The position numbers and the translations under genes are program-made. The notes under the pieces were generated by a model. The model had not been told where the DNA came from. It worked only from the letters and a program-made list of their open reading frames with translations, and did not search any database. From an uncultured Planctomycetota bacterium (lineage in GTDB: Bacteria; Planctomycetota; Planctomycetia; Gemmatales; Gemmataceae): a DNA stretch of 64,000 nt. The stretch is taken from positions 40,871-104,870 of the forward strand of contig CAVYFY010000029.1 in assembly GCA_963767835.1 (NCBI GenBank), in the 5' to 3' direction. Shown one piece after another: positions 1 through 64,000 of this stretch (positions within the stretch are counted from its first letter, which is position 1; every line of letters starts with the position of its first letter).

Positions 1-784
1 CCACGGCGCCACCTGCGAACCCGACCGCCCGCACCCGCTCGGCTGGAAACGCTCCATCCCCAAGGAGAATCACGCCAAGGGGGAATTCGAATGGAACCAT
101 TATCGCGTCGAAGCCAACGACGGCGTCATCAAGCTCGCCGTCAACGGCAAGTTCGTCTCGATGGTCAGCAAATGCAACCCGCGCAAGGGCTATCTCGGCC
201 TCGAATCCGAAGGCTCCGAGTGCCGGTTCAAGAACCTCAAGATCAAGGAGTTGCCGAGCACGAATCCGAAGAAGGAAGAGATTTGCGATTTGGACAAGGG
301 ATTCAAGAATATGTACACCGGCCTCGATCTATCCGGATGGAAAACGGATGAGAACACAAAGACGCACTGGCAGCCGCGAGACACGGTGCTCCACTGCGAG
401 GGCGGTACGGCTCTCAAGAGCGCTGAGGGGTACGGCGACGGGGAGTTCAGCGCCGACTTCCGATTTCCGATCAAGGACGCAAAGCCGTGTACAATCATTG
501 CTCGCGAAGGCAACGGCGACCGGATGAAGCTGTCAATCAGTCCCGCCGGGCATCTGAAATGGGGCGTTGTCGGGTCCATCGAAGTAGAAGCGGACGTTGT
601 TTTCAAGCCCGGCCAATGGAACCGATTCCGTGCATCAACAAAGAATCAGGTTCTGACCATGACCGTCAACGACCGAGAGCTGAATAGTTCCAGCTGGGCG
701 GGCTTGCCAAACACGGGCGCATTCGTCTTGCATCCGGAAGGCAGCATGGATTTTGCCAACCTGTTTGTGCGTGGATTGAAGTGA
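1..784 (+). CDS. DUF1080 (3-keto-disaccharide hydrolase-like, LamG fold) domain protein, 5'-partial
   Basis: The open frame from the window edge translates to EWNHYRVEANDGVIKLAVNGKFV...GYLGLESEGSECRFKNLKIKEL, a duplicated DUF1080 signature. Stop at 784. Confidence 0.7.
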   Translation, partial: HGATCEPDRPHPLGWKRSIPKENHAKGEFEWNHYRVEANDGVIKLAVNGKFVSMVSKCNPRKGYLGLESEGSECRFKNLKIKELPSTNPKKEEICDLDKGFKNMYTGLDLSGWKTDENTKTHWQPRDTVLHCEGGTALKSAEGYGDGEFSADFRFPIKDAKPCTIIAREGNGDRMKLSISPAGHLKWGVVGSIEVEADVVFKPGQWNRFRASTKNQVLTMTVNDRELNSSSWAGLPNTGAFVLHPEGSMDFANLFVRGLK

Positions 785-838
785 CCTGAGCACGCGGCGC
801 GAGCATGCGGCACTTGCTTGCGCCGCCGCGCGCTCCTT

Positions 839-1661
839 TCAAAGCGCCTTGCGTGTGAATTGCTTTTCGTCGAAGGTGGGATTCAGCTCGATGTCGCGGA
901 AGTAGTATTCGGCGATGAGGTTGCCGTCGGCGTCGATCAGTTCCGAGCCAACTTGCATGAGCGTGTCGCAATCGATCCAGATGGTGAGCTTGTTGATGCG
1001 GTCTTGTTCCGGTGGGTCGTACGGCGATGCGCACCAATTTGTAGCACGGGCGGTCGCCGACCTTGGCCAGCTTTTCAATTCCCGCGTAAGTGATGTTCAG
1101 CGTGCCCTTCTCATAGGCGGCCTTCATGCTGCGGATCGTCGAGATCATGCCCGCCTTGATGCCGAACTGCGTGATCGGAAATCGGCTTGTCGCCTTGGCA
1201 TCGGGGGCATCGATCGGCCGGGCCAAGGTGACTCCGAGTGGGACGCCATTGAACGCCGAAGCGGCCAGCAGCTTGCCCCCGTTCTCGCCCTCGACGTACA
1301 TCGATTTGACGCAGAATTCGGCGCCTTCAAGCCAAACCATGTGGACGCTAAACGGCTTGGCCCGGAAATTGACAACGAGCTTCTCCGGGTCACGCAAGTT
1401 GCCCTGCACACACTCCTGCTTGACGAAATGGCAACGATAGCCGTGCGTGACTTTCTTGTCGTATTCGGCAAGGCAGTATTCCAGGAATTCGACCGGCTTG
1501 GCTTTCACGAGTTCCTCATTGCTGAGCTTTTCCACCTTGTCCCGCGGCGCAGCGTTGTCAACCGGAACGTCATACGGCGTCGGCGTCGAATCTCGCAGCA
1601 GCGGATAGAAGGCCAATGGGGATGCCAGCAGCACGCCAAACAACACAATCTTCTGAATCAT
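839..1661 (-). CDS. DUF1571 domain protein with N-terminal signal/TM; apparent 1-nt frameshift near 1030-1045
   Basis: ORF 666..1661 N-terminus (MIQKIVLFGVLLASPLAF...AKVGDRPCYKLVRIA) continues in another frame as ORF 839..1078 (PYDPPEQDRINKLTIWIDCDTLMQVG...FRDIELNPTFDEKQF), the typical DUF1571 C-terminus. Confidence 0.6.
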
Positions 1662-1932
1662 GATCCGATCCTCGGGTAAGCTCGCTCCGTGATTGAGTAA
1701 TAATCTATCGGCACAAGCCGAGCGAGGGCAAGTACAAAGCGTCTTCGCCCGAATTCATGAGTAGAGTGCAAGGAAAATCAGCGGATTGGGGCGAAAGCGG
1801 CGAAATGGTCCGCGGCGGCATCATATTCGGAAAATATCACCCACACCACCCATTTTACCGTTGCAATCGACCTTTTATTGTGGCAATCTGGTGAAACAGC
1901 GCGGAATTTTCGTTGCATATTCGAGGATTGCC

Positions 1933-2529
1933 ATGAGATTCGCTTTGGCTGCCTGTGTCGCGTTCATGCTTGCCGGGCCGACTCCGGCTTTCGCGCAATG
2001 GTGCTATGTCGGACCGGCTTGTTGCCCCATGCCTTGCATCACCTACGAAATGCGTGCCATAACTTGTTATCGCACCGAATGGCGCGCGGAGATGGTGCCG
2101 TGCGTGGTGCAGAAGGTTAGCTACCGCCAGGAAGTCATTCCGGTGAGGACGAGCGTCTGGGTGCCGCAAGAGTACGATCAGCAGGTACGGCGTTCCTACT
2201 ATGTGCCGATGCCGCGTGTGGTGGAGCGTGACGTGGCGGCGTGGACGTGGGCGCCGGTGATGGTTTTCGATCCATGTTCGTGCTGTTGCGTGGTGAGTTG
2301 GTGCCCGCAGTTGACAACGACGCGGGTGCGCTGCGTGGCATATGATTATCGGCTGGAGGAACGCGTGGAAACGGTCCGCATGTGCCGCTGGGTGCAGCAG
2401 GAGGCGGTGGTCAATCAGGTGCGCTGCATTCCGGTGGTCACACAGGAACAGAGCTGGACGGTGCGACCATATTGCGTCACGGTTCCGTACCAGGCTTACG
2501 TCTGCGTCCCGTGCTGGTGCGGATGGTAA
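1933..2529 (+). CDS. secreted Cys/Trp-rich repeat protein (hypothetical)
   Basis: Signal peptide MRFALAACVAFMLAGPTPAFA, then ~175 aa with 17 Cys and recurring Y-x-x-x-V / VP / CxxxxC motifs. Strong coding bias in this frame. Confidence 0.55.
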   Translation: MRFALAACVAFMLAGPTPAFAQWCYVGPACCPMPCITYEMRAITCYRTEWRAEMVPCVVQKVSYRQEVIPVRTSVWVPQEYDQQVRRSYYVPMPRVVERDVAAWTWAPVMVFDPCSCCCVVSWCPQLTTTRVRCVAYDYRLEERVETVRMCRWVQQEAVVNQVRCIPVVTQEQSWTVRPYCVTVPYQAYVCVPCWCGW

Positions 2530-3678
2530 TCACGCCGCTCGGCGCTGTTCCGGCTTCTTCGTCACCGCGGCGACGAATCCGAATAGCTCGTCCTCGAAGC
2601 GTTCGGTTCGGAAGCGCAGGGCGTGCTCGCGCAAGCGCTGCGGCTCAAAGAAATCGCGTTCGCGCTCGAATTGCTCCATCGCCGCCGTCAGGCAATCGAC
2701 GGTCTGTTCCGGAAACCACATGCCGGTCGCCGTGGCGCGGGGCCAGGGAACGACGGTTTCGGTCGCGCCGCCCTGAGCGTAAGCGATAACCGGAGCGCCG
2801 CACGCTTGCGCCTCGACCGGCACGATGCCGAAATCCTCCTCGCCCGGAAACAGCAACGCCGCACAGCGCCGCAAATGATCGCGCAGCACCTCGTCGGGTT
2901 GCCAGCCGATAAACTGGATGCGCTCGTCGGCGAAGCGGCGTAGCTTGTTCTCGTCCTGCCCCGAGCCGATCACGACTAGCCGCCGGCTCAGCGCCCGGCA
3001 AGCGTCAATCGCCAGGTCGAGTCGTTTGTACGGCGCGAAGGCGGACAAAATCAAATAATAATCCTCGCGTGGCACTTCAGCCGGGCAATAGAAATCCGTA
3101 TCGACCGGCGGATGAATAACGACGGCATCACGGCCGTAGCAATCGAGGATGCGGCGGCGGACGACTTCGCTGTTGGCGATGAAATGCGTCACGGTCTCGG
3201 CGGTGCGGCGGTCCCATTCGCGCAGCCGGGCCAGGATTTTGTTGGCCAGCCAGCGTTTCGGCCCACTCCAGCCGCGCTCGTGAAAATAGGCGTCCTGCAT
3301 GTGCCAGGCATAACGCATCGGCGTATGGCAGTAGCATAGGTGCAACGCGCCCGGCGGCGGCGCCACCCCCTTGGCGACGCAATGGCTCGAACTGAAAACG
3401 ACATCGCAATCCGGCAGCTTCCAGCCCACCGCCGCCGGCATCAACGGCAGCGTGTGCCGATAGTAGCGATCAATCCACGGCAGCTTCTGCAACGCGCTCG
3501 TCACGATCGGCCGATCCTCGATCGCCTTGCTCACCGAGCCGCGCTGGTGGATCAGCGTGTACAGCGGAGCGGTCGGCCAGCGCCGGCACAGCACCTCCAG
3601 CACCTTCTCGCCGCCGCGCATGCCCGTCAGCCAATCGTGAACTAAAACCACGCGCAAATTGGCATCCATGCATCGCAC
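2530..3678 (-). CDS. glycosyltransferase family 4 (GT-B, group 1)
   Basis: C-terminal EEDFGIVPVEAQACGAPVIAYAQGGATETV motif and N-terminal VLVHDWLTGMRGGEKV. The start may be the internal MDANL at 3669. Confidence 0.75.
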   Translation of the reverse strand: MRCMDANLRVVLVHDWLTGMRGGEKVLEVLCRRWPTAPLYTLIHQRGSVSKAIEDRPIVTSALQKLPWIDRYYRHTLPLMPAAVGWKLPDCDVVFSSSHCVAKGVAPPPGALHLCYCHTPMRYAWHMQDAYFHERGWSGPKRWLANKILARLREWDRRTAETVTHFIANSEVVRRRILDCYGRDAVVIHPPVDTDFYCPAEVPREDYYLILSAFAPYKRLDLAIDACRALSRRLVVIGSGQDENKLRRFADERIQFIGWQPDEVLRDHLRRCAALLFPGEEDFGIVPVEAQACGAPVIAYAQGGATETVVPWPRATATGMWFPEQTVDCLTAAMEQFERERDFFEPQRLREHALRFRTERFEDELFGFVAAVTKKPEQRRAA

Positions 3679-3896
3679 CCTCGGCCGCCTCGGTTTAGTG
3701 TTCGCATGGCGCCATGCGAACGCTAAACGAAGATGGACGTGGACTTTACCGCGCCGGTCGATTTTGGCCTAGACGAACTTGCTTCCCGCGCTGAATTCGC
3801 TTTGACTCTGCCGCCGCCGCGAATACACCATGAAGAATTACTGGAAGAGTTCACCGTATCGGCTTTTCCGTCCCTAACTTTTTTCATCGGACTGCC

Positions 3897-4769
3897 ATGA
3901 ATACCACGATCCGCATCACCGCGTGCCTGTTGCTCCTTGTCGGCTTCACCACAACAAACGTCGCCGCCCAGGAGAAGATTGAATCGAAGGTTACTATCCT
4001 CGTTCCCCACATCGAACTCTATAAGGCGACCATCGTCAAGGTCAACGGCAAGCAAATCGACGGCGAAGGGGGCACGCGAACCTACAGGATCGCGCTCGAA
4101 AAAGGCAAAGAAATCAAGCTCGCTATCGAAGCGAAGTTTGAGCCGAACAACTATACGACGATCACGCGCAGGAAGGAAATCACGATCAAGGGTGGCGAGC
4201 ACGAGAGCGTGAAAATCGATATGAACCACGAGCAGGGGTTCGACGAATTGACCAAAGCCGACGAGATCACGGTCCGCTACTACCCGACCCCCGACGACAT
4301 TGTGGACGAGATGGCCAAGCTCGCCAAGATCGGCAAGAACGACGTGGTTTACGACCTGGGCTGCGGCGATTGCCGAATGTTGATCCGCCCGATCGAGAAG
4401 TTCGGCGCAAAGCGCGGCGTGGGGATCGAGTACGATCCCAAAGTGATGAAGGAGGATGCCATACCGAACGTCAAGAAGCACAAGCTCGAGGACAAGATCG
4501 AGGTTCGGCAAGGGGACATGCTCAAGCTCCAACCAAAGGATCTGGAGGATGCGACCGTGGTAATGCTTTATATCGGCGACGATCTGGGCAAGCGCGTCGC
4601 GCCCGTGCTGAAAAATTCCCTCAAACCGGGCTCGCGCATCGTGTCGCACCGATTCTCGCTGGGGGATTGGAAGGCGGACAAGGAATTGAAGATTACGGGC
4701 GCCGACGGCGACAATTACCACCTGCTTCTGTGGATCGTTCCCGAAAAGAAGATCGAGAAAAGCAAGTAG
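3897..4769 (+). CDS. exported class I SAM-dependent methyltransferase with novel N-terminal domain
   Basis: Signal peptide MNTTIRITACLLLLVGFTTTNVAA-QE. Motif I VVYDLGCGDCRMLI, then GIEYDP and VRQGDML motifs. Confidence 0.7.
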   Translation: MNTTIRITACLLLLVGFTTTNVAAQEKIESKVTILVPHIELYKATIVKVNGKQIDGEGGTRTYRIALEKGKEIKLAIEAKFEPNNYTTITRRKEITIKGGEHESVKIDMNHEQGFDELTKADEITVRYYPTPDDIVDEMAKLAKIGKNDVVYDLGCGDCRMLIRPIEKFGAKRGVGIEYDPKVMKEDAIPNVKKHKLEDKIEVRQGDMLKLQPKDLEDATVVMLYIGDDLGKRVAPVLKNSLKPGSRIVSHRFSLGDWKADKELKITGADGDNYHLLLWIVPEKKIEKSK

Positions 4770-4808
4770 TGGATGTGGCTTAGCAACGTAGGGAATAAGT
4801 TTCCGGAT

Positions 4809-4870
4809 TTCGTAGTGCGGCCCTCAGCCCGTCTTGTGGCCGCACACGGGCTGAAGCCCGCACTACGAAG
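4809..4870. terminator. long imperfect hairpin (about 24 bp stem, 13 nt loop) between convergent genes
   Basis: ttcgtagtgcggccctcagcccgt ... acgggctgaagcccgcactacgaag inverted repeat seen directly. No T-tract follows, as is common in high-GC genomes. Confidence 0.4.
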
Positions 4871-5163
4871 ACGGCATCTGGAAGATTTCTTCGAGCGACA
4901 ATTGACACCCGCAAGTGGTAGGCTAATTATTTCACTACTAATATCATTGCCAGCGCAGTAAACAAATCTTCACGCGCCCGCAATTCTTTCTTGTTTTGTC
5001 CACTTCCTCTAACCGTTGCAATACGATGCGAAAAGCGCGAAATCGTCGATTTTGGCTCAAGTCCGCCAAGGGCTTGCGTTGACACCCCGGCGAGATCGAC
5101 GTAGACTTCCCCCAGAATCAATGATCCGCGCTGGTTAGCGACCCCATTATTCAGGATTTCGCG

Positions 5164-5901
5164 ATGCCGTTCCTCGACCTTGCCTGGCAAACGTTCCGTC
5201 CGGAAGAAGGATTCTACACGACGGAAGTTCAGACGCCGCGCCCGTTGCCGATCCGCACGTTCGCGCCGATCGGCTATGAGCCGCGCTATGCGTATCCGTT
5301 GATCGTGTTCCTGCACGGGCATGGAGGTAATGAGGAGCAAATCCTTCGGTTGGCGCCGCGTGTCAGCCGGCGCAATTACGTTTCCATCGGCCTGCGCGGC
5401 CCGGTCTGTCTCGGCCCCAACCGCAAGGGCTCGCTCGGCTTCTCCTGGGGGGACGCGAGCCATTTGGGCCTGATCGAGGATTATCTGTTGGGGGCGATCA
5501 CTGAGACGCGGCGGCATTATCACATTCATTCCGAGCGAATCTTCCTTGCCGGTTTTGCCGAGGGCGCCACGCTTGCGTATCGCATGGGTATGCTGTTTCC
5601 GGAAAAGCTCGGCGGCGTGATCGCCTTGAACGGCGCCATGCCGCGCGAGGATCGGCCGTTGTTGCGTTTGCCGGAAACGCGGGGCTTGCGTGTTTTCATC
5701 GGGCACGGCATCGCGAATTCAATTGTGCCGGCGACCCTGGTGCGTGCGGACCGCCGGTTGCTGTGGACGGCGGGCATCGACGTGGACATGAAGACCTATC
5801 CGACCAACCACCGCCTGCACGCCGACATGCTGCGCGACATCAATCGCTGGATCATCCGCCACTGCACCGGCGACCCCACGCCCGGCAATGAGCCGGGATG
5901 A
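5164..5901 (+). CDS. alpha/beta hydrolase of the phospholipase/carboxylesterase (PF02230-like) family with substituted catalytic triad
   Basis: LIVFLHGHGGNEE and the nucleophile elbow GFAEGA, where the family has GFSQG. HGIANSIVP replaces the family's HG..D..VP. Confidence 0.65.
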   Translation: MPFLDLAWQTFRPEEGFYTTEVQTPRPLPIRTFAPIGYEPRYAYPLIVFLHGHGGNEEQILRLAPRVSRRNYVSIGLRGPVCLGPNRKGSLGFSWGDASHLGLIEDYLLGAITETRRHYHIHSERIFLAGFAEGATLAYRMGMLFPEKLGGVIALNGAMPREDRPLLRLPETRGLRVFIGHGIANSIVPATLVRADRRLLWTAGIDVDMKTYPTNHRLHADMLRDINRWIIRHCTGDPTPGNEPG

Positions 5902-5920
5902 ACCCCCAGGAACGCTGCGC

Positions 5921-6868
5921 TCATCCTTGGGCTTCGCCGAACCTCACCTCTTCCCTGTTCCATTGCGGCGGCTCCATTCCTTCGCTGCGTACACATTGCA
6001 ACATCAACTCCGCCAGATTGCCGCGACACAGTTGCCGCAGCCCGATGTAGGATGTCGTCAAGCGCGAGTTAATCTCGATGGCGTAATCGTCGCCGTTCTT
6101 GCCGAGCACCAGATCGACGCCGAGGTAGCCTTGCAAGCCATCGATCCCCGCCACCGCCGCCAGCGCCAGCGCCGTCGCGCGCTCCGCCAAGTCGGGCGGC
6201 AGGGGGAGCGAGCCACCCTGATAGCGAAATCGGCCATCCTGCGAAAGATGTTGCCGGGCCGGCATGAGCGGAATCGTCTGGCGTGGACCGATCAACAGCG
6301 CGACGCTCGCTGGCTGGCCGCGCTCATATTCCTGGATAACGAATTCTCGTGGGGACAGGCTTTCCAGCCTGTCCGCGTCGGCGCCAAAATGGACAGGCTG
6401 GAAAGCCTGTCCCCACTGGATGAGGAACGTCGCTAGCGAACCGGCGCCGCAGCGCGGTTTCATCACCCAGGGCGGCGGAAACGACGCGAAGTACTCCGGA
6501 TCAAACGATTCGGTGCGCGGATGCCGCACGCCGCGTTCGTGCCAGAACGCGGCCGTCGCCAGCTTGTCGCCGGTGAGCGCGATCGCAGTCGGTTGCGAGC
6601 CGAGCAAACGCCCGCCGACATCGAGCACCGTCTGGCTCAGGCCGCGCAAATGATCGTCGAATTCCGGGGCGATCACGAGCGTCCAGTCGCAACGCGCCGC
6701 CGTTTCGCGGAATTGGGAATGCGGTGCCGTCACGAACTCGATATCGGGCAGCCGGCGAAAATCGCCGCTCACGGCTTCGAGCATGGCCCGGCCTTCGCGC
6801 AAGAGCGATTCGGGCACATCGCGTCCGAGGCCGCCGGCGGTGACATGTTCGTAAACGAAGACGCGCAT
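5921..6868 (-). CDS. ATP-grasp domain protein carrying an in-frame palindromic insert
   Basis: ATP-grasp-like motifs (VMKPRCGAGSLATF, EYERGQPASVALL, GVDLVLGKNGDDYAIEINSRLT). Start taken at the internal MRVFVYEH. Confidence 0.6.
   Translation of the reverse strand: MRVFVYEHVTAGGLGRDVPESLLREGRAMLEAVSGDFRRLPDIEFVTAPHSQFRETAARCDWTLVIAPEFDDHLRGLSQTVLDVGGRLLGSQPTAIALTGDKLATAAFWHERGVRHPRTESFDPEYFASFPPPWVMKPRCGAGSLATFLIQWGQAFQPVHFGADADRLESLSPREFVIQEYERGQPASVALLIGPRQTIPLMPARQHLSQDGRFRYQGGSLPLPPDLAERATALALAAVAGIDGLQGYLGVDLVLGKNGDDYAIEINSRLTTSYIGLRQLCRGNLAELMLQCVRSEGMEPPQWNREEVRFGEAQG
6351..6414. repeat. R2 palindromic repeat pair (ggggacaggctttccagcctgtcc / inverted copy), in frame inside the ATP-grasp CDS
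   Basis: Two 24-bp self-complementary units in inverted orientation with a 16-bp spacer. They encode WGQAFQPVHFGADADRLESLSP. Confidence 0.8.
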
Positions 6869-6905
6869 CTCTTTCACAAACCCCGAAATCCGTGATAATG
6901 AGAAT

Positions 6906-8999
6906 ATGTCCCACCACGACATCCTAGGCCCCGATGGCGCGATCGCCCGGCGTCTGCTCAATTACGAGCCGCGTGCCGAGCAATTGCGCATGGCCGATGC
7001 GGTAGCCGATGCTCTGCGCACTCCGGGGCATCTCATGGTCGAAGCGGGGACTGGCGTCGGCAAGAGCTTCGCGTATCTGGTGCCCGCGATTCAGGCTGCC
7101 TGTGCCGCGACCGACGGGCGCGTCGTTGTCTCGACGCACACCATTGGCCTGCAGGAACAGCTCATCCGCAAGGACATTCCGTTCCTGCAAAGCGTCATGC
7201 CGGAGAAATTCGCCGCGCTGCTTGTGAAGGGCCGCGGCAACTACGTCAGCAAGCGCCGGCTTAAAGTCGCACATCAACGCAGCAATTCGCTGCTCACCGA
7301 AGTGGGGGCGTTCGAGCAACTCGATACGCTCATGGCCTGGGCGGAGAACACGAAGGACGGCAGCCGCAGCGATCTCGCTTTTCGCCCGCTCGCCCCGGTC
7401 TGGGAACTTGTGGAGAGCGATTCGAGCAATTGCCTGGGCAAGAAATGCCCCGAGTATGCCGATTGCTTTTACTTCAAGGCCCGCGCCAACATCCAGAAGG
7501 CGAAGGTGCTCGTCGTCAATCACGCCCTGTTCTTCGCCGATCTGCAATTGCGCTCGCTCAATCCCGAAGTCGGCATCTTGCCGAAGTATCAGGCCGTCAT
7601 TTTCGACGAAGCCCACACGCTGGAGGACGTCGCTGCCGAGCATCTCGGGCTGTCGATCACGCGCGGGCAGGCAGACTGGCTGCTCAATCGCCTGTACCTG
7701 GAGCGGCGGGGCAAAGAAGTCGGGTTGCTCAAGGTGCACGGTGTCGCAGCCGATTGGCGGCAGGTGCATTACACGCGCACCGTCACGCATCAATTCTTCA
7801 ACAGCATTCTCGACTGGCGCCGCGAATACGAATTCAAGGCGAAGCGGATTTCCAACAGCGATTCGCTGCGGGTGCGCGAGCCGGAGATTGTCGCCGACAC
7901 GCTGTCCGCGGAATTCAAGAAGCTCTCGGACGTGCTCGGCAAGATCGCGGACACCGTCAAGGATGACAAGGAGCAAATCGAGCTGGAATCGGCGTCATAC
8001 CGCTGCGAGTCGCTGGCCGCTGATCTGGATGCCTGGCTGAAGCAAAAATTGCCGGGCCAGGTTTATTGGATCGAGGGCTCCGGCGAACGTGGCGATCAGC
8101 TTAAGCTCGCGAGCGCGCCGATCGAGGTGGGGCCAATCTTGCGCGAGAAGATTTTCAATCGCATTCCGACCGCGATCCTGACCAGCGCCACCCTCAGCGT
8201 CGGCGGATCGGCCCCATTCGATTTTTTCAAGGAACGGCTTGGCTTCCCCGACGACTCCCCCAATGAGCCCGAAGCGCAAAGCGAGGGCGCAACAACCTCC
8301 CTCGCTTTGCGCTTCGGGCTCAGTCCGGGTGGGCCGACAGGAAAATCGGCCCCCACGATCCAGCTCGGCAGCCCCTTCGATTATCGCCGGCAGGCCGAAT
8401 TGCACCTGTTCCGCGACATGCCCGACCCGACCGCCGATCCGCGGGCGTTCGAGGATGCCTGCTTGGCCAAAATCCAGGAGTACGTGCGGCGAACGCAAGG
8501 GCGAGCGTTCGTCTTGTTCACGAGCAACCAGACGCTGCAACGCGCCGCCCACAAGCTGCGCGATTGGCTTGATGCCGAAGGCTTGACGCTCATCAGCCAA
8601 AGCGACGGCACGCCCGCCAATCGGATGCTGGAGCATTTCCGCGCGGCCGACGGCGCCGTGCTGTTCGGCGTCGATAGCTTTTGGCAAGGCGTCGATGTGC
8701 AAGGCGAGGCGTTGTCGAACGTGATCATCACAAAGCTGCCGTTCACGCCGCCGGACCGTCCGCTGGTCGAAGCCCGCTGCGAGGCGATCGCGGAGCGCGG
8801 CGGCCAGCCGTTCCCCGATTATACGTTGCCGCAAGCGATTTTGAAGTTGAAGCAAGGCTTCGGCCGCTTGATCCGCACGAGGAGCGACACGGGCCTCGTG
8901 GCGATCCTGGACCCGCGCATGATGACGAAGCAATACGGCCGGCGATTTCTCGAAGCGCTGCCGGGCTGTCGGCGGTTCGTGGATGGAGTGGAGTTGTAA
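6906..8999 (+). CDS. dinG: ATP-dependent DNA helicase, DinG/Rad3 (XPD) family
   Basis: Walker A GTGVGKSF, DEAH-like VIFDEAHTLED, and the C-terminal motif region TSATL...FWQGVDVQGEALSNVIITKLPF. Confidence 0.8.
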   Translation: MSHHDILGPDGAIARRLLNYEPRAEQLRMADAVADALRTPGHLMVEAGTGVGKSFAYLVPAIQAACAATDGRVVVSTHTIGLQEQLIRKDIPFLQSVMPEKFAALLVKGRGNYVSKRRLKVAHQRSNSLLTEVGAFEQLDTLMAWAENTKDGSRSDLAFRPLAPVWELVESDSSNCLGKKCPEYADCFYFKARANIQKAKVLVVNHALFFADLQLRSLNPEVGILPKYQAVIFDEAHTLEDVAAEHLGLSITRGQADWLLNRLYLERRGKEVGLLKVHGVAADWRQVHYTRTVTHQFFNSILDWRREYEFKAKRISNSDSLRVREPEIVADTLSAEFKKLSDVLGKIADTVKDDKEQIELESASYRCESLAADLDAWLKQKLPGQVYWIEGSGERGDQLKLASAPIEVGPILREKIFNRIPTAILTSATLSVGGSAPFDFFKERLGFPDDSPNEPEAQSEGATTSLALRFGLSPGGPTGKSAPTIQLGSPFDYRRQAELHLFRDMPDPTADPRAFEDACLAKIQEYVRRTQGRAFVLFTSNQTLQRAAHKLRDWLDAEGLTLISQSDGTPANRMLEHFRAADGAVLFGVDSFWQGVDVQGEALSNVIITKLPFTPPDRPLVEARCEAIAERGGQPFPDYTLPQAILKLKQGFGRLIRTRSDTGLVAILDPRMMTKQYGRRFLEALPGCRRFVDGVEL
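8265..8321. repeat. perfect 23-bp inverted repeat with 11-nt loop, in frame inside dinG
   Basis: gagcccgaagcgcaaagcgaggg cgcaacaacct ccctcgctttgcgcttcgggctc. It encodes EPEAQSEGATTSLALRFGL. Confidence 0.8.
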
Positions 9000-9109
9000 A
9001 TACTACCAGGCTGAGTCGCCAGATTTGAAGTTGTGCATTTGTCTTTGCACCAATGGCACGCAACCAACCAGCCCCAGGGATTCGGCGTACCTCACCCCAG
9101 AGCTTGCAG

Positions 9110-9993
9110 ATGAACGATGTCCGCCATGTTTCCGTCCTGCCCGATGAAGTACTGCACTGGCTCGATCCGCAGCCGGGCGAGGTCGTCGTCGATGCGACGG
9201 TCGGCGTCGGCGGTCATGCCGCCCGGCTCTGGGACCGCATCCAGCCCGATGGCACACTCATCGCTTTCGATCAAGATCCGGCCATGCTCGCGGTCGCCAT
9301 ACAGCGGCTGCCCGATCCTCGCATTCACTGGCGGCATGCGAACTTCGAGGATTTGCCTGCGGTTCTCGATGAATTGAATTGGCCCGTGGTCGACGCGATC
9401 CTGGCCGATCTCGGTTTTTGCTCCGATCAGATCAGCGATTCTGAGCGCGGCTTTAGCTTCCATACTGATGGCCCGCTCGACATGCGGCTCGATCCGACGC
9501 GCGGCGAACCGGCCAGCGCCCTGATTCGCCGGCTTGCCGAAAAAGACCTCGCCGACATCTTTTGGCAATACGGCGAGGAACGCTTCAGCCGGCGCGTGGC
9601 CCGGGCGATTGTGGAAACGCGGCAAGACGCGCCGATCGCGACGACCGGGCAACTCGCGGAGCTGGTTCGCCGCTGCGTGCCGCGCTCGCGCGGGCACGCC
9701 ATCGATCCAGCAACGCGCGTGTTCCAGGGCTTGCGCATCGCGGTCAACGATGAACTGGGCGTCTGGAAAGATTGCTCGATGTCGCGTTTGATTGCTTGAA
9801 GCCGGGCGGCAAGGTCGCGATCATCAGTTTCCATTCGCTGGAAGATCGCATGGTCAAACAGGCCTTTCGCAAATGCCCGGAATTGGTTAAAGAGCTTACC
9901 CGCAAACCCGTTCAGGCGAGCGCGGAGGAGATCCGGAACAATCCTCGCGCTCGCAGCGCCAAGTTGCGGGCAGCACAAAGAAGTAGGGATTAG
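9110..9993 (+). CDS. rsmH: 16S rRNA (cytosine1402-N4)-methyltransferase RsmH (MraW); apparent 1-nt frameshift near 9765
   Basis: [34 protein letters not shown], then in the adjacent frame [32 protein letters not shown]. Confidence 0.75.
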
Positions 9994-10103
9994 GGGCTAG
10001 GGGTTAGGGGTTAGACCTAATCCCCAACCCCTAATCTCTAGCCCCTGCATGATTAGGGGTTAGGAGTTAGACCCTAATCCCCAATCCCTAGCCCCTGCAT
10101 GAG
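9982..10103. repeat. tandem duplicated unit of inverted TTAGGGG-like heptamer arrays (G-rich then C-rich) ending at the RBS of the next gene
   Basis: ggggctaggggttaggggttag ... ctaatccccaacccctaatctctagcccctgcatga, then a second shorter copy ending ...tagcccctgcatgaGGAGAGGcaaATG. Confidence 0.8.
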
Positions 10104-10112
10104 GAGAGGCAA

Positions 10113-11615
10113 ATGACGCGCGAAACCAAGATTGGGTTGCTCGTGGCCGGTTCGTTTCTGTGTCTGGTTGCCGTGGTCGTGGCGTCGAAGTGGCGTGGCG
10201 GCGATGGCGGCGATGCGGAAGAGCAGACGGTTGCCCCTGGCGCGGTCTTGCACCCGACGCAGAATTCGCCGGATGCGAAACCAAAGGGGGAAGTACCGCC
10301 TCCGAAGTCCGCTGCCGTGGCCGCCGCGCAGGCGAAGGGCAAGGAGACGAAGAAAGAACTAACGCAAGAGGACGGCAAGCAGAAGGGTTTGCCGGGATTG
10401 TATATCGCCCCGGCGGCGACGCAGACGGAAGAAGCCGCCATCGAAAAGGATTTGGAACAGAAGCGTCTGGAGGCTCTTGCCAAGAAGATCGAGGAGGAAA
10501 AGAAGCGGCCCGAGGACGTGGGCACTCTGCCGGCATTGCCGGCGCAAGGCGAACCGGGAGTGCTGCCGGCATTGCCGAAGGCGGAGGTTGGCGCATTGCC
10601 GCCGTTGCCGAAGGCGGAGTTAGGCGCGTTGCCGCCTTTGCCGAACGCGGAAGTGGGTAAGTCGCCACAGGAGCAAGCTCTGGTCCCAGCGCCGACGCCA
10701 GAAGATTCGAAGACGCAGACGAAACGGGCCAAGGAGGGCGAAAAAAAGGCGGCGCAGGGAGGGATCGGCAGCGTGGAGATGCAACCGGTCAAGCCGTTCA
10801 ATGATAAGACGCCGCCGATGCCCGATTTGCCGAAGCCGGCGCCATTTGATCCGGTCGGAGGCGTGATCCCGGCGAAGCAGATCGACCCAGCGCCCGCGCC
10901 GAAGGGGCCCACGTTCGGTCAGTTGGAACCGTTGCCTGAGCCGACCAAGCCGGTCATTCCGTTTAGCGACCCGAAACCGCCGCCGCCGCTGCCCCCGGCC
11001 GCAATCAAGGAGCCCGGCCCGATCGCCGTGATTCCACCGACGGGAGGCACGCTGCTGCCGGCGCCGCCGATCATTGTCGGAGGCGGTCGTCACCCGTTGC
11101 CCGCGGTCAAGGATGTCAACATCGATGCTTACGAGTGCCAAAAAGGGGACAACACCTTCGATATCTTGAGCCTGCGCATGTACGGCACCGAAAAATATGC
11201 CGACGCGCTGTTGAAATACAATCGCGATCACAGCGGTATGGTCAAAAATGGCTCCACCCTCAACGTCAATCCGCCGATCCTGAATCCTGGGCAGCAAGTG
11301 CTCAAGCCGCCGCAGACGATCCTCGATAGCGATTATCGCTCCTTGGTTCGGAGCGCAACGCCGCAAGTGAGGATGGACGCGCCGACGCCGTTGACGCAGC
11401 CGCCCGGGCCGATCGCCAAAGTCTCCAATCCGCCGCGCCCCGGCCCTGGCGGCACCTACACCGTGCAGAACCCGGCCGGCGAAAGCATCCTCGACATCGC
11501 CGAGCGCGCGCTGGGCGACCGCAGCCAATGGCCCCGCATTTACAGCGCCAACCCGAATTACCCCCCGCAAAACCGCATCCCCGCCGGCACCACGCTGACG
11601 CTGCCGAGCAACTGA
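10113..11615 (+). CDS. membrane-anchored Pro-rich protein with two C-terminal LysM-like domains and 4x 11-aa tandem repeat
   Basis: N-terminal TM helix, coiled-coil KDLEQKRLEALAKKIEEEKK, and the repeat LPALPKAEVGA x4 at 10540-10660. LysM-like YECQKGDNTFDILSL and YTVQNPAGESILDIAERALGD. Confidence 0.7.
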   Translation: MTRETKIGLLVAGSFLCLVAVVVASKWRGGDGGDAEEQTVAPGAVLHPTQNSPDAKPKGEVPPPKSAAVAAAQAKGKETKKELTQEDGKQKGLPGLYIAPAATQTEEAAIEKDLEQKRLEALAKKIEEEKKRPEDVGTLPALPAQGEPGVLPALPKAEVGALPPLPKAELGALPPLPNAEVGKSPQEQALVPAPTPEDSKTQTKRAKEGEKKAAQGGIGSVEMQPVKPFNDKTPPMPDLPKPAPFDPVGGVIPAKQIDPAPAPKGPTFGQLEPLPEPTKPVIPFSDPKPPPPLPPAAIKEPGPIAVIPPTGGTLLPAPPIIVGGGRHPLPAVKDVNIDAYECQKGDNTFDILSLRMYGTEKYADALLKYNRDHSGMVKNGSTLNVNPPILNPGQQVLKPPQTILDSDYRSLVRSATPQVRMDAPTPLTQPPGPIAKVSNPPRPGPGGTYTVQNPAGESILDIAERALGDRSQWPRIYSANPNYPPQNRIPAGTTLTLPSN

Positions 11616-11624
11616 CCGGGCAAT

Positions 11625-11745
11625 GAGGAGCGAAACGGGCCTGGTGGCGATCCTGGACCCGCGCATGGTGACGAAGCAATACGGCCGGCGATTCCTGGAT
11701 GCGCTGCCGGGCTGCCAGCGGTTGGTGGATGGCGTGGAGGTGTGA
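11625..11745 (+). pseudogene. orphan duplicate of the last ~40 codons of dinG (gene fragment)
   Basis: 11625-11745 is ~85% identical to 8879-8999 (TRSDTGLVAILDPRMMTKQYGRRFLEALPGCRRFVDGVEL*). The upstream helicase body is absent. Confidence 0.7.
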
Positions 11746-11988
11746 ATCATACTAACCCGAAGCGCAAGCGAGGCTGGCAGCTACCCTCGCTGGCGCTTTG
11801 GGTTGGTATCGTCCGCCCGCCGAGCGCAAACCGCGAAAAATCCAAATCATTGCCGCCCGCCCCTTGCCAATCGCGTGCCGGTTCTTCATACTGCCTTAAC
11901 GCTAAGAATTTTGCTGCGTCTGCAACCTTCTTCCTCTCGCCGGAGTACATTGGAGGGGAGATAACGCCTTCACATCAAGGGGACATCC

Positions 11989-13731
11989 ATGTTCAAGAGA
12001 ATGGTGCTGGGCCTGTTGTTCATGCTGCTGCCGGGCGTCGCGCTGGGGCAGGGCGTGCAGGAAAGCTATCTGCCTGCCAAGAGCCAAATCTACTTCCGCT
12101 GGGACGGCATGCAGACCCATCGAGCCGCGTTCGACAAGACGGCGCTCGGCGTCATGATGAAGGGGGACACCGGCAAGTTCCTTGATGAACTGTGGGCCTT
12201 CGCTCACGAAAACCTGAAAAACGCTGCCCAGGCTGAGCCGAAGGTCGGCCCCTTGCTCAAGGATTTCACCAAGCTGCTCGGCACCATGCACACCCACGGC
12301 CTGGTGTTTGCTGTCGAGGTCGAACAAATCAAGCCGCAGCCGATGGTGCAGGCCGTCCTGGTGTTTCCGAAGGCCGCCGGCGAATCGGGCACCGTGATGC
12401 CGCTCATCCAGAAGATCGCCGAGGAGACCAAGGCCGATGTCAAGACGGTCAAAGTCGGTAAGCGCTTTGTCAATACGGTTGAAGTCGAATTGCTGAAGGT
12501 TGGCTGGTGGGGCCAGGGGAGCGACGCCGTCTTGTTCCTGGGCACAACCGATCCGGTCGCCTACGCCAGAGACATTGATTCCAAGAAAACCGGGCTGGCC
12601 GGCAATCCGCTTTACAAAAAGGTCGCGGGCTTCAAGGAATTTCCCACCGCCGCGCGCGGCTTCATCGACTTCAACAGCACCCTCAACATCATCGCCGACA
12701 TCGCTCCCCAGGCGGGCCCGATCATCGACGAGACCGGCCTGAAGGGGCTCAAAAGCATCAGTTTCATGTCCGGCTTCGACGGCCCGGCCGAGCGCTCGGT
12801 CGTGGACGTGGACATGCCTGGACCGCGCAAGGGCCTGCTCAGCTTGACCAGCCAGAAAAAGATCAGCCTCAAGAACCTTCCCGCGCTGCCTAACGACATC
12901 AGCGGCTTCAGTGCCGGCAGTGTCGCTTTCAACAAATCCTACGGCGAGTTCGTCAACCTCGCCCATGGCATCATCCGCGTTTTTGACGCCGACAAGGCCG
13001 ACGAAATCAAGGACGCGATCAAGAATTTCGAAGGCGCCGTCGGCGTGGATATCAGCCGCGATCTGTTCGGCAGCTTTGGCGATGTCATGGTTGCCTACAG
13101 CTCCGCGTCCGAAGGCATCCTCGGCACCGGCGCGGTCATCGCCATCCAGGTCAAGGACGGCAAGAAGATTGCCAGCACGCTCGACAAGCTGCTCAAAGGC
13201 ATCCCTGCCAACCCCCTCGGCGAGTTCGGCCTCAAGAGAAAGACCTATCGCGGCGGCGAAATCATTGAAATCGGCTCGAGCGGAAAATTAAACAGCCGCT
13301 TCGCCACCATCGGCCTCTACAAGGATTGGCTCATCTACGCCAGATATCCGCAGCCCATCAAGGGATTCATCATGCGTCAGGAAGGCGTTCTGCCGACGTG
13401 GAAGGCGGACCCTGCGCTCACCAAAATTCTGGCCCAGTTTCCCGAGGAATTCACGTCGATCACCGTTTCCGACCCCCGGCCGACCGTTCGCACAGTTTTG
13501 GCGGCGGCGCCGTTTGTCTTTGACACGATCAACTCCCTTGGCGCGTTTGCGCAATTAGGCGCCCAGTTCGGCGGCGGTGGCCCCGGATTCAATTACCGTC
13601 CGTTCGATATCGACACGATCCCGCACGCTCAGGAAGCGACTATGCATCTCTTCCCGAACGTAACCATCAGCACCGATGACGGCAAACGCATCCGCACGGA
13701 ATCGCGCAGCTCGATATCGCTGCCGTTCTGA
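11989..13731 (+). CDS. secreted hypothetical protein (580 aa)
   Basis: Signal peptide MFKRMVLGLLFMLLPGVALG and a continuous ORF with coding bias. I recognise no domain. Confidence 0.6.
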   Translation: MFKRMVLGLLFMLLPGVALGQGVQESYLPAKSQIYFRWDGMQTHRAAFDKTALGVMMKGDTGKFLDELWAFAHENLKNAAQAEPKVGPLLKDFTKLLGTMHTHGLVFAVEVEQIKPQPMVQAVLVFPKAAGESGTVMPLIQKIAEETKADVKTVKVGKRFVNTVEVELLKVGWWGQGSDAVLFLGTTDPVAYARDIDSKKTGLAGNPLYKKVAGFKEFPTAARGFIDFNSTLNIIADIAPQAGPIIDETGLKGLKSISFMSGFDGPAERSVVDVDMPGPRKGLLSLTSQKKISLKNLPALPNDISGFSAGSVAFNKSYGEFVNLAHGIIRVFDADKADEIKDAIKNFEGAVGVDISRDLFGSFGDVMVAYSSASEGILGTGAVIAIQVKDGKKIASTLDKLLKGIPANPLGEFGLKRKTYRGGEIIEIGSSGKLNSRFATIGLYKDWLIYARYPQPIKGFIMRQEGVLPTWKADPALTKILAQFPEEFTSITVSDPRPTVRTVLAAAPFVFDTINSLGAFAQLGAQFGGGGPGFNYRPFDIDTIPHAQEATMHLFPNVTISTDDGKRIRTESRSSISLPF

Positions 13732-13750
13732 TCGCGAAGATCCTTTTGAA

Positions 13751-15717
13751 ATCGGGTAGGAGGGGGAATTACTTCCCCCGTCCTCCCACACCACCGGACG
13801 TACTTTGCGTATCCGGCGGTTTCTGTTCTTGTTGATACCGGTCATACAGCTGGCTGAGGTTGGCCAAGCCCAAAGACTCGATCCAAGTCTGATTCATGGC
13901 GGTGTTGACGGCCGGACACGCCGACAGATGCCACCACCCCTTGTTCGACCCGGCGGTCATCCGCGCGTGGCGGACTGGAACGCCGTGGCTTTGCAAGAAG
14001 GCCGCGATCGTTCTGGTCCGTTTCAGTTGCTTCAACCGCACGCAGCGCAGCTTCCGACGAATCCAACTGTCCAATTCACGCAGCAAGGTCTTGCACTTCG
14101 CAAAACGGAAGTACGCGATCCAGCCCGTGAGAAAACTGTTGAGTTCGCCGGCCATCTCCTCGATTTCGATGCCTCGATTTCGACGAGTGATCTGCCGAAT
14201 GCGTTCCTTGACGCGTTCCTCACTCTTGGGCGCTGACTCCCAACTCCCCGCCGCGCAGAAGACGATAGCCGAGAAACTTGCGGTCCTCGACGTGTGCCAC
14301 GGCACTCTTCTCCCGATTGACGCGGAGCCGAAGTTTCCCTTCCAAGAACGCTGTCACCGACGCCAGCACCCGCTCGCCCGCTGCCTTCGACCGCATGTAG
14401 ATGTTGCAGTCGTCGGCATAGCGGCAGAAGCAGTGGCCACGCCGTTCCAGTTCCTTGTCCAGGTCGTCCAACAGCAGGTTCGCCAAGAGCGGCGAAAGCG
14501 GTCCGCCTTGCGGGGTCCCCTCGTGCCGAGCGACACACACGCCGTCTTGCATCATGCCCGCTTCCAGGAAGCGGCGAATGATCTTGAGCAGACGCTTGTC
14601 GCCGACACGCCGGGCCAATCGCGCCATCAGGATGTCATGGTTCACCCGGTCGAAGAATTTCTCCAGGTCCATGTCCACCACGATGGTTCGGCCCTCGGCC
14701 ACATACTCTTTCGCCTTGGCCAGAGCGGTGAATGCTCCGCGTCCCTTGCGAAAGCCATGGCTCGATGCCGAAAAGGTCGGGTCCAGAAGCGGGTCCAAAA
14801 CTTGCAGGATCGCCTGCTGCACCAAGCGGTCTACCACCGTCGGAATGCCCAACTGTCGCACTCCTCCGCCGGCCTTCGGGATTTGCACCCCGCGGATCGG
14901 CGACGGTTGATAACTCCCGTCGAGCAGCGAATCGGTGAATCCTTGCAGATGCTTGCGAACCCAGGGCAACAGTTCGCTGACGGTCATCCCGTCCACGCCT
15001 GCTGATCCTTTGTTCGCCCGCACGCGGTCAATTGCTTCGATCAAGTTCTGGGTCCGGGTCACCTCCTCCATCAGTCGGTCCGGCAAGGCACGTGCTTGGC
15101 CCGACGCCGCAGACGCTTGTGACTCCACGCACCCACCAGCTTCGGTCCCGCCGTCGCCAGTTGAGCCGGGGCGCAGCTCCTCCGCCTGCTCCGTAAACAG
15201 GAGCGTTTGGTAGTAGCTGCCTTGCTGTCGCTTCACGTCCATCGAGTCGTTCCAGACGGTCGCTTGCAAGAATAGATTCAGCCCTTCATCCGCTCTTGCG
15301 AGGCGGTTGGCCTCCCCGACGTGTGTTGCCCGCGCAGGATGGCACATCGCCGAACGAGCGGGTTACTACGGCCTCTGCTGACTTCTCCCTGGTCCATCCC
15401 ACGACGTTGCCGCCGCAGTAGTCCGGATCGACCGGACGGACGGGGAGATCTCCCAGGGTAAGTTGTGCATCCTTCGCTCGGTCTTCGCCGGATTTACCCG
15501 CGTCGCCTACGGAATGGCTATCAGGCGTCCCCGTCTCATGCCGGGTTACCCAACGACGCTGGCCTTGTATCCGATTTCTGTTCGTCGAATCCGAGTTGGG
15601 GGCATCGGCTTTCTTCAGATTCCGCCTCGCGACGGACACCCTTGCCTAGCCTTGCGGTTCGGGCCATCACCGCCCGCAGAGGACTTGCACCTCCTGAGAC
15701 ACAACATACCTGTGCAC
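13751..15717 (-). mobile_element. group II intron (IIC-like features), boundaries approximate within about 30 nt
   Basis: Encodes an RT/maturase. Putative domain V (accgccggatacgcaaagtacgtccggtggt, with a CGC triad) at 13796-13830 and domain VI with a bulged A at 13755-13789. A 5' GUGCA lies 6 nt after a hairpin at 15712-15717. Confidence 0.6.
13769..15071 (-). CDS. group II intron-encoded reverse transcriptase/maturase (IEP); frame break near 14225-14300
   Basis: RT motifs NKGSAGVDG, RQLGIPTVVDRLVQQA, FRKGRGAFTA, CFCRYADDCNIY; X/maturase domain IRRKLRCVRLKQLKRTRT...GWWHLS. Start taken at MEEVTRTQNL. The ORF tail reads through DV/DVI, so the true stop is uncertain. Confidence 0.75.
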
Positions 15718-15723
15718 AAGCAG

Positions 15724-15761
15724 AAGGCGTTGCACTCCGGTGCAACGCCTTCGATTTTTTT
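15724..15761 (+). terminator. canonical rho-independent terminator (12-bp GC stem, tccg loop, T7 tract), plausibly for gene 11989..13731 before the intron inserted
   Basis: aaggcgttgcac tccg gtgcaacgcctt cgattttttt read directly. Confidence 0.7.
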
Positions 15762-15784
15762 GGTAGCACTCCTCGATCTGGGCT

Positions 15785-16198
15785 TCAAAGTTCAATCAAC
15801 AAGTCGAACGCCCGATTCCTGCCCCAGCGGTAGATTCGAAAGTCGGTGTCGAGCGTCAAAATTCTCCCTGACCCCGTTTGCGTCGCGAGATCGACCAGGC
15901 AGGCGTCTGCCAGGTCCATTGGAACGTCGGCGTATTTCCTCATAAGGTAGGCAACGTCGGCGGCACGCGCGGAGAGCTTGAACGGCATTTGGTACGTGCC
16001 TTTTCGCACGTCATCAAGGATCGCGTCCGACGCCCCCGGCACGCGGCGCAGCAAGTAGCAACTCTCCATGATGACGGCTTCGCACGTGATGAGCGGCCCC
16101 GTCAGGTTCGTGACGATTCGCGCACAATGTTCGTGATAGTGTTCGGTTCGATCAAGAAAGGCGACAATGCAGCCTGTGTCTAAGAGCGTGGGTGTCAC
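15785..16198 (-). CDS. vapC: PIN-domain ribonuclease toxin (VapC family)
   Basis: N-terminal LLDTGCIVAFLD, then acidic residues at PIN positions (ESCYLL, TLDTDF). Overlaps the upstream small gene by 4 nt (GTGA). Confidence 0.7.
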   Translation of the reverse strand: MTPTLLDTGCIVAFLDRTEHYHEHCARIVTNLTGPLITCEAVIMESCYLLRRVPGASDAILDDVRKGTYQMPFKLSARAADVAYLMRKYADVPMDLADACLVDLATQTGSGRILTLDTDFRIYRWGRNRAFDLLIEL

Positions 16199-16428
16199 TT
16201 CCTGCCAAGCCCTTCGAGATGTTTCTTGTTTGAACCGAGGTCCGGGACTCCGGAGCAGAATTGCCCCATGCCAGTTATCTTAATCTTCCGGCGTTTGGTG
16301 GGCTTCTTCCCATTGGCCGGCCCGAGCGATTCTATCTGAACGCGCAATAATTGGCCAACCGGCAACTTCACCGGCTTCTCCGGCACGATGACCTTGCCGT
16401 CGAAATGTGCGATGATCGTTCGATTCAT
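16195..16428 (-). CDS. cognate antitoxin (VapB-like small DNA-binding protein)
   Basis: 77-aa ORF immediately upstream of and overlapping vapC, in the usual antitoxin-first operon order. Confidence 0.55.
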   Translation of the reverse strand: MNRTIIAHFDGKVIVPEKPVKLPVGQLLRVQIESLGPANGKKPTKRRKIKITGMGQFCSGVPDLGSNKKHLEGLGRK

Positions 16429-16481
16429 GACGTTACTCCCCGGGCAACGAGTTACGCTCGCTATTCTATTCGATTTGAGAC

Positions 16482-17426
16482 TCAGTTATCGGGCAACCAG
16501 CCATCGCTCGGTTCGCCGTCATTGCGCACGATCAACGCCCGCATCCTGGCCTCGGGAATATCCGGCGTGATAGCTCGGACCGTGCCGTCCATCATGCATG
16601 CGAGGATTATTGGGTTGGCACGAACAGAGCAGCAAAACGGCCATTCTCCGTTCCGAAAATACCGTTGCCCAAGTGGCGGCAGCGGAATTTCTGGCCCATA
16701 CAGGATGTCTGCCGGCTTCGACCACGGCACGTGCTCGTGTGCTTCAACGCACAGAATCGTGTAGCTCGTTCCATCCGGAAAATCGCGTGCCGAGTTCAAG
16801 AGCGCTCCTGGATCGAACGCCGTGCCCAGTCCGACAAATCCTTGCCAGGGCGTGTTGCCCGGCGTTTCATCGAAAAGCGTACTTCGGTACGTGATCGGTA
16901 TATTCTCGACAAGCGCGCGATTGGTTGGGCCATCCCATGGTTTTGTCAGGTCGAATTGTTGGTACAGGGGCAGGGCCTCGATATACGGGCAAACGCTGAC
17001 ACGCCAGCTCAGCATCGGCTCGCCCACTTGATTGCGGATGTCTGCTGCCAGGACCCCCTTTTCATCGTGATGCGAGTGTACGCCCAACCCAATTTGCTTC
17101 CCGTTGCTCGTCGTCATAAACCGAGGCCCCGTTTCCCGTATCCCTCCGAAAACGGCGTGGCTCACTATAAGGAAGCCCCAGAATAGCAAAAGCGGAATAA
17201 TGCCGAACTCGAATTTGACGCGCCGTTCATAGGGCGTGCGCCGCATATTGTGCCGAACCAATGACGCGATCAGTCCCGCGAGTGTGACGGCCGACAGGAT
17301 GACAAACGCACGTTGCAGGGCCAGCGATTCCATCGGGCATGCGGCCAGGCCAATGCCGAGCGTGATTCCACTCAAGGCCGCCGTCAGTGGTAGCAGTTGA
17401 TTTGCGAGGAAGGAAAGAATGGCCAT
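16482..17426 (-). CDS. DUF1559 (H-X9-DG) domain protein with N-terminal TM helices
   Basis: DGTSYTILCVEA (DUF1559 DGTSNTI motif) and a C-terminal H-X9-DG-like CMMDGTVRAI. Confidence 0.65.
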   Translation of the reverse strand: MAILSFLANQLLPLTAALSGITLGIGLAACPMESLALQRAFVILSAVTLAGLIASLVRHNMRRTPYERRVKFEFGIIPLLLFWGFLIVSHAVFGGIRETGPRFMTTSNGKQIGLGVHSHHDEKGVLAADIRNQVGEPMLSWRVSVCPYIEALPLYQQFDLTKPWDGPTNRALVENIPITYRSTLFDETPGNTPWQGFVGLGTAFDPGALLNSARDFPDGTSYTILCVEAHEHVPWSKPADILYGPEIPLPPLGQRYFRNGEWPFCCSVRANPIILACMMDGTVRAITPDIPEARMRALIVRNDGEPSDGWLPDN

Positions 17427-17840
17427 GAATAACCTCCGTGGCGAGCGCCATTAGATCGGATAATTCACCGCCGAGATCGCAGAGACCGCCGAGAAAACAC
17501 AAATGAGGCGAACAGAGGGATTACGATAAAAAAGGTCTACTGGGGCCAAAAACAGCCTTCATGTTGGCGTGTTGACACAGAGCCGGCCCATTTTTACTTC
17601 TGCGTTCTTGGCGATCTCTGCGGTGACTCATCCGGGTTAGGTGATTCGACATCGGCCAACACGGCCACACCTGCGTGGGTATTCAATGTACCCGACCCGC
17701 GCGCCTGATGCAATCTGCCAATCTTGGATTGCGCCCACCCGAACCTGGAAATTGCACGATCCGACCGAGTAGGCTGTGTGAGGAAACGCAAGGCCAGTTG
17801 CCTCTTTGCGCGGCCCCGACGTTGAGGATTCATTTCAAAA

Positions 17841-17861
17841 GGGGGGGGTGTGGGGTGTGGT
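17841..17861. repeat. G8 homopolymer inside a GT-rich tract in a 580-bp intergenic region
   Basis: aaaaggggggggtgtggggtgtggttg. Candidate slipped-strand or G4 site, or an assembly-error hotspot. Confidence 0.4.
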
Positions 17862-18009
17862 TGTCTGTGTGAAACGAATTGGCGCAAGCCTTTGTGCGCA
17901 AGCGGCATCGGCAGCGAAGATTCATTGCACGCTGCTTGCTCGATCTTGCCCGAATTCAAGTCTCACTTGATGAAACAGAGTTGACCGGTTATGGCCATGA
18001 GCAATCGTC

Positions 18010-19292
18010 ATGAAGACGCGCACAGTAAAAACCTGGCTTCTGTGGATCCTTGCGGGCCTACTCGGGCCGGTTTGCGGGTGCGCGACTCATTTAGCAGGCA
18101 CGCCGAATCTTTTGCAGCATCAGGATCCGCAGCAGGTCTACGCCGATTGCCCGGCCGATTGGCAATCTTCCGATGCGGCCGTGATTTATGCGACTGATCG
18201 GGCGGTCGTCGATCCGGCGCGAAGCAGCCGAGCTATGGATTCGGCCGGACGCCGAGCCTGACCTTTGGTGTTGCCGATGTCGCGTTGAATCCACAGCCGA
18301 GCTGGAAGGAATTGACGCAGGACAGCACGACGGCCCGGCGCAGCCGGGAATACGAGTTGAAGGTAGCGAGCGTCCGTGCCGACGGACAAATCCAGCCGCT
18401 GGTCGAGCAGGCGATGCTGAGCGGGCAGGGCGGATCGATCGTGCAAGCCGCCGCGCTGGAGGACCAAGCGGCGGCCGAGCGTCTGCACGCGCTTCTGCGC
18501 CAGCGGATTGCGCCGACCTCGCACAAGGATGTCTTCATCTTCGTGCATGGCTTCAATTGCACGTTTGACGATTCGGTATTCCGGGCCGCGGAGATCTGGC
18601 ATTTTATGGGGCGCGTCGGCGTTCCCGTCGCTTATTCCTGGCCGGCCGGGTTCGGTGGACTACGTAGTTATCCCTACGACCGCGAATCGGGCGAATACAC
18701 CATCACGCATCTGCGGCACTTCATCAAAGCCGTCGCCGAGTGTCCCGGCGTGGAGCGCGTGCACCTGATCGCCCATAGCCGCGGCTGCGATGTGGCGATG
18801 TCGGCCCTGCGTGAGCTGAATCTTGAAATCACGGCCCAACGCAGATCAACGCGGCGGGAACTCAAGCTCGAGAACTTGGTATTGGCCGCTCCGGACGTGG
18901 ACGAGGAGGTGTTCTTACAGCGGTTTGTGGCGGAGAACCTGCTGCAAGCCGCCCGGCGGACGACGATTTACGTTTCACCAAACGACAAGGCGATCGAGCT
19001 TTCCGGCGCCGTGTTCGCCAGCCGGCGCATGGGGGCGTTAGGCGTCAAGGATCTCAGCCCGAAGATCAAGGAAAGCCTGGCCAGGATGCCGAACGTGCAG
19101 TTCATCGAGTGCAATGTCTCGGGGCTCGCGGAGACACACAATTATGTCTTCACGCACCCGGCCGCCCTGTCGGACTTGATTCTCGTCCTGCGCGACCGCC
19201 GCGATCCAGGCGCCGCCAACGGCCGGCCATTGCGGCAACCGAGCGAAGGCGTCTGGGAATTGACCGACGATTATCTCGTGAAAAGCCGTTGA
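18010..19292 (+). CDS. lipoprotein alpha/beta hydrolase of the DUF900 family; frame break near 18200-18235
   Basis: Lipobox LLGPVCGC; IYATDRAVVD, then in the next frame SYGFGRTPSLTFGVADVAL...IFVHGFNCTFDDS...IAHSRGC. Confidence 0.65.
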
Positions 19293-19296
19293 ATCT

Positions 19297-19425
19297 GAAA
19301 TTTAGCCACGGATGAAACACCGATGAAACACCGATGGGAGGAGAATTCAGCTTTCCGGGAATCCTGTCACTCTCTGTCATCCTTGTTTGATCTGTGTTCC
19401 ATCAGTGGCTAAATTTAGACTTACG
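19297..19425. repeat. R4 MITE-like element, copy 1 (about 130 bp with 40-45 bp terminal inverted repeats) filling the spacer between convergent stop codons
   Basis: aaatttagccacggatgaaacaccgatgaaacaccgatggg ... ccttgtttgatctgtgttccatcagtggctaaattt. Confidence 0.8.
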
Positions 19426-19948
19426 CCGCGCTGCGCAGTGTTACGCCCATTCTGCGGGCTTCGCTCAATGCTTCGCGAATGCGCGCGAAGGGCTCTCCAA
19501 AGTCGATGACGCCGAGCTTTTCGATCGCGGCGCGGATGGCGCCGACGTCCTCGGGAAACCGGGCATGACAGAAGAGCCGCGGCTGCACCATCAGGCCGGG
19601 CATCGGTTGATCCGGATCGGCGATGCAATGCCAGAGGGCGACGGGGACCTCGACGCGCAGCCGCAGATCGAGCGCCATCGGGTTGTCCACAAAGACAAGC
19701 AGGGCGCGCGTGGCTGTCTTATCGATCAGCGTCTTGCCGATGACCTCGCCGCAGAGATAGCCCGGGAGCGTGTCGCCGTAGAGGATTTGCTGGACCTTGT
19801 TGGGCTGCACGGCACTGGAGAGACGGAATTCGAGCGGCCTGCCCCAGGGATTGGTGACGAGATAGCCGCCGATGAATCCGCTCGGCTCCTGGAAGACCGA
19901 GAGAAAGCCCAGATTGCTCGATGTTGCCGGCGTGGGTTCTGCCACCAT
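19421..19948 (-). CDS. hypothetical protein (175 aa)
   Basis: Continuous ORF with coding bias (GGYLVTNPWGRPLEFRL...). No recognised domain. Confidence 0.5.
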   Translation of the reverse strand: MVAEPTPATSSNLGFLSVFQEPSGFIGGYLVTNPWGRPLEFRLSSAVQPNKVQQILYGDTLPGYLCGEVIGKTLIDKTATRALLVFVDNPMALDLRLRVEVPVALWHCIADPDQPMPGLMVQPRLFCHARFPEDVGAIRAAIEKLGVIDFGEPFARIREALSEARRMGVTLRSAA

Positions 19949-20232
19949 GCGTCCTTTCGTGGTGCAATCAACGGGCGCTACGGCCAGTTTGGAACGTCTG
20001 GCCCCAGAGAGGTTTCGACTGGCAGGATGGGCATTCTAAGATGGATTTCGATGTTTCTCAGCGGGGGCCGAATTCTTCCCTAGCAGCAACCGTCAGCAAT
20101 GAATCGGAGCGCACAGCCGGCGCAACTTGGCGGGCTCGCCCAGCCTCCGCGATACGAACTCTGCTGGATTCTCCCGCAAAAACGGCATAAATTGACAAGC
20201 GTAATTCGCTCCATCTATTTTGAGACCGAACG

Positions 20233-21927
20233 ATGTCGAATGAGCCGATTTCCGCTCCCAAGCCATCTGCCGTGGAGAAAATCAAGCAAAACAGCCAATA
20301 TCTGCGCGGCACGCTTGCCGAGGAACTCGCCAAGGACAGCGAGAGATTTAACGAACAGGACAAGCAACTGATCAAGTTCCACGGCAGTTATCAGCAAGAC
20401 AACCGCGACGCCCGCAAAGACCGCCACCGCGACGGGGCCGGCAAATCGTTCATGTTCATGGTCCGCTGCAAAATGCCGGGGGGCAAAGTCACCGCCGGTC
20501 AGTACTTAACGATGGATCGCATTGCCGGGCAACACGCCAATGGAACCTTGCGCATCACGTCGCGGCAGGGCTTTCAGATTCACGGCATTTTGAAATCGAA
20601 CCTCAAGCGGACCATCGCCGAAATCAACCAGTGTCTACTGACAACGCTGGGCGCCTGCGGCGACGTGTCGCGCAATGTGATGGCGTTGCCGGTTCCATTT
20701 GCGACGCCCGTTCATGCTGAATTGCAGCGTCAGGCCGACGTACTCGCGCATCTGTTCGCCCCGCGGTCCAAGGCGTATCACGAAATCTGGCTTAACGGCA
20801 AGAGCATTCCCCCCTCGCCAGCCGAGGCCGAAGTCGAGCCGATCTACGGCAAGGTTTATTTGCCGCGCAAGTTCAAGATCGCGTTCGCATTGCCCGAAGA
20901 CAATTCGACCGACATCTTCGCCCAGGACCTCGGCTTCCTCGCTCACGTCGAGAATGGCGGAATTGTAGGCTATAACGTCTACGCCGGCGGCGGCATGGGG
21001 ATGACACATGGCAACGCCAACACCTTCGCGCATCTTGCCCAGGCCATTTGCTATATCGCGTCGGAGCAACTCGTCGCCGCCGCGGAAGGCGTCATCAAGC
21101 TGTTCCGCGATCATGGCAACCGGGCCGACCGCAAGCGTGCCCGCTTGAAATATGTGCTGCACGATTGGGGCATCGAAAAATTCCGCCAGGTGCTGCAGAC
21201 CTATGTGCCGTTCGCGCTCGTGTTGCCGCATGATATCGCGATTAGCGGCTTTCCCCTGCATCTCGGCTGGCACGCACAAGGCGACGGCAAGTTTTTCTAC
21301 GGCATTTCGGTCGAAAACGGCCGCATCAAGGATGAAGGCGAATTTTGCCTGCGCTCCGCATTGCGCGAATTGATCGATGTCCTTCAGCCTAGCGTCCGAT
21401 TGACGCCGATGCAGGATATCTTGTTGTGCGATCTGCCGGCCGGCGCGAAAGAAACCATCGAACGCACGCTGGCCATTTCGGGGGTCCGCCGGCCCGATCG
21501 TCTTTCGCTGGTGCAAACTTACAGCCTGGCGTGCCCCGCACTGCCCACCTGCGGCCTCGCCTTGAGCGAAGCCGAACGCGCCGCGCCGGCCCTTATCCGC
21601 GAGCTCGAAGCGGCATTGGCCCGGCTCGGTCTCGACAACGAAACTATCGGCGTCCGGATGACGGGCTGCCCCAACGGCTGCGTCCGCCCCTATCAATCCG
21701 ACATTGGCATCGTCGGCCGAAGTGGTGACAAATACACGCTCTTCGTCGGCGGTAACCTGGTCGGCGCGCGGCTCAATTTCTTGCTCAAGGACCTGGTGCC
21801 GATCAACGACATCGTGCCGACGCTGTTGCCGCTGTTGGCGGATTTCAAGCAGCATCGGCAAGGCGACGAGAGCTTCGGCGATTATTGCCAGCGGTTGGGG
21901 GCGGAGAAAATTCGCACCATGGTTTGA
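20233..21927 (+). CDS. assimilatory sulfite reductase hemoprotein (nitrite/sulfite reductase, CysI/Sir family)
   Basis: KFHGSYQQDNRD, MFMVRCKMPGGKVTAGQ, siroheme/4Fe-4S Cys cluster TGCPNGCVRP... Confidence 0.8.
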   Translation: MSNEPISAPKPSAVEKIKQNSQYLRGTLAEELAKDSERFNEQDKQLIKFHGSYQQDNRDARKDRHRDGAGKSFMFMVRCKMPGGKVTAGQYLTMDRIAGQHANGTLRITSRQGFQIHGILKSNLKRTIAEINQCLLTTLGACGDVSRNVMALPVPFATPVHAELQRQADVLAHLFAPRSKAYHEIWLNGKSIPPSPAEAEVEPIYGKVYLPRKFKIAFALPEDNSTDIFAQDLGFLAHVENGGIVGYNVYAGGGMGMTHGNANTFAHLAQAICYIASEQLVAAAEGVIKLFRDHGNRADRKRARLKYVLHDWGIEKFRQVLQTYVPFALVLPHDIAISGFPLHLGWHAQGDGKFFYGISVENGRIKDEGEFCLRSALRELIDVLQPSVRLTPMQDILLCDLPAGAKETIERTLAISGVRRPDRLSLVQTYSLACPALPTCGLALSEAERAAPALIRELEAALARLGLDNETIGVRMTGCPNGCVRPYQSDIGIVGRSGDKYTLFVGGNLVGARLNFLLKDLVPINDIVPTLLPLLADFKQHRQGDESFGDYCQRLGAEKIRTMV

Positions 21928-21959
21928 CGCAGGCGGCGTGGGCCGTTACATTCACGCGG

Positions 21960-22913
21960 ATGGCCAAGAAATTGCGCAAATCCGACGATTTCGACAGCCC
22001 GTGGAAGGGCACGCTGCAACTTCTTCTGCAGGCGTTCCTGGAGTTCTTCTTCGCCGATATTGCGGCTGACATCGATTGGTCGCGAGGCTACGAATCGCTC
22101 GATAAGGAGCTGCAAAAAATTGCTCGCCGCGCCAAAGTCGGCAAACTCCTTGCCGACAAGCTGTTCAAGGTCTGGCTCGACGACGGCCGCGAGCACTGGC
22201 TCCTTGTGCATATTGAGATTCAAAGCGAATACGACAAGGACTTCGAAGAGCGAATGTTTCGGTACAACATCGCGGCATATCAGATGTATAATAGGCAGGT
22301 AGTCAGTCTGGCTGCCTTGTGCGACGATCGGCTGGATTGGCGGCCGACCACGTTTCGCTATGGGCGGTGGGACTGCAAGACGGAGGTGGTCTTTCGCATT
22401 GCCAAGCTGCTCGATTACGAGACCAACGTGACGAGCCTGGAATCCAACGACAATCCGATGGCCGCCGTCGTCTTGGCGGACCGCATGACACGCGAGACGC
22501 GGCACGACCCGGCCAACCGCAAGCTCTGGAAATTGCGCATCGTCAAGGGGCTTTATCGACAGAGTTGGTCGAAGGAGAAAATCATTCAGCTCTTTCTCGT
22601 CATCGACTGGATGATGGAATTGCCGGATGAGTTGAGACTTGGTTTCGAGTCAGAACTGACCGCTATTAAGGAGGAAAAGACCGTGGAGTATATCAGCAGC
22701 ATTGAGCGATCAGGCATTGAAAAAGGCCGCAATGAAGCTCTCGTTGTTACGCTGGAAACGATCGAAATGGTCCTGGATGCCCGGTTCGGCCCATCCGGCG
22801 CTAAGCTCATGCCGAAAGTGAAACGCTTGGGTGGGCTATCGGAGCTCAGAAAGTTCGTGCGGCTTCTCAAGAAGGCCGATTCACTCGCCGAGGTACGCGA
22901 ATACTTTGATTGA
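21960..22913 (+). CDS. Rpn-family recombination-promoting nuclease/putative transposase (PD-(D/E)XK with DUF4351-like C-terminus)
   Basis: WLLVHIEIQSEYDKDFEERMFRYN core and a C-terminal GIEKGRNEALVVTLETIEMVLDARFGP region. Confidence 0.55.
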   Translation: MAKKLRKSDDFDSPWKGTLQLLLQAFLEFFFADIAADIDWSRGYESLDKELQKIARRAKVGKLLADKLFKVWLDDGREHWLLVHIEIQSEYDKDFEERMFRYNIAAYQMYNRQVVSLAALCDDRLDWRPTTFRYGRWDCKTEVVFRIAKLLDYETNVTSLESNDNPMAAVVLADRMTRETRHDPANRKLWKLRIVKGLYRQSWSKEKIIQLFLVIDWMMELPDELRLGFESELTAIKEEKTVEYISSIERSGIEKGRNEALVVTLETIEMVLDARFGPSGAKLMPKVKRLGGLSELRKFVRLLKKADSLAEVREYFD

Positions 22914-22944
22914 ATACGCTGGGCTCGTGCCCACGAGATTGTTG

Positions 22945-25900
22945 ATGCAACGTTATTTCCTGATTCTGTTGATTCTTGCTGTGACTCCGCCGCACGTCTC
23001 CGCGCAAGGCCTCAAGGTCCCGCCTGGCTTCGAGGTCGTCGAGTTCGCCGACGGCAAGCTCGCCAACGATATCCATGTCATGACCGTCGATCCAAAGGGC
23101 CGCGTTATCGTGGCGGCGCGCGGCTACATCCGCATCCTCGTCGATGACGACGGCGACGGCAAAGCGGATCGCGCCCTTGAATTCGCGTCCACGCCCAAGG
23201 ACGGCGCCATGGGCCTCTTGTGGGAAGGCGACTCCCTTTATGTCACGGGCGACGGCGGTTTGCGGCGCTTCACCTCGAAGACCGGCGACAAGGCCGACGG
23301 GCCTTCCGAACTGATTCGCGCCATGAAGACCGGCGGTGAGCATTCCTCCCATGCGATTCAGCGCGGCCCCGACGGGTGGCTTTACGTTCTGTGCGGCAAC
23401 AACGCCGGCATCGACAAATCCTACGCCGATTCGCCGACCTCGCCGATCAAGGAACCGATCGCCGGCTGCGTGTTACGATTTCCACCTAGCTCCCCTCGCC
23501 CCACCGGGGGAGAGGGGCTGGGGGTGAGGGGGGCGTCATGCGAGATCGTCGCCCACGGCTTTCGCAATCCGTACGGCTTCGATTTCAATCTCGATGGCGA
23601 TCTCTTCACCTTCGATTCCGACAACGAGCGCTGCGTCAGTTTGCCGTGGTATGAGCCGACGCGGTTCTATCACGTTATCGAGGGCCGGCATTACGGCTGG
23701 CTCAATCCGCAAAGGGCCGCGTTTTGGCGTCGTCCCCCGTATTTCTGCGATGTGGTCGCGCCGATTGCCACGCTGGGCCGCGGTTCGCCGACCGGCGTTG
23801 CCTGCTATCGGCACAACCAGTTTCCGCCCGAATATCACGGCGGCTTCTTCCTGTGCGACTGGACCTTCGGCAAAATCCACTTCGCCACGCTCAAACGCAA
23901 GAACGCCTCCTACACCGCCGACACGCGCGTCTTCCTCGAAACGCTCGGCGACAACGGCTTCGCGCCCACCGCATGCGCCGTCGATCCGAAGACTGGCGAT
24001 CTCTATGTCTCGATCGGCGGTCGGGGCACGCGCGGCGCAGTCTATCGCATCCGGCATCCGGAGCGGTTCAAGGCACTGCAAGGCAAGCTCGCGCCACTGC
24101 CGATGGCGAAACGATCGCTGGAATGGCGCGATGGGTTGGAAGACGTGATCGACAAGAAAGCGACCTCAAAATCGGCAAGCGATCGTCTCTGGGCAATGCA
24201 AATGACACGCCGACATTTTCTAAAGATCAAGCCGCCCGTCATAGATACGTTGTACAAATACGCGCAACTCAACTACGACCATGAAGATTCGGCAGTGCGG
24301 CAGGCAGCGCTTGATGTCATGGAGCGCTTTTCGCGCGAGTTGCTGGCAGGGCAACTTGGCTCGGAAAAGCTCGACTACGCCTTTTCCGTGGCGTATGGGG
24401 CAGGCAAAATTCGCACCAAGCAGGATGGCGAAGATGTGATCGGAGCGATGCTCAGCAGCAAGTCCCGTGGCCTTCGCCTCGACGGAGTGCGCCTTCTTCA
24501 GCGTGGCCTCGGCGACATCGGCGCTGCTAAAGAATCAATCGGCACCATTTGGGAAGGTTATACTGCGCGGAAGGGAATGAGAATCCTCGATCCGACGCCA
24601 ACCCTGTCCCGTTTTTTTCCGAGCAACGATCCCGACCTCGACCGTGAAATCGCGCGCACCCTTGCAATGATTGAGCATGACGACGCAAAGGTACGCTCGC
24701 GTTTCCTCGCCAAGTGCAGCGCCGATTCCAATCCGATCGACGATATTCACTATCTGGCCTGTTACGCCCGCCTCGCGGGCCAACGCGCCGACAAGGAAGC
24801 AACACTCGTCGCGGCCACACTGCTCGATCTCGATCGCAAGATTGCTGCCCGTAAGCTAAATCGCGACTCGAATTGGCCGTTGCGCATGCGCGAGCTCTAC
24901 GTTGGCCTTGCTCAGAAGGATGCGCGGCTGCACGTGGCGATGGTCGCGCATGCGGCGTTTGGCCGGCCCGATCATGCGCTCTTTGCGAGCACCGCCGGGT
25001 TTCCCAAGGAACGTGCTGCCCGCATTTTTCTGGATCGTTGGCAACGCAATAAGGATTATGCTTTGTCCGGCACTATCGTGCAATTGTTCGACGCGCTTCC
25101 CGCAGATGACGTGCTGCCGACTATCCGCAAAGGCTGGGGTGAAACCGGCCAGGACTCGGCGTTTTTACCGCTGCTGGCGAAGAAGCCCGTGATGGAAGAT
25201 CGCGGCAAATTCATCGACGGGCTCAACTCGCCGCAGTCCGCCATTCTCGACGCCTGCGTGCGCGGTCTTGAACCAGCTCGACGCGAAAAGCGAACGCCGC
25301 CGAATCGTTCGCCTTGATTCGCGCCTTGCATCGCACTTCGGACAAAGCAATCGGCCACGCGCAAATTGCTCGTCGGCCGGCTTGAGAAAACCACCGGCCA
25401 GGCCTTCGGCGCTCGACAGCAAGCGCTGGATCGCCTGGCTCGAAAAGCAGCATCCCGAGTTCGGCAAACGTCTGGCGAATCCCGACGGCGTCGATGTCGC
25501 CAAGTGGGACCAGCGCCTTGCCAAGCTCGATTGGGATCGGGGCAATGCCGTCACGGGCAAGACCGTCTTCAGCAAGGCGAGTTGCCTCAACTGCCATTCC
25601 GGCTCGCAAGCGCTCGGCCCCGATTTGGCCGGCGTCGCCAATCGCTTCTCGCGTGCCGACCTCATGACCGCGATCTTGCAGCCGTCCAAGGACGTGCCGG
25701 CCCGCTATCAGACGACGCTGGTCGAAACGCAGGACGGCAAAACATATCAAGGCATCGTCATCTACGACGCCGTGGACAGCCTGATCCTGCAAACGGGCGC
25801 CGCCACAACGATCCGCCTCGACGCTGCCAAGATCGTCAGCCGCCAGGCCAGCGCCCAATCGCTGATGCCCGCGGGATTGCTCGATCCGCTTGCCGACCAG

Positions 25901-25957
25901 GAAATCGCCGATCTGTATGCGTACTTGCGCGACCTTGGAAAAGCGCCGATGAAATGA
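22945..25957 (+). CDS. membrane-bound-dehydrogenase-like beta-propeller protein with HEAT-like repeats and C-terminal heme-binding (CxxCH) domain; frame break near 25270-25320
   Basis: PPGFEVVEFADG, GWLYVLCGNN, FRNPYGFDFNLDGDLFTFDSDNE, and C-terminal KASCLNCHSG...SLMPAGL. Confidence 0.7.
23491..23533. repeat. R1 GC-rich palindromic unit (single), in frame in the dehydrogenase-like CDS
   Basis: cccctcgcccc accg ggggagagggg ctgggggtgagggg, encoding SPRPTGGEGLGVRG. Confidence 0.75.
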
Positions 25958-26029
25958 TGTTCAAGACGTGCAATATGCATGCTCGCTTGCGGTTTCGCGC
26001 ACGAGGCGACGCGCGATCGCGGGATTCCT

Positions 26030-27587
26030 TCAGTGATCCATACGCTCAATCACCGCCATCTCGCACACTCCCAGCGGCTTGCGATCCACCATGCGCAAGT
26101 GCGGCGGCAGATGCAATTTCAACGTGTCAGGTGAATTGCGATGCCCGAACAGCACCACCGTACGCGGCTGCTGATCCAGCGCTTGCACCAACTCCTCAAG
26201 TTGCTTGCTGCGATAGGTGCGGAAGTCGGCTCGGCCCAGATAAAACGCCACCGAATCGACATTGCGCGGAAAGCATGCAACCGGAGTTTCCGCATTGCAA
26301 GCCGCACGCAACTCCTCAAGGCGGTCGATCCCAGAGCGTTGGCGGGCGTAATGCGGGATTACGAGATAATGCGAGCACGCCAGCATTAGCCAACACGCCG
26401 CGACGAGGCCGATCGTCCAGCGCGATCGGCAAAGATCGGTGCGGGCGATGAAACAGCCCAGCGCCAGGCACAGCGGCGGAAACGCGGGCAAGATGTACGT
26501 CGGCAGCTTGCTTCCCGCCAGCGAGAAAAAGAGGACGCACCAAAGCCCGGCGAGCAGGAGATAACCCATCGCCTGGCAGCGCCGGTTGATGTCGGCGGCG
26601 TTGGTCGAAGTAAAGAAACGCGCAGCGTGGCCATGCCAGCAAGATCGTGGGCAGCAATCCGAACAGCACAATCGGCGCATAGAACCAGACGGGCCGAATG
26701 TGATCGAATGGCTCGACGAAGCGTTCGACGTTGTGCTGCCAAAGGAAATAGCGCACGAATTCCGGCCGCTGCCAGCAAACGACCGCGTACCAGGGAAGAT
26801 TGATTATAAGGACACTCGCGTAGAAGCCGAGCCACGCCCGCCAGGAGATCGGCGCCCCAGATACAAGCCGGCGTTGTATCCAAAGCGGAGGCAATATCAG
26901 CAAAACAGCGACGGGGCCTTTCGTCAGCACGCCCAGAGCGCACGCAAGTGCCGCCAGGCACCACCATTTCCAATGCAAGCGTTTCTCGGCCTGGGCCAGA
27001 TACGCCGCCAGCAGTCCGAGCGTGATCCACAGCGTCAATAAGCCATCTAGCACGAGCAGCCGGCCGACGCCGAGAAAGATCGGCGACACCGTCAAAAACA
27101 GCGCACCCCAGAACGCCGACCGCGCGCCGACAATGCGCCGGCCCAAAAAATACGTCGACAGAACGCTCGCATGCATCGCCAGCGCCGGGATCAATCGGGC
27201 GGCACCGGCAGAATAGCCGAAGATCGAATACGACAGCATGACGAGCCAGTAGAACAGCGGCGGCTTGTCGAGATACGGTTCCCCTTGCAGCGTCGGTACG
27301 ATCCACTCGCGGGCCGTCAACATCTCACGCGGAATCTGGGCGTAGCGCCCTTCATCCGGTTCGAACAGAGGAAACGACATGCACGGATAGAGCAAAACGC
27401 CGGACACGAGAAAGATGAACACGCTCGGCCCCGCCCGCAATGGCTCGACCCGAGCCGCCGGCCCGGCGAACCAGACGCGCGTCCAGAGCATCGGCAGCCA
27501 GCCGAGCAAATGCGTCGGCGTCTCGACCGTGGCAATCTTGACCGCGACCGTCGGCGGCATGCGTGTGGTTGTTTCTGTTTCTTGCAT
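26030..27587 (-). CDS. glycosyltransferase family 39 (ArnT/PMT-like, dolichyl/undecaprenyl-phosphate sugar transferase); frame break near 26620-26680
   Basis: FPLFEPDEGRYAQIPREML, LDKPPLFYW, about 10 TM helices. The C-terminal part continues in ORF 26030..26680. Confidence 0.65.
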
Positions 27588-27697
27588 CCCGCCAAAGGTG
27601 CCACAAATCGGCGTGGCGTGTCAATGCGGGATCTTGTGAATCGCTGCCGACTCGGGTACATTACCATCATCCGCATTCCCGCCAGGAGATTCCCTTC

Positions 27698-30123
27698 ATG
27701 TTTCGTTTGCCACTTCCATTCCTAGCATGCGCACTGTTGCCCGGTATCCTCGTCGCGCAGCCGCCGAGGAAGATCGAGTTCAATCGCGATATTCGGCCCA
27801 TTCTCTCGAATCATTGCTTCGTGTGCCACGGCCCGGACAACAACCTGCGCAAGGCGAAGTTGCGGCTCGATGATGAGAAAGACGCTCACAAGAAGGTGAT
27901 CGTTAAGGGGGACGCGCTCGCCAGCGAAATGTTTCGCCGGCTGGTGACGGACGATCCCGATGAGAAGATGCCGCCGCCGCGAACGAAGAAGGAGCTGACG
28001 AAAAAAGAGATCGAGTTGATTCACGCCTGGATCGAGCAAGGGGCTAAATACGAGGCGCACTGGTCGTTGATCGCGCCGCGCCAGCACGAGCTGCCGAAGG
28101 TGAAGAATATCGACTGGGTGCGCAACGACATTGATCGCTTCGTGCTCGCTCGGCTGGAGGCGGAGGGTTTGCAGCCGGCGCCAGAAGCGGATCGCCGCAC
28201 GTTGATCCGCCGGCTGTCGTTCGATCTGATCGGCCTGCCGCCGACGCCGGAGCAGGTCGATGCGTTTCTGGCCGACAAGGACGCCGATGCTTATGAAAAA
28301 GTCGTCAATCGCTTGCTCCGGTCGAAGCATTTCGGCGAGCGCATGGCGGTTCACTGGCTCGACATCGTACGCTACGCCGACAGCGCCGGCTATCACAGCG
28401 ACAACGAGCGCAGCGTTTGGCTTTACCGCGATTGGGTGATCGACGCGTTCAATTCGAACCTGCCGTTTCGCGAATTCGCCATTGAGCAGATCGCGGGCGA
28501 TTTGCTGCCGAAGGCGACGGCCGAGCAAAAAATCGCCTCGGGGCATAATCGGCTCTTGCAGACGACGGAGGAGGGGGCGCCCAGGCGAAGGAATACACGG
28601 CGAAGTACGCCGCCGACCGCGTGCGCAATTTTTCGACCGCCTGGCTCGGCCTGACCCTGGGCTGCACCGAATGCCACGATCACAAGTACGATCCGTTCAC
28701 GACCAAGGAGTTCTACAAGCTCGCCGCGTTTTTCGCCGACATCCAGGAAGCGCCGATCGGCCGGCAGGCGCAGACGCCGATCATGACCGGCGCCCAGCAA
28801 GAGCAAGCGAAAAAGCTCGACGAGCAAATCGCGGCGCTGCAAAAGGAAATCGCCACGCTGCCGAAGGAGGAAGCGAAGGCGGTCCAGGCGAAGCTCACGG
28901 CGGTGCAGAAGGAGAAGGCGGAGTTCACCAAGAAGCTCCCGTCCACGCTGATCTCGACCGCTAGCACGCCGCGCATCGTCCGCATTCTAAAGCGTGGCAA
29001 CTGGCTCGATGAATCGGGCGAGATCGTGGTCCCCGACGTGCCCGCGGCGTTGCCGGCGCTCTTTCCCCCCTCTCCCTCCGGGAGAGGGGCCGGGGGTGAG
29101 GGCGGAAGTGCCAAAAATCCGAATGCTCCACCCTCACCCCCTTCCCCTCTCCCGGGGGGAGAGGGGAGAAAAGGCAAACGCCCGACTCGTCTCGATCTCG
29201 CGAACTGGCTCGTGGATGCCGACAATCCGTTGCCCGCGCGAATCTTCGTCAATCGGCTTTGGCTGCTCTATTTCGGCCAGGGCATCGTCAAGACCGCGGA
29301 CGATTTCGGCGCTCTCGGAGCATGGCCGACCCATCCGGAATTACTCGATTGGCTCGCCCTCGATTTCCAGCAACACGGCGGCGACATCAAGCGCTCCATC
29401 AAGCAAATCGTCATGTCCGCGGCCTATCGCCAATCCTCCAAGGGAACGCCGGAGCTTCGGCAACGCGATCCGTACAACCAGTTCCTCGCTCGCCAGGGCC
29501 GCTTCCGCCTCGATGCCGAATTCGTGCGCGACAATGCCCTGGCGATCAGCGGCCTTTTGGTCTCGAAGATCGGCGGCCCGAGCGTCAAGCCGTACCAGCC
29601 AGCGGGCTACTGGCGCTACCTCAATTTCCCGACACGCGAATGGGCCAACGACAAGGGCGAAAACCAGTATCGCCGCGGCGTCTACACGCACTGGCAACGC
29701 ACTTTCCTGCAGCCGAGCTTGCTGGCGTTCGACGCCTCGACGCGCGAGGAATGCACCGTCGAGCGCCCGCGCTCGAACACGCCGCAGCAAGCGCTGGTGC
29801 TCTTGAACGATCCGACCTACGTGGAAGCATCGCGCGTCTTCGCCGAGAAGATCGCCAAATCGCCCGGCAAAACCGCCGAGCGCATCAACTTCGCCTTCCG
29901 CCTGGCGTTGCAAAGGGACGCGGACGCCGACGAGATCGCCATTCTGACGAAGCTATACGAGAAACATCGGACGCATTTCGATGCGAACCCCAAGGACGCG
30001 CTGGCGATCCTCGGCGTCGGCTATGCGCCGGCATCGAAGCAAATTGCGCCGGCCGAACTGGCGGCCTGGACCTCGGTGGCGCGGACGGTCTTGAACCTGC
30101 ACGAGACGATCACGAGAAACTAA
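27698..30123 (+). CDS. PSCyt1/PSCyt2(DUF1549)/PSD1(DUF1553) planctomycete cytochrome c protein; frame break near 28560-28625
   Basis: Signal peptide; CFVCHGPD; DUF1549 DRFVLARLEAEGL...HWLDIVRYADS; LGLTLGCTECHDHKYDP; DUF1553 LANWLVDADNPL...FDASTREECTVERP. Confidence 0.75.
29065..29168. repeat. R1 composite palindrome (two inverted units plus spacer), in frame inside the PSD1 CDS
   Basis: cccctctccctccgggagaggggccgggggtgaggg ...27 bp... ccctcacccccttcccctctcccggggggagagggg, encoding PPSPSGRGAGGEGGSAKNPNAPPSPPSPLPGGEG. Confidence 0.85.
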
Positions 30124-30134
30124 CGGAGGAAATC

Positions 30135-30425
30135 ATGGCAACCCTCAACATCAACATTCCCGAGCCGATGAAGGAATTCGTGGACCGTGAGATTAATTCC
30201 GGCCGGTTCAAGGATGCAAGCACGTTTATGCAACTGCTGATTGCCGACGCTTTGGAAAATCAGGAAACCGGTTTTTCGGAAGCAGAGAGAGAGCGGATCG
30301 ACCAAATGCTCCTCGAATCGATGAAGTCCTTCGAACGCGGTGAAGCCGTTCCCGTTGAACCTGGCGAGTTTGAGAAATTGGCCAAACGCATGGTCGAACA
30401 ACATCAAGGGACGCGGGCCTTATGA
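30135..30425 (+). CDS. ParD-like ribbon-helix-helix antitoxin-family protein
   Basis: MATLNINIPEPMKEFVDREINSGRFKDASTFMQLLI matches the ParD antitoxin N-terminus. Its stop overlaps the next start (ATGA). Confidence 0.55.
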   Translation: MATLNINIPEPMKEFVDREINSGRFKDASTFMQLLIADALENQETGFSEAERERIDQMLLESMKSFERGEAVPVEPGEFEKLAKRMVEQHQGTRAL

Positions 30426-30781
30426 GAAAGCGCTACTTCATCTCGGCCGGCATCATGGCCGCGTCGCTCGGTTTGGCGCTCGTCATCCTTGCCGTGCTGC
30501 CGTCCGGCCCAGGCGTCACCAAAACAAATTTTAGCCGAATCGAAAAGGGAATGACGCTCGAAGAAGTTGAGGCCGTTTTGGGCCGTGCGGCAGATGGGGA
30601 GCATGTTCCTATCCCTGTCATATCGGCGCCGATTCCTTGCCCCCCCACGTTGCCGGAATGGGTGAGTTCCGACGGATCACGGGTTATCGTCGAATTCTCG
30701 GATGGCTTGGTGACGGACGCCTACTGGCAGGATTCCACCGAGACCATTATGCAGAAACTCCGTCGCTGGCTCCACTTGTAA
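30422..30781 (+). CDS. small membrane-anchored protein with BamE/SmpA-like motif
   Basis: TM helix, then GVTKTNFSRIEKGMTLEEVEAVLG, C-terminal RRWLHL. Paralog of 50894..51256. Confidence 0.55.
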   Translation: MRKRYFISAGIMAASLGLALVILAVLPSGPGVTKTNFSRIEKGMTLEEVEAVLGRAADGEHVPIPVISAPIPCPPTLPEWVSSDGSRVIVEFSDGLVTDAYWQDSTETIMQKLRRWLHL

Positions 30782-30907
30782 CGATAATCGATCGCACGTG
30801 TACGCATTTCCATCGTTCCGTCTTAAATATCAAGCAGTCCACGACGTATAATAGAATGAATCCCGCGCTAGAGCGTTTTCCCCCATTGGCCCGAAGGGAG
30901 ATTCCCC

Positions 30908-33094
30908 ATGCTTCTGGCTCATGTCTTTGCGGATGGCAACATCTGGTCCAGCCTTCCCGAACCGGCGCAATACGGCTTGATTCTTTTGGCAATCGCCGCG
31001 TCTATCGGAGCGCTGATCGAATTTGCCGGCTTGCGCTACATCCCCAACAATCGCGTCGGCATCGTCGAAAAGCTCTGGTCGCGCTCCGGCTCCGTCGAGC
31101 AGGGCCGATTGATCTCGCTGGGCGATGAAGCCGGCTTCAAGGCGGACGTGCTGCGCGGCGGCTTTCACATCGGCCTGTGGCGCTGGATGTATCGGCTGCA
31201 CAAAGTTCCGCTCGTCACGGTGCCGCAGGGCAAGATCGGCTACGTCTATGCCCGCGACGGCGAATCGCTTGCCCCCAGCCAGACACTGGGCCGCGTCGCC
31301 GCCAGCAACAATTTCCAGGATGCCCGCGAGTTCCTGCAGCCCGAAGACGCCGCCGCGCCGCGCGGGCAGCGCGGCCGGCAGCGCGCCGATCCTGCGCGAA
31401 GGCATGTACGCCATCAATCTCGCCCTCTTCATCGTCATTACCGAGGATGCCGTCTTCCATCTCAATTTCCAGATGGACAACGAGCTCAACACGCTCGTCG
31501 ATTGGCAGCGCGAGCTCGAACGCGCCCACGGCTTCAGCCCCGTCGTCATCGGCGCAAGCCGCCCGTCGGCCCCCCACCGACGAAGAAGACGATGGCAAAA
31601 AAGCCAAACGCGCTGCCCCCGAATCGCAGCTCGGCTCCAGCGGCGACAATATCGGCGTCGTCACCGTTCAGGACGGACCGTCGCTCGAATCTGGCGAGAT
31701 CATCGCGCCGGAAGTCGGCAACGATGCCAAGGATCCCAATTATCACAACAATTTCCAGGACCCCGAAGCTTTCTTGCGCCGGCGGCCGCCGCGGTCGGCA
31801 ATATCCCACGCTCACCGATGGCACTTACTTCATCAACCGCTGGTTCGCATCCGTCGAATTCATGCCCAAGACCGTCGTGCCGATCGGCTTTGTCGGCGTC
31901 GTCGTTAGCTACTATGGCCGCGTCGGCGACGATGTCTCGGGCACGGCGTTTCGGCACGGCGAGCGCGTCGCTTCCGGCGAGCGCGGCGTCTGGGAAAAGG
32001 CGCTCGGGCCGGGCAAGTATCCATTCAACACCTACGCCGGCGCCATCATCCAGGTGCCGACGACCAACTTCGTCTTGCACTGGATCACCGGCAAGAGCGA
32101 ATCGCATCATTATGACGACAGCCTGAAGTCGATCGACCTCGTCACCAAGGACGCCTATGAGCCGAACCTGCCGCTCTCGGTGGTCGTTCATATCGACTAT
32201 CAGAGGGCGCCGAGCGTCATCCAGCGCTTTGGCGACGTGAAGAAGCTCATCACGCAAACGCTCGATCCGATGCTGAGCGCCTACTTCCGCGACATCGCCC
32301 ACAAGAAGACGATGCTCGAGTTGCTCCAACAACGCGACGCCATTCAAGGCGAGGGCCGCGAGGAGCTGCGCCGCAAGTTCCGCGATTTCGACATCGAATG
32401 CGTCGATGTCCTCATCGGCAAACCCGAAACCGCGGAGGCGGGCGGCAAAATCGAAACGCTGCTTGAACAATTGCGCATCCGGCAACTCTCCATCGAGCAA
32501 ATCGAAACTTACGAACGCCAGCGTGCCGCGGCCGAGAAGCTGCGGACCCTGCAAGAGGCCCAGGCGATCGCCAACATGCAGACCAACCTGACCAATTCGA
32601 GCGTGCAGATTCGCATTGCCGAGAACCAGGGGGACGCCGACTTGGCGAAGGCCCGCAAGCAAGCCGAGCAGCTGGTGGTGACGGCTCAGGCCGAAAGCCA
32701 GCAGCGGGTCTTGGCGGGGCGCGGCGAAGGTTCGCGCGTCTTGCAGATCGGTCTGTCCGAGGCGGCCGTCCTGTTACGCAAGATCAGCTCGTTCGGCGAT
32801 CCGCGGCTCTACGCCCTGCAACTGGTCGCCGAGCAGCTATCGCACGCCAGCCAGCCGCTGGTGCCGGAGCGCGTCTTCATGTCGGGCAACGGCGACGGAG
32901 CGCCGACGCAAGCGAGCGGCATGCTCGGTATGTTGTTGCAGCTTCTCGTCGCGGAGAAATCGGGCTTCCAGCCAAGCGAAACGGCCGGACTCGATTCTCT
33001 CAAGGAATTCGCTGACCGCATGACGCGCGAGGCCATGGAATCGATGCAGCAGGCGACGAAACCCGAGCCTGCCGCCAACGGCGCGAAGAAATAA
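30908..33094 (+). CDS. SPFH/band-7 (flotillin-like) membrane protein; at least 3 frame breaks between 31370 and 31830
   Basis: N-terminal TM, then the SPFH core spread over three frames (APILREGMYAINLALF..., DDGKKAKRAAPESQ..., then frame 1 IDLVTKDAYEPNLPLSVVVHIDYQ), and a C-terminal flotillin coiled coil. Confidence 0.6.
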   Translation: MLLAHVFADGNIWSSLPEPAQYGLILLAIAASIGALIEFAGLRYIPNNRVGIVEKLWSRSGSVEQGRLISLGDEAGFKADVLRGGFHIGLWRWMYRLHKVPLVTVPQGKIGYVYARDGESLAPSQTLGRVAASNNFQDAREFLQPEDAAAPRGQRGRQRADPARRHVRHQSRPLHRHYRGCRLPSQFPDGQRAQHARRLAARARTRPRLQPRRHRRKPPVGPPPTKKTMAKKPNALPPNRSSAPAATISASSPFRTDRRSNLARSSRRKSATMPRIPIITTISRTPKLSCAGGRRGRQYPTLTDGTYFINRWFASVEFMPKTVVPIGFVGVVVSYYGRVGDDVSGTAFRHGERVASGERGVWEKALGPGKYPFNTYAGAIIQVPTTNFVLHWITGKSESHHYDDSLKSIDLVTKDAYEPNLPLSVVVHIDYQRAPSVIQRFGDVKKLITQTLDPMLSAYFRDIAHKKTMLELLQQRDAIQGEGREELRRKFRDFDIECVDVLIGKPETAEAGGKIETLLEQLRIRQLSIEQIETYERQRAAAEKLRTLQEAQAIANMQTNLTNSSVQIRIAENQGDADLAKARKQAEQLVVTAQAESQQRVLAGRGEGSRVLQIGLSEAAVLLRKISSFGDPRLYALQLVAEQLSHASQPLVPERVFMSGNGDGAPTQASGMLGMLLQLLVAEKSGFQPSETAGLDSLKEFADRMTREAMESMQQATKPEPAANGAKK

Positions 33095-33111
33095 TCGCCG
33101 GCTGACGCGTG

Positions 33112-33198
33112 TTCCCATTCGCTTGCGGTTTCGCACGCCGAGTCCGCGGTTTGGCAGGATTTTGTGTGCGAAACCGCAAGCGAGCGTCATTTCGAATG
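33112..33198. repeat. R5 palindromic repeat (cgcttgcggtttcgcac / gtgcgaaaccgcaagcg arms, 29-bp spacer)
   Basis: Inverted repeat seen directly. Related copies at 25970-26002, 36733-36840, 38771-38808. Confidence 0.7.
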
Positions 33199-33347
33199 CG
33201 GAATCGCTGCGATCGTCATTGCCTTCCCATTTTCACGGAAATCTGAATTCGCATTTGCCGACCGTGCTGATTGCGACGACCTTTCCGTTCGATCCATAGC
33301 GATGGGACAGGATGTCACCGGCCCGAAACCGTGGAAATGGAGTTCTC

Positions 33348-34238
33348 ATGCGTCGGAAGGCATGGCTCGCCGTCGTACTGATTGCCGTTCTGCTTCCGCA
33401 ATCGGCGCAGGCCCAGGAAAAAGACGGCTTCAGCCTGATGGGGTTCATCGATTCCCTTCAGCTCGGCTGGCGGCCCGAACCGCACGAGACGGAGCCGTTC
33501 AATCAGCCGATCGCCATGAACGGCAATTGCATCCTCAACTATTATCAGACTGACGCGGTCATGATGCATCGCTCGTCCGGCTCATTCGGCGGCGATATGG
33601 ATTGGTCGGTCGGCCCCCGTCTGATTCTGGGCCGAGGCATGAGCGATCGCGACGCCGTCGAAGTCGGCTACTTCGCCCAGTACCAGATGAACGGCTCCAT
33701 CTTCAATGCCGGCGGCACTCCGCTCAATTTTCGCGAGGATTATCGCTCGGAATTCAACAGCTTCGAGCTCAATTATCGCCATTGGTTCTTGCCGGAATTC
33801 TCGGTGATCGCCGGCTTTCGCTACATCAACTGGCACGAAGATCTCAATGCCGCGTTTGACACGCCGCCCGGCTCGGTCAACGCCATCGATCACACCAACA
33901 ACAACCTGTTCGGCGGCCAGATCGGCGGCGATTGGAAGCATTCCTTTGGCAACGGCTTCGGCCTCGAACTCAGCGGCAAGGCGGGCATCTACGGCAACCG
34001 CTGCGAATCGGACGGCACGCTCGGAACCGCCGGCAGCACGCGGGCATCCTTCGTCGGCGAACTCGGTTTAGTCGGCACCTACAACCTGACGGGGTATTTG
34101 AAAGCCCGGGCCGGCTACGAGGTGATGTGGGTCGAAGGTCTCGCGTTGGCGCCGGACCAGATCAGCGCCCCCAGCATCAACAATCGCGGCGGCGTCTTCC
34201 TGCACGGCGCGGTCGTCGGGTTGGAACTCAGCTGGTGA
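33348..34238 (+). CDS. outer-membrane beta-barrel protein (planctomycete BBP7-like)
   Basis: Signal peptide MRRKAWLAVVLIAVLLPQSAQA, alternating amphipathic strands, C-terminal ...GLELSW aromatic terminus. Confidence 0.55.
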   Translation: MRRKAWLAVVLIAVLLPQSAQAQEKDGFSLMGFIDSLQLGWRPEPHETEPFNQPIAMNGNCILNYYQTDAVMMHRSSGSFGGDMDWSVGPRLILGRGMSDRDAVEVGYFAQYQMNGSIFNAGGTPLNFREDYRSEFNSFELNYRHWFLPEFSVIAGFRYINWHEDLNAAFDTPPGSVNAIDHTNNNLFGGQIGGDWKHSFGNGFGLELSGKAGIYGNRCESDGTLGTAGSTRASFVGELGLVGTYNLTGYLKARAGYEVMWVEGLALAPDQISAPSINNRGGVFLHGAVVGLELSW

Positions 34239-34250
34239 GGCGGCATTTCC

Positions 34251-34352
34251 TCCCCTCTCCCTCCGGGAGAGGGGCCGGGGGTGAGGGCGTTTGGCATCAT
34301 TTTTAGCGAGCCACTCCCTCACCCCCAGCCCCTCTCCCGGAGGGAGAAGGGA
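34251..34352. repeat. R1 composite palindrome, intergenic copy
   Basis: cccctctccctccgggagaggggccgggggtgaggg ...spacer... ccctcacccccagcccctctcccggagggagaaggga. Confidence 0.85.
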
Positions 34353-34406
34353 GCGAAGATTCCTGGCATTTCATAAAATCACACCAACGCCCGCCGGGGA
34401 ACCACT

Positions 34407-36679
34407 ATGCCGCGCATCATCTGCGTTCTCGCGCTCGCACTCGCTTTGACGAACCTTGCCGCCGCCCAGGATCATGGCCGGGTGCTCTCGTGCGCTCTGG
34501 ATGTCTATCCGCACAAGCTCAACGACACCACCGATCTCGCGGATACGAAGAATTATGTATTCCGCGGCAAGGTCATTAGCCTCGGCAAGGACAAGAAGGT
34601 CCACATCTGCTACGACACCGAGCACATGCGCGTCGCCGGCGCCTGGGTCGGCAAACCGATCCAATTCACCGCCGACAAGAACATGGGCTCCACCGTCGAG
34701 GGCGAAATGCTCTTCTCGACGAAGCCCGGCCCAGGCTGGGCCAAGGACGGTAAATGGGACGACTCGCGCGTCGGCAAGGAAGGGCCATTGCCGCGCGATT
34801 GGGCCCATTACAAGGGGCTGTATCTGCACGGCGACAAGGTGGTGCTGTCGTACACCGTCGGCGATATGGATGTGCTGGAGATGCCGGACGTCATGGCTCT
34901 CACGCCCTCACGCGGACGTTCAGCTTGGGCCCCAAGCAAAAGCGCTCAATCGCTCACAATCGCGGAATGGGAGAAGCCGTGGAAGTCCGACATGGTTTCC
35001 AAGGAGCCTGGTCGAGCCATAGAGTTCTGCGAGCTACATTCCGGTTTACCAACGGAAATTCATCGGCCTCATTGGGTTAAGGGAAAGGCATCGTTCCGCG
35101 TCGAGGCAAGCGTAAGGTCATGCTTGATCTTGAGCCTATGCCGGATGGGCAGCTGTTTCAAAGTTTTTGTTAGCCTCGATTAACTTTCGTATTACCGATT
35201 TCTTGCTGGCACGCGGCGGTGATATCGAGAAATTTGGCTGCTCTAACGAAAGGCGGCCCCGCGCATTGGCCAGAAACGCTCGAAACCGCCGGTACGCTCG
35301 GCGACAACAAGGTCGGCCCCTACACGCTCGATCAGATTGCGCTTCCCGAGAAGAATCCCTGGGACGCGTCGATTCGCTTTGCCGGGCTTGATTTCTTTGA
35401 GGATGGCCGGGCCGCGTTGTGCACGTGGGATGGCGATGTCTGGATCGTCTCCGGGCTGGATGCCGGCCTCAAGAAGGTCCGCTGGAGACGCTTCGCCGCC
35501 GGGCTGCAGCAGCCGCTCGGCCTCAAGATCATCAAGGGGATCATCCACGTTGCCGGCCGCGATCAAATCACGAAGCTGCACGATCTGAACAACGACGGCG
35601 AGGCCGACTTCTACGAGAATTTCAACAACGATGCGGGCCTCACCTTGCAGCGGCACGAGTTCGTCATGGATTTGCAAACGGACAAGAACGGGAATTTGTA
35701 CTATTGCCGCAGCGGGCATTATCTCCAGTCGAAGCGCGGCGACAACTGCGTCGTCTACAAGCTCTCACCCGACGGCAAGAAGCTCGAAAAGTTCGCGACC
35801 GGCTTCCGCGAACCGAACGGCATGTCGATCGGCCCCGACGGCACGATGACCGTCGCCGACAACGAAGGCAACGGCATCCCGCAAACGCCGATCTATCGCT
35901 TGCTGCAAGGCAAGGATTACGGCTTCACGCCATCGAATACCGGCAAGGTCAACGACGGCACGTGGAAGATGCGTGAGCGGCCGATTGTTTGGCTCGGCCC
36001 CAAGGTGGACACGTCGGCCGGCAGCCAGGTTTGGGTTCCCCGGCGAGCCGAGCCCCGTAAGGGGCCGGTTCACGCGGGCGATAACCGGGTCCTTACGGAC
36101 CTCGGCTCGCCGGCATGGGGCCCGCTCGCCGGCAAATTGCTGCATACCAGCTACGGCAATTGCGCCCTCTTTCACCTCATGATCGACAAAACCGCGGAGC
36201 CGTGGCAGGGGGCGGTGTGGAAGTTTCCGCTCACGTTCAACAGCGGCATCATGCGGGCACGCTTCAATCCCAAGGACGGCCAGCTCTACGTCTGCGGCCT
36301 GCGCGGCTGGGGCACCAGTGCGGTCAAGGACGGCCAGTTCGCCCGCGTTCGCTATACGGGAAAAGACGTACCGATCCCGGTCGGCTACCGCGTCACGAAA
36401 GCGGGCCTGGAATTCAGCTTCTCCGGTCCGCTCGACAAGGCCGCCGCCGAGGACGACGACAACTGGGCCGGCAGTTGGTCGGAAGATTTGAAGAAGATGC
36501 CCAACATGAAGGAGATGCCGATCAAGGCGGCGCATCTGAGCGATGACCGCAAAACCGTGACGATCGCGCTGGAGAAGGTGCGCGCCGTGCCGAACTTCGC
36601 GCTGCAATATCGCATCAAGTCGGCGGACGGGGCCAAGGTCACGGGCGAATTAAACGGGACAATCCATCGCGTGCCTTAG
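34407..36679 (+). CDS. secreted beta-propeller-like hypothetical protein, disrupted between about 34880 and 35220 (multiple frames, low-GC segment)
   Basis: N-terminal ORF 34407..35183 and C-terminal ORF 35219..36679 read as parts of one protein (signal peptide; ...NNDGEADFYENF, PDGTMTVADNEGN propeller-like blades). The middle segment changes frame and has atypical composition. Confidence 0.5.
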
Positions 36680-36732
36680 CCTTGCACAAGCCATGGACTG
36701 CGGTAAGATTATGAAAGAAGCGCATCGTCCGT

Positions 36733-36840
36733 GATGCAACATTGAAGCTCGCTTGGCGGTTTCGCCACTCTATCCCACGGGTTTGACCGCTTGGCGCGTT
36801 TTCGAGCGCGAAACCGCCAGGCGAGCTTCGATGTTGCATC
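36733..36840. repeat. R5 palindromic repeat, longest copy (33-bp arms, 42-bp spacer)
   Basis: gatgcaacattgaagctcgcttggcggtttcgc ... gcgaaaccgccaggcgagcttcgatgttgcatc. Confidence 0.8.
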
Positions 36841-36881
36841 CAGGAGCGACGGGTTCTTTAATTCGCCGACTGGAGAGACCG

Positions 36882-37295
36882 ATGGCCGAGCAGAAATTGA
36901 TCCTGATCGTGGATGACGATTACGACCTGAGCGACGGCATCCGCGCGGTGCTGGAAACGCAAGGGCACAAGGTCATCCAGGCCCGCGACGGCCAGCAGGG
37001 GCAACAGCTCATTTACCAGCAACGGCCTGATCTCGTCATCCTCGACATGATGATGCCGCGCAAGGGGGGCTATCCGGTCCTGGAGCATTTCCGCGACAAG
37101 AAAGACGCCCCGCCGATCATCATGATCACCGCCAACGAAGGGAGTCGGCACAAGGCCTATGCCGAATACCTCGGCGTCATCGATTACATCCGCAAGCCGT
37201 TCGCCATGGAGCGCCTGCTCGAAGCGGTGGAGCGCGGCCTGAATCCGCAAGAGCCCACGGCCGAGCCGGAGCCAGAAGCCGAGAAGAAGCCGTGA
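36882..37295 (+). CDS. stand-alone response-regulator receiver domain protein (CheY-like)
   Basis: LILIVDDDYDL, DLVILDMMMP, ITANEGSRHKA, IDYIRKPF. Confidence 0.75.
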   Translation: MAEQKLILIVDDDYDLSDGIRAVLETQGHKVIQARDGQQGQQLIYQQRPDLVILDMMMPRKGGYPVLEHFRDKKDAPPIIMITANEGSRHKAYAEYLGVIDYIRKPFAMERLLEAVERGLNPQEPTAEPEPEAEKKP

Positions 37296-38799
37296 GCGTG
37301 ATCACGCCCGCCGCCAGCGTTCTCTTGTCGCGCGGCCCCGGTTCGCGCGAGATTTTCGCCATCCTGCGCAGCCGGCAGCTCAAATTCTTCGGCGGCTTCT
37401 GGGCCTTTCCCGGCGGCAAGCTCACCCGCCTGGAAGCCGAATCACTCGACCATGCGGACGCCCGCCGCCATGCCGCTTGCCGTGAACTGTTCGAGGAAAC
37501 CGGCGTCCTGGTCGCGCGGCAGGCGGATGGCTCGTTTCCGATCATCGACGCCGAACTATCCGAATGCCGACGCGGTTTGATCGCGGACGAGCTGGCGTTT
37601 GGGCATTTCTTGAGCGAGCACGGCTTGACGGTGCGAGCGGAGGATTTCGCGCTGATCGGCGAGATCACGACGCCGGACTTCGCGCCGGTGCGTTATGCGA
37701 CCACGTTTTTCGTCGCCCATCTGCCGGCGGGGCAGGGGCCGGATGTCTGGCCCGGCGAACTGGAACGCGGCGAATGGGTCGATGTCCAGGAATTGCTGGC
37801 CCGCTGGCGGCGCGGCAACCACTTGACGCCGCCCAGCGTGATGACGCTGCAAGCGCTCGCGGATCGGCCGGTGGATGATGCGCCGCGTGTGCTTGGACCA
37901 CTGTTGCGCCGCCTGGCCGGCGGCGCGATGCATCCGATTTATTTCGCGCCCTGCGTGCAGATGATCCCGCTCAAGACCGTCGCCTTGCCGCCCAGCACCC
38001 ACACCAACGCGTACCTGGTCGGCAACGGGCCGCGCTATCTCATCGATCCCGGCGCGAGCGATCCAGGTGAGCATGCTCGGTTGTTTCAGGTGCTCGACGA
38101 AGAACGCCCGCTCAGTGCGGTCCTGTTGACGCATCATCATCCGGACCATGTCGGCGCCGCGAATGCTTGCCGGGAGCGCTACGGCGTGCCGATCTGGCGC
38201 ATCCGCGCACGGCCCAGTTGCTGGAAGGCCGCATCAGTGTTGATCGGATGCTCGATGACACGCCGCTGTCGCTGGGGCCGCATCCGGCGGACGGCGGCCC
38301 GTGGCATCTGTGTCCGCTGCACACGCCGGGGCATGCGTCGGGGCATCTGGTGTTCTTCGATCCGTTCTACGGTCTGCTCTATGCCGGCGACATGATTTCG
38401 ACGGTGACCTCGATCGTGATTGGTCCGCCCGACGGCGATTTGGCCGTTTACCTGCATTCGCTGCAAGAGTTGCGCAAGCTTCCCGCTCGATTGCTCCTGC
38501 CCGCGCATGGCAATGTCAGCGCTCGACCGGCTGGCCTGATCGATGCCGCTCTGGAGCATCGCGCCAAACGCGAGCGACAGCTTGTTGACGCGCTGAGCGA
38601 AGGTCCCGCGGCGATTGACGAATTGACGCAGCGGCTCTATCGCGGCACCCCGGAAGCGGTGATGCGCTTTGCGCGGGCACAGGTGCTGGCGGGGTTGCTG
38701 AAACTGCAAGGCGAAGGGCGAGCGCATTCGCTGGGCGGTGATCGATGGGAATTAGACGCCGGCGCTTCCCTGTGCGCGAAACCGCCAAGCGAGCATTGA
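37292..38799 (+). CDS. NUDIX hydrolase / MBL-fold metallo-hydrolase fusion protein; frame break near 38190-38230
   Basis: NUDIX box GGKLTRLEAESLDHADARRHAACRELFEETGV; MBL LLTHHHPDHVGAA...HTPGHASGH in the adjacent frame. Confidence 0.65.
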
Positions 38800-38844
38800 T
38801 GGTGCACGGCGGCGGATGGATATAATAGAGGAAACGGAGATTGC

Positions 38845-39088
38845 CATGGCCGAATCGGATTCCCTGAAAACGCGCGTTGTCGAGGCGCTGGCCCGACATG
38901 TCGGCCCCGCCCTCGAAATGGACGGCACGCTGCTCGAAGTGCTCGATGTCTCCGATGGCGTCGCCCGCATTCGCCTGGGCGGCGTGTGCGGCAATTGCCC
39001 CAGCTCCATCATGCTCGTCGTCAACGGCATCGAGGAGGAGTTGCGCAAGCACGTGCCGGAAGTCGCCTACATCGAAGCGGTGCCGTGA
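38845..39088 (+). CDS. NifU-like (Nfu) Fe-S cluster assembly domain protein
   Basis: ALEMDGTLLEVLDVSDGVARIRLGGVCGNCPSS matches the NifU C-terminal domain pattern. Confidence 0.65.
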
Positions 39089-39912
39089 TGCTGCTCGGCT
39101 ACAACACCAACGGCTTCGCCCATCATCGGCTCGAGGACGCCATCACCATCCTTGCGGAACTCGGCTATCAAAGCGTCGCCATCACGCTCGACTATCACGC
39201 ACTCAATCCGCTTGACATGGATTTCGCCCGGCATTGCGAGCGCATCCGCGGCCTCTTGACGCAGTTCAAGCTGGGCTGCGTCATCGAAACCGGCGCAAGG
39301 TTTCTGCTCGATCCGCGCCGCAAGCATCAACCGACGCTATTAAGCGACCGCCTGGAAGATCGACGACGGCGGCGCGACTTTTTGTGCCGCGTGGTGGATA
39401 TCGCTGCCGACTTGCGAGCGGATGCCGTCAGCTTCTGGTCGGGGACGCCGGACGCCGACATCGGCCCGAACGAATTGATGAGTCGTCTGGCAGAAGAATG
39501 TGGTGGTCTTGCCGATTACGCGGCGCCGAAAGTGCGGTTGGCGTTCGAGCCGGAGCCGGGCATGTTCATCGACACGATGGCGAAGTTCGAGGAGTTGCAC
39601 CGGCGCGTCAATCATCTGCATTTCGGCTTGACGCTGGATGTCGGCCATCTGCACTGCATGGGCGAGACGCCGATCGCGGCCCACATCGAGCGCTGGAAGG
39701 ATCGGCTCTGGAACGTGCACATCGAGGACATGCGGCGCGGGGTCCACGAGCATCTGATGTTCGGTGAGGGCGAGATGGAATTCCCGCCGATCTTGCGAGA
39801 GTTAAAAGAAATCGGCTACGACGGCGGCGTTCATGTCGAACTCAGCCGGCATAGCCATGACGCCGTCCACACGGCACGGCGGGCGATTGCGTTTCTGAAA
39901 AGCCTCACTTGA
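39088..39912 (+). CDS. sugar phosphate isomerase/epimerase (xylose-isomerase-like TIM barrel)
   Basis: LAFEPEPGMFIDTMAKF, LTLDVGHLHCMGE, HVELSRHSHDA. Start overlaps the upstream stop (TGATG). Confidence 0.6.
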   Translation: MLLGYNTNGFAHHRLEDAITILAELGYQSVAITLDYHALNPLDMDFARHCERIRGLLTQFKLGCVIETGARFLLDPRRKHQPTLLSDRLEDRRRRRDFLCRVVDIAADLRADAVSFWSGTPDADIGPNELMSRLAEECGGLADYAAPKVRLAFEPEPGMFIDTMAKFEELHRRVNHLHFGLTLDVGHLHCMGETPIAAHIERWKDRLWNVHIEDMRRGVHEHLMFGEGEMEFPPILRELKEIGYDGGVHVELSRHSHDAVHTARRAIAFLKSLT

Positions 39913-40501
39913 ACTTGGAATGGCAGTTGAGGCAGCTGTTGTTGAGCTTGTCGGCGGCGGTCTTGATGGCGTTGGCGTTCTTGCCCGCCACGGCCTTTCT
40001 GAAGGCGGCGGCGGCGTCGCGTGTGTCGTCGGAGAAATTCTTCCAGGCCTTCTTCGTCTTGCCGCCCGCCATGTCCTTCTCCGGCACGCGCAATTTAATC
40101 ATCTCCGCCATAGCGACGAGCCAGAGGGCGGCTTCTTCGTTGGCGGGGTCGGCGGCCTCGTTCGCTTTAACGTTTTTCGCATACTCCTGGATCTTTTTCT
40201 CCAGACCGTCGGTGGCGGGATTCGCGCCGGCCTTCGAGCCCCAGCCCAGGCCGCCTTTATTGCGCGGCTTGAACAGATGCATGAAATCAGAATTGTCCTC
40301 GATATCTTTCAGGGAGTTGGCCTTGGCTGCCTGCTTCTTGACGGCGTCAGCGTCCCCCTTCTTGACGGCGTCGGCCACCTTGGTGATCGCTTCCGCCACG
40401 GCTTTTTCCGGGCCGCCGGAAGCCGCGTTCGAGGCGCAGAGCAGTCCGAGAGTTGCCGCGAGCAGCACGCTCGCAATGGCCAAGCGAACCTTCGTTGTCA
40501 T
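39905..40501 (-). CDS. secreted monohaem cytochrome c, cytochrome c'-like (C-terminal CxxCH)
   Basis: Signal peptide, helical Lys/Ala-rich body, C-terminal CLNCHSKFK. Confidence 0.6.
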   Translation of the reverse strand: MTTKVRLAIASVLLAATLGLLCASNAASGGPEKAVAEAITKVADAVKKGDADAVKKQAAKANSLKDIEDNSDFMHLFKPRNKGGLGWGSKAGANPATDGLEKKIQEYAKNVKANEAADPANEEAALWLVAMAEMIKLRVPEKDMAGGKTKKAWKNFSDDTRDAAAAFRKAVAGKNANAIKTAADKLNNSCLNCHSKFK

Positions 40502-40574
40502 GGAATTCTCCTGTTGAGGATGAGTTTGCGAATCGATCCTGTCCCATCAGGATCACGCTCATTCACTTCCGCGT

Positions 40575-40642
40575 GGGGCCAGGCTTTCCAGCCTGGCCAA
40601 GACTTCATTTGCTGGTTCGGCCAGGCTAGAAAGCCTGGCCCC
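40575..40642. repeat. R2 palindromic repeat pair, intergenic copy with compensatory A>C / T>G changes
   Basis: ggggccaggctttccagcctggcc aagacttcatttgctggttc ggccaggctagaaagcctggcccc. Confidence 0.8.
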
Positions 40643-40646
40643 ACGA

Positions 40647-42827
40647 CTACCTGCTGATGGGCGCTCCGCCGTAGACCGGGCGGTAATCGCGCAGAATCCA
40701 TCGTATGATCAACTCACGATTCACGTCCGGCAACACCTCGATCATTTTATCGGGAGTCTTTTCATTGGTCTCGCGAAATTCCTGCAAACCGATCTCCGCG
40801 CCGAGGCCGTCTTTGGGCCGAAACGCGGGCATCAGATTTCGCTCGCCATAGCGCGACTTGTGGCCGGGCCGCATGATCATGCCGCGCAGCCAGTCGGCTG
40901 AACCGTAATCGGTGAGATCGGGAGCACCGGGATTATCTTCTTTTTCCCAGTGAACCTTGCCGGCTCCGTCCTTGACGCGCATCTCGACCGAGTGGCAACC
41001 GGAGCATTTATTTTTTCTATCGACAAACGCCATCTGACCGGCATCGATCAGCGGATCATCCTTGCGCAGCTCCTTGGGCGTCTTGCCGATGTACTCGAGC
41101 CAGGCGGCGATTTTGTCGAAATCCTTGTCCTGGGCCGCGGCGTCCACTTTGCCGGCCTTGCGGGCTTTGTCCATGTCTTCGCGCCACTTTTTCATTCGCG
41201 TGAAGCCTTCGATTTTCTTGACGTTGCCGTTGGCGTTCATGACGGGAATGCCTTGCTCGTCGAGTTCGTCGCGCTGGACCAGTCCGAAGTAATGGTTGCT
41301 CAATGGGTTGTCAAGCAATCCGCGGACCCATTCCTTGCTGCCGAAGTTGCCGAGATCGCTGGCGGATTTGCCGACAATGCTCTCGAATTTGAATTTCGTC
41401 TTTTCGTTACTCCTTTTGACAAGGTCGCGTTCCTGGGCGGAAAAGCTGTGGCAAACGGCGCATTTGTTCTTGAAAAGCTGCTGCCCCGTTGTGAAGGGAT
41501 CATTGCGTATGAGGTAATGTCCGCCCTCGACAGGGGAACCATCCATTGCGAGCTGGCAAGCGCGATGTGCGAGTGCTGCGGCCTCTTCGACGCTTTCAAC
41601 GTGGTGCTTGGCCTTGTCGATCGCCTTCTCGTCGCTTTTGTCTTTCATGACGCCCCAGAGAATTCCGTTCGGGCTGTCATCGTCGAAAGCCTTGAGCGTC
41701 AACAGGCCGGCGCCGGCCAGCAAGAAGAACATTACCATGACGCCGAAGAAATGGCCGAAGGTGCGTAAGGGGCCGATGCCGAAGAACGGCAGCAGGATCA
41801 AGAGGATCATGACGCCGTTGGGGATGACGACGGTGCCGTAGATGGCGGAATCGCCGGGGAAATATTTGAGGAGCTGGAAGAGAGCGAGGAAATACCATTC
41901 GGGCCGAGCGGGATAATTGGCGGTGCTGCGATCGGCGGCGGCGTCCAGCTCGGCACCCTTGCCGTAGACTCCGGCGCGCGCGATGGTCTCGTACAGACTT
42001 GGCTCGCTTCCATCCTCATGAGGCGGCGGCTCGACCTTGTGGGCGAAGCCCCACAGCACCAACGTCAGCATGACCGCGAACACTGCCATGCACGCCATCA
42101 TGTCGTAAAAAGCTTGCCGCGGCCAAAAGGTCTCGGCGCCATGCTCGTTCTCCGGCTTGGTGACGAGACCTTCCCGGTTCTCTTTGCAGGTGACGCCATG
42201 CCGGCGGAAGATCGCGATGTGGGCGATGAGGAGCAGGATCAGCGAGCCGGGCAGGATGGCGACGTGCAGGCCGTAGAAGCGCGTGAGGGTGTGATTGCCG
42301 GAATCCGGGCCGGCGACCGCTTGCTGCTTGACTTCGCCGCCTAATTCCGGAAGCGAGCCGGCGATATTGGTGGCGACATCGGTGGCCCAGTAGCCTTTCT
42401 GGTCCCACGGCAGCAGATAGCCGGTGAGGCTCAGGCCGAGCGTGACACTCAACAGGCCGATGCCAAGCCACCAGTTGACTTCGCGCGGCGGCAAATGGGC
42501 GCCGGCAATGACGACTTGGAGCATGTGCAGGCCGATGAGCACCATCATGGTTTGCGAGCCGAAATGGTGCAGGCCGCGGATGAGCCAGCCGAAATCCATC
42601 TTGTACTGGATGAAGTGGACGCTGCTCCAGGCCTGCGAGGCGCTGGGGCTGTACGCGGTCATCAGCATGATGCCGGTGATGAGCTGGATGCTGAAGACGA
42701 AAGCGAGCGTGCTGCCCCAGACATAGCGCCACTTGGCCCCGCCAGGCACGCCTTCGAGGAGCGTCATGGCGACCAGTTTTCGCACGCCGGCGCGGTGATC
42801 CAGCCAATCGAGCAAGCGCGTCATCAC
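40647..42827 (-). CDS. cytochrome b of a bc-type quinol-cytochrome c reductase fused to a C-terminal dihaem cytochrome c domain
   Basis: Cytochrome b haem-ligand helices (GLHHFGSQ, ILLLIAHIAIFRRHG, PEWYFL) and two C-terminal CxxCH (CAVCHS, CSGCHS). Confidence 0.8.
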   Translation of the reverse strand: MMTRLLDWLDHRAGVRKLVAMTLLEGVPGGAKWRYVWGSTLAFVFSIQLITGIMLMTAYSPSASQAWSSVHFIQYKMDFGWLIRGLHHFGSQTMMVLIGLHMLQVVIAGAHLPPREVNWWLGIGLLSVTLGLSLTGYLLPWDQKGYWATDVATNIAGSLPELGGEVKQQAVAGPDSGNHTLTRFYGLHVAILPGSLILLLIAHIAIFRRHGVTCKENREGLVTKPENEHGAETFWPRQAFYDMMACMAVFAVMLTLVLWGFAHKVEPPPHEDGSEPSLYETIARAGVYGKGAELDAAADRSTANYPARPEWYFLALFQLLKYFPGDSAIYGTVVIPNGVMILLILLPFFGIGPLRTFGHFFGVMVMFFLLAGAGLLTLKAFDDDSPNGILWGVMKDKSDEKAIDKAKHHVESVEEAAALAHRACQLAMDGSPVEGGHYLIRNDPFTTGQQLFKNKCAVCHSFSAQERDLVKRSNEKTKFKFESIVGKSASDLGNFGSKEWVRGLLDNPLSNHYFGLVQRDELDEQGIPVMNANGNVKKIEGFTRMKKWREDMDKARKAGKVDAAAQDKDFDKIAAWLEYIGKTPKELRKDDPLIDAGQMAFVDRKNKCSGCHSVEMRVKDGAGKVHWEKEDNPGAPDLTDYGSADWLRGMIMRPGHKSRYGERNLMPAFRPKDGLGAEIGLQEFRETNEKTPDKMIEVLPDVNRELIIRWILRDYRPVYGGAPISR

Positions 42828-42867
42828 GGCAAGTCCTTCGCAGAGGGACGAGGTTCATGGCCGACTA

Positions 42868-43000
42868 ATTCAACGCCTAATCTAGCCACGGATGGAACAC
42901 AGATGAAACACGGATGGGAGAATTTGTAACAGTCCCGATTTCCAAACAGCCAATCCTATCCGTGTTTCATCTGTGTTCCATCCGTGGCTAAATTAAGCGT
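42868..43000. repeat. R4 MITE-like element, copy 2, between the Rieske and cytochrome b genes; its terminal repeat supplies the Rieske stop codon
   Basis: attcaacgcctaatctagccacggatggaacacagatgaaacacggatgg ... ccgtgtttcatctgtgttccatccgtggctaaattaagcgttgg. Confidence 0.8.
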
Positions 43001-43616
43001 TGGCTATCTCCGGTTCGCCGCCGCCGAGCGGGATTTTCTGGGCGTCGTTGGCCTTGTATTTTTTGTAGGTGACTTTAATGCGATTGTGGTCGGGATTGTC
43101 GGGATCGATTTCCCAGGCCAGCGTGTCCATGCCGCGCTGGGCGGGGTTGCCGGCGGCGGCGCGCTTACCGTCAAGCAAAAAGGTGGCGGCATGGCAGGGG
43201 CAGGCAAACCCGGTCGGCCCCGTGTTCACCGAACACCCCAGGTGCGGGCAGATCGTGGTGAAAACCATCAAGTAGGCGCTCTTCTGTTCTTCGGTCAGGT
43301 TGGCGAGATTGGCCGGTTTCGGACCGCGCTGCACCACCCAAACTCGGCCCAGCACGTCATTCGGGTAGAGCGTCCAGCCGTCCATGCGGGTGTCGCGCAC
43401 CACGCCCTGCACCGGCGTGTTGATGGCAAGATCGTCGAGCTTGATCCCCTCGACGAGCCGCATGGCGCTCTTGGGCCCCTTACGATTGCGCGGATCGAGG
43501 AGATAACAAACGATCGGCACGCCGATGATGGCCGAGAAGATGGCGCCGATGCCGAAGATGGCCCAGGCCAACAAGGAACGGCGATGGGGTTGGTCCGCGA
43601 GGAGGTTGTCAGCCAT
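42993..43616 (-). CDS. Rieske [2Fe-2S] iron-sulfur subunit
   Basis: CPHLGC ... CPCH Rieske boxes and an N-terminal TM helix. Confidence 0.8.
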   Translation of the reverse strand: MADNLLADQPHRRSLLAWAIFGIGAIFSAIIGVPIVCYLLDPRNRKGPKSAMRLVEGIKLDDLAINTPVQGVVRDTRMDGWTLYPNDVLGRVWVVQRGPKPANLANLTEEQKSAYLMVFTTICPHLGCSVNTGPTGFACPCHAATFLLDGKRAAAGNPAQRGMDTLAWEIDPDNPDHNRIKVTYKKYKANDAQKIPLGGGEPEIANA

Positions 43617-43767
43617 GGCGGGATCGACTCCGACAGGACGAGCAGGCGGGATCCATTCGCCCGTTATCCTACCTGATGCGCGATCAATGTCAATTGTCGG
43701 CGGCGGGAAATGCCTCCCCGTTTAGCGTTCGCAAGGCGCCATGCGAACACTAAACGCAAGCCGAGAT

Positions 43768-45918
43768 TCACTTGACGCGCTGATCGATTTGTTGTTTCAA
43801 CCAATAATAAGTGCCTCGCCCGCTCCAGTCATGCGACAATAACGCAAGGCGTCGCTGAAATAAAGCCCGAGCGCCATCGTTCATGCCGAGGCGCGGCAAG
43901 ATGTCCCGTACGTTCGTGATCTCATCGCGCAAGAGTCCTTTGGCCTCGACTTGCTCGATTTCGCTTTTGGTTTTTGCGAGATAGGCGTTGGCGGCCTTGA
44001 TGCCATCGGGGTGCGTGTGCACGAGGCACTCGGCGAGGCGCAATTTGGCGTTGAAATAGCGCTGCACATCCAGGTGTAGCGTTTCCAGCAAGCCAACGCG
44101 CATTTCGATGTCATCGGCACGGACGCGCTTGCGCATCTGCTCGAGCCGCTGATCGAAGGTGGATTCCTGGCGGATGCGGGCGAGATAGAACTTGTCCCAG
44201 GCGCTGGCGGCCATGATCCAGCCCTCGTGTGCCCGTGTGAGGGCGGCGTCGCTTGGCTTCGCTTGCCCTCGAAGCGCGGCCTGTGCGCGTTCGGCTTTTT
44301 CGTGGCTTACCTCCGCTTGGCTGCGAGCCAATTCGAAACCGAAATGATCGCGCAGGCCGACTGCCAGAATCTTGGTCGGCACCGAGCGGTCGTGATCTCC
44401 CTTGACGTTCATCTCGCGCAGCTCTCTGTCGATGTCGGCAAGCTTTTTCTCGCTCTCCACATCCCGCATCCAGTGCAGCAGGAAATCTGCGCCCCCCAGG
44501 CTGTCAAGGATCTGCTGGGCCTTGGCGCGCACAGCGGGGTCGCCGGATTCAAGATCTCCTCTGGCGGCGTTCATTTGGGCGATCCACGCGGCGCACTCCT
44601 TTTCGAATGCCTTGTCGCCGGCAAAGGCGTCGGTCTTCACGAGGTAATCAATGCGCTCCTGCCGCTGCCGCATCGTCCCGTATTGGCCGCGCAGGTACAT
44701 TTCGCGTGGCTGCAGATCGAACTTGGTGAAGAAGTCCTCGACAATCCCGAACAGTGGTTTGAGCGCCGCCGGCGGGAGTGACCGAGGGCCAATGTTGATC
44801 TGATCGAAATTGAAGCGGACATTGTCGAATGGCACGCGCGTGTAGGCGATCAAGCCGGCGCGCCCCGTCGTGTCAACTCCGCCCTCAGTCTTTGGCAGAA
44901 ACAGCTCCAGGCAGCGCGTCGGCGATGGGGCGGCCTTGGCCCCTTGAGTCGGCGGATTCCACACCTTGACCGGGATCTCCGTCAGCTTGGCGATCTCCTG
45001 CGCAGCGCGAGCTGATTCTGGTGCAGCGATTCGATCGATCCGGTCGAGCCGATCCTGCAACTCCCGCATGCGCGGCGACAGCGCGTGATCGGGGCCAACC
45101 AGCCACGCCTCCAGCTTCTTCGCTTGCTCCGATGTGATCCGCGACGGCGCAAGCAGCTTCGGATCGGCCTGCGCTTCCTTCAGGGTGGCAATGCTCTTGC
45201 CGTCCTTGCCCCTGACCGCCAGGCCGAGCCGCGGATCGAACAGCAGCACGCCGGACGATTGCGCATCGGGCACGCCGATCAGGAATTGCACAGGATCGGT
45301 GTCCGGCACGACGATCAAGCAGCCGTCCAGCTTTTCTTGCCGCAACAGGGCGAGGCAAACGAGGGAGCGATCCACAGCCCCGCCGTGGCCGCGCCGCAGC
45401 GTGAACGCCGGCGGAATCCAGGTATCGACCTGCTCGTGCAAGAGGACGTTGCGCATCGTCCAGCGGAACAGCGCATTTGCTCTCTTCTCGGCCGTGTCGA
45501 GGCTGGGCGCTTCGAGGGAACGGGCGGCATCGCGCATCAGATAGCATTCATCAAGGTAATGCGCATCGGCGGTGCGGAACTCGGTCGATTCCAACTCGGC
45601 CAGTTCCGCGCTGCTGAGGTGGACTTCGTCGATCAGGTATTTCCGCTCGGCATCGGGGAACTGAAGCCTTGCCATGACGTCAGGTTTGGCGAAATAGCTG
45701 TTGAACTTTGGCAAGAAATCGCGAAAACGCGTCCAGTCATCGGTGGGGCGCGCGAAGCGAAAGGCTTCGCTGGCGTCAGTCCAGACATTGGCTTCCGATC
45801 CTGGGGGCGGAGGAGGAGGCAGCGGCTTGACGGGAGACCGCCGGCAACCGTGCATCATTGCGCAGACCGATGCGATGGATGCGGCCACGAGCAGCGAGCG
45901 GAGCAGATGTGATTTCAT
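43768..45918 (-). CDS. large lipoprotein, hypothetical
   Basis: Lipobox ASVCAMMHGC after MKSHLLRSLLVAASIA, then a poly-Pro linker and a long helical C-terminal region. Confidence 0.55.
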   Translation of the reverse strand: MKSHLLRSLLVAASIASVCAMMHGCRRSPVKPLPPPPPPGSEANVWTDASEAFRFARPTDDWTRFRDFLPKFNSYFAKPDVMARLQFPDAERKYLIDEVHLSSAELAELESTEFRTADAHYLDECYLMRDAARSLEAPSLDTAEKRANALFRWTMRNVLLHEQVDTWIPPAFTLRRGHGGAVDRSLVCLALLRQEKLDGCLIVVPDTDPVQFLIGVPDAQSSGVLLFDPRLGLAVRGKDGKSIATLKEAQADPKLLAPSRITSEQAKKLEAWLVGPDHALSPRMRELQDRLDRIDRIAAPESARAAQEIAKLTEIPVKVWNPPTQGAKAAPSPTRCLELFLPKTEGGVDTTGRAGLIAYTRVPFDNVRFNFDQINIGPRSLPPAALKPLFGIVEDFFTKFDLQPREMYLRGQYGTMRQRQERIDYLVKTDAFAGDKAFEKECAAWIAQMNAARGDLESGDPAVRAKAQQILDSLGGADFLLHWMRDVESEKKLADIDRELREMNVKGDHDRSVPTKILAVGLRDHFGFELARSQAEVSHEKAERAQAALRGQAKPSDAALTRAHEGWIMAASAWDKFYLARIRQESTFDQRLEQMRKRVRADDIEMRVGLLETLHLDVQRYFNAKLRLAECLVHTHPDGIKAANAYLAKTKSEIEQVEAKGLLRDEITNVRDILPRLGMNDGARALFQRRLALLSHDWSGRGTYYWLKQQIDQRVK

Positions 45919-45926
45919 GGTGTCCA

Positions 45927-46748
45927 TTATCCAACGGCCTGGCGGATGCGCAGGCAGCATTCCACGAGGGCGGGGAAATCGTCCAGGGCAATCATATTCG
46001 GCCCGTCGCTGAGCGCCTCGTCGGGGCGCGGGTGCGTTTCGATGAAGACGCCGTCGCAGCCGCAAGCGACCGCCGCCCTCGCAAGAAACGGGACCATGCC
46101 GCGTTCGCCGTCGGAGCGGTCCCCTTTGCCGGCTGGTTTCTGTACGCTGTGGGTGGCGTCAAAGATCACGGGGCAGCCAAATTCTTGCATCATCGGAATG
46201 GCCCGCATGTCGTTGACCAGCTGCCCGTAACCGAAGGTGGAGCCGCGCTCGGTGAGGAGGAGTTGATGATTGCCGACTTCGTCCATCTTGGTGACGACGT
46301 TTTTCATGTCCCACGGGGCCATGAACTGGCCTTTTTTGACATTGATTGGCTTGCCGGTGCGTCCCGCCGCGAGGATGAGATCAGTCTGCCGGGCGAGAAA
46401 CGCGGGGATTTGCAACAGATCGCACGCTTGCCCGGCGGGTTCGGCGTGCCAGCATTCATGGATATCGGTGGTCACTGGCAACCCGGTGCGCTGCCGGGCG
46501 GCTTCCAGCGTCTTCAAGCCTTCGTGCAAGCCCGGCCCGCGAAACGATTTGCCCGAGGTGCGATTGGCCTTGTCGAACGACGCCTTGAACACGAGCGGAA
46601 TCCGCAGCCGCTCAGCAATGGTGGCCAGCTGCTCGGCAATCCACAGCGTCAGATCGTGCGACTCGATCACGCACGGGCCGGCGATCCAGAGCAGCGGTTG
46701 ATCGTGGCCGCAGGCGAGCTTGCCGATGTGGACGATGTTGCGATTCAT
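45927..46748 (-). CDS. kdsA: 3-deoxy-8-phosphooctulonate (KDO-8-P) synthase
   Basis: LLWIAGPCVIES, KASFDKANRTS, GCPVIFDATHSVQ, CGCDGVFIETHP. Confidence 0.85.
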   Translation of the reverse strand: MNRNIVHIGKLACGHDQPLLWIAGPCVIESHDLTLWIAEQLATIAERLRIPLVFKASFDKANRTSGKSFRGPGLHEGLKTLEAARQRTGLPVTTDIHECWHAEPAGQACDLLQIPAFLARQTDLILAAGRTGKPINVKKGQFMAPWDMKNVVTKMDEVGNHQLLLTERGSTFGYGQLVNDMRAIPMMQEFGCPVIFDATHSVQKPAGKGDRSDGERGMVPFLARAAVACGCDGVFIETHPRPDEALSDGPNMIALDDFPALVECCLRIRQAVG

Positions 46749-46809
46749 GATGGTTCCCTCCGTGGATGCATTACTGGCTTGTCACTGCTTGCAATGGGTT
46801 GCTTTCGCG

Positions 46810-47463
46810 TCACGGACATTCGGCCAGTATTTTGTGTGCGCGCTTTATCTCGGAGAGGAATGATTCTTGTCTTTCGATTTTAGCGACAATACCTGGTATC
46901 CCTCGCTGTCCGTGGGCCGTCTTCGTTTTGTTGGCGTGGGCAATCATGGCCTTCCGTTTTGTCGCGTCTGCTATCGAATACAAACTGGCGAGTCCCTTGT
47001 GTTTCTTACGAAGCTCGATGTAGTCATCGAAAAACGACATCGCCAAGTGATCGGCGTTCAATGCCTGAAAGCAGGTTCCCAACCTGAAAAAACAATCCAG
47101 CACCAGAGAGGATGCCCAGTTCATGTCCTCGCCGCATTCATCTTCGTGAAATTTATCAGGGTACATTTCGATCAATGCGTCGTATTTCTTGATCGCTTCT
47201 TTCGGCCGCCCGAGCGCGGCGCAGGCTCCCGCGTAATCCCACAAAACCAAAGGACAGTGCGGAGCGATCACAAAAGCCTTTTTTATTAGCGTGAAAGCCT
47301 TCCGATAATCCTCTTGTTCGTAATAGGTCACGCTTAATCGGTCCAAAAGCCAATGACTGTCGGGAGACTTGCGCAACTCTGGTTCAAGCAGCGCTCTTGC
47401 TTCGGTCCATTTTTCTTGCTCGAAAAGGGAATTAATCCGGTCCGAGAAATCGACTTTTTCCAT
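46810..47463 (-). CDS. TPR-repeat protein (lower-GC segment)
   Basis: TPR-like helices (WTEARALLEPELRKSPD, YRKAFTLIKKAFVIAP, PKEAIKKYDALIEMYP). Confidence 0.55.
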   Translation of the reverse strand: MEKVDFSDRINSLFEQEKWTEARALLEPELRKSPDSHWLLDRLSVTYYEQEDYRKAFTLIKKAFVIAPHCPLVLWDYAGACAALGRPKEAIKKYDALIEMYPDKFHEDECGEDMNWASSLVLDCFFRLGTCFQALNADHLAMSFFDDYIELRKKHKGLASLYSIADATKRKAMIAHANKTKTAHGQRGIPGIVAKIERQESFLSEIKRAHKILAECP

Positions 47464-47481
47464 TGCTCACCCATTCCCTTC

Positions 47482-47625
47482 CTAACCGCGTCTTCTCTTG
47501 CGGCCCTGCGGCTTCCGCCGTTGATCGCCCTTTTCAGATTTCTCTTGATCCTTTTTGCGTCTCGCTTGGCCTTTTTCGTGTTTGCTCTGGGTTGACGGCC
47601 TGGCGTTCTTGAAGTGCTCAGCCAT
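47482..47625 (-). CDS. candidate 47-aa highly basic small protein immediately upstream of the TPR gene
   Basis: Hand translation: MAEHFKNARPSTQSKHEKGQARRKKDQEKSEKGDQRRKPQGRKRRRG. Below the ORF-track threshold, and 18 nt from the TPR start. Confidence 0.3.
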   Translation of the reverse strand: MAEHFKNARPSTQSKHEKGQARRKKDQEKSEKGDQRRKPQGRKRRRG

Positions 47626-47716
47626 GATGGGCGATTCCCGGAACATGGTCTCTTCCACGCCGTTGACAATACCCCAACCGCGCTATTTTTTCAACTCCAC
47701 CGGCCAAGCACCGCCA

Positions 47717-48511
47717 TCACCGTAATCCCCGCTCGCGCAGCAACCGATGGGCCCACGCCTTGTCTGGTTTGTGCAATGCGGGCGCCGGGTCCTTGCGGTA
47801 GTCGATCGACAGATCGTAAGCCCCATGCTCGTAGGCTTCATGGAAGACCTTCCCCAATTCCAACGGAAGGTCTGGATCAGGCCGGCGAAGCGGAATGCCA
47901 ATCGTCGGCAACGGGTCGCGCAGGTTGAAACGCCAATAGCGGGCTTTGCGCTTCTCAGCACGATACTGAAGGACCCGGTAGTCGCTCGGCTGAATGAACG
48001 ATTTCGCAACCGACGGAATGCCCGCACGCAGCAGATCGATTTCGATCCAATGAACGCCCGCTTCGATTGCTTCGCGCCTCTTCTCCAGAAAACTCTTGCG
48101 TCCATTGGATCCCTGGACCTTGTTGGCGGGGCTCACAATCTCGATGATCGCAACCAGGCTGCCGGTCTCGCGATGGCGAATTTCCAACCGGGCCTCCTTG
48201 ATTTCCTCCTCGATCCAGCCGGGAATTTCCTCCGCTTCCGAGATCGCCACCGCGGCGCCATGGCTAACCGTTTGCTTCCGCGCACGCGCTGCTGCCACGG
48301 CTTTCTCGATCCGGACATCGGGGATGATCACCTCGATGCCAGGATCATCCGGATCGGTGACGTAAACGCGAAGCTCAACGCGAGCCACGTAATGCGGGCG
48401 GAGACCTGGATTGAGGGACGCGCGAATTTGGCTGATCAATTCATGATGCAGATCCGGCCAAATGTCAGGGGATTCGAGGTAAGGATCCATTCCGGGGAAC
48501 GGCGATGGCAT
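47717..48511 (-). CDS. DUF4058 family protein (PD-(D/E)XK-like, cyanobacterial/planctomycete type)
   Basis: N-terminal MPSPFPGMDPYLESPDIWPDLHHELI matches the DUF4058 N-terminus. Confidence 0.6.
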   Translation of the reverse strand: MPSPFPGMDPYLESPDIWPDLHHELISQIRASLNPGLRPHYVARVELRVYVTDPDDPGIEVIIPDVRIEKAVAAARARKQTVSHGAAVAISEAEEIPGWIEEEIKEARLEIRHRETGSLVAIIEIVSPANKVQGSNGRKSFLEKRREAIEAGVHWIEIDLLRAGIPSVAKSFIQPSDYRVLQYRAEKRKARYWRFNLRDPLPTIGIPLRRPDPDLPLELGKVFHEAYEHGAYDLSIDYRKDPAPALHKPDKAWAHRLLRERGLR

Positions 48512-48564
48512 GTTGATTCCTCGGATTTATCTTGGACCGATCTTCACAATCGTACCGGATCGCA

Positions 48565-48921
48565 TCATTGCTTCAACTCCACCGGCACTGCGTCGATCTT
48601 GGCGGCGAGGATGAAATCGTTTTCGGTCAGGCCGCCGACCGCGTGGGTCGAGATTTCGATGGTCACGTTGCGATAGCCGACGAGGTGCAAGTCGGGATGA
48701 TGGTCCTCCGTCTCGGCAATGTCGGCGACGTGGTTGAAGAATGTGATCGCCTCCGCGAAATCGCGCACGCGCCATTCACGGCGAATTCGTTTGCCGTCGT
48801 CGGCAAGCTTCCATTGCGGCAGCGAGCCGAGCAAGGCGCGGACCTGGTCCGGCGGCAGGGCCGGCACTCCGGATTCGCAAGAGACGCAACGCTTTTCCCT
48901 CAATTGCGTGGCTGTGGTCAT
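48565..48921 (-). CDS. phhB: 4a-hydroxytetrahydrobiopterin (pterin-4a-carbinolamine) dehydratase
   Basis: WRVRDFAEAITFFNHVADIAETEDHHPDL core. Confidence 0.75.
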   Translation of the reverse strand: MTTATQLREKRCVSCESGVPALPPDQVRALLGSLPQWKLADDGKRIRREWRVRDFAEAITFFNHVADIAETEDHHPDLHLVGYRNVTIEISTHAVGGLTENDFILAAKIDAVPVELKQ

Positions 48922-49342
48922 GGCATTCTCCTTTCGGAAAAATGGGCGAGCCGGGCGAAACCGGTCGCTATTTTCATTCTCGCAGATTGGGCCGAAATGT
49001 CCAAGTCGTTAAAGTCTGCCAGAACCTGGGCGGTTCTTGCCGATTTTATGCGTCGTGCACGCAGACGCACTGTTGGCCACGCCGAAGCATATGAAGGCAG
49101 TGACTGGTGCTGCAATGTGGTTACTGCAGAAAATTCAATAAGGAACGCAAGAAGGCATGAAAGCCAACCATTCCATTCCAGCTTTCCTGCAATCCTTATT
49201 GAATTCGGAATTCGATTCATCTGTGGGGGTGTCGGTCTGTGCGTGCAACGAATCGACGTAAGCCAAGAGCATTTCGGTGCTTGCTGAGCGAGAATTCGTT
49301 GCATCGTCATTTTCCGCGCCGCCTCATCCGTAAAGGCTCCTT

Positions 49343-50484
49343 ATGAAAAGCCTGACTCGCATTACCCTGATCGCGTTGGTTCTAGCCGGCATTTGGCCGA
49401 CGCTGGGCCAGGCCCAATTCAACCAGTATTTTCAGCCGGCCAAGGAAAAGGAAAAGGGGAAAGATGAATTCGACATGATCGGCCTGGTCCGCCGGCTCAA
49501 GGGCCGCATCGTGGACCACACCAACAACCACGGGCAGGACCACCGCATCTGGTCGCGCTCGCTCCATCAATGGCGCGATCTCTACGTCTATCTGCCCCCC
49601 GGCTTCGACCCGCACGAGCGCTATCCGATCGTCTTCTATCTGCATCCGTTCGCTTTCGATGAGCGGACCTTCCTGCGTCTGGTGCCTTTCATTGATGAAG
49701 CGATTGCCAGCGGCAAGCTGCCGCCGCTCATCGTGGCGGCGCCGGACGGATCGCTGGACGGCCAGGGGTGCCTGGAGCGTCCGGGCAGCTTTTTCCTGAA
49801 CACCGGCGCCGGGCCCTACGAAGATTTCCTGATGCAGGACGTGTGGGACTTCGTGTGCAAGCATTATCCGATTCGCCCCGAACGCAATGCCCACGTGCTG
49901 GCCGGCATCTCGATGGGAGGCTTCGCGGCGTTCAATCAAGGCATCCGCCATCGCAACGCGTTCGGCATCGTCGCCGGCATTCATCCGCCACTCAATCTGC
50001 GCTGGGCCGACGTGGACGGCAACCCGCGCGCAAGTTCGACCCGCGCCGTTGGGGCTGGCGCACCGGCTTCGACAGCCCGCACGAAGTCATCGCCAGCTTC
50101 GCCGGCGGCGTCGCCAAAGTCCGCATGGGCCATGTTGTCCGCCCCGTCTTCGGCGAAGGGGATGAAGCGCTCCTCAACATCGCCGCCAACAATCCGCTCG
50201 AACTGGTCCTCTCGACCGGCCTGCGCAACGGCGAGCTATCGATGTTCGTCGGCTACGGCGGCCGCGATGAATTCAACATCGACGCCCAGGTCGATAGCTT
50301 CCTCTACTACTGCAAATTCCGTGGCCTGGGCATCGCCGTCGCCTTCGAACCCGACGGCCGTCACGATGGGATCACGGCTTTGAAGATGCTGCCGGCGTTG
50401 TTCCGCTGGCTCGGCCCACAGCTCGAACCATATGCGCCAGGTGCGCCAGGTTCGGGCCGATGCAGCGCGGGCTGCTTGCCGTGA
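49343..50484 (+). CDS. secreted esterase (alpha/beta hydrolase, putative-esterase/PF00756-like); frame break near 50020-50050
   Basis: Signal peptide; RYPIVFYLHP; GxSxG GISMGGFAA; the C-terminal half sits in ORF 49768..50484. Confidence 0.65.
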
Positions 50485-50486
50485 CA

Positions 50487-50590
50487 TTAATTCAAAGATT
50501 TAGCCACGGATGGAACACAGATTGAACACGGATGAAAATCCCGGAGCGCATGCCAGGTTCTTGCCATCCGTGTTCAATCTGTACTACAAA
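50487..50590. repeat. R4 MITE-like element, copy 3 (right arm truncated/degenerate)
   Basis: atttagccacggatggaacacagattgaacacggatg ... catccgtgttcaatctgtactaca. Confidence 0.7.
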
Positions 50591-50604
50591 CGGTTCATTT
50601 CTTG

Positions 50605-50864
50605 ACCTGCCTCACGCGGCTCGACTGGCGGCGGCGCTTTCGACCAGATCGAGCAATGCGCCGACCGTTTTTGATCGAATCCTGGGGCAACTCGACGAAG
50701 TTCGGAATCGGTGCCAGGAGATGCGTTTTGGGCAATTGATCGCGACCATTGGCATGCTTGCCGAGGATGAGACGGGGCATTCTCTGTGGGATGTCGAGGA
50801 CGCCGATTTCGCCGCGGCCCTGGAACGCTTCGCTGGTGACTTGGCGCGCCGAGGGTCATCTTGA
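50605..50864 (+). CDS. small protein with C-terminal similarity to the ParD-like protein at 30135 (start uncertain)
   Basis: FGQLIATIGMLAEDETGHSLWDVED vs FMQLLIADALENQETGFSEAE. Same position and stop/start overlap relative to the paralogous downstream gene. Confidence 0.3.
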
Positions 50865-50893
50865 CGAGGCAGAGCGCGCCGGGTAGCGTGGGA

Positions 50894-51256
50894 ATGATGA
50901 CGAAGAAACGCTTGGCCCTGATTGCCGTCCTGCCGCTCACGGTTGCCGTGATCCTTGGCGCGCTGGCGATGCTGCCGCCCCCTCCCGGCGTCACGAAGGC
51001 GAATTTTGACCGCATCCAAGACGGGATGACGAAAGCGGAAGTGGAAGAGATCTTCGGAACGGGACCAGCGTCGGGTTGGCGCGGCACGGAGGTCGAGGGC
51101 GAAACGTGGGGATGGTGGGAAGGCGAAGACGAACCGGGTGCTGAGATATCCTTTAACGACGAGCGAGTCAGCCGAAGGCTCTGGTTCTCCGATCCCAAAA
51201 TGGAAACTGTCCTCGCAAGGGTTCGTCGCTGGCTTCATCTTCCGAAGGGAAACTAG
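50894..51256 (+). CDS. small membrane-anchored BamE/SmpA-like protein, paralog of 30422..30781
   Basis: TM, then GVTKANFDRIQDGMTKAEVEEIFG, ending ...RRWLHLPKGN. Confidence 0.55.
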   Translation: MMTKKRLALIAVLPLTVAVILGALAMLPPPPGVTKANFDRIQDGMTKAEVEEIFGTGPASGWRGTEVEGETWGWWEGEDEPGAEISFNDERVSRRLWFSDPKMETVLARVRRWLHLPKGN

Positions 51257-51538
51257 CAAATCCCGGCGAATGCGTAGTAACCGTCTGCTACGTGTTCGGA
51301 ATCCATAGCAACGCGAGAATGCGTTGGTGTGGTTGTCGGCGTGAAACGAATCGACGCAATGCTTTGCTCGCAAGGGACTTCCTGCGTGAAAAATCATTTC
51401 ACGCCACCGCGTCTCGCCAAGATCGGCCCTTCCGCCTAAACGAAGATTTCATCATTCCCGCCTTGACGCCTCCCACCAACTCACTACGCTTAATCTTTTG
51501 TTTCGCACCTGCTCGCCTGAAGGTTGGTGCGTTCGCGA

Positions 51539-52414
51539 ATGAACGATGCCATACGCAAAGCTGAAACGCTCATCGAAGCGCTCGGCTACATTCGGCAATT
51601 CCGCAATCGCACCATCGTCATCAAGCTCGGCGGCAGCGCGATGGAGGAGCCTGATGCGCTACAGGCCACGCTGCAAGACATCATCTTCATGGCCACCGTC
51701 GGCTTGCGACCCATCGTCGTGCACGGCGGCGGTAAGCCGATCGACCGCGCGATGGCCGACTCCGGGCTGAAGCCTCGCAAGGTTCTGGGGCGGCGTTACA
51801 CCGATGACGAAACTTTGGCCATCGTCGTCCGCGTGCTACTCAAGGAGATCAATGCGGACCTCGAACAGCAAATTCGCCGGCTGGGGGGCCGCGCCATCGG
51901 ACCGCATCTCGGCTCATTGCCGTTGTTGTTTGGCGAAAAACTGATGCTGCCCGGCCCGGACGGCCAACCGATCGACCTGGGGCGCGTCGGCGCGGTGACG
52001 CGCATTGATGCCGAGTTGTTGGGCGACTTCTGCGAGGCGGGGATCATTCCGCTCATTCCGTCGCTGGCTTTGGACGAACAAGGCGGCTGGCTGAACGTCA
52101 ACGCCGACACCGCCGCCGCCGCCGTCGCCGCCCGCATGCAAGCCGAAAAGCTGGTGCTGATGACCGACACGCCCGGCATCTTGCTCGACCGCAAGAATCC
52201 CGATTCGCTCATCACGAGCATGAACGTGCAGCGCTGCCAGGAATTGATCCAGCAGAAAATCATCGAGGAAGGCATGATCCCCAAGGTAGAAGCGTGCTTC
52301 GAAGGTCTGCGCGCCGGCGTCAAGAAGACGCACATCATCGACGGCCGACTCCGCCATTCGCTCTTGCTCGAAATCTATACGCACCACGGCGTGGGGACAG
52401 AAATAGTCCGGTGA
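51539..52414 (+). CDS. argB: acetylglutamate kinase
   Basis: IVIKLGGSAM, VVHGGG, NVNADTAAAAVA, amino-acid-kinase fold. Confidence 0.85.
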   Translation: MNDAIRKAETLIEALGYIRQFRNRTIVIKLGGSAMEEPDALQATLQDIIFMATVGLRPIVVHGGGKPIDRAMADSGLKPRKVLGRRYTDDETLAIVVRVLLKEINADLEQQIRRLGGRAIGPHLGSLPLLFGEKLMLPGPDGQPIDLGRVGAVTRIDAELLGDFCEAGIIPLIPSLALDEQGGWLNVNADTAAAAVAARMQAEKLVLMTDTPGILLDRKNPDSLITSMNVQRCQELIQQKIIEEGMIPKVEACFEGLRAGVKKTHIIDGRLRHSLLLEIYTHHGVGTEIVR

Positions 52415-52420
52415 TTGCAA

Positions 52421-52494
52421 GCCCCAGGATAAGCGCAGCGTTGCTGGGGGTCGCGGGTTCTTAACCCCCAGGAACGCTGCGCTTATCCTGGGGC
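52421..52494. repeat. R3 palindrome (30-bp arms, 14-bp spacer) between argB and argD; half-copy at 5902-5932
   Basis: gccccaggataagcgcagcgttgctggggg tcgcgggttcttaa cccccaggaacgctgcgcttatcctggggc. Confidence 0.8.
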
Positions 52495-52507
52495 TTGCGG
52501 GTGCATT

Positions 52508-53699
52508 ATGACCTCCGCCGAGACCATTGAGATTTTCTCCAAATACGTCATCGGCAATTACCGCCGCTTTCCGGTGTGCCTGGTGCGCGGCGAGGGTTCG
52601 TACGTCTGGGACGCCGAGGGGACGCGCTATCTCGATTTCTTTCCGGGCTGGGGCTGCAACCTGCTCGGCCATTGCCCGCCGCGCGTGGTGGAGGCGGTGC
52701 GCCGAGCAGGTCGGCAAGCTCATTCACGCCCCGAACACCTGGTACATGGAGCCTCAAGGATTGCTCGCCAAGGCCCTCGTCGAACGCAGCGGCCTGGACG
52801 CTCAATGCTTTTTCTGCAACAGCGGCACCGAAGCGAACGAAGCGGCCATCAAACTTGCCCGGCTCAACGGCAAGCCGAACGGGCGCTACAAGATCATCAC
52901 GATGCTCAACAGTTTTCATGGCCGCACTTATGGAGCATTGAGCGCGACGGCTCAGCCGAAGTATCACAAGGGCGTCGAGCCAATGCTGGCGGGGTTCCAG
53001 TACGCCCCGTTCGGCGATCTCGATGCGGCCACCCGGCTCGTCGATGCCGAGACCTGCGCGATCCTGATCGAGCCGATCCAGGGCGAAGGGGGCGTCAATC
53101 TTCCGCCGCCCGGCTATCTCGAGGGTTTGCGGGCCCTTTGCGACAAGCATGGCCTGATGCTGATCTTCGACGAAGTGCAGACGGGCATGGGTCGTACCGG
53201 GACCTGGTACGCCTTCCAGAATTTTGCTGTCGAGCCTGATGCGATCACGCTGGCGAAAGCGCTGGCGGGCGGCATCGCTTGCGGCGGGCTATTGGCGAAG
53301 AAACCGTTTGCCGAGAAGCTGGTTCCCGGCACGCACGCGGCAACCTTCGGCGGCAACCCGATTGCCTGCGCCGCCGCCCTCGCCGCCATCGAGACGATTG
53401 AAGGAGACGATCTGCTGCCGGGGGCCACGCACATTGCCGACGCGTTCCGTGCCCGCTTCGAAGCGCTGCAAAAGCGTTCGCCCTTGATTCAGCAAATTCG
53501 CATCAAGGGAACGATGATCGGCATCGAGCTGTCCATCGACGGCACGCCTATCGTCGATGAATGCCTGAAGCGCCGGCTGCTCATCAATTGCACGCACGGC
53601 AATGTGCTGCGCCTTTTGCCCGCGCTCAACCTCCCCGACGACGCGCTGCAAGCCGGCTGCGACATCATCGACGAAGTGTTGCAGTTGCAAAAAGTGTAA
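52508..53699 (+). CDS. argD: acetylornithine aminotransferase (class III PLP); 1-nt frame break near 52700
   Basis: [24 protein letters not shown], then [15 protein letters not shown]... in the next frame; [13 protein letters not shown]; [11 protein letters not shown]; T-F-G-G-N-P. Confidence 0.8.
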
Positions 53700-53703
53700 T
53701 GAG

Positions 53704-53823
53704 AAATGCGAATCACGAAAACACGAAAGGATGAAACACCTAACATTAGCGCCTGGCAATTCCCAGCAAGCCCTCGCGCAGGTTTCGTGTTTTCGTACTT
53801 TCGTGTTTTCGTGATTCGCATTT
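53704..53823. repeat. AT-rich 26-bp perfect inverted repeat flanking a 68-bp spacer between argD and argF
   Basis: aaatgcgaatcacgaaaacacgaaag ... ctttcgtgttttcgtgattcgcattt, with an internal direct repeat cgtgttttcgt(a/g). Confidence 0.75.
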
Positions 53824-53875
53824 GAATTCTTATCTCGATGTCTTGCCGCCAATGACTCGGACCGGAGAAACTGTG

Positions 53876-54787
53876 ATGCCGCATTTCATTGACCTGCTCG
53901 ACTGGGACGGTGAGCAAATCCTCAAGCTGCTCAAAGAAGCGGCACGCCTGAAGAAGGCCCACGCCAAGGGCAAACACAAATTGCGTCTGGCGGGCAAGGT
54001 CCTCGGCATGATCTTCGAGAAGCCATCGCTGCGCACGCGCGTCAGCTTCCAGGCCGGCATGGCTCAACTCGGCGGGCAGGCGGTTTTCCTCAACGGCAAG
54101 GAGGCGGGACTGGGCAAGCGCGAGAGCCTAGCCGACATCGCCCGCACGATTTGCGAATACGTCGATGCCATCGTCCTGCGCACTTTCCAGCACGAGAACG
54201 TCGTCGAATTCGCTCGCTGGTCGAGCAAGCCGGTCATCAATGGCCTGTCCGATTATTATCATCCCTGCCAGGCGCTCGGCGATCTCCTGACCGTGCGCGA
54301 ATGCTGCGGCGATCTGGAAGGCAAAACCATCGCCTTCGTCGGCGACGGCAACAACGTCGCCCGCTCCCTCGCCGTCGCTTGCGGCAAGGTCGGCATGCGC
54401 TTCATCCTGGCCGCCCCGCCGAGCTATCGGTTCGATCGGCCCTTCCTCAAGGCGTATCAAGAGCACGTGAATGGCCGACTCGAGGAAACCGACGATCCGG
54501 TCAAGGCCGTTGCCGACGCGGATGTGATTTACACCGATGTCTGGGCGAGCATGGGCCAGGAAGGGGAAGCGAAGACCCGAGGCAAGCACTTCGAGGCGTA
54601 CCAGGTGAACGCGGAGCTGTTGAAAGCCGCGCCGAAGGGGGTGAAGGTGATGCACTGCTTGCCGGCCCATCGCGGCGAGGAAATCACCGACGAGGTGCTC
54701 GACGGCCCGCAGTCGGTCGCCTTCCCCCAAGCCGGCAACCGCATGCACGCGCAGATGGCGCTGTTGGCGTGGGCCATGGAGGCCTAA
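53876..54787 (+). CDS. argF: ornithine carbamoyltransferase
   Basis: SLRTRVSFQ (STRTR), HPCQALGD, HCLPAHRGEE motifs. Confidence 0.85.
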   Translation: MPHFIDLLDWDGEQILKLLKEAARLKKAHAKGKHKLRLAGKVLGMIFEKPSLRTRVSFQAGMAQLGGQAVFLNGKEAGLGKRESLADIARTICEYVDAIVLRTFQHENVVEFARWSSKPVINGLSDYYHPCQALGDLLTVRECCGDLEGKTIAFVGDGNNVARSLAVACGKVGMRFILAAPPSYRFDRPFLKAYQEHVNGRLEETDDPVKAVADADVIYTDVWASMGQEGEAKTRGKHFEAYQVNAELLKAAPKGVKVMHCLPAHRGEEITDEVLDGPQSVAFPQAGNRMHAQMALLAWAMEA

Positions 54788-55502
54788 TCCTTCGCTTTAG
54801 ATGAGCGCAGCTTGGCGGCCAGCTTCGTGACGAACGCCGCATGCTCGGACGATGCCAACCCCTGGTGCAGGACCGCAAGCACGCGCTTGCCGTCGCGTTT
54901 CAGGAACGCCTCCGCATCGAGCCAAAGCCCGGGAAACACCTCGGAGCGCAGGATCCCGTCCGGTCCGGCGCAAGGTCCTTGAACTTCCCGCGGCGACGGA
55001 CAAACCAGAACAGTTGCTTCGTTCGCAAGGCAGCTACCATGTATTCGCGGACGCCGGCCTTTTCATAATCGTGCTTCTTGCGACCCAGATCAATGGATTC
55101 GCTGCTATCGCTGACCTCGCCGACCCATTCGGGCGCGCCATTGACGTAGCCTTTTTCATCCTCCCATACTTGGCCGCCACATTCGGGCAAGATGAACAAG
55201 CAACCGTCCGGCTGCAGCTCGCTATCCGAGCCAAGAATGTTTGTCGCGTTTGCCAGCGCCTCCGTGCCTGGGGTGGCGTCCTCGTACCCCGAAATCCATT
55301 GAATTAAGTGCACATCCGAACGCGCGTGCTTGCGTTTGAGCGGCGACGACATGAAGACAATCCCTCCAATCAACTCCGCACGCACGTACGGCGGCATGGC
55401 CTCGTAGCGGTCGTGAAACGTCTTCTGGTCGAGATGGTCGCCGTTCACCAACGGCGGAGTCTCTTGCTTTGGCGCCTTCTTGCGTCGCTGAACGGCAATC
55501 AT
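54784..55502 (-). CDS. Uma2-family (DUF820) PD-(D/E)XK endonuclease-like protein; frame break near 54960-55000
   Basis: FHDRYEAMPPYVRAELIGGIVFMSSP, PDGCLFILPE, EVSDSSESIDLGRKKHDYEKAGVREY; C-terminus recovered in the adjacent frame (ILRSEVFPGLWLDAEAFL...). Stop codons overlap argF convergently. Confidence 0.65.
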
Positions 55503-55617
55503 GGTCGTCTCCTCGTTTTGCCTTCGCATTATATCACGGCGTCCTCGCACCGTAAATGCAACGCGGAAAAGCGAATTCCTTTGACCGCATGCATGCCGAT
55601 CCGCTATCCTAAAACAC

Positions 55618-58146
55618 ATGAGAAAATTCCTGTTGCTCGCCGTTGGCCTGGCATTCCTGAGAATCAATTCGGCCACCTTCGCGCAGCCCGCGAAAAGGCC
55701 CCCCGAACCGGTCGGCGCCGATCATGCTGAGAAGATGGTCAAGGGGCTCGACCTTTTCAAAAAGCACGTCAAGCCGATCTTCGAATCGAAGTGCCTGCGC
55801 TGTCACGGCGGCAAGAAGATCGAATCCGATTTCGATCTCAGCGACCGCGAAGGATTGCTCAAGGGCGGCCAGATCGGCAACTCCGTCGTCCCCGGCAAAA
55901 GCAAGGAAAGCCAGCTCGTCAAGCTCATCACGCATGCCAAAGAACCGCACATGCCGCACGATGGCGTGAAGCTGCCCGACGCGGCGATTGCGCGCATCGT
56001 CGAATGGATCGATCTGGGGGCGCCTTACGACAATCCGCTGGTGGCGTCGAAGCTCAAGGGGAAATCGTGGACCGAGCGCACACTTCCGGCGAGCGCCAAG
56101 CAATGGTGGGCGTTCGAGCCGCTCGTCACGGCCGATCCGCCCGCGGTCATGAACGGCGCCTGGTGCAAGACGCCGATTGATCGCTTCATCCTGGCCAAGC
56201 TGGAGGACGCCAAAATCACGCCGAATTCGCCAGCGAGCCGGCAGCAGTTAATTCGCCGGGCGTATTTCGACCTGATCGGCCTGCCGCCGACGCCGGAAGA
56301 GGTGCAAGCATTTGTCAACGATTCTGCTACGCACCAAGCGGCATGGGAGAAGGTGATCGACAAGCTGCTTGCCAGTCCGCATTACGGCGAACGCTGGGGT
56401 CGGCACTGGCTTGACCTGGCCCGTTTTGCCGAGAGCCACGGTTTCGAGCACGATACCGATCGGCCGACCGCGTATCACTATCGCGATTTCGTCATCGAGG
56501 CGCTCAACCAGGATTTGCCGTTCGACACCTTCGTCAAGTGGCAGATCGCCGGCGATGAATTTGCGCCGAACAATCCGCTCGCCGTCAAGGCGACCGGCTT
56601 CCTCGCGGCCGGCGTTCATTCGACGCAGATCACCAAGAGCGAAGTCGAGAAGCACCGCTACGACGAGATGGACGACAAGCTCAACACTGTCAGCACCGCG
56701 TTCCTCGGCCTGACCGTCGGTTGTGCTCGCTGCCACGATCACAAGTACGACCCGATCCCGCAGCGCGATTATTATCGGATGCTGGCGACGTTCACGACGA
56801 CGGTGCGCAGCGAGGTCGAGGTCAAGCCGGCGCCTACGGAACATGCCAAAGCGAAGGCGGCGTTCGACGTGGCGCATCAACAGCTGGTGCAAAAAGCGGA
56901 GCAAAATGCCAGGGAACAATTGCCTGCGAAGCTGGCGGATTGGGAGAAGGGCGCCGGTGCCAAGGCGAAGATTCCGGCCAACGTCGTCGCCGTATTGAAG
57001 ATTCCGGTCGAGGAGCGCAAGCCGGAACAGCAGGCGGAATTGCTCAAATGGTATCGCACGATCGATCCGGAAGCGAAAAAACTCGATCAGCAGATTCAAG
57101 CGCACGCCAAGCAAGCGCCGCCGATTCCGAAAATGCTCATCGCCACCGAAGGCTTGCCGGCAGTTCGGCTGTTCACGCAGGGGGACGATTTCTTCCCCGA
57201 GACCTACTTCCTGCGCCGCGGCGATCCCGCCAACAAGGAAGGCGCCGCAAAGCAGAGCTTTCTGCAAGTGCTGATGCCGACGCCCGATGCCCAGAAGCGC
57301 TGGCAGACCGCGCCGCCGCCGGGATGGCGCACCTCGTATCGGCGCCGGGCGTTCGCCGATTGGCTCACCGATGTCGATCACGGCGCCGGCCGACTGTTGG
57401 CGCGCGTCATCGTCAATCGCCTCTGGCAGCATCACCTGGGCCGCGGCATCGTTGCCACGCCGAGCGATTTCGGCATCCGCGGCGATCGGCCCACGCATCC
57501 GGAATTGCTCGATCACCTTGCCGACGAACTGATCAAAAGCGGCTGGAAATTGAAAGCCATCCACAAGCAGATCATGCTCAGCGCCGTCTATCAGGAAAGC
57601 ACGCTAGTGGACGAGGCCAAGGTCAAGCTCGACCGCGACAACAAGCTTTACTGGCGGCAACCGGCGCGCCGCCTCGAAGCCGAGATCATCCGCGACGCCA
57701 TCCTCAGCGTCAGCGGCGAACTCGATCCGAAGATGTTCGGCCCCGGCACGCTCGATGAAAAGAGCAAACGCCGCAGCATTTACTTCACGGTCAAACGCTC
57801 GAAACTGATGCCGATGATGGTGATCTTCGACGCCCCGGAAGCCTTGAGCGGCATGGCCGAGCGTCCGACCACGACGATCGCGCCGCAAGCTCTGCACATG
57901 CTCAACAACCCGCAAGTCCGGCAAGCCGCTAAGGGTTTCGCCCGGCGCATCGCTCCCAATCCGACCACGTCGCTGGAGGACGCGGTCCGCACCGGCTACC
58001 AGATCGCCGTCGCCCGCCAGCCCGACCGCGATGAATTGGCCGACGGGGTCGCGTTTCATCCGGACACAGATGGCGACCTATCCGGAGAACCAGCGCCGCG
58101 AGTCTGCGTTGGCGGATTTCTGCCAGGTGCTGATGTGTTTGAATGA
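55618..58146 (+). CDS. PSCyt1/PSCyt2(DUF1549)/PSD1(DUF1553) planctomycete cytochrome c protein, intact
   Basis: Signal peptide, CLRCHGG, DUF1549 and DUF1553 blocks colinear with 27698..30123 but without the R1 insert. Confidence 0.8.
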   Translation: MRKFLLLAVGLAFLRINSATFAQPAKRPPEPVGADHAEKMVKGLDLFKKHVKPIFESKCLRCHGGKKIESDFDLSDREGLLKGGQIGNSVVPGKSKESQLVKLITHAKEPHMPHDGVKLPDAAIARIVEWIDLGAPYDNPLVASKLKGKSWTERTLPASAKQWWAFEPLVTADPPAVMNGAWCKTPIDRFILAKLEDAKITPNSPASRQQLIRRAYFDLIGLPPTPEEVQAFVNDSATHQAAWEKVIDKLLASPHYGERWGRHWLDLARFAESHGFEHDTDRPTAYHYRDFVIEALNQDLPFDTFVKWQIAGDEFAPNNPLAVKATGFLAAGVHSTQITKSEVEKHRYDEMDDKLNTVSTAFLGLTVGCARCHDHKYDPIPQRDYYRMLATFTTTVRSEVEVKPAPTEHAKAKAAFDVAHQQLVQKAEQNAREQLPAKLADWEKGAGAKAKIPANVVAVLKIPVEERKPEQQAELLKWYRTIDPEAKKLDQQIQAHAKQAPPIPKMLIATEGLPAVRLFTQGDDFFPETYFLRRGDPANKEGAAKQSFLQVLMPTPDAQKRWQTAPPPGWRTSYRRRAFADWLTDVDHGAGRLLARVIVNRLWQHHLGRGIVATPSDFGIRGDRPTHPELLDHLADELIKSGWKLKAIHKQIMLSAVYQESTLVDEAKVKLDRDNKLYWRQPARRLEAEIIRDAILSVSGELDPKMFGPGTLDEKSKRRSIYFTVKRSKLMPMMVIFDAPEALSGMAERPTTTIAPQALHMLNNPQVRQAAKGFARRIAPNPTTSLEDAVRTGYQIAVARQPDRDELADGVAFHPDTDGDLSGEPAPRVCVGGFLPGADVFE

Positions 58147-58174
58147 GTTCATTTATGTGGATTGAGTGCCGTGC

Positions 58175-58205
58175 AGCTACCCACGTACCCAACAGCCGTG
58201 GGTAG
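58175..58205 (+). terminator. hairpin (10-bp stem, 11-nt loop) 29 nt after the PSD1 stop
   Basis: gctacccacg tacccaacagc cgtgggtagc. Confidence 0.4.
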
Positions 58206-58362
58206 CTCGAATTGCGAAAAGCCCTGGATTTTCCGCGATTCCTGGGCACGTACCCACGAACGCGGGGGAGAGAGGTAGGCGCTGTTTTCGTCAGAGCATC
58301 CGTGTTCCGCGCGGAACATCTGCATGCAGTGCTGAGCTTGACATTCCTCTGGAGTCTTCAAC

Positions 58363-59367
58363 ATGAGCCTGACGAGCTTCCTCGCGATGCCCGATGTAAA
58401 AGCCAAGTTGAAGCCATTTCGTCCACCGCCGCCTCGGAAGATTGGCGCGCCCATAAAGGTCGCATATCGAGCCAAAGACCACCCTACGGCAATTGGCACT
58501 GCCTTCGATTACCTCATGCGCTTTGAACTCGAACGCCGCGCTCCGCATCTCGCAAATGAACACGGTCAATGGATTGCGGAGAACGCTCCGCGTCTCATCA
58601 AGAGAGCGAATTTGTCGGGCGGCAATCCTACAGAAATTGAGGTGAAGGCAGCTACAACACTTACCCACGCTCGGGAATTATGGAGAGCCCATATTGGCAA
58701 CAAAAACCCGAGCCGCGCTGACATGGAATCGTTGGCGAGCTACACAGTGAGGCTAGCCAAACTTGATTCAGTGTTTCGCGCGCTATACCTGCCCTCCCAT
58801 TACGACAACGTGGATTCCGAGAGTGTCGCCGAGCTACTGGACTTGCTGGCAATCATTCCCTGGCACGAGTTGGTCCGGTCCGAAATACTGCTTAACCCGA
58901 CCTTCCCAGCCTCCAACCATGTGGGTGGAGCAGACGGGGATTTAATCACAGGCGACATGCTTGTGGATTTCAAGACGGTGAGCAAAGACATCCACAATAC
59001 CGACTCCTTCGACCAACTTCTCGGCTATTACCTGCTTGCCAACCATTACCCAGGCGATACGCACCAAATTATTTCTTTTCCGAAGATTAACAGGGTTGCA
59101 ATCTATTATTCTCGCCATGGGCACCTCTGGTCCTTGGACACATCCTTCTGGACGGAGCAATGCGGATTTCCAGAGCTCAAGGAATGGTTCTACTCGCATG
59201 CGAAGAGATTTGTTCCAAACCCCGTGCTTCACGGGCGAGATCAAAAGGGCCAGCTGACCATTGTGGCCGAGATGAGCGCGGCGAGTTTAGCAAAGCCGAA
59301 GGAGAAGCGAAAACCGAAGAAAAAGCCGCTGGGAACAACGCGTGGTGAAGCCGAGGAAAAAGAGTGA
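58363..59367 (+). CDS. PD-(D/E)XK nuclease-fold protein (restriction-endonuclease-like), low-GC islet
   Basis: GGADGDLITGDMLVDFKTV fits the D...(D/E)xK core. Lys-rich C-terminal tail. Local GC is clearly below the flanks. Confidence 0.5.
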   Translation: MSLTSFLAMPDVKAKLKPFRPPPPRKIGAPIKVAYRAKDHPTAIGTAFDYLMRFELERRAPHLANEHGQWIAENAPRLIKRANLSGGNPTEIEVKAATTLTHARELWRAHIGNKNPSRADMESLASYTVRLAKLDSVFRALYLPSHYDNVDSESVAELLDLLAIIPWHELVRSEILLNPTFPASNHVGGADGDLITGDMLVDFKTVSKDIHNTDSFDQLLGYYLLANHYPGDTHQIISFPKINRVAIYYSRHGHLWSLDTSFWTEQCGFPELKEWFYSHAKRFVPNPVLHGRDQKGQLTIVAEMSAASLAKPKEKRKPKKKPLGTTRGEAEEKE

Positions 59368-59487
59368 ATGAAATCGAGGTCAGTGGGAGCGACTCTGCCA
59401 ATCCCGGCGCGGATGCGGCAGAATTGGTCAAGAGGATTCTGCCGCGGCGAAATGACTTATTGAAAAAACGAGTTCCTGAGGAGCGTC

Positions 59488-59805
59488 ATGATTCTACCCG
59501 ATTTCCTTGTTCAGGACGCCGACGGCTTTATCCACCTTGCCGGCCATCGCATCGGTTTGCAAGACATCGCGTATTACTACAACGAGGGTTATTCCGCCGA
59601 GGACTTATGCGAGATTTTCCCGACGCTGCCGTTGGTTCTCGTCCATAAGCTGCTCGTCTTTTATCTCGAAAATACCGCGGAAGTGGAGACCTATATCGCG
59701 ACGTGTGAGACCGAGATGGACCGGCAACGAGCGGCGGCGACACGGGGGCCGGAGCTGACGGAGTTGCGCCGCCGGCTCGCCGCCAAACAAGCGGCTGGGG
59801 TGTAG
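59488..59805 (+). CDS. DUF433 domain protein (antitoxin-like partner of DUF5615/PIN-like toxins)
   Basis: HLAGHRIGLQDIAYYYNEGYSAEDLCEIFPTLPLVLVHKLLVFYLEN matches the DUF433 pattern. Confidence 0.55.
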   Translation: MILPDFLVQDADGFIHLAGHRIGLQDIAYYYNEGYSAEDLCEIFPTLPLVLVHKLLVFYLENTAEVETYIATCETEMDRQRAAATRGPELTELRRRLAAKQAAGV

Positions 59806-59807
59806 CC

Positions 59808-59894
59808 ATGGCGCTGCGGTTCGTGCTGGACGAAAACCAGCTCAGCTTGATCCGGAAGGATTGTGATGCATGCGTCTATTCCGCTGGGCCCTGA
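59808..59894 (+). pseudogene. truncated DUF5615-like toxin remnant (28 codons) 2 nt after the DUF433 stop
   Basis: MALRFVLDENQLSLIRKD... matches the DUF5615 N-terminus (M.RFLLDENL) and then stops, overlapping the next gene. Confidence 0.45.
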
Positions 59895-61495
59895 CCGCGA
59901 TTCTCTTCGTCATCCTCGGCGCTGCGATCTATCAGACCGCGCTCTGGCTGGGCGGTTGGGGCAACACGAATGATTCCAACGTCAAGCCGCTCGAAGGCAG
60001 CGATCAGGAAATCGCCTTCATCGAGCCGGCCACCGGCATCGATGATTGGGGCCGGCTCGTCACCGCTTTGCAACTCATGGAAATGGATTGGCCGAAGATC
60101 AATCCTGGACTGCCCGCTGTCAAACTCTCGCTTGACGACGCCTTTCCCCCGCTGACCGCCGATGTGCCGGAGGTTGTTTTCAGCTTTACGAACAATCCCG
60201 CGCAAAAGTTGCGGCTGCGTTGGTACAAGATCAGCGGCGAGCACGATGCCGGGTCGTGGGTGCGAAAATTGCGCGAACGGCCGCGCCAGCCGCTTGCCAT
60301 CGTCGGCGGCGGCACGAGCGAACGCGCCGTCAAGCTCGCGCGCCGTCTGCAAGAAACTTATCCGGATGCCGAAGAAGCTTCGCCGGTGCTGCTGATCACG
60401 ACCGCGACTGCCGAGAAAACCAAGAAGGGGAATTCGCTGATTGACGTGTACAAGGGCCGCACGTTTCGCTTCTCGTTCACCAATCAAAAGATGGTCGATG
60501 CGCTCTTGAAATTTGTCGAGCATCGGCACTATCCCGACGCGGAGAAAGCGTGGGCGCAGAACTTGTGGGTGTACAAGAATGCCGATGCCCCGCCTCCCGT
60601 CGACGCCATGCACGCCGTCACCTGGCTGGATGAGCGCTACTCGCAGGACATGACCGAGCTGTTCGAGCAGAAATTTCTGGAGAGAAATCCGCAGGGTAAA
60701 TTCTTCCACGAAGGGCCGATCAGCTTCGGCGTCGGCGGGTTCTATCATCCGTCGCAGCAGGAGCAGTACGCCGTGGGCATCTTCCTGGCCCGGCCTGGCG
60801 GGGTGGCGCCGCATTCCATCCTGGTGCTGCCGACGCAAACGGTGCGCATGCGCCGCTTCCTCATCAATCTGCGCCAGCGCTCGCCGCTGGACGCGCGCAA
60901 TCTCGTCGTCCTCAACGGCGACGCGATCTCGTTCCACTCCGTCTATCGCGATCGCGACGTGACCTGGAACATCCTCGATTTGCCTTATTCGCTGGTTTTC
61001 TTCGCGCACCGCAATCCGATCGATCCAGCCGCTGGGTTCACGTGGACCAAGGACGACCGCCCCGAATCCAATCAAACCTTCCCGCATCGCAGCACGAGCG
61101 GGACGCATGATGTCCTCCTGTATCGCGATGTTTTCGAGGCGTTGCTCTACGCGGTCGGCGATGGGGGCAACTTGCTCGACGATCCGCATCAGGTGCGACG
61201 CCGGCTGCAATCGACTTGCTGGTATCATCCGCCGCCGGAGAAGATCGGCCAGGAAAACGCCCGCGTCTGCAATGCCGAGGTCCATTCCTTTGCCAATCGC
61301 CAGCCGCTCTTTGACGCGGACGGCAATCGCCAAAGCCACACCGGCGAGCACATCGTTTGGGTCAAGCCGAATTTCACGGACGAGCGCGTCGATATGACGA
61401 GCAAGATCAGCGTTTGGTTTGTGCAGCCGCCGGCGAGCGGCGGCAGCTGGCAGCTCCTCGATTCGCATGATGCTCTTTACAACCAATCCCCTTGA
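59870..61495 (+). CDS. membrane-anchored hypothetical protein (541 aa), possible extracytoplasmic partner of the downstream kinase
   Basis: N-terminal TM ALTAILFVILGAAIYQTALWL, long ORF; 12 nt before the histidine kinase gene. Confidence 0.5.
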   Translation: MRLFRWALTAILFVILGAAIYQTALWLGGWGNTNDSNVKPLEGSDQEIAFIEPATGIDDWGRLVTALQLMEMDWPKINPGLPAVKLSLDDAFPPLTADVPEVVFSFTNNPAQKLRLRWYKISGEHDAGSWVRKLRERPRQPLAIVGGGTSERAVKLARRLQETYPDAEEASPVLLITTATAEKTKKGNSLIDVYKGRTFRFSFTNQKMVDALLKFVEHRHYPDAEKAWAQNLWVYKNADAPPPVDAMHAVTWLDERYSQDMTELFEQKFLERNPQGKFFHEGPISFGVGGFYHPSQQEQYAVGIFLARPGGVAPHSILVLPTQTVRMRRFLINLRQRSPLDARNLVVLNGDAISFHSVYRDRDVTWNILDLPYSLVFFAHRNPIDPAAGFTWTKDDRPESNQTFPHRSTSGTHDVLLYRDVFEALLYAVGDGGNLLDDPHQVRRRLQSTCWYHPPPEKIGQENARVCNAEVHSFANRQPLFDADGNRQSHTGEHIVWVKPNFTDERVDMTSKISVWFVQPPASGGSWQLLDSHDALYNQSP

Positions 61496-61507
61496 GGATC
61501 GCCAGCC

Positions 61508-63217
61508 GTGACCCCTGAGCCCTCCTGGCGGCGTCGGATTCTACAGGCCTGGCCCGTGCTCGTGCCGCTCCTGTTGGCCGCCATCGCCCTCTACTTCCTG
61601 CGCGAGCCGATCTACTATTGGCGGCAGGGCGAATCGCTCTACGACGAGCAAGCGATCCAGGAATGGGTGCGCGAAGCGCGCGTCGGCTCAAGCAGCTTGC
61701 CAGAAATGCTCAAGGATTTCTTCGACCACGCTGCGGAGAGTAGCGCCGATTTGCGAGCCGATCCGGGATCGGCCGCGCGCATCCGCGCCGAGCATAAACA
61801 GAAGCGCGAGGAGATTCAGCAATTCCTCGCGGCGCTGTGCGTGCCGCCGACGAAGATCTACGCCGGCCAACTCCCCTTATTTCCGATCATTTATCGCGTG
61901 GAAGTGCGCTTCGACGACGCCCTCAAAAAGAAATACGATCCCTCGCTCGATTTCGAGCCGATCGTCTGGGACTCCGAGAGCCCGCGCCATCCGAACCAGT
62001 ATCGTGAGCTAACGGACTACCAGATCTCCCGCGACGAGGGGGCCAAGATCTACGTGCAGTATCAGCTGCACGCCTATCTGCAAAAGCAATTTCACGAACG
62101 CGAGGATGACGCCAAGCGCCGGCTCACCAACCTGTGGGTGCTCGTCTTCGCCTTCGTCGCCCTCTTGTGGATGTTGCTGATGCAGCGCCGCCAGGACGCC
62201 CGCGAACGCCAGCGCCTGCAAACCGAACAGCAAATTCAGGAATCGCGGCAAAAGCACCTCGAGGAAGAATTGCGCCGCCAGGAAGCCGAACGCAAGCAAG
62301 AGGAGGCCGAGCGCAAGCAGCTTGAGCTCAAGTCGCAGATGTTTCACTCGATCGGCATCATGGCGAAATCGTATGCCCACAACATCAAGAACTTGCTCGT
62401 GCGCCCCAATGACTTGCTGCGCCGCTGCCTGGAGGAAGAACCCGCCACTCAAGACAAGGCAGGCATGCTCCGGGAAATTCAACAGACGCTTGGCACCGTC
62501 ACCGAGCGTTTGCAGGAAATCTTGCAGACGGTGCAGCGCGATCCGCACAAGTTCGAGCGCGTGCGCATCGATCTAAACGCGCTGGCTCAGGACTTGCACA
62601 AGACCTGGGCCGAGCAGGCCGAGACCAAGTGGAAGATGGTCGTGGAGCTCGATCTGTACCATGCGACCCCTCTACCTCAGGGAGAGGGGCACGGGGTGAG
62701 GGCAGCCACCGAACTGACGCCGATCCACGTCAGCGGCGACCGCTCGCACTTGCAGCAAATGCTGGAGAATTTTCTATTTAACGCCCGGGACGCAATCGGG
62801 GAGATGCGTAATTACCTGCGCAAGCAAGCGCGGCCGGAAGGCGTCGAAGGACATGGGCCGCTTGATGAAGCGCAACGTCAGGCGCTGATCGCCGCCGCCG
62901 GCTGGAAGGGCCGCGTGGTCATCCGCACGGCGCTGATCGGCGGACACCCCGTCATTGAGGTGGAAGACAACGGCATCGGCATGACGCAGGAAACGCGCGA
63001 TCATTGCACGGAGCCAAATTTCTCGACCAAACGCAACAACGCGCTCTACGCTGGCTTGAGCGCTGGCATGGGCCTGGGCTTGTCGTTTGTACAGATGATC
63101 CTCGAACATCACGGAGCGACTCTCGAAATCGATTCGGAGCCGCTCAAGGGCGCTCGCTTGCGCGTTCGCTTCCCGGCCGCCGGCGCGCGGCCAGCGCAAG
63201 AGTCCGCGCGGCCGTAG
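61508..63217 (+). CDS. sensor histidine kinase (TM, coiled coil, HisKA-like, HATPase_c)
   Basis: EELRRQEAERKQEEAERKQ coiled coil, H-box region MFHSIGIMAKSYAHNIKN, N-box NFLFNARDAI, G-boxes EDNGIGM and GMGLGLSFV. Confidence 0.75.
   Translation: MTPEPSWRRRILQAWPVLVPLLLAAIALYFLREPIYYWRQGESLYDEQAIQEWVREARVGSSSLPEMLKDFFDHAAESSADLRADPGSAARIRAEHKQKREEIQQFLAALCVPPTKIYAGQLPLFPIIYRVEVRFDDALKKKYDPSLDFEPIVWDSESPRHPNQYRELTDYQISRDEGAKIYVQYQLHAYLQKQFHEREDDAKRRLTNLWVLVFAFVALLWMLLMQRRQDARERQRLQTEQQIQESRQKHLEEELRRQEAERKQEEAERKQLELKSQMFHSIGIMAKSYAHNIKNLLVRPNDLLRRCLEEEPATQDKAGMLREIQQTLGTVTERLQEILQTVQRDPHKFERVRIDLNALAQDLHKTWAEQAETKWKMVVELDLYHATPLPQGEGHGVRAATELTPIHVSGDRSHLQQMLENFLFNARDAIGEMRNYLRKQARPEGVEGHGPLDEAQRQALIAAAGWKGRVVIRTALIGGHPVIEVEDNGIGMTQETRDHCTEPNFSTKRNNALYAGLSAGMGLGLSFVQMILEHHGATLEIDSEPLKGARLRVRFPAAGARPAQESARP
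62666..62703. repeat. R1 GC-rich palindromic unit (single), in frame in the histidine kinase CDS
   Basis: cccctctacctcagggagaggggcacggggtgaggg, encoding ATPLPQGEGHGVRAA. Confidence 0.75.
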
Positions 63218-63307
63218 GAAATCTTCCTACTCCCTTTACAGCGGCTTCAAACGCGGCATATACTTATCTGGTAAGCTGGGTAGATTCAATGTGCGGAGGA
63301 AAACGCC

Positions 63308-64000
63308 ATGTGCGGTATCGTGGGATTTACCGGGCGGCGCGAGGCGCAACCCATTTTACTAGAAGGGCTTTCGCGGCTTGAGTATCGCGGTTACGATAGC
63401 GCGGGGCTGGCAACCGTCAACGGCAAGCTCCTGATTAAAAAGTCCGTCGGCCGCGTTGCCGACCTGCGCAAATTGATCGAACCGCATCCGCTCGCCGGAA
63501 ATTTGGGCATCTGCCATACCCGCTGGGCGACGCACGGCAACGTCACCGAGGCCAACGCCCACCCCCATCTCGGCGGCGACGGCGCGGTCGCCGTCGTCCA
63601 TAACGGCGTCATCGAAAACTACGATCCCATCAAGCGTCAATTGCAACAGCAGGGCTTCCGGTTCCACAGCCAAACGGATACCGAAGTCATCGCCCACCTG
63701 ATCGCGTCGCTCCTGGTGGACGATCTTGCCGCCGCCGTCCGCAAGGCCCTCGTGCTTCTGAAGGGAACCTATGGCCTCGCGGTGGTCAGTCCGCGCTTCC
63801 CCAATGTTCTCGTCGGCGCACGCCTCGGCAGCCCTCTCGTTGTCGGCCTTGGGGATCGAGAGATGTTCCTCGCCAGCGACGCCAGCGCCCTGGTCGGCCT
63901 CGCCCAGCGCGTGGTCTATCTCGACGATCATCAGATGTGCGTGCTGACGCCGGACGCTTACGAGATTCTCGATGCCAATAATTCGTCCATGAGCGCGGAG
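63308..64000 (+). CDS. glmS: glutamine--fructose-6-phosphate aminotransferase, 3'-partial
   Basis: MCGIVGF (N-terminal Cys nucleophile), RLEYRGYDSAG, RWATHG. Confidence 0.85.
   Translation, partial: MCGIVGFTGRREAQPILLEGLSRLEYRGYDSAGLATVNGKLLIKKSVGRVADLRKLIEPHPLAGNLGICHTRWATHGNVTEANAHPHLGGDGAVAVVHNGVIENYDPIKRQLQQQGFRFHSQTDTEVIAHLIASLLVDDLAAAVRKALVLLKGTYGLAVVSPRFPNVLVGARLGSPLVVGLGDREMFLASDASALVGLAQRVVYLDDHQMCVLTPDAYEILDANNSSMSAE

Follow-up and report, generated by a model that had tools for sequence, protein, structure and literature searches.

The gene at 5921..6868 (-) in the 64,000-nucleotide stretch of DNA analysed here (the window) encodes an ATP-grasp_3/preATP-grasp_3 ligase of 315 aa, and its reading frame runs through a palindromic repeat, R2, of which another copy lies between genes. 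How such a repeat comes to stand within the frame of an enzyme, what keeps its hairpins paired and what became of the protein that received it are the questions raised by this locus. The initial annotation had proposed that R2 is under selection for the secondary structure of the DNA or RNA and that it had lengthened the ligase by 22 residues.

R2 doublets in the window and the extent of the family

The 24-mer GGGGACAGGCTTTCCAGCCTGTCC occurs four times in the window, arranged as two inverted pairs. It is found without mismatch at 6351-6374 (+) and 6391-6414 (-), and with two and three mismatches at 40575-40598 (+) and 40619-40642 (-), respectively, while none of 100 shuffled sequences contained a match. 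The intragenic palindrome extends 2 nt further on each side than the 24-mer reported first, forming a 68-bp doublet (6349-6416) with 26-nt arms that are 100% complementary and a 16-nt spacer (6375..6390), whose length and sequence differ among copies. The first arm (6349..6374) corresponds to one REP unit, with a GTGG head, a stem formed by GGACAGGCT and AGCCTGTCC and a TTCC loop; the second (6391..6416) is its exact reverse complement, and the heads point outward, as in a tail-to-tail dimer. The presence of a palindromic repeat in frame in an ATP-grasp gene was thereby confirmed, the host ORF matching the ATP-grasp_3 (E 2.6e-25) and preATP-grasp_3 profiles. The intergenic inverted repeat has 27-nt arms with 96% complementarity and a 20-nt spacer, its arms being GTGGGGCCAGGCTTTCCAGCCTGGCC (40572..40598) and the loop variant CTAGAAAG (40619..40645). 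A relaxed search for the R2 stem core recovered these four units only, i.e. two doublets, in the 64-kb window.

On folding, a single R2 unit leaves a 4-nt head (GTGG) free and forms a 9-bp stem closed by a 4-nt TTCC loop, in agreement with the earlier description of each unit as a hairpin in itself. Both doublets fold strongly as RNA, at -61 to -64 kcal/mol on either strand (z ~ -10), and at -33 to -37 kcal/mol as DNA. The intergenic element ends 1 nt from the stop codon (40647) of a 726-aa minus-strand ORF and lies 70 nt upstream of the start of the next minus-strand ORF (40501), a typical REP location, past a stop codon and between two same-strand genes. An Rfam gathering scan of the window found no family at R2, its sole finding being a group II intron, with domains D1-D4 matched at 15349-15636 (-) at 119 and 43 bits.

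Beyond the window, Planctomycetota MAGs together with soil and freshwater metagenomes contain the R2 stem-loop core at no fewer than 150 loci, so the further copies that the initial annotation expected do exist. A scan of one genome per species, using a pattern in which the 5' stem position could be A or C and the 3' one T or G, returned 31 loci, mainly in Planctomycetota MAGs, 16 of them in one Gemmataceae MAG. At least 120 loci from soils, peat, lakes and groundwater were obtained from metagenomes with a search that required two intact cores in inverted orientation, the core thus being fixed by the pattern and the information residing in the flanks alone. The family core is CAGGCT-TTCC-AGCCTG preceded by GTAG, GTGG or GTAC heads: among the matches listed (244 units in 122 doublets), positions -6..-3 read GTAG in 123 units, GTGG in 69 and GTAC in 16. 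All window units carry GTGG and have 4-nt loops and 9-bp stems, the stem being 8 bp in the GTAGGT subfamily. Most doublets are non-coding, with 101 of 127 located outside any long open frame among the matches listed, and no duplicated flanks indicative of a target-site duplication were detected at the window copies or in 126 doublets among the matches listed.

Exact A..T-type R2 units were also found in a Pyrinomonadaceae MAG (L017, Acidobacteriota) and in a Verrucomicrobiota MAG (L029), which could represent either presence across phyla or binning errors. Presence across phyla would bear on whether R2 is maintained vertically in a lineage, as is characteristic of REPIN-RAYT systems, or spreads horizontally. 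Arrays of three or four units, tandem or nested, occur in L114 (3432-3549), L077 and L088, including one in which QAFQPDCSSC is encoded three times in a single open frame.

Stem covariation and the conserved unit

In each arm of the intergenic copy, one stem pair differs from that of the intragenic copy by A>C on one side and T>G on the other, the compensated change noticed at the outset, and the loop of the second arm has an additional C>T change. This paired difference had been taken as a change acquired in the intergenic copy. However, the C..G form occurs letter-for-letter in 25 loci of other genomes, and of the stem combinations permitted by the genome scan (all four of A/C x T/G), 25 loci had C..G, six had A..T and none was mixed. 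The difference between the window copies separates two pre-existing subfamilies, to the second of which both intergenic arms belong, and does not record a repair in place.

The R2 family as a whole comprises subfamilies distinguished by compensated changes in their stem pairs. Among the matches listed (244 units), the first stem pair outside the core was paired in 98.4% of units, against 49.7% expected from column composition, with T-A in 148, G-C in 58 and A-T in 30; a C-G pair is additionally found in the window and genome copies. The second outer pair was paired in 94.7% of these units, against 73.4% expected, with G-C in 196, C-G in 26 and T-A in four. These are counts of cells and not of independent events, yet each position has several pair types. 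Pairing at the level observed was reached in none of 5000 shuffles, and beyond offset 3 from the core, pairing in the same 244 units was no better than chance. The covariation suggested as a check in the initial annotation is thus borne out across copies, and R2, with its four pair types, is a clear case of stem covariation in nature.

Doublets whose arms derive from two different subfamilies indicate which structure is being maintained. Such hybrids were found in L039, L080, L098, L110, L117, L125, L142 and L148, and also in L005 and L030; in them, 4/4 pairs form within arms and only 1-3/4 between arms. Given that hybrid doublets pair within and not between their arms, the conserved object is the unit hairpin with its head and not the long hairpin of the doublet. 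The 8-9-bp hairpin of each unit is therefore under structural constraint. The earlier claim that base pairing is conserved by selection on structure holds for the unit, and the constraint is real, but it does not extend to the long doublet hairpin and need not reflect a function of the DNA or RNA in the host. The constraint is most simply placed on the repeat's own propagation through recognition of the hairpin on single-stranded DNA.

R2 as a probable REP-type element and the alternatives

We consider it probable, with fairly high confidence, that R2 is a REP of the GTAG-tagged superfamily that carries a GTGG head and is arranged as an inverted tail-to-tail pair, i.e. a REPIN-type non-autonomous palindromic mobile element. 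According to the text of Di Nocera, De Gregorio and Rocco (2013, PMC3733652), members of this superfamily consist of a stem-loop of 6-9 bp with a terminal tetranucleotide, GTAG, which degenerates to GTRG and, in Opitutus terrae, to GTGG; R2 likewise has a stem-loop unit in this size range and a terminal tetranucleotide, and is mostly extragenic near gene 3' ends. Units of the superfamily measure 20-40 bp and are numerous within a genome, the corresponding figures for R2 being the two doublets of the 64-kb window and the 16 loci of one Gemmataceae MAG. Further likenesses to the families described there are the dimers with variable spacers, the several subfamilies per genome and the preference for intergenic sites just downstream of genes, with a minority of in-frame intragenic dimers (PMC3733652). 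REP families in Planctomycetes, as well as both tail-to-tail and head-to-head dimers, are reported in the same text, and the closest to R2 are the GTGG-headed GTAG-20 of Opitutus terrae and the families of Rhodopirellula baltica. R2 differs in its hosts, which are uncultured Planctomycetota and organisms from soil and freshwater metagenomes, and in that several of its coding copies replace native residues instead of being simply inserted. The sequence CAGGCT-TTCC-AGCCTG is absent from the main text and five supplementary files of PMC3733652, and R2 is not among the REP families named in these, as distinct from the 24 family consensus sequences listed in its Figure 1. It adds a widespread REP family to those of Planctomycetota and of soil and freshwater metagenomes.

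The arrangement of two inverted REPs around a short spacer, able to form one long hairpin, is that of the REPINs (Bertels and Rainey 2011, PMC3116915; Nunvar 2010, PMC2817692), with which R2 also shares near-identical copies at unrelated loci and the lack of target duplication. Hybrid doublets of two subfamilies are frequent in R2, unlike in the REPIN/RAYT system, and that system is defined by a single-copy RAYT gene flanked by repeats, of which no example was found for R2 in the window and loci (~950 kb). By analogy, a REP-associated tyrosine (HUH/Y1) transposase would recognize each hairpin and its head on single-stranded DNA, and copies that lost the stem would cease to propagate, leaving the covariation seen among the survivors. 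A scan for HUH/Y1 motifs over the same ~950 kb detected no RAYT (Y1_Tnp) beside any copy, and a tblastn search with the RayT of E. coli gave nothing significant, a weak test because RAYTs are single-copy. In a soil contig (L095), a 236-aa ORF at 11123-11833 (+) has an HVHF...YIESNP motif and a sub-threshold match to Y1_Tnp (E 0.16); it is located 3.5 kb from a doublet of the GTGGTG subfamily and is bracketed by direct repeats of ~30 nt, which are not R2 units. In L132, an ORF lying between two doublets of identical sequence, 734 bp apart, was considered as a REP-flanked transposase and rejected, as it has no HUH/Y motif. Readings of R2 as an integron attC site, a CRISPR repeat or an intrinsic terminator were also rejected, since GTT/AAC ends, an array and a T-run are all lacking.

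The covariation could alternatively reflect selection at the level of the host, the hairpin being kept for a function in RNA or DNA, for example to stabilize mRNA 3' ends, to serve as a site for RNase III or gyrase or to pause translation, and we regard this as unlikely. The intergenic copy, 1 nt past a stop codon and within a same-strand gene pair, does occupy the classic place of a REP-type mRNA stabilizer, and a role as RNA is argued for many REPs in the text of PMC3733652. Both of the arm differences that distinguish the window copy from that of an orthologue described below (P0002) are G.U-compatible in the sense RNA, but two such changes are expected by chance about one time in four. Moreover, copies are found in all contexts, including intergenic and 5' regions and the cores of enzymes, and in different frames; the symmetric doublet carries no strand signal; no Rfam family matches; and the long hairpin required by an RNase III site is disrupted in hybrid doublets. 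A host RNA role for some R2 copies is possible, and the data do not require it.

Slightly less likely still is that R2 is a MITE of the TIR type moved by a DDE transposase, with the 26-nt arms as its terminal inverted repeats, perhaps a trimmed version of a longer element. The perfect inverted termini would suit such an origin, and the C..G hairpin is central in a repeat of ~110 nt at 25 loci of two MAGs, the ends of which read TAGTGGTCCGA.../...TCGCACCACTA and are always flanked by C and G, as would fit a TA duplication in CTAG. But the bare doublets lack a target duplication and are far more widespread than the 110-nt form, the subfamily arms combine freely while each retains its own stem, and what is conserved is a head (GTAG/GTGG/GTAC) with a self-pairing unit rather than a terminus for transposase binding. 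The CTAG-flanked element does indicate that the R2 hairpin module can travel in another vehicle. The hosts of the 110-nt repeat are Gemmataceae Baikal-deep-G178 and a MAG labelled Singulisphaera (within L001-L031), for example at ~4540-4650 of L003, and its outer ends begin with GTGG after the TA.

It is very improbable that the encoded peptide (GQAFQP...RLESL) is the selected object, as a protein module to which the DNA palindrome is secondary: the frame giving QAFQP / RLESL does recur in the window protein, P0002, P0008 and the L089 kinase, but other frames are used in P0006 (GFPA/GRKAW) and L107 (RLSSL/QAGKP), most copies are non-coding, the segment is modelled with low confidence and without a defined structure, and the spacers vary freely.

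Insertion of R2 into coding sequences

If R2 is a mobile REP doublet, the copy at 6349-6416 would have landed in a surface element of the ATP-grasp ligase, with a loss of ~56 nt of native sequence that keeps the frame. The element covers residues ~151-175 of the protein, its 68 nt spanning from the third base of a Q codon to the first base of an R codon, and the frame is unbroken through it, giving (Q)WGQAFQPVHFGADADRLESLSP(R); the R2 arms contain no stop codon in any frame. The host protein has 1848 homologues at E <= 1e-10, and its start at ATG 6868 agrees with the N-termini of orthologues. In a codon-level comparison of the site, orthologues read FLI-RNRDDGLRVWSPAFHECxDx-EFIVQ and the window protein FLI-QWGQAFQPVHFGADADRLESLSPR-EFVIQ, such that ~20 native residues (~56 nt) are missing from the latter and the net gain is four residues. 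Instead of the 22-residue addition first proposed, some 24 repeat-encoded residues replace a 15-residue surface helix. Only P0002 shares the repeat-derived residues among the 120 orthologues listed, in line with the expectation that orthologues would not all carry them.

Structure prediction, also suggested at the outset, places the insert on this helix. The AlphaFold model of the window protein has a mean pLDDT of 93.9, which falls to 64-66 only over residues ~150-170, between the strands at 148-150 and 176-180, whereas in the model of the empty orthologue P0005, a confident helix (153-167) connects the strands at 148-150 and 172-176. Compared with known structures, the window model matches ATP-grasp folds, the best being 3df7 at a TM-score of 0.74. 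Outside the element, the window gene and P0002 differ with a dN/dS of 0.20 and a dS of 0.63. The host gene is probably still functional, the remainder of its fold being predicted to be intact. Repeats of the R2 type can hence overwrite a helix of a folded enzyme with the rest of the fold predicted to persist, and loops of 20-30 residues modelled with low confidence in proteins from these genomes can be repeat-derived, which should be borne in mind during annotation.

Sequence comparison shows that this group of ATP-grasp orthologues was hit at least three times. At the site that is filled in the window protein, P0002 has a doublet of the same subfamily, whose spacer is longer and whose arms differ by two changes. 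In P0006, a C..G-subfamily doublet is read in another frame (GPGFPAWP...PGRKAWPH), 32 nt of native sequence have been lost, and the window's right junction is matched to within 1 nt (CCCCAC|GAGGAATTC); since its 90%-identical sister P0007 has an empty site, this insertion is independent. In P0008, a 72-nt doublet of the GTAGGT subfamily occupies a different loop and is essentially a pure insertion. The identity of 50/52 nt between the arms of the window and P0002 copies, at a dS of 0.63, was considered as proof of constraint and found ambiguous, as the two proteins are 79% identical to each other and each is 81-82% identical to an empty orthologue, so they are not clearly sisters. Separate recent insertions would give the same picture, and we therefore left this identity out of the evidence for constraint.

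In the window protein, P0002 and P0006, which together represent two subfamilies and two reading frames, the CCCCAC end of the element is joined to GAG(G)AATTC within 1 nt, and at its opposite end 32-56 nt of native sequence are gone from each of the three. Simple REP insertion accounts neither for this recurring junction nor for the deletions that go with it. REP doublets may enter coding sequences while removing native DNA, for instance during break repair with the hairpin as filler, and particular junctions may perhaps be favoured; we offer this as a speculative mechanism with a low probability of being correct. If true, coupled insertion and deletion would amount to a recurrent rewriting of the same protein surface element.

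In-frame intragenic insertion of REPs is in itself a known kind of event, and the text of PMC3733652 describes, as of 2013, intragenic REP dimers that encode 20-30 residues, often in repair genes. The palindromic elements of Rickettsia (RPE; Ogata et al. 2000, as cited in PMC3733652) are comparable in being in-frame palindromes that leave their genes open and probably functional and that add a poorly structured surface segment to the protein. R2 copies are likewise inserted in frame in open genes, but the two, likened here by description, belong to different lineages, and R2 can overwrite an existing helix. RPE-1, at ~100-150 bp, would differ from R2 in sequence as well as in size.

Among the matches listed, 26 of 127 doublets are spanned by a long open frame. 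Of 19 spanning ORFs searched against Pfam, most had no domain hit or one confined to a single side of the doublet, and with so few ORFs having domain support, the true fraction of coding copies is small. The doublet in L080 was rejected as a coding copy, as it lies upstream of a RibD domain and is probably non-coding. In L089, a 66-nt doublet separates NILL from KITDFG, in frame, within a Ser/Thr kinase domain; the Pfam match crosses the element, and a native turn has apparently been lost.

Several other palindromes were observed in the window. A family with the motif CCCCTCTCCC..GGGAGAGGGGCCGGGGGTGAGGG is present as doublets at 29062-29171, 34247-34353, 62662-62704 and 23490-23532, and as this motif directly adjoins an R2 doublet in L005, different palindromic families cluster together. 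A third family (TTTAGCCACGGATGGAACACAGATGAAACACGGATG), with arms of 39-49 nt, has three copies, at 19289-19416, 42869-43002 and 50487-50535. A palindrome with 35-nt arms (ACCCCCAGGAACGCTGCGCTTATCCTGGGGCTTGC) is located at 52417-52498, and a single-arm copy of it, at 5902-5934, lies across the stop and last codons of the ATP-grasp gene. The gene neighbouring the latter, at 6906..8999(+), encodes a DinG-like helicase with an in-frame insert of 31 residues (SPNEPEAQSEGATTSLALRFGLSPGGPTGKSA) in place of the single H of the helicase orthologues from L037 and L034; the insert derives from a different palindrome, which has 31-nt arms (8257-8329) and is followed by a second small hairpin (region 8257-8357).

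Follow-up and report, generated by a model that had tools for sequence, protein, structure and literature searches.

The window analysed here is a 64,000-nt stretch of contig CAVYFY010000029.1 from an uncultured planctomycete of the Gemmataceae. A conserved gene on its plus strand and a short toxin operon on its minus strand converge on a GC-rich hairpin, and between the first gene and the hairpin lies a minus-strand element that runs from 15717 to 13751. The features of the locus are as follows.

11989-13731, plus strand: conserved Planctomycete gene of 580 aa; the intron now lies between this gene and the hairpin with its T7 tract
13743-13750, minus strand: UUCAAAAG, start of the 3' exon and second half of the split U tract; IBS3 is U13750
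13751-15717, minus strand: complete class C (IIC) group II intron of 1,967 nt, from 5' GUGCAC to 3' CCCGAU (Rfam models and homology to the L001 copy)
13753-13788, minus strand: domain VI, with bulged branch-point A13757 6 nt before the last intron base
13769-15242, minus strand: IEP gene (RT and maturase X) in two frames; likely start ATG at 15242 (MDVKRQQ...), stop UAA at 13771-13769
13790-13820, minus strand: domain V, with CGC triad (13818-13816), AC bulge (13801-13800) and shortened distal stem
14235, minus strand: additional C, cause of the IEP frame break (GTCAGC in this copy, against GTAGC in L004 and GTGGC in L001 and L005)
15281-15421, minus strand: region of domains II-III, RF01998 (group-II-D1D4-1), 53 bits, E 4e-8
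15462-15636, minus strand: domain I core, RF02001 (group-II-D1D4-3), 119.1 bits, E 7.9e-24
15534-15541, minus strand: EBS1 loop, GCAUGAGA, from 44 copies aligned with their 5' exons
15718-15722, minus strand: UGCUU, the 5 nt that end the 5' exon (IBS1 region) and also form the first half of the split minus-strand U tract
[quoted passage not shown]
15755-15761, plus strand: T7 tract of the plus-strand terminator (terminator scan)
15785-16428, minus strand: PIN-domain toxin gene (16198-15785; PIN 4.9e-12) and upstream 77-aa ORF (16428-16195)

Identity and boundaries of the intron

The minus-strand element is a selfish retroelement and represents a typical bacterial group II intron of class C (IIC). 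A preliminary description had proposed such an intron with an RT/maturase and had named a covariance-model scan as the check, and the scan bears it out: RF02001 and RF01998 match domains I-IV, RF00029 matches domains V and VI at 13821-13751 with 39.9 bits (E 8e-6), 0.1 bit below its gathering score of 40, and domain VI has its bulged A, which together make up the six-domain ribozyme. In the covariance-model alignment C13818-G13817-C13816 sit at the positions of the AGC triad, as had been claimed; this CGC is unchanged in eight relatives, and the distal stem of domain V folds to only 2-3 bp. Replacement of AGC by CGC in the basal stem and a distal stem about 2 bp shorter are features of domain V in IIC introns (PMC1702495). 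Both hairpins described earlier exist, including A13757 in domain VI, although domain V had been placed about 10 nt away, at 13796-13830 rather than 13820-13790. The domain VI fold (13788-13753) has z = -5.9, and in the alignment of the eight relatives the pairing of domains V and VI is kept in 100% of cells, with compensatory changes at 7 pairs, a result matched by 0 of 500 shuffles. In the domain I core the epsilon' bulge has the sequence AGAAA (15614-15610), in place of the AGGAA that is usual in IIC introns (PMC1702495).

The boundaries are fixed by a 98.5%-identical copy (L001) at an unrelated site, where the intron follows a hairpin and UUUUUC. Homology between the two begins exactly at GUGCAC (15717), the 5' end that had been proposed from the sequence, and stops at 13749, two bases past the last intron base at 13751 (CCCGAU); the 3' exons of both copies start with TT. 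All ribozyme segments of the window copy are identical to those of L001. Near-identical copies occupy three different sites (window, L001 and L004), which hints indirectly at self-splicing and retromobility, and a search for a second copy within the window found none. The 3' end, AU, fits the AY consensus, whereas the 5' end, GUGCA, departs from GUGYG in its fifth base, A. L001, an independent insertion, likewise begins with GUGCA, whereas L004 begins with GUGCG.

The IEP and its broken reading frame

Homologues of the IEP begin MDVERQQ, close to the likely start in the window. Its RVT_1 (6.7e-40) and GIIM (1.4e-19) domains are split over two frames, with no other domain and no endonuclease domain among the matches. 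Compared with solved structures, the protein is most similar to GsI-IIC RT (2.9e-132), followed by 7uim (4.9e-87), both of them IIC RTs, and more weakly to the other solved intron RTs, 6me0 (1.4e-39) and LtrA (1.8e-35). Ranked in this way by similarity to solved RTs, the IEP falls in the class C clade. Furthermore, an intact homologue, P0002, matches TIGR04416 above the cut-off, with 396.6 bits.

The internal frame break noticed earlier comes down to the extra C at 14235, which intact copies with 98.5% DNA identity (99% in the IEP) do not have. Since the window and L001 IEPs differ by 25 synonymous and only 4 nonsynonymous codon changes, the gene was under purifying selection until recently. 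The 1-nt insertion would have been gained after the intron arrived and would truncate the IEP behind its RT domain. Because of this frameshift the window copy is probably non-autonomous, and probably splices or moves only with an IEP supplied by an intact copy. The break might instead be a sequencing or assembly error in a copy that encodes an intact, autonomous IEP: the indel is of a single base, the ribozyme segments match L001 exactly, the rest of the ORF shows the synonymous excess given above, and there are long-read style contigs among the related assemblies. I hold this to be possible but rather unlikely, as the extra C lies outside a homopolymer run (GTCAGC) and decay of IEP genes is common among bacterial group II introns. 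A genuine frameshift is the reading that I retain.

The ORF also reads through domain V, as first reported, and its stop, UAA at 13771-13769, falls in the loop of domain VI. This is a feature of the whole sub-lineage, in which the pre-domain V stop codon is CAG, not TAG, and the resulting extension of 19 codons across domain V into the domain VI loop is kept in relatives down to 67% protein identity. The extension could reflect functional coupling rather than neutral loss of a stop codon, in which case ribosomes ending IEP synthesis would unwind the catalytic domains V and VI, so that on any one transcript translation would gate splicing; as a separate matter, the antisense read-through over 2 kb forced on the plus-strand gene could silence the copy. 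I regard these suggestions as a long shot.

The insertion site

Metagenomic contig L085, reached through P0124, an 82%-identical homologue of the 580-aa protein, carries the same two genes in convergent orientation, 83 nt apart, with an uninterrupted hairpin between them. Its orthologue of the 580-aa gene is 82% identical and that of the PIN gene 67%. The alignment of L085 with the window runs unbroken across the window junction, the orthologous hairpin (5750-5779) differs from that of the window by compensatory changes, and in both the stem is followed by GCUUUU, in a spacer that has otherwise diverged. L085 is an empty site for this insertion, of the kind that the preliminary description had suggested looking for in related genomes. 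A scan of the genome collection with the 580-aa protein returned only two loci: one in a Gemmataceae MAG (L002), rejected as an empty site because its downstream gene differs, and one in Singulisphaera (L003), rejected because it has no hairpin. An exact search of metagenome contigs with the 23-nt rejoined junction found nothing, and no record matched the 580-aa protein, the PIN protein or P0121 exactly.

The hairpin and T7 tract described earlier were recovered by the terminator scan on the plus strand (15723-15752). The intron does follow this stem-loop, at a distance of 5 nt (UGCUU) rather than 6. The flanks do not rebuild the stop codon of gene 11989-13731 when joined, as had been thought: that codon is whole and lies 19 nt ahead of the insertion point; with the intron removed it lies 24 nt, not 20, from the hairpin. 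On the intron-less minus strand the hairpin is followed by UGCUU/UUCAAAAGG (UGCUU/UUC; the slash marks the insertion point). The rebuilt minus strand has A at 6 of 8 positions before the stem and T at 5 of 8 after it, the latter by the rule used to call the terminator on the plus strand. The PIN operon lies upstream of the intron in the same orientation and is syntenic in L085; on the intron strand the PIN gene ends 32 nt before the hairpin, and the terminator scan found no other terminator-like site between the two.

On sequence, the site has the layout predicted for a bidirectional intrinsic terminator between convergent genes, and this arrangement is conserved in L085. Relative to the 580-aa gene and the stronger T tract the intron runs antisense; relative to the PIN operon it lies in sense behind a stem-loop, the orientation usual for IIC introns. 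The preliminary description had stressed that the intron is antisense to the T tract; the T7 tract is indeed on the opposite strand, but the placement is no anomaly, because the hairpin lies between convergent genes, the PIN operon is in sense with the intron, and related introns often occupy bidirectional sites. I am highly confident that a IIC intron inserted here, in the orientation of the PIN-toxin operon, at an intergenic hairpin common to two convergent genes. My literature search on group II introns at bidirectional terminators gave nothing relevant.

In IIC introns IBS1 and EBS1 are expected to pair over 3-4 bp, and IBS3 with EBS3. Among 44 copies the 4 nt after GC in the EBS1 loop show covariation with the final 4 nt of the 5' exon. 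The window copy pairs weakly in this register (AUGA), at two of four positions with GCUU, and three of four pairs would need the register GAGA, shifted by 2 nt. All three copies of this intron type have U as IBS3. Nearly all of about 47 related copies lie 0-8 nt behind a stem-loop. The 26 copies with a perfect stem core divide into 10 sense-only, 7 bidirectional (window included), 4 antisense-only and 5 with neither layout, counts that are approximate because the perfect-stem classifier missed 8 imperfect-stem sites and misfiled one (L058) as antisense-only.

Alternatively, the hairpin terminates the plus-strand gene only and the insertion is truly antisense, the stem-loop having served the intron as a structure and nothing more; no transcription unit on the intron strand would then include it, and it would rely on spurious transcription. 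This would account for the confinement of the strong T7 tract to the plus strand, for a minus-strand tail (UGCUUUUC) that is a poor U tract interrupted by GC, and for the terminator scan's failure to call the minus strand of L085. Related introns do occur at sites with an A tract only (L023, L033 and L039), and IIC introns have been reported at "other inverted repeats" and at attC (PMC1702495, PMC4424553). However, the PIN operon is co-oriented and ends 32 nt short of the hairpin with no intervening terminator-like site, GCUUUU has been conserved between the window and L085 in a diverged spacer, and the mechanism of insertion would be identical in both cases. I consider a purely antisense site unlikely, and prefer a hairpin shared by the two genes.

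Two other explanations have next to no standing. A programmed +1 frameshift could yield a full-length IEP, since the two frames overlap and GIIM continues directly in the second, but it is rejected because intact relatives (67-99% identity) have a single uninterrupted ORF across this point; moreover, there is no conserved slippery motif and the extra base is absent from L001, L004 and L005. That the RT is a retron, DGR or other non-intron RT lying beside hairpins by chance has only weak secondary matches to retron and Drt models in its favour, all far under their cut-offs, and is refuted by the full domain I-VI ribozyme matches that flank the ORF, by the GIIM domain, by the TIGR04416 match above cut-off and by precise element boundaries at two independent sites.

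Discussion

The locus adds a Planctomycete member to the IIC introns already known. Like B.h.I1 of Bacillus halodurans, GsI-IIC of Geobacillus stearothermophilus and O.i.I1, it has a CGC triad in a shortened domain V, a short EBS1 loop with a stem-loop where an IBS2 would be expected, and a position a few nucleotides behind a GC-rich hairpin (in those introns, intrinsic terminators); like them it is compact (about 1.9-2.0 kb), multi-copy and of low sequence specificity. Its RT/maturase lacks an endonuclease domain, like that of GsI-IIC, with which it aligns end to end. Unlike these introns, the window copy resides in a Gemmataceae-like Planctomycete, begins with GUGCA instead of GUGYG, has AGAAA in place of AGGAA at epsilon', and carries an ORF that has no stop before domain V and is 19 codons longer, reaching the domain VI loop. 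It also differs from them in its frameshifted IEP and in a target whose stronger T tract is on the opposite strand.

Introns of the IIC-attC type are oriented against the transcription of neighbouring cassette genes. These introns, among them S.ma.I2, insert at integron attC sites (PMC4424553) and resemble the window intron in belonging to class IIC and in recognising stem-loops in DNA, not terminators in themselves. There is no attC, integron or bulged imperfect repeat at the locus, where the intron entered a perfect hairpin of the terminator type that lies between chromosomal genes.

The likely course of insertion can be drawn from what has been published on IIC introns, B.h.I1 among them (PMC1702495, PMC4424553, PMC7306698, PMC8643678) together with general background knowledge. 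The intron RNP would have recognised the DNA stem-loop, an IBS1 of very few bases (about 3 nt of ...CUU) and the U of IBS3, and would have reverse spliced 5 nt behind the stem. As the IEP has no endonuclease domain, the intron would then have been copied into DNA with a primer from the replication fork. The strand of the stronger T tract would be secondary, because the perfect hairpin forms on either strand. Insertion split the weaker minus-strand U tract (UGCUU/UUC) and, for the plus-strand gene, put another 1,967 nt between its stop codon and the hairpin with the T7 tract, so that transcripts of the 580-aa gene would have to cross the intron in antisense to reach their terminator.

Beyond annotation the finding is of little importance, and its value lies in documenting a IIC intron from a Planctomycete together with an empty site. 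It shows by a concrete case that in IIC introns the stem-loop and a few bases decide the strand and T-tract strength does not, and thus that insertion at a shared terminator can part a convergent gene from its terminator.

The intron and its class

A covariance-model scan of the window with Rfam, the check proposed in the preliminary description, and a direct reading of the minus strand of 13600-15900 together place DI-DIV and DV/DVI of a group II ribozyme on the minus strand.

15636-15462, minus strand: RF02001 (group-II-D1D4-3), full-length match, 119 bits, E 7.9e-24
15421-15281, minus strand: RF01998 (D1D4-1), 53 bits
13821-13751, minus strand: RF00029 (DV/DVI), 39.9 bits against a gathering score of 40, E 8e-6

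Folded separately, the last 75 nt of the intron (z = -5.9) give a DV at 13820-13790 and a DVI at 13788-13753. In DV the basal helix has 10 bp, AC is bulged at 13801-13800 and the distal stem is just 2-3 bp long; in DVI the bulged A13757 stands 6 nt from the last intron base. The DVI coordinates proposed previously are correct, as is the presence of DV, the range of which had been placed about 10 nt off. When the window was aligned with seven relatives, standard pairs filled 189 of 189 DV/DVI pair cells, and compensatory changes occurred at seven pairs, a result matched by none of 500 shuffles.

A second copy at an unrelated site (L001, ENA ERZ25039522) is 98.5% identical with one gap. Its similarity to the window begins exactly at 15717 (GUGCAC) and ends at 13749, two bases beyond the final intron base 13751 (…CCCGAU), both 3' exons starting with TT; these limits set the intron at 15717 to 13751, 1,967 nt. 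A search of the whole window found no further copies. With A as its fifth base, the GUGCAC 5' end (15712-15717, minus strand) falls one base short of that in the close relatives L004 (GUGCGCC) and L005 (GUGUGCC); since it also occurs at the independent L001 site, the variant was apparently mobile. The epsilon' bulge (15610-15614, minus strand) reads AGAAA, where AGGAA is highly conserved among IIC introns (PMC1702495).

Toor, Robart, Zimmerly and colleagues (PMC1702495) describe IIC introns as having a DV distal stem 2 bp shorter than that of IIA and IIB, CGC instead of AGC, an IBS1-EBS1 pairing of just 3-4 bp without EBS2, and a terminator stem-loop at the place of IBS2. The window intron shares the short distal stem, the stem-loop and the CGC triad (C13818, G13817 and C13816 at the AGC positions of the RF00029 alignment), which the preliminary description had named as a IIC hallmark and which this source bears out. 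RVT_1 (6.7e-40) and GIIM, the group II maturase domain (1.4e-19), lie in different frames of the intron ORF, in which a domain search found no endonuclease domain.

Comparison of the frame-repaired intron-encoded protein (IEP) against solved structures
GsI-IIC RT (6ar1), IIC: 2.9e-132, aligned over residues 57-472
7uim intron RT, IIC: 4.9e-87
6me0, other solved intron RT: 1.4e-39
LtrA, other solved intron RT: 1.8e-35

The alternative of a retron or DGR was checked: retron and Drt RTs score below all of these intron RTs, and an intact homologue (P0002) scores 396.6 bits against TIGR04416, the NCBIfam equivalog for group II intron RT/maturases (cut-off 300). Judged by its ribozyme models, RT similarity, CGC triad and stem-loop, the element is a class C (IIC) intron, as first proposed.

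The intron-encoded protein

The reported frame break is present in the sequence: the window (GGGAGTCAGCGCCC) carries a single extra C at 14235, outside any homopolymer, relative to L004 (GGGAGTAGCGCCC), L001 (GGGGGTGGCGCCC) and L005 (GGGAGTGGCGCCC), and 99%-identical proteins (P0001 and P0002, 525 aa) are intact. With the extra base removed, the window and L001 ORFs differ in 29 codons, 25 of them synonymously, which indicates that purifying selection acted on the IEP until a short time ago. Either an assembly error or an inactivating mutation of recent date accounts for the frameshift, and the window copy is probably defective. All 30 nucleotide differences from L001 fall within intron positions 542-1514 (14204-15176), all in the ORF, and the ribozyme segments are identical. 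Half of them (15/30) lie in about 130 nt (densest at 14502-14630), whereas the outermost 541 nt on the 5' side and 453 nt on the 3' side show no difference, a patchiness suggestive of gene conversion or recombination among copies of the intron.

The ORF does read through DV, as had been noticed: its frame runs …CAG AAA CCG CCG GAU ACG … GGG AAG UAA and stops at 13771-13769, in the GUAA loop of DVI. The codon directly before DV is CAG in the window and TAG in relatives such as L013, and 471-aa homologues (e.g. P0108) stop at that position. The 489-490-aa homologues, with identity down to 67%, all end in KPPDT-STSGGVGGRG, the translated DV/DVI. These shared ends make the extension a lineage feature, arising from the absent stop before DV, and its amino-acid conservation follows from the near-invariant underlying RNA; it may have a function, but the data require none.

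Exon recognition

Across the family, the four bases after GC in a DI loop, GC-NNNN (window 15541-15534, GCAUGAGA), covary with the last four of the 5' exon (loop/exon ACCA/UGGU in L026, AUUU/AAAU in L039, UAAC/GUUA in L020, CAUAA/UUAUG in L081, AAAG/CUUU in L043), and by this covariation the loop is EBS1. The window intron fits that register poorly (AUGA against GCUU, 2/4 pairs). A register two bases further (GAGA) better fits the window-type intron, pairing at three of four positions with the window (5' exon end GCUU), four of four with L001 (UUUC) and three of four with L004 (UUCU). IBS3, the first base of the 3' exon, is U in all three.

The target site

11989-13731, plus strand: gene for a 580-aa protein
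15723-15752: 13-bp hairpin, followed on the plus strand by GATTTTTTT (promoter/terminator scan)
16198-15785, minus strand: PIN-domain toxin gene, 137 aa (PIN 4.9e-12)
16428-16195, minus strand: small upstream ORF, 77 aa
16482-17426, minus strand: DUF1559 (SBP_bac_10) protein gene

The preliminary description took the hairpin to terminate the plus-strand gene only, but the flanking genes are convergent and, on the strand of the intron, the PIN gene ends 32 nt upstream of the hairpin. Excising the intron gives a minus strand of …ACCAAAAAAAUC–hairpin–UGCUU|UUCAAAAGG, with A at 6/8 bases before the stem and T at 5/8 after it, the T count being enough for the scan tool's criterion; given these A- and T-rich flanks, the reconstructed site resembles a terminator that works in both directions. 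Of its two tracts the intron occupies the weaker one, the U tract of the minus strand; it is in sense relative to the PIN operon, and its antisense orientation to the other gene is not unusual. It does follow the hairpin closely, although the gap is 5 nt (UGCUU) rather than the 6 nt first given. Nor does joining the flanks rebuild a stop codon, since the plus-strand gene keeps its own, undamaged, at 13729-13731, 19 nt ahead of the insertion point. The toxin gene and its upstream ORF, which has no match in Pfam or NCBIfam, overlap by 4 nt as a VapBC-like pair.

The empty site sought in relatives was found in a metagenomic contig (L085, JGI 3300086552, 57.5 kb) reached through homologues of the 580-aa protein. 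Exact matching of the rejoined junction gave no hit, and two genome-collection loci with orthologs of the 580-aa gene (Gemmataceae, Singulisphaera) were rejected as empty sites, having no synteny. These orthologs and the DUF1559 protein gene of the window agree with a Planctomycete as the source.

L085 4001-5725, plus strand: ortholog of the 580-aa gene, 82% identical
L085 5750-5779: 12-bp hairpin, then a nine-T run
L085 5809-6222, minus strand: 137-aa PIN gene, 67% identical

The two genes are convergent, with 83 nt between them, and the alignment is uninterrupted across the junction (window TTTTGAA|AAGCAGAAGGCG, L085 ATTTCAAAAGCTAAAGGCG). The PIN pair is syntenic (L085 5809-6599). Stem sequences differ with pairing kept (L085 AAAGGCGTTCC…/GGAACGCCTTT versus window GAAGGCGTTGCAC…/GTGCAACGCCTTC); GCUUUU after the minus-strand stem is the same in both, whereas adjacent spacer bases have diverged. 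AAAAGC and the T tract beside the hairpin are likewise kept. Stem-preserving changes and kept flanking tracts are consistent with a selected terminator. The intron-free state of this relative makes the intron an insertion in the window's lineage.

Target sites across the family

The comparison covered 80 related loci, with intron ends placed by nhmmer and a 5'-end motif. About 47 copies have a usable 5' flank, and in nearly all of these a stem-loop lies 0-8 nt upstream, usually followed by Ts; at the L001 site CCACCTGCTG…CAGCAGGTGG plus TTTTTC precedes the intron.

Reconstructed empty sites under a stricter, perfect-stem classifier
Sense-only: 10
Bidirectional, including the window: 7
A-tract-only ("antisense-only"): 4 (L023, L033, L039 and the misfiled L058)
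Neither tract: 5
Missed, stem imperfect: 8

The constant feature is the stem-loop, not the T tract, and the window's configuration is common in its own intron family. Reviews agree in general terms that the DNA targets of IIC introns are stem-loops, in most cases those of terminators and occasionally other inverted repeats or attC sites (PMC1702495, PMC4424553, PMC7306698, PMC8643678). Related IIC introns also stand in head-to-tail tandem: in L005 (414-2379 and 2381-2454) the second copy (GTGTGCCAGG...) starts one base past the end of the first, in L032 the 3' exon (after 2436) opens directly with GTGCGCCCGGCA, and in L081 it is (after 2044) T plus GCGCCAGGCAT-like sequence. DVI plus a few following bases may mimic the hairpin target.

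By analogy with other endonuclease-less IIC introns, the intron most likely entered by reverse splicing into single-stranded DNA with the stem-loop folded, after which a replication fork would have supplied the primer for cDNA synthesis. Insertion would have left the minus strand with a poorer U tract (UGCUUGUG), and PIN-operon transcription may thereby run on into the intron more readily. The insertion would also have displaced the hairpin and T7 tract 1,967 nt from the plus-strand gene; as a terminator scan found no other plus-strand terminator-like site inside the intron, transcripts of the 580-aa gene probably run antisense across it. Overall, the original observation is upheld with small coordinate corrections: this is a well-known kind of element, in an ordinary orientation, in a Gemmataceae-like Planctomycete.

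Follow-up and report, generated by a model that had tools for sequence, protein, structure and literature searches.

In-frame copies of a BoxC/PIT/TM-type repeat in Gemmataceae genes and their possible link with DUF559 endonuclease genes

How do copies of a G/C-rich palindromic repeat come to lie in frame inside unrelated protein-coding genes, and what kind of element are they? The question is raised by a 64,000-nt stretch of DNA from an uncultured Gemmataceae bacterium (the window), in which a sequence-only reading had described a repeat, R1, as a self-complementary stem followed by a G-rich tail. We scanned the window with GGGAGAGGGGNNGGGGGTGAGGG, allowing up to three mismatches, and recovered six units (23508+, 29080+, 29131−, 34265+, 34316− and 62680+) at the positions described; no match appeared in 100 dinucleotide-preserving shuffles, and the number expected by chance is 0. 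The six units are arranged as two inverted doublets of ~110 nt and two single units.

One doublet (29062–29106/29127–29171) is located in a PSD1-family gene. Its unit A (29062–29106, + strand) consists of the C-block CCCCTCTCCC, TCC, the G-block GGGAGAGGGG, CCG and the G-block GGGGTGAGGG, and is translated as PSPSGRGAGGEG. Unit B (29127–29171, − strand) gives PPSPPSPLPGGEG in + strand translation, and the spacer (29107–29126, + strand) between the 45-nt arms, which are 89% complementary, falls within the translated GSAKNPNA. The host ORF (28621–30123, + strand) encodes the C-terminal part of a PSCyt1/PSCyt2/PSD1 protein according to Pfam, whose PSD1 domain match begins shortly after the doublet. 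The host had been taken for a single PSD1 coding sequence. The family assignment is right, but in this assembly a frameshift of 1 nt, within a run of G near 28560, breaks the gene into two ORFs, and its N-terminal part is found at 27563–28654 (+ strand; Pfam and ORF analysis). Single frameshifts are also present in the dehydrogenase-like gene described below, near 25300–25400, and in the PSD1 paralogue at 55618–58146, near 58050; all of these are probably long-read indel errors. The scan found no R1 unit in this paralogue, in agreement with the earlier description. A phmmer search with the 42-residue peptide encoded by the doublet against 1.8 billion representatives gave a single marginal, uninformative match.

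The two single units are in a dehydrogenase-like gene and a histidine kinase gene. The former (23491–23533, + strand) has a G-type (mismatch-type) C-block, CCCTCGCCC, and is translated as SPRPTGGEGLGVRG within an ORF for a DUF7133/GSDH-like beta-propeller dehydrogenase (22942–25317, + strand, with a start at 22831 or 22942), the C-terminal cytochrome c part of which continues in another frame up to ~25945. The latter (62662–62704, + strand) is a decayed unit with the C-block CCCTCTACC, translated as PLPQGEGHGVRA within an intact kinase ORF (61508–63217, + strand). All three host ORFs (22831/22942–25317, 28621–30123 and 61508–63217) read straight through the repeat, so that the frame is kept at every intragenic site, and the peptides SPRPTGGEGLGVRG, PSPSGRGAGGEG...PPSPPSPLPGGEG and PLPQGEGHGVRA are exactly those given before. 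Predicted peptides across host–R1 junctions include ALFPPSPSGR, GAGGEGGSAK and FPPSSPRPTGGEGLGVR. In AlphaFold models, the dehydrogenase and kinase inserts form coils of low confidence, flanked on both sides by beta-strands predicted with confidence. The former occupies residues 181–199, in a hairpin turn between strands 174–179 and 200–206 (pLDDT below 50 at residues 185–190), and the latter residues ~387–403, in a coil (mean pLDDT ~58) between strands 377–382 and 407–410 at the start of HATPase_c.

The second doublet is intergenic. Its unit A (34247–34291, + strand) begins 12 nt past the stop codon of ORF 33312–34238, and its unit B (34313–34353, − strand) ends ~55 nt upstream of ORF 34407–35183; the arms (34250–34290 and 34313–34353) are 41 nt long and 93% complementary. 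The segments 29062–29104 and 34247–34289 of the two doublets share 95% identity, and the doublets (29062–29171 and 34247–34353) are taken to hold the youngest copies. The likeness between the two spacers is weak. Both doublets had been pictured as composite palindromes, and folding bears this out, with ~45-bp hairpins of −46.9 and −48.8 kcal/mol as DNA (z −8.3 and −10.1) and −91.5 and −93.6 kcal/mol as RNA (z −9.7 and −10.8); a very stable hairpin is thus placed inside a coding mRNA. Single units gave no significant structure by the same measure. The window contains eight canonical G4 motifs, six of which are R1 units. A G-quadruplex reading was considered and set aside: when quadruplexes were allowed in folding, a structure containing one had the lowest energy for only one of the four single units, and the doublet did not favour it. 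Rfam at its gathering threshold gave no match at R1 and returned only a group II intron.

R1 is almost certainly the known pan-bacterial BoxC/PIT/TM_ECO triplex-motif element. It is neither new nor lineage-specific: E. coli and many other bacteria have BoxC/PIT/TM_ECO. These elements were reportedly described earlier by Bachellier et al. in the 1990s and by Hoyne and Maher in 2000 and 2002. An R1 unit has one C-rich block followed by two G-rich blocks, the first of which is complementary to the C-rich one; the E. coli pattern is CCCTCNCCC-loop-GGGNGAGGG-N3-GGGNGAGGG, a purine-motif intrastrand triplex (Holder 2015, PMC4666352). E. coli K-12 has 23 TM_ECO copies, including CCCTCTCCCTGTGGGAGAGGGCCGGGGTGAGGGC and five inverted pairs; the published survey reports TM_ECO in 262 proteobacterial genomes and describes the K-12 copies as always intergenic (Holder 2015, PMC4666352). 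The E. coli sequence forms the triplex in vitro as judged by CD and NMR, whereas the triplex was undetected in vivo; TM elements were tied to local deletion and instability, and Holder et al. saw no mobility genes in the vicinity of the copies in E. coli (PMC4666352).

The window units follow this pattern closely. The 9-nt C-rich block CCCTCNCCC is exact in four of the six units, and one-mismatch C-blocks are found at 62668 (CCCTCTACC) and 34316 on the − strand (CCTTCTCCC). The first loop is 3–4 nt (3–6 nt in the family), and the G-block pair GGGAGAGGGG-N3-GGGGTGAGGG is present in all six. The strict published 9-nt regular expression has no match in the window, each block being one G longer; a 10-nt expression retrieves four units and a relaxed version six, and all six fit the pattern of Holder et al. 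once blocks of 10 nt or a single mismatch in each block are allowed. The triads allowed for a strand antiparallel to the purine block are G·G:C, A·A:T and T·A:T, and inspection of GGGAGAGGGG against GGGGTGAGGG read 3'→5' gave allowed triads only (scheme in Fig. 2 of PMC4666352). Judging from its sequence, the second G-block can fold back on the purine strand to make an intrastrand triplex in single-stranded DNA, or a hairpin in RNA. The G-rich tail of the earlier description is better regarded as the third strand of a purine-motif triplex than as an appendage.

The likeness extends beyond the three blocks. Both sets contain T-type and G-type (mismatch-type) C-blocks, CCG or TTx second loops and inverted pairs with a spacer of 16–28 nt, both show presence/absence instability between relatives, and in alignment each unit of the K-12 hrpB–mrcB doublet (K-12 loci were taken by coordinate) has a counterpart in both window doublets. 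In contrast to the published TM_ECO, R1 has 10-nt blocks, four of its six window units lie in frame in ORFs, and the family examined here includes many non-proteobacterial phyla and DUF559 neighbours. The exact 20-base R1 pattern occurs at no fewer than 120 genome loci from many phyla and on at least 120 IMG/VR contigs (predicted viral). The C-block, which the pattern does not specify, is nonetheless present in 100/153 genome units and 98/138 viral units. The earlier reading is supported in that R1 is a repeat family dispersed as DNA rather than a low-complexity peptide that arose by convergence. The sequence-only reading had compared R1 with the Rickettsia palindromic elements (RPEs). The comparison holds for behaviour, as RPEs are also palindromic selfish repeats that lie within protein-coding genes, keep the frame and add peptide segments at permissive positions (Ogata et al. 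2000). It probably does not extend to sequence kinship with RPE-1 to RPE-8, the unit pattern being that of E. coli BoxC; by description, RPEs are ~100–150 bp, AT-rich and confined to Rickettsia, whereas R1 is ~36–40 bp, G/C-rich, triplex-capable and pan-bacterial.

Alignment with orthologues gave insert-free homologues at all three intragenic sites. Among the matches listed, the insert is missing from ~110 of the other 119 PSD1 orthologues, from 107 of 120 dehydrogenase-like ones and from every histidine-kinase one at ~60% identity or less, and most orthologues of each host gene, the most distant listed included, have a short loop at the site. In syntenic DNA, the site is empty in L122 and L126 and filled in L121, L123 and L125; compared with the empty orthologues, the window gene is longer by 32 codons at the PSD1 site (L122) and by 16 codons at the kinase site (L126). 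Scattered relatives carry R1 at the same codon and in the same frame. No TSD or target motif was clearly readable in the filled-versus-empty comparison, which was made at only 68–83% protein identity. The subtype of the L121 copy (G-type arm, TTG loop) differs from that of the window and L123 copies, and the kinase copy and L125 have a derived CTCTACC arm in common. The same loops are filled in other orthologues by other palindromic repeats, and a further intragenic R1 copy was found in the MeaB GTPase gene of L122.

From these alignments, the intragenic copies are derived insertions, and very probably they are translated and tolerated as loop insertions, because most orthologues have short loops, the carriers are scattered and two of the inserts are located in coils. 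For the dehydrogenase and PSD1 inserts, translation is assumed from intact insert-bearing orthologues (P0010, P0014 and P0125). The inserts differ in age. The earlier reading had named orthologues in distant lineages with the segment at the same position as evidence against insertion, and this is partly the case: the DNA element recurs at an identical codon and in an identical frame in several related lineages. Some copies are therefore old and vertically inherited, as with the kinase copy and the derived arm that it shares with L125. The sites behave as recurrent landing pads. Five of the six reading frames of the unit are free of stop codons, and the rule that R1 is always in frame is largely a survivorship effect.

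A clue to the origin of the doublets comes from genes for DUF559, a Vsr-like endonuclease, which R1 units closely bracket in the order unit(+)–gene–unit(−), as in L004, L098, L015 and L245. Among 80 metagenome loci centred on DUF559, which represent one subfamily found with a query alignment mostly from R1-adjacent copies, 39 have an R1 unit within 150 nt and 19 show the (+,−) configuration around the gene. The density of R1 is 3.05 units/kb within 150 nt of DUF559 versus 0.12/kb elsewhere (p≈6e-45). Among R1 loci sampled at random, only ~3% have a DUF559 neighbour, and no DUF559 gene was found in the 64-kb window or in any Gemmataceae locus examined.

Seven DUF559 cassettes are in frame within host genes, namely those for LeuRS, MetRS (twice), a DEAH helicase and three methylase/type I R-M subunit ORFs. 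Their flanking peptides, PSPSGRGAGGEG ... PSPPAPLPGGEGS, are nearly identical to those of the window PSD1 doublet, the spacer of which sits where the DUF559 gene lies in full cassettes elsewhere. Between the host domains of the seven, Pfam detected DUF559/MTES_1575 only, with neither a Hint splicing domain nor a self-splicing intron. Inteins and EDxHD homing endonucleases such as I-Bth0305I (PMC3239194) likewise place a Vsr-fold endonuclease inside host genes, prefer genes of nucleic-acid metabolism and spare host function. The R1–DUF559 cassettes differ in that the endonuclease domain remains in the host protein, bracketed by R1-encoded Pro/Gly-rich peptides; homing is a candidate activity of DUF559 proteins.

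E. coli ycjD has the same unit–DUF559–unit layout, with the end of the gene falling within a degenerate unit; the 3' end of ycjD is duplicated ~170 nt away, where TMECO#9 also lies. Two E. coli strains lacking ycjD have no unit at this locus (fabI–sapF). They were considered as a clean empty site and rejected, the eefRABCD operon being there instead, which indicates a replacement. The doublets and the enzyme-bearing composite have terminal inverted repeats in common, in the manner of MITEs, and the doublets are most likely cargo-less (MITE-like) relatives of the unit–DUF559–unit composite. That the mobility of R1 itself is linked to DUF559 is suggested by the association, and we regard it as plausible but somewhat short of probable.

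Alternatively, the DUF559 gene could equally home into pre-existing doublets, which would leave the spread of the units unexplained. In a fuller version, DUF559 genes would be homing endonuclease genes that use R1 doublets as a safe landing site, and the units would spread otherwise, the candidates being replication or repair template switching at structure-forming DNA and horizontal transfer by phages. The same association data apply to this explanation, Vsr-fold enzymes include EDxHD homing endonucleases, and both the predicted viral contigs with R1 (at least 120) and the local deletion and instability associated with TM elements fit it. However, E. coli fabI–sapF has either both the R1 units and the DUF559 gene or neither, the LeuRS and MetRS cassettes bring both units to sites that are normally unit-free, and the conservation of the unit sequence across phyla is left unaccounted for. 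We consider this explanation rather unlikely.

It is less likely still that the R1 doublets are REPINs moved in trans by a single-copy RAYT, an IS200/IS605-like Y1 transposase that might belong to 'class 3'. The inverted doublet with a short spacer and the accompanying singletons fit REPIN anatomy (PMC3337134 and PMC3116915). In the REPIN–RAYT system (Bertels & Rainey 2011), as proposed here, the replicating form has two inverted palindromic units, singletons are decay products, and a single trans-acting nuclease gene is bracketed by units. Class 3 TnpA-Y1 genes, reported mainly from Planctomycetes and Acidobacteria, occur in Planctomycetes with atypical flanking structures, and in-frame intragenic REPs are already known. 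Intragenic GTAG/CGTC REPs or their dimers encode 20–30 residues in ORFs, often those of enzymes that act on nucleic acids, tRNA synthetases and repair proteins among them, and related species sometimes share the insertion site (Di Nocera et al. 2013, PMC3733652). In contrast, neither the GTAG/CGTC head nor the CnGA foot was found beside the six window units and the cross-phylum copies, and R1 lacks the GTAG or CGTC tag and, at the loci examined, the RAYT link of those REPs. Around 120 R1 loci, coverage of the source genome being confined to the 64-kb window, no Y1 or other recurrent transposase was seen; the nuclease that does recur is the PD-(D/E)xK Vsr-like DUF559, whereas REPINs flank an HUH Y1 transposase. 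REP and REPIN units are lineage-specific, whereas the R1 sequence is common to several phyla.

The intragenic segments might instead be selected features, either flexible linkers or mRNA or DNA structures (hairpin, G-quadruplex or triplex) that regulate their hosts. In favour of this, the kinase insert already kept its frame when the L125 lineage diverged and has done so since, R1 units account for 6/8 of the canonical G4 motifs, and the PSD1 mRNA hairpin is very stable (−91.5 kcal/mol). Against this, the insert is patchy in close orthologues and absent from most, pairing is lost in old copies (RNA z −0.34 for the kinase unit), unrelated repeat families occupy the same loops, and PIT elements showed neither promoter nor terminator activity in E. 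coli; a selected role is very improbable. That the inserts are an assembly artefact or lie in dead genes, which would make 'in frame' biologically meaningless, is hardly credible: three long window genes have single frameshifts and R1 units are rich in the G/C homopolymers where long-read errors concentrate, but full-length orthologues from independent assemblies, short-read ones among them, carry the element in frame at matching sites, the kinase ORF is unbroken, and the flanks of all three sites are stop-free and 75–86% identical to the closest orthologues.

The whole is explained best, and on balance probably correctly, by a BoxC/TM family whose intragenic copies are tolerated loop insertions and whose doublets derive from a DUF559 composite. 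Two inverted units form a long palindrome, and copies of the repeat have landed inside genes of this Gemmataceae genome. A copy would persist only where the added length was a multiple of three, where the frame was other than the single stop-containing one and where the Pro/Gly/Ser-rich peptide fell in a surface loop or an interdomain linker. Surviving copies would be translated as loop extensions and later decay or be deleted, and certain loops are occupied repeatedly, by different R1 subtypes and by other palindromic repeats. The DUF559 composite likewise resides in frame within genes, and the endonuclease may supply the break or nick that spreads the units. More tentatively, we propose that BoxC/TM units serve both as terminal inverted repeats and as peptide linkers for a hitherto unrecognised class of mobile element with a DUF559 Vsr-like endonuclease as cargo; the Vsr-like nuclease might recognise the folded unit by its G·T or G·A mismatch. 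The element would be a splicing-free, in-frame 'intein-less' homing cassette, of which thousands of orphan doublets and singletons across bacteria, the window copies included, may be cargo-less derivatives.

BoxC/PIT/TM elements have been known for ~30 years with neither a function nor a means of spreading. If the DUF559 link is true, the question would become testable in E. coli K-12, with ycjD and the 23 TM_ECO copies, and a nuclease gene would live in essential proteins without an intein, its repeats encoding flexible linkers. Independently of DUF559, structure-forming repeats repeatedly remodel the same surface loops in conserved proteins of Gemmataceae. Such remodelling is a source of protein length variation and also of annotation noise, in the form of Pro/Gly-rich 'low-complexity' segments in proteins.

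Direct reading of the window DNA bore out the GC-rich three-block repeat unit R1 at all four places where the sequence-only reading had located it. The R1 core, GGGAGAGGGGNNGGGGGTGAGGG, has six matches in the 64-kb window and none in 100 shuffles. Two inverted doublets, each consisting of two units and a short spacer, have their arms at 29062–29106 and 29127–29171 (PSD1 gene) and at 34250–34290 and 34313–34353. The composite palindromes do fold, both as ~45-bp hairpins with z between −8 and −11 (−47 and −49 kcal/mol as DNA, −91.5 and −93.6 kcal/mol as RNA), and single units showed no significant structure in the same test. Between the two doublets, one pair of arms shows 95% identity with the loops counted, which suggests that they arose recently from a common source in this genome.

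Pfam identifies the hosts as a DUF7133/GSDH-like dehydrogenase (22942–25317), a PSCyt1/PSCyt2/PSD1 protein and a histidine kinase (61508–63217). As had been claimed, all three ORFs continue through their units and yield the peptides initially read. Stops occur in just one of the unit's six frames (GG GGG TGA GGG); openness across R1 therefore mostly reflects a length that is a multiple of three, plus selection. A G-run near 28560 (~28540–28580; GAGGAGGGGGCGCC) holds a 1-nt loss whose frameshift divides the PSD1 gene, and comparison with orthologues or the family consensus indicates one frameshift each in the DUF7133/GSDH-like gene (~25300–25400) and the PSD1 paralogue (~58040–58060). Because three such events fall within one window, long-read assembly indel errors are a likelier cause than pseudogenization of three genes. 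In the public record, the same truncated ORFs are annotated (P0001, P0121).

In the 119 other PSD1 orthologues listed, the site reads ...LPSL-KID-KEK-KRATRLDLANWL, and a GRGAGGEG-type segment is present in nine of them. When the closest 61 sequences were placed in a neighbour-joining tree, every insert-bearing branch (eight orthologues and the window protein) is sister to an insert-free sequence. Syntenic DNA of three comparison loci confirms this picture: the site is empty in L122, holds one unit of the window's subtype in L123, and holds one unit of another subtype (G-type arm, TTG second loop) in L121. The copies in the window, L121 and L123 are identical in orientation and frame. L122 itself carries an in-frame unit (LLPSPCGRGAGGEGSF) just upstream of the P-loop of a MeaB/ArgK-type GTPase (L122:4363-5331), and the orthologue in L123 (L123:3956-4837) lacks it.

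The dehydrogenase site is the short turn RF-PD-LKK-CEIV in 107 of 120 orthologues; R1-type segments, whole or decayed, are found in a handful, and three carry a different palindromic repeat there. Kinase orthologues listed at ~60% identity or less all have a loop of 3–16 residues, mostly 3–5, and within the closer clade some sites are empty and others hold single R1 units, tandem multiples or members of at least two other repeat families. The empty kinase site of L126 reads GAT CTT CAC GCA ACG CCG in the DNA comparison, and both the window and L125 have 48 extra bases there. The derived arm CTCTACC is common to these two copies; therefore, the kinase copy is older than the window/L125 split. 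In AlphaFold models made from orthologue alignments, the kinase insert (residues ~387–403) is coil with pLDDT ~58 between strands of pLDDT >90, and the dehydrogenase insert (residues 181–199) occupies a beta-hairpin turn with pLDDT <50. In the orthologue alignment, the PSD1 site falls within a variable linker directly before the RLDLANWL motif.

Judged from these alignments, the intragenic R1 copies are derived insertions that differ in age, with a young PSD1 doublet, a dehydrogenase copy of intermediate age and an old kinase copy. The same protein loops are struck or kept repeatedly. The claim that a palindromic repeat was inserted into three unrelated genes is largely right, supported by orthologue and syntenic empty sites; however, the element was already known, and some copies are old and common to relatives.

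A second palindromic repeat (CACGCTCCGCGTGA ... TCACGCGGAGCGTG), translating as HAPRE..TRSV or HAPREGKHHAERDAY, lies in exactly the same dehydrogenase-like and kinase loops of other lineages (L127:2186-2314 and L128:1514-1645; proteins P0130, P0135, P0139, P0242, P0254, P0261, P0265, P0282 and P0294); none was found in the window. The kinase loops of P0253, P0258 and P0275 hold 2–4 tandem R1 units, read as SSSSPRSLGEGP repeated, and head-to-tail R1 arrays with a period of ~42–45 nt occur at L050:472-789 and L100:1-165. Within the window, another palindromic family (TTTAGCCACGGATGGAACACAGATGAAACACGGATG...; 19289–19416, 42869–43002 and 50487–50535) is arranged as inverted pairs, the 49-nt arms showing 94% complementarity. 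There are also at least four other dispersed families, three palindromic and one direct (3693–3729/43719–43755; 5902–5934/52417–52498; 6349–6416/40572–40645; 17854–17932/51326–51404/49228–49261), and small structured repeats are unusually abundant in this genome. A 33-nt unit occurs as three tandem copies at 10564–10662, and a duplicated 50-nt G/C-tract segment (GGGGTTAGACCTAATCCCC...), which also fits a G-quadruplex pattern, lies at 10007–10106. Group II intron RNA domains (15349–15636, minus strand; Rfam RF02001, 119 bits; RF01998, 43 bits) adjoin a 375-aa ORF (14220–15347, minus strand) that is presumably the intron-encoded protein.

The E. coli triplex motif TM_ECO, earlier named BoxC and PIT, has the pattern CCCTCNCCC N3-6 GGGNGAGGG N3 GGGNGAGGG (Holder et al. 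2015, PMC4666352). The K-12 hrpB-mrcB pair aligns with both window doublets, and each block of the window units is longer by one G/C; on this likeness, R1 belongs to the known BoxC/TM family. The second G-block of R1 mirrors the first, the arrangement needed for a purine-motif triplex. TM_ECO is represented by 23 copies in K-12, five inverted pairs among these, and by 3610 copies across 262 proteobacterial genomes; its triplex formed in vitro but is unseen in vivo, local deletions are associated with it, and in K-12 it is "always intergenic" with mobility genes absent nearby (PMC4666352). It lacks promoter or terminator activity. At least 120 loci of species-representative genomes match the R1 pattern exactly, and those listed come from Chloroflexota, Acidobacteriota, Planctomycetota, Armatimonadota, Cyanobacteria (including cultured Nostoc), Melainabacteria, Gracilibacteria, Nitrospirota, Gemmatimonadota and Alpha-, Beta- and Gammaproteobacteria (including cultured Pseudomonas and Xanthomonas). 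The C-block, left unspecified in the search pattern, is present in most matches listed. At least 120 predicted viral contigs (IMG/VR, L129–L248), some of which may include host flanks, also contain the exact pattern, with a canonical C-block in 98 of 138 units in the contigs listed, whereas the published E. coli motif was stated to be absent from phages and plasmids.

Only ~6 of 154 units across phyla, among the R1 loci listed, lie in clearly coding-like ORFs; therefore, the intragenic habit seems pronounced in this planctomycete clade. Intragenic copies are known for other REP families and for RPEs, and the literature accessible to search describes no in-frame intragenic BoxC/TM copies. The in-frame, loop-restricted habit in Gemmataceae, with translation inferred, is new for the family.

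Clustering of the ORFs near the 120 listed R1 loci revealed no recurrent transposase, and one neighbour cluster was DUF559, a Vsr-like PD-(D/E)xK nuclease domain. A free-standing DUF559 gene abuts an R1 unit in L015 and in one viral contig. In a DUF559-centred scan of metagenome contigs, whose query alignment was biased to R1-associated copies, 39 of 80 loci had a unit within 150 nt of DUF559. The closest upstream unit was in plus orientation in 23/29 cases and the closest downstream unit in minus orientation in 28/33, with median gaps of 29 and 23 nt; the (+,−) configuration was seen at 19 of the 80 loci. R1 density was 3.05 units/kb in the DUF559 flanks versus 0.12/kb elsewhere in those loci (binomial p = 6e-45). 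Free-standing cassettes, unit(+)–DUF559–unit(−), start a few codons past the upstream unit's TGA and extend into the downstream unit.

At seven loci, DUF559 sits in frame inside a host protein, with R1-encoded linkers on both sides (L098:576-3689, L004:1777-4515, L252:1-2265, L253:559-3336, L251:658-3180, L250:1342-2652 and L257:3-803). The hosts are LeuRS (L098), MetRS (twice, including L004), a DEAH helicase, two DNA methylases (one an N6_N4 methylase) and a type I R-M specificity subunit; in L098 and L004, the domain lies within the host ORF between unit(+) and unit(−). These cassettes read ...PSPSGRGAGGEG – DUF559 – PSPPAPLPGGEGS..., and the window PSD1 doublet reads PSPSGRGAGGEG-GSAKNPNA-PPSPPSPLPGGEG. 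Because both frames are the same and the peptides nearly so, inverted doublets would most simply be read as cassettes lacking their cargo. No DUF559 was found in the 64-kb window or in the Gemmataceae loci examined.

E. coli K-12 has a comparable block between fabI and sapF (L249, 1349500-1352500), comprising ycjD, an annotated DUF559 gene, and TM_ECO #9. ycjD ends within a degenerate unit (C-terminus ...RSPSP*), and TM_ECO #9 lies ~170 nt away, as does a duplicate of the gene's 3′ end. Of 5426 E. coli genomes, 3378 (62%) carry ycjD. Two strains lacking it (L330, L331) have no TM unit at the fabI–sapF locus and carry the eefRABCD efflux operon there (PMC12817139).

The association data would fit both movement of the block as a unit and homing of the gene into existing doublets. 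Vsr-fold enzymes include proven homing endonucleases; to our knowledge, no activity has been described for DUF559. Among the papers found to mention DUF559, none connects it with BoxC. The association with DUF559 gives a testable candidate explanation for the spread of BoxC/TM elements.
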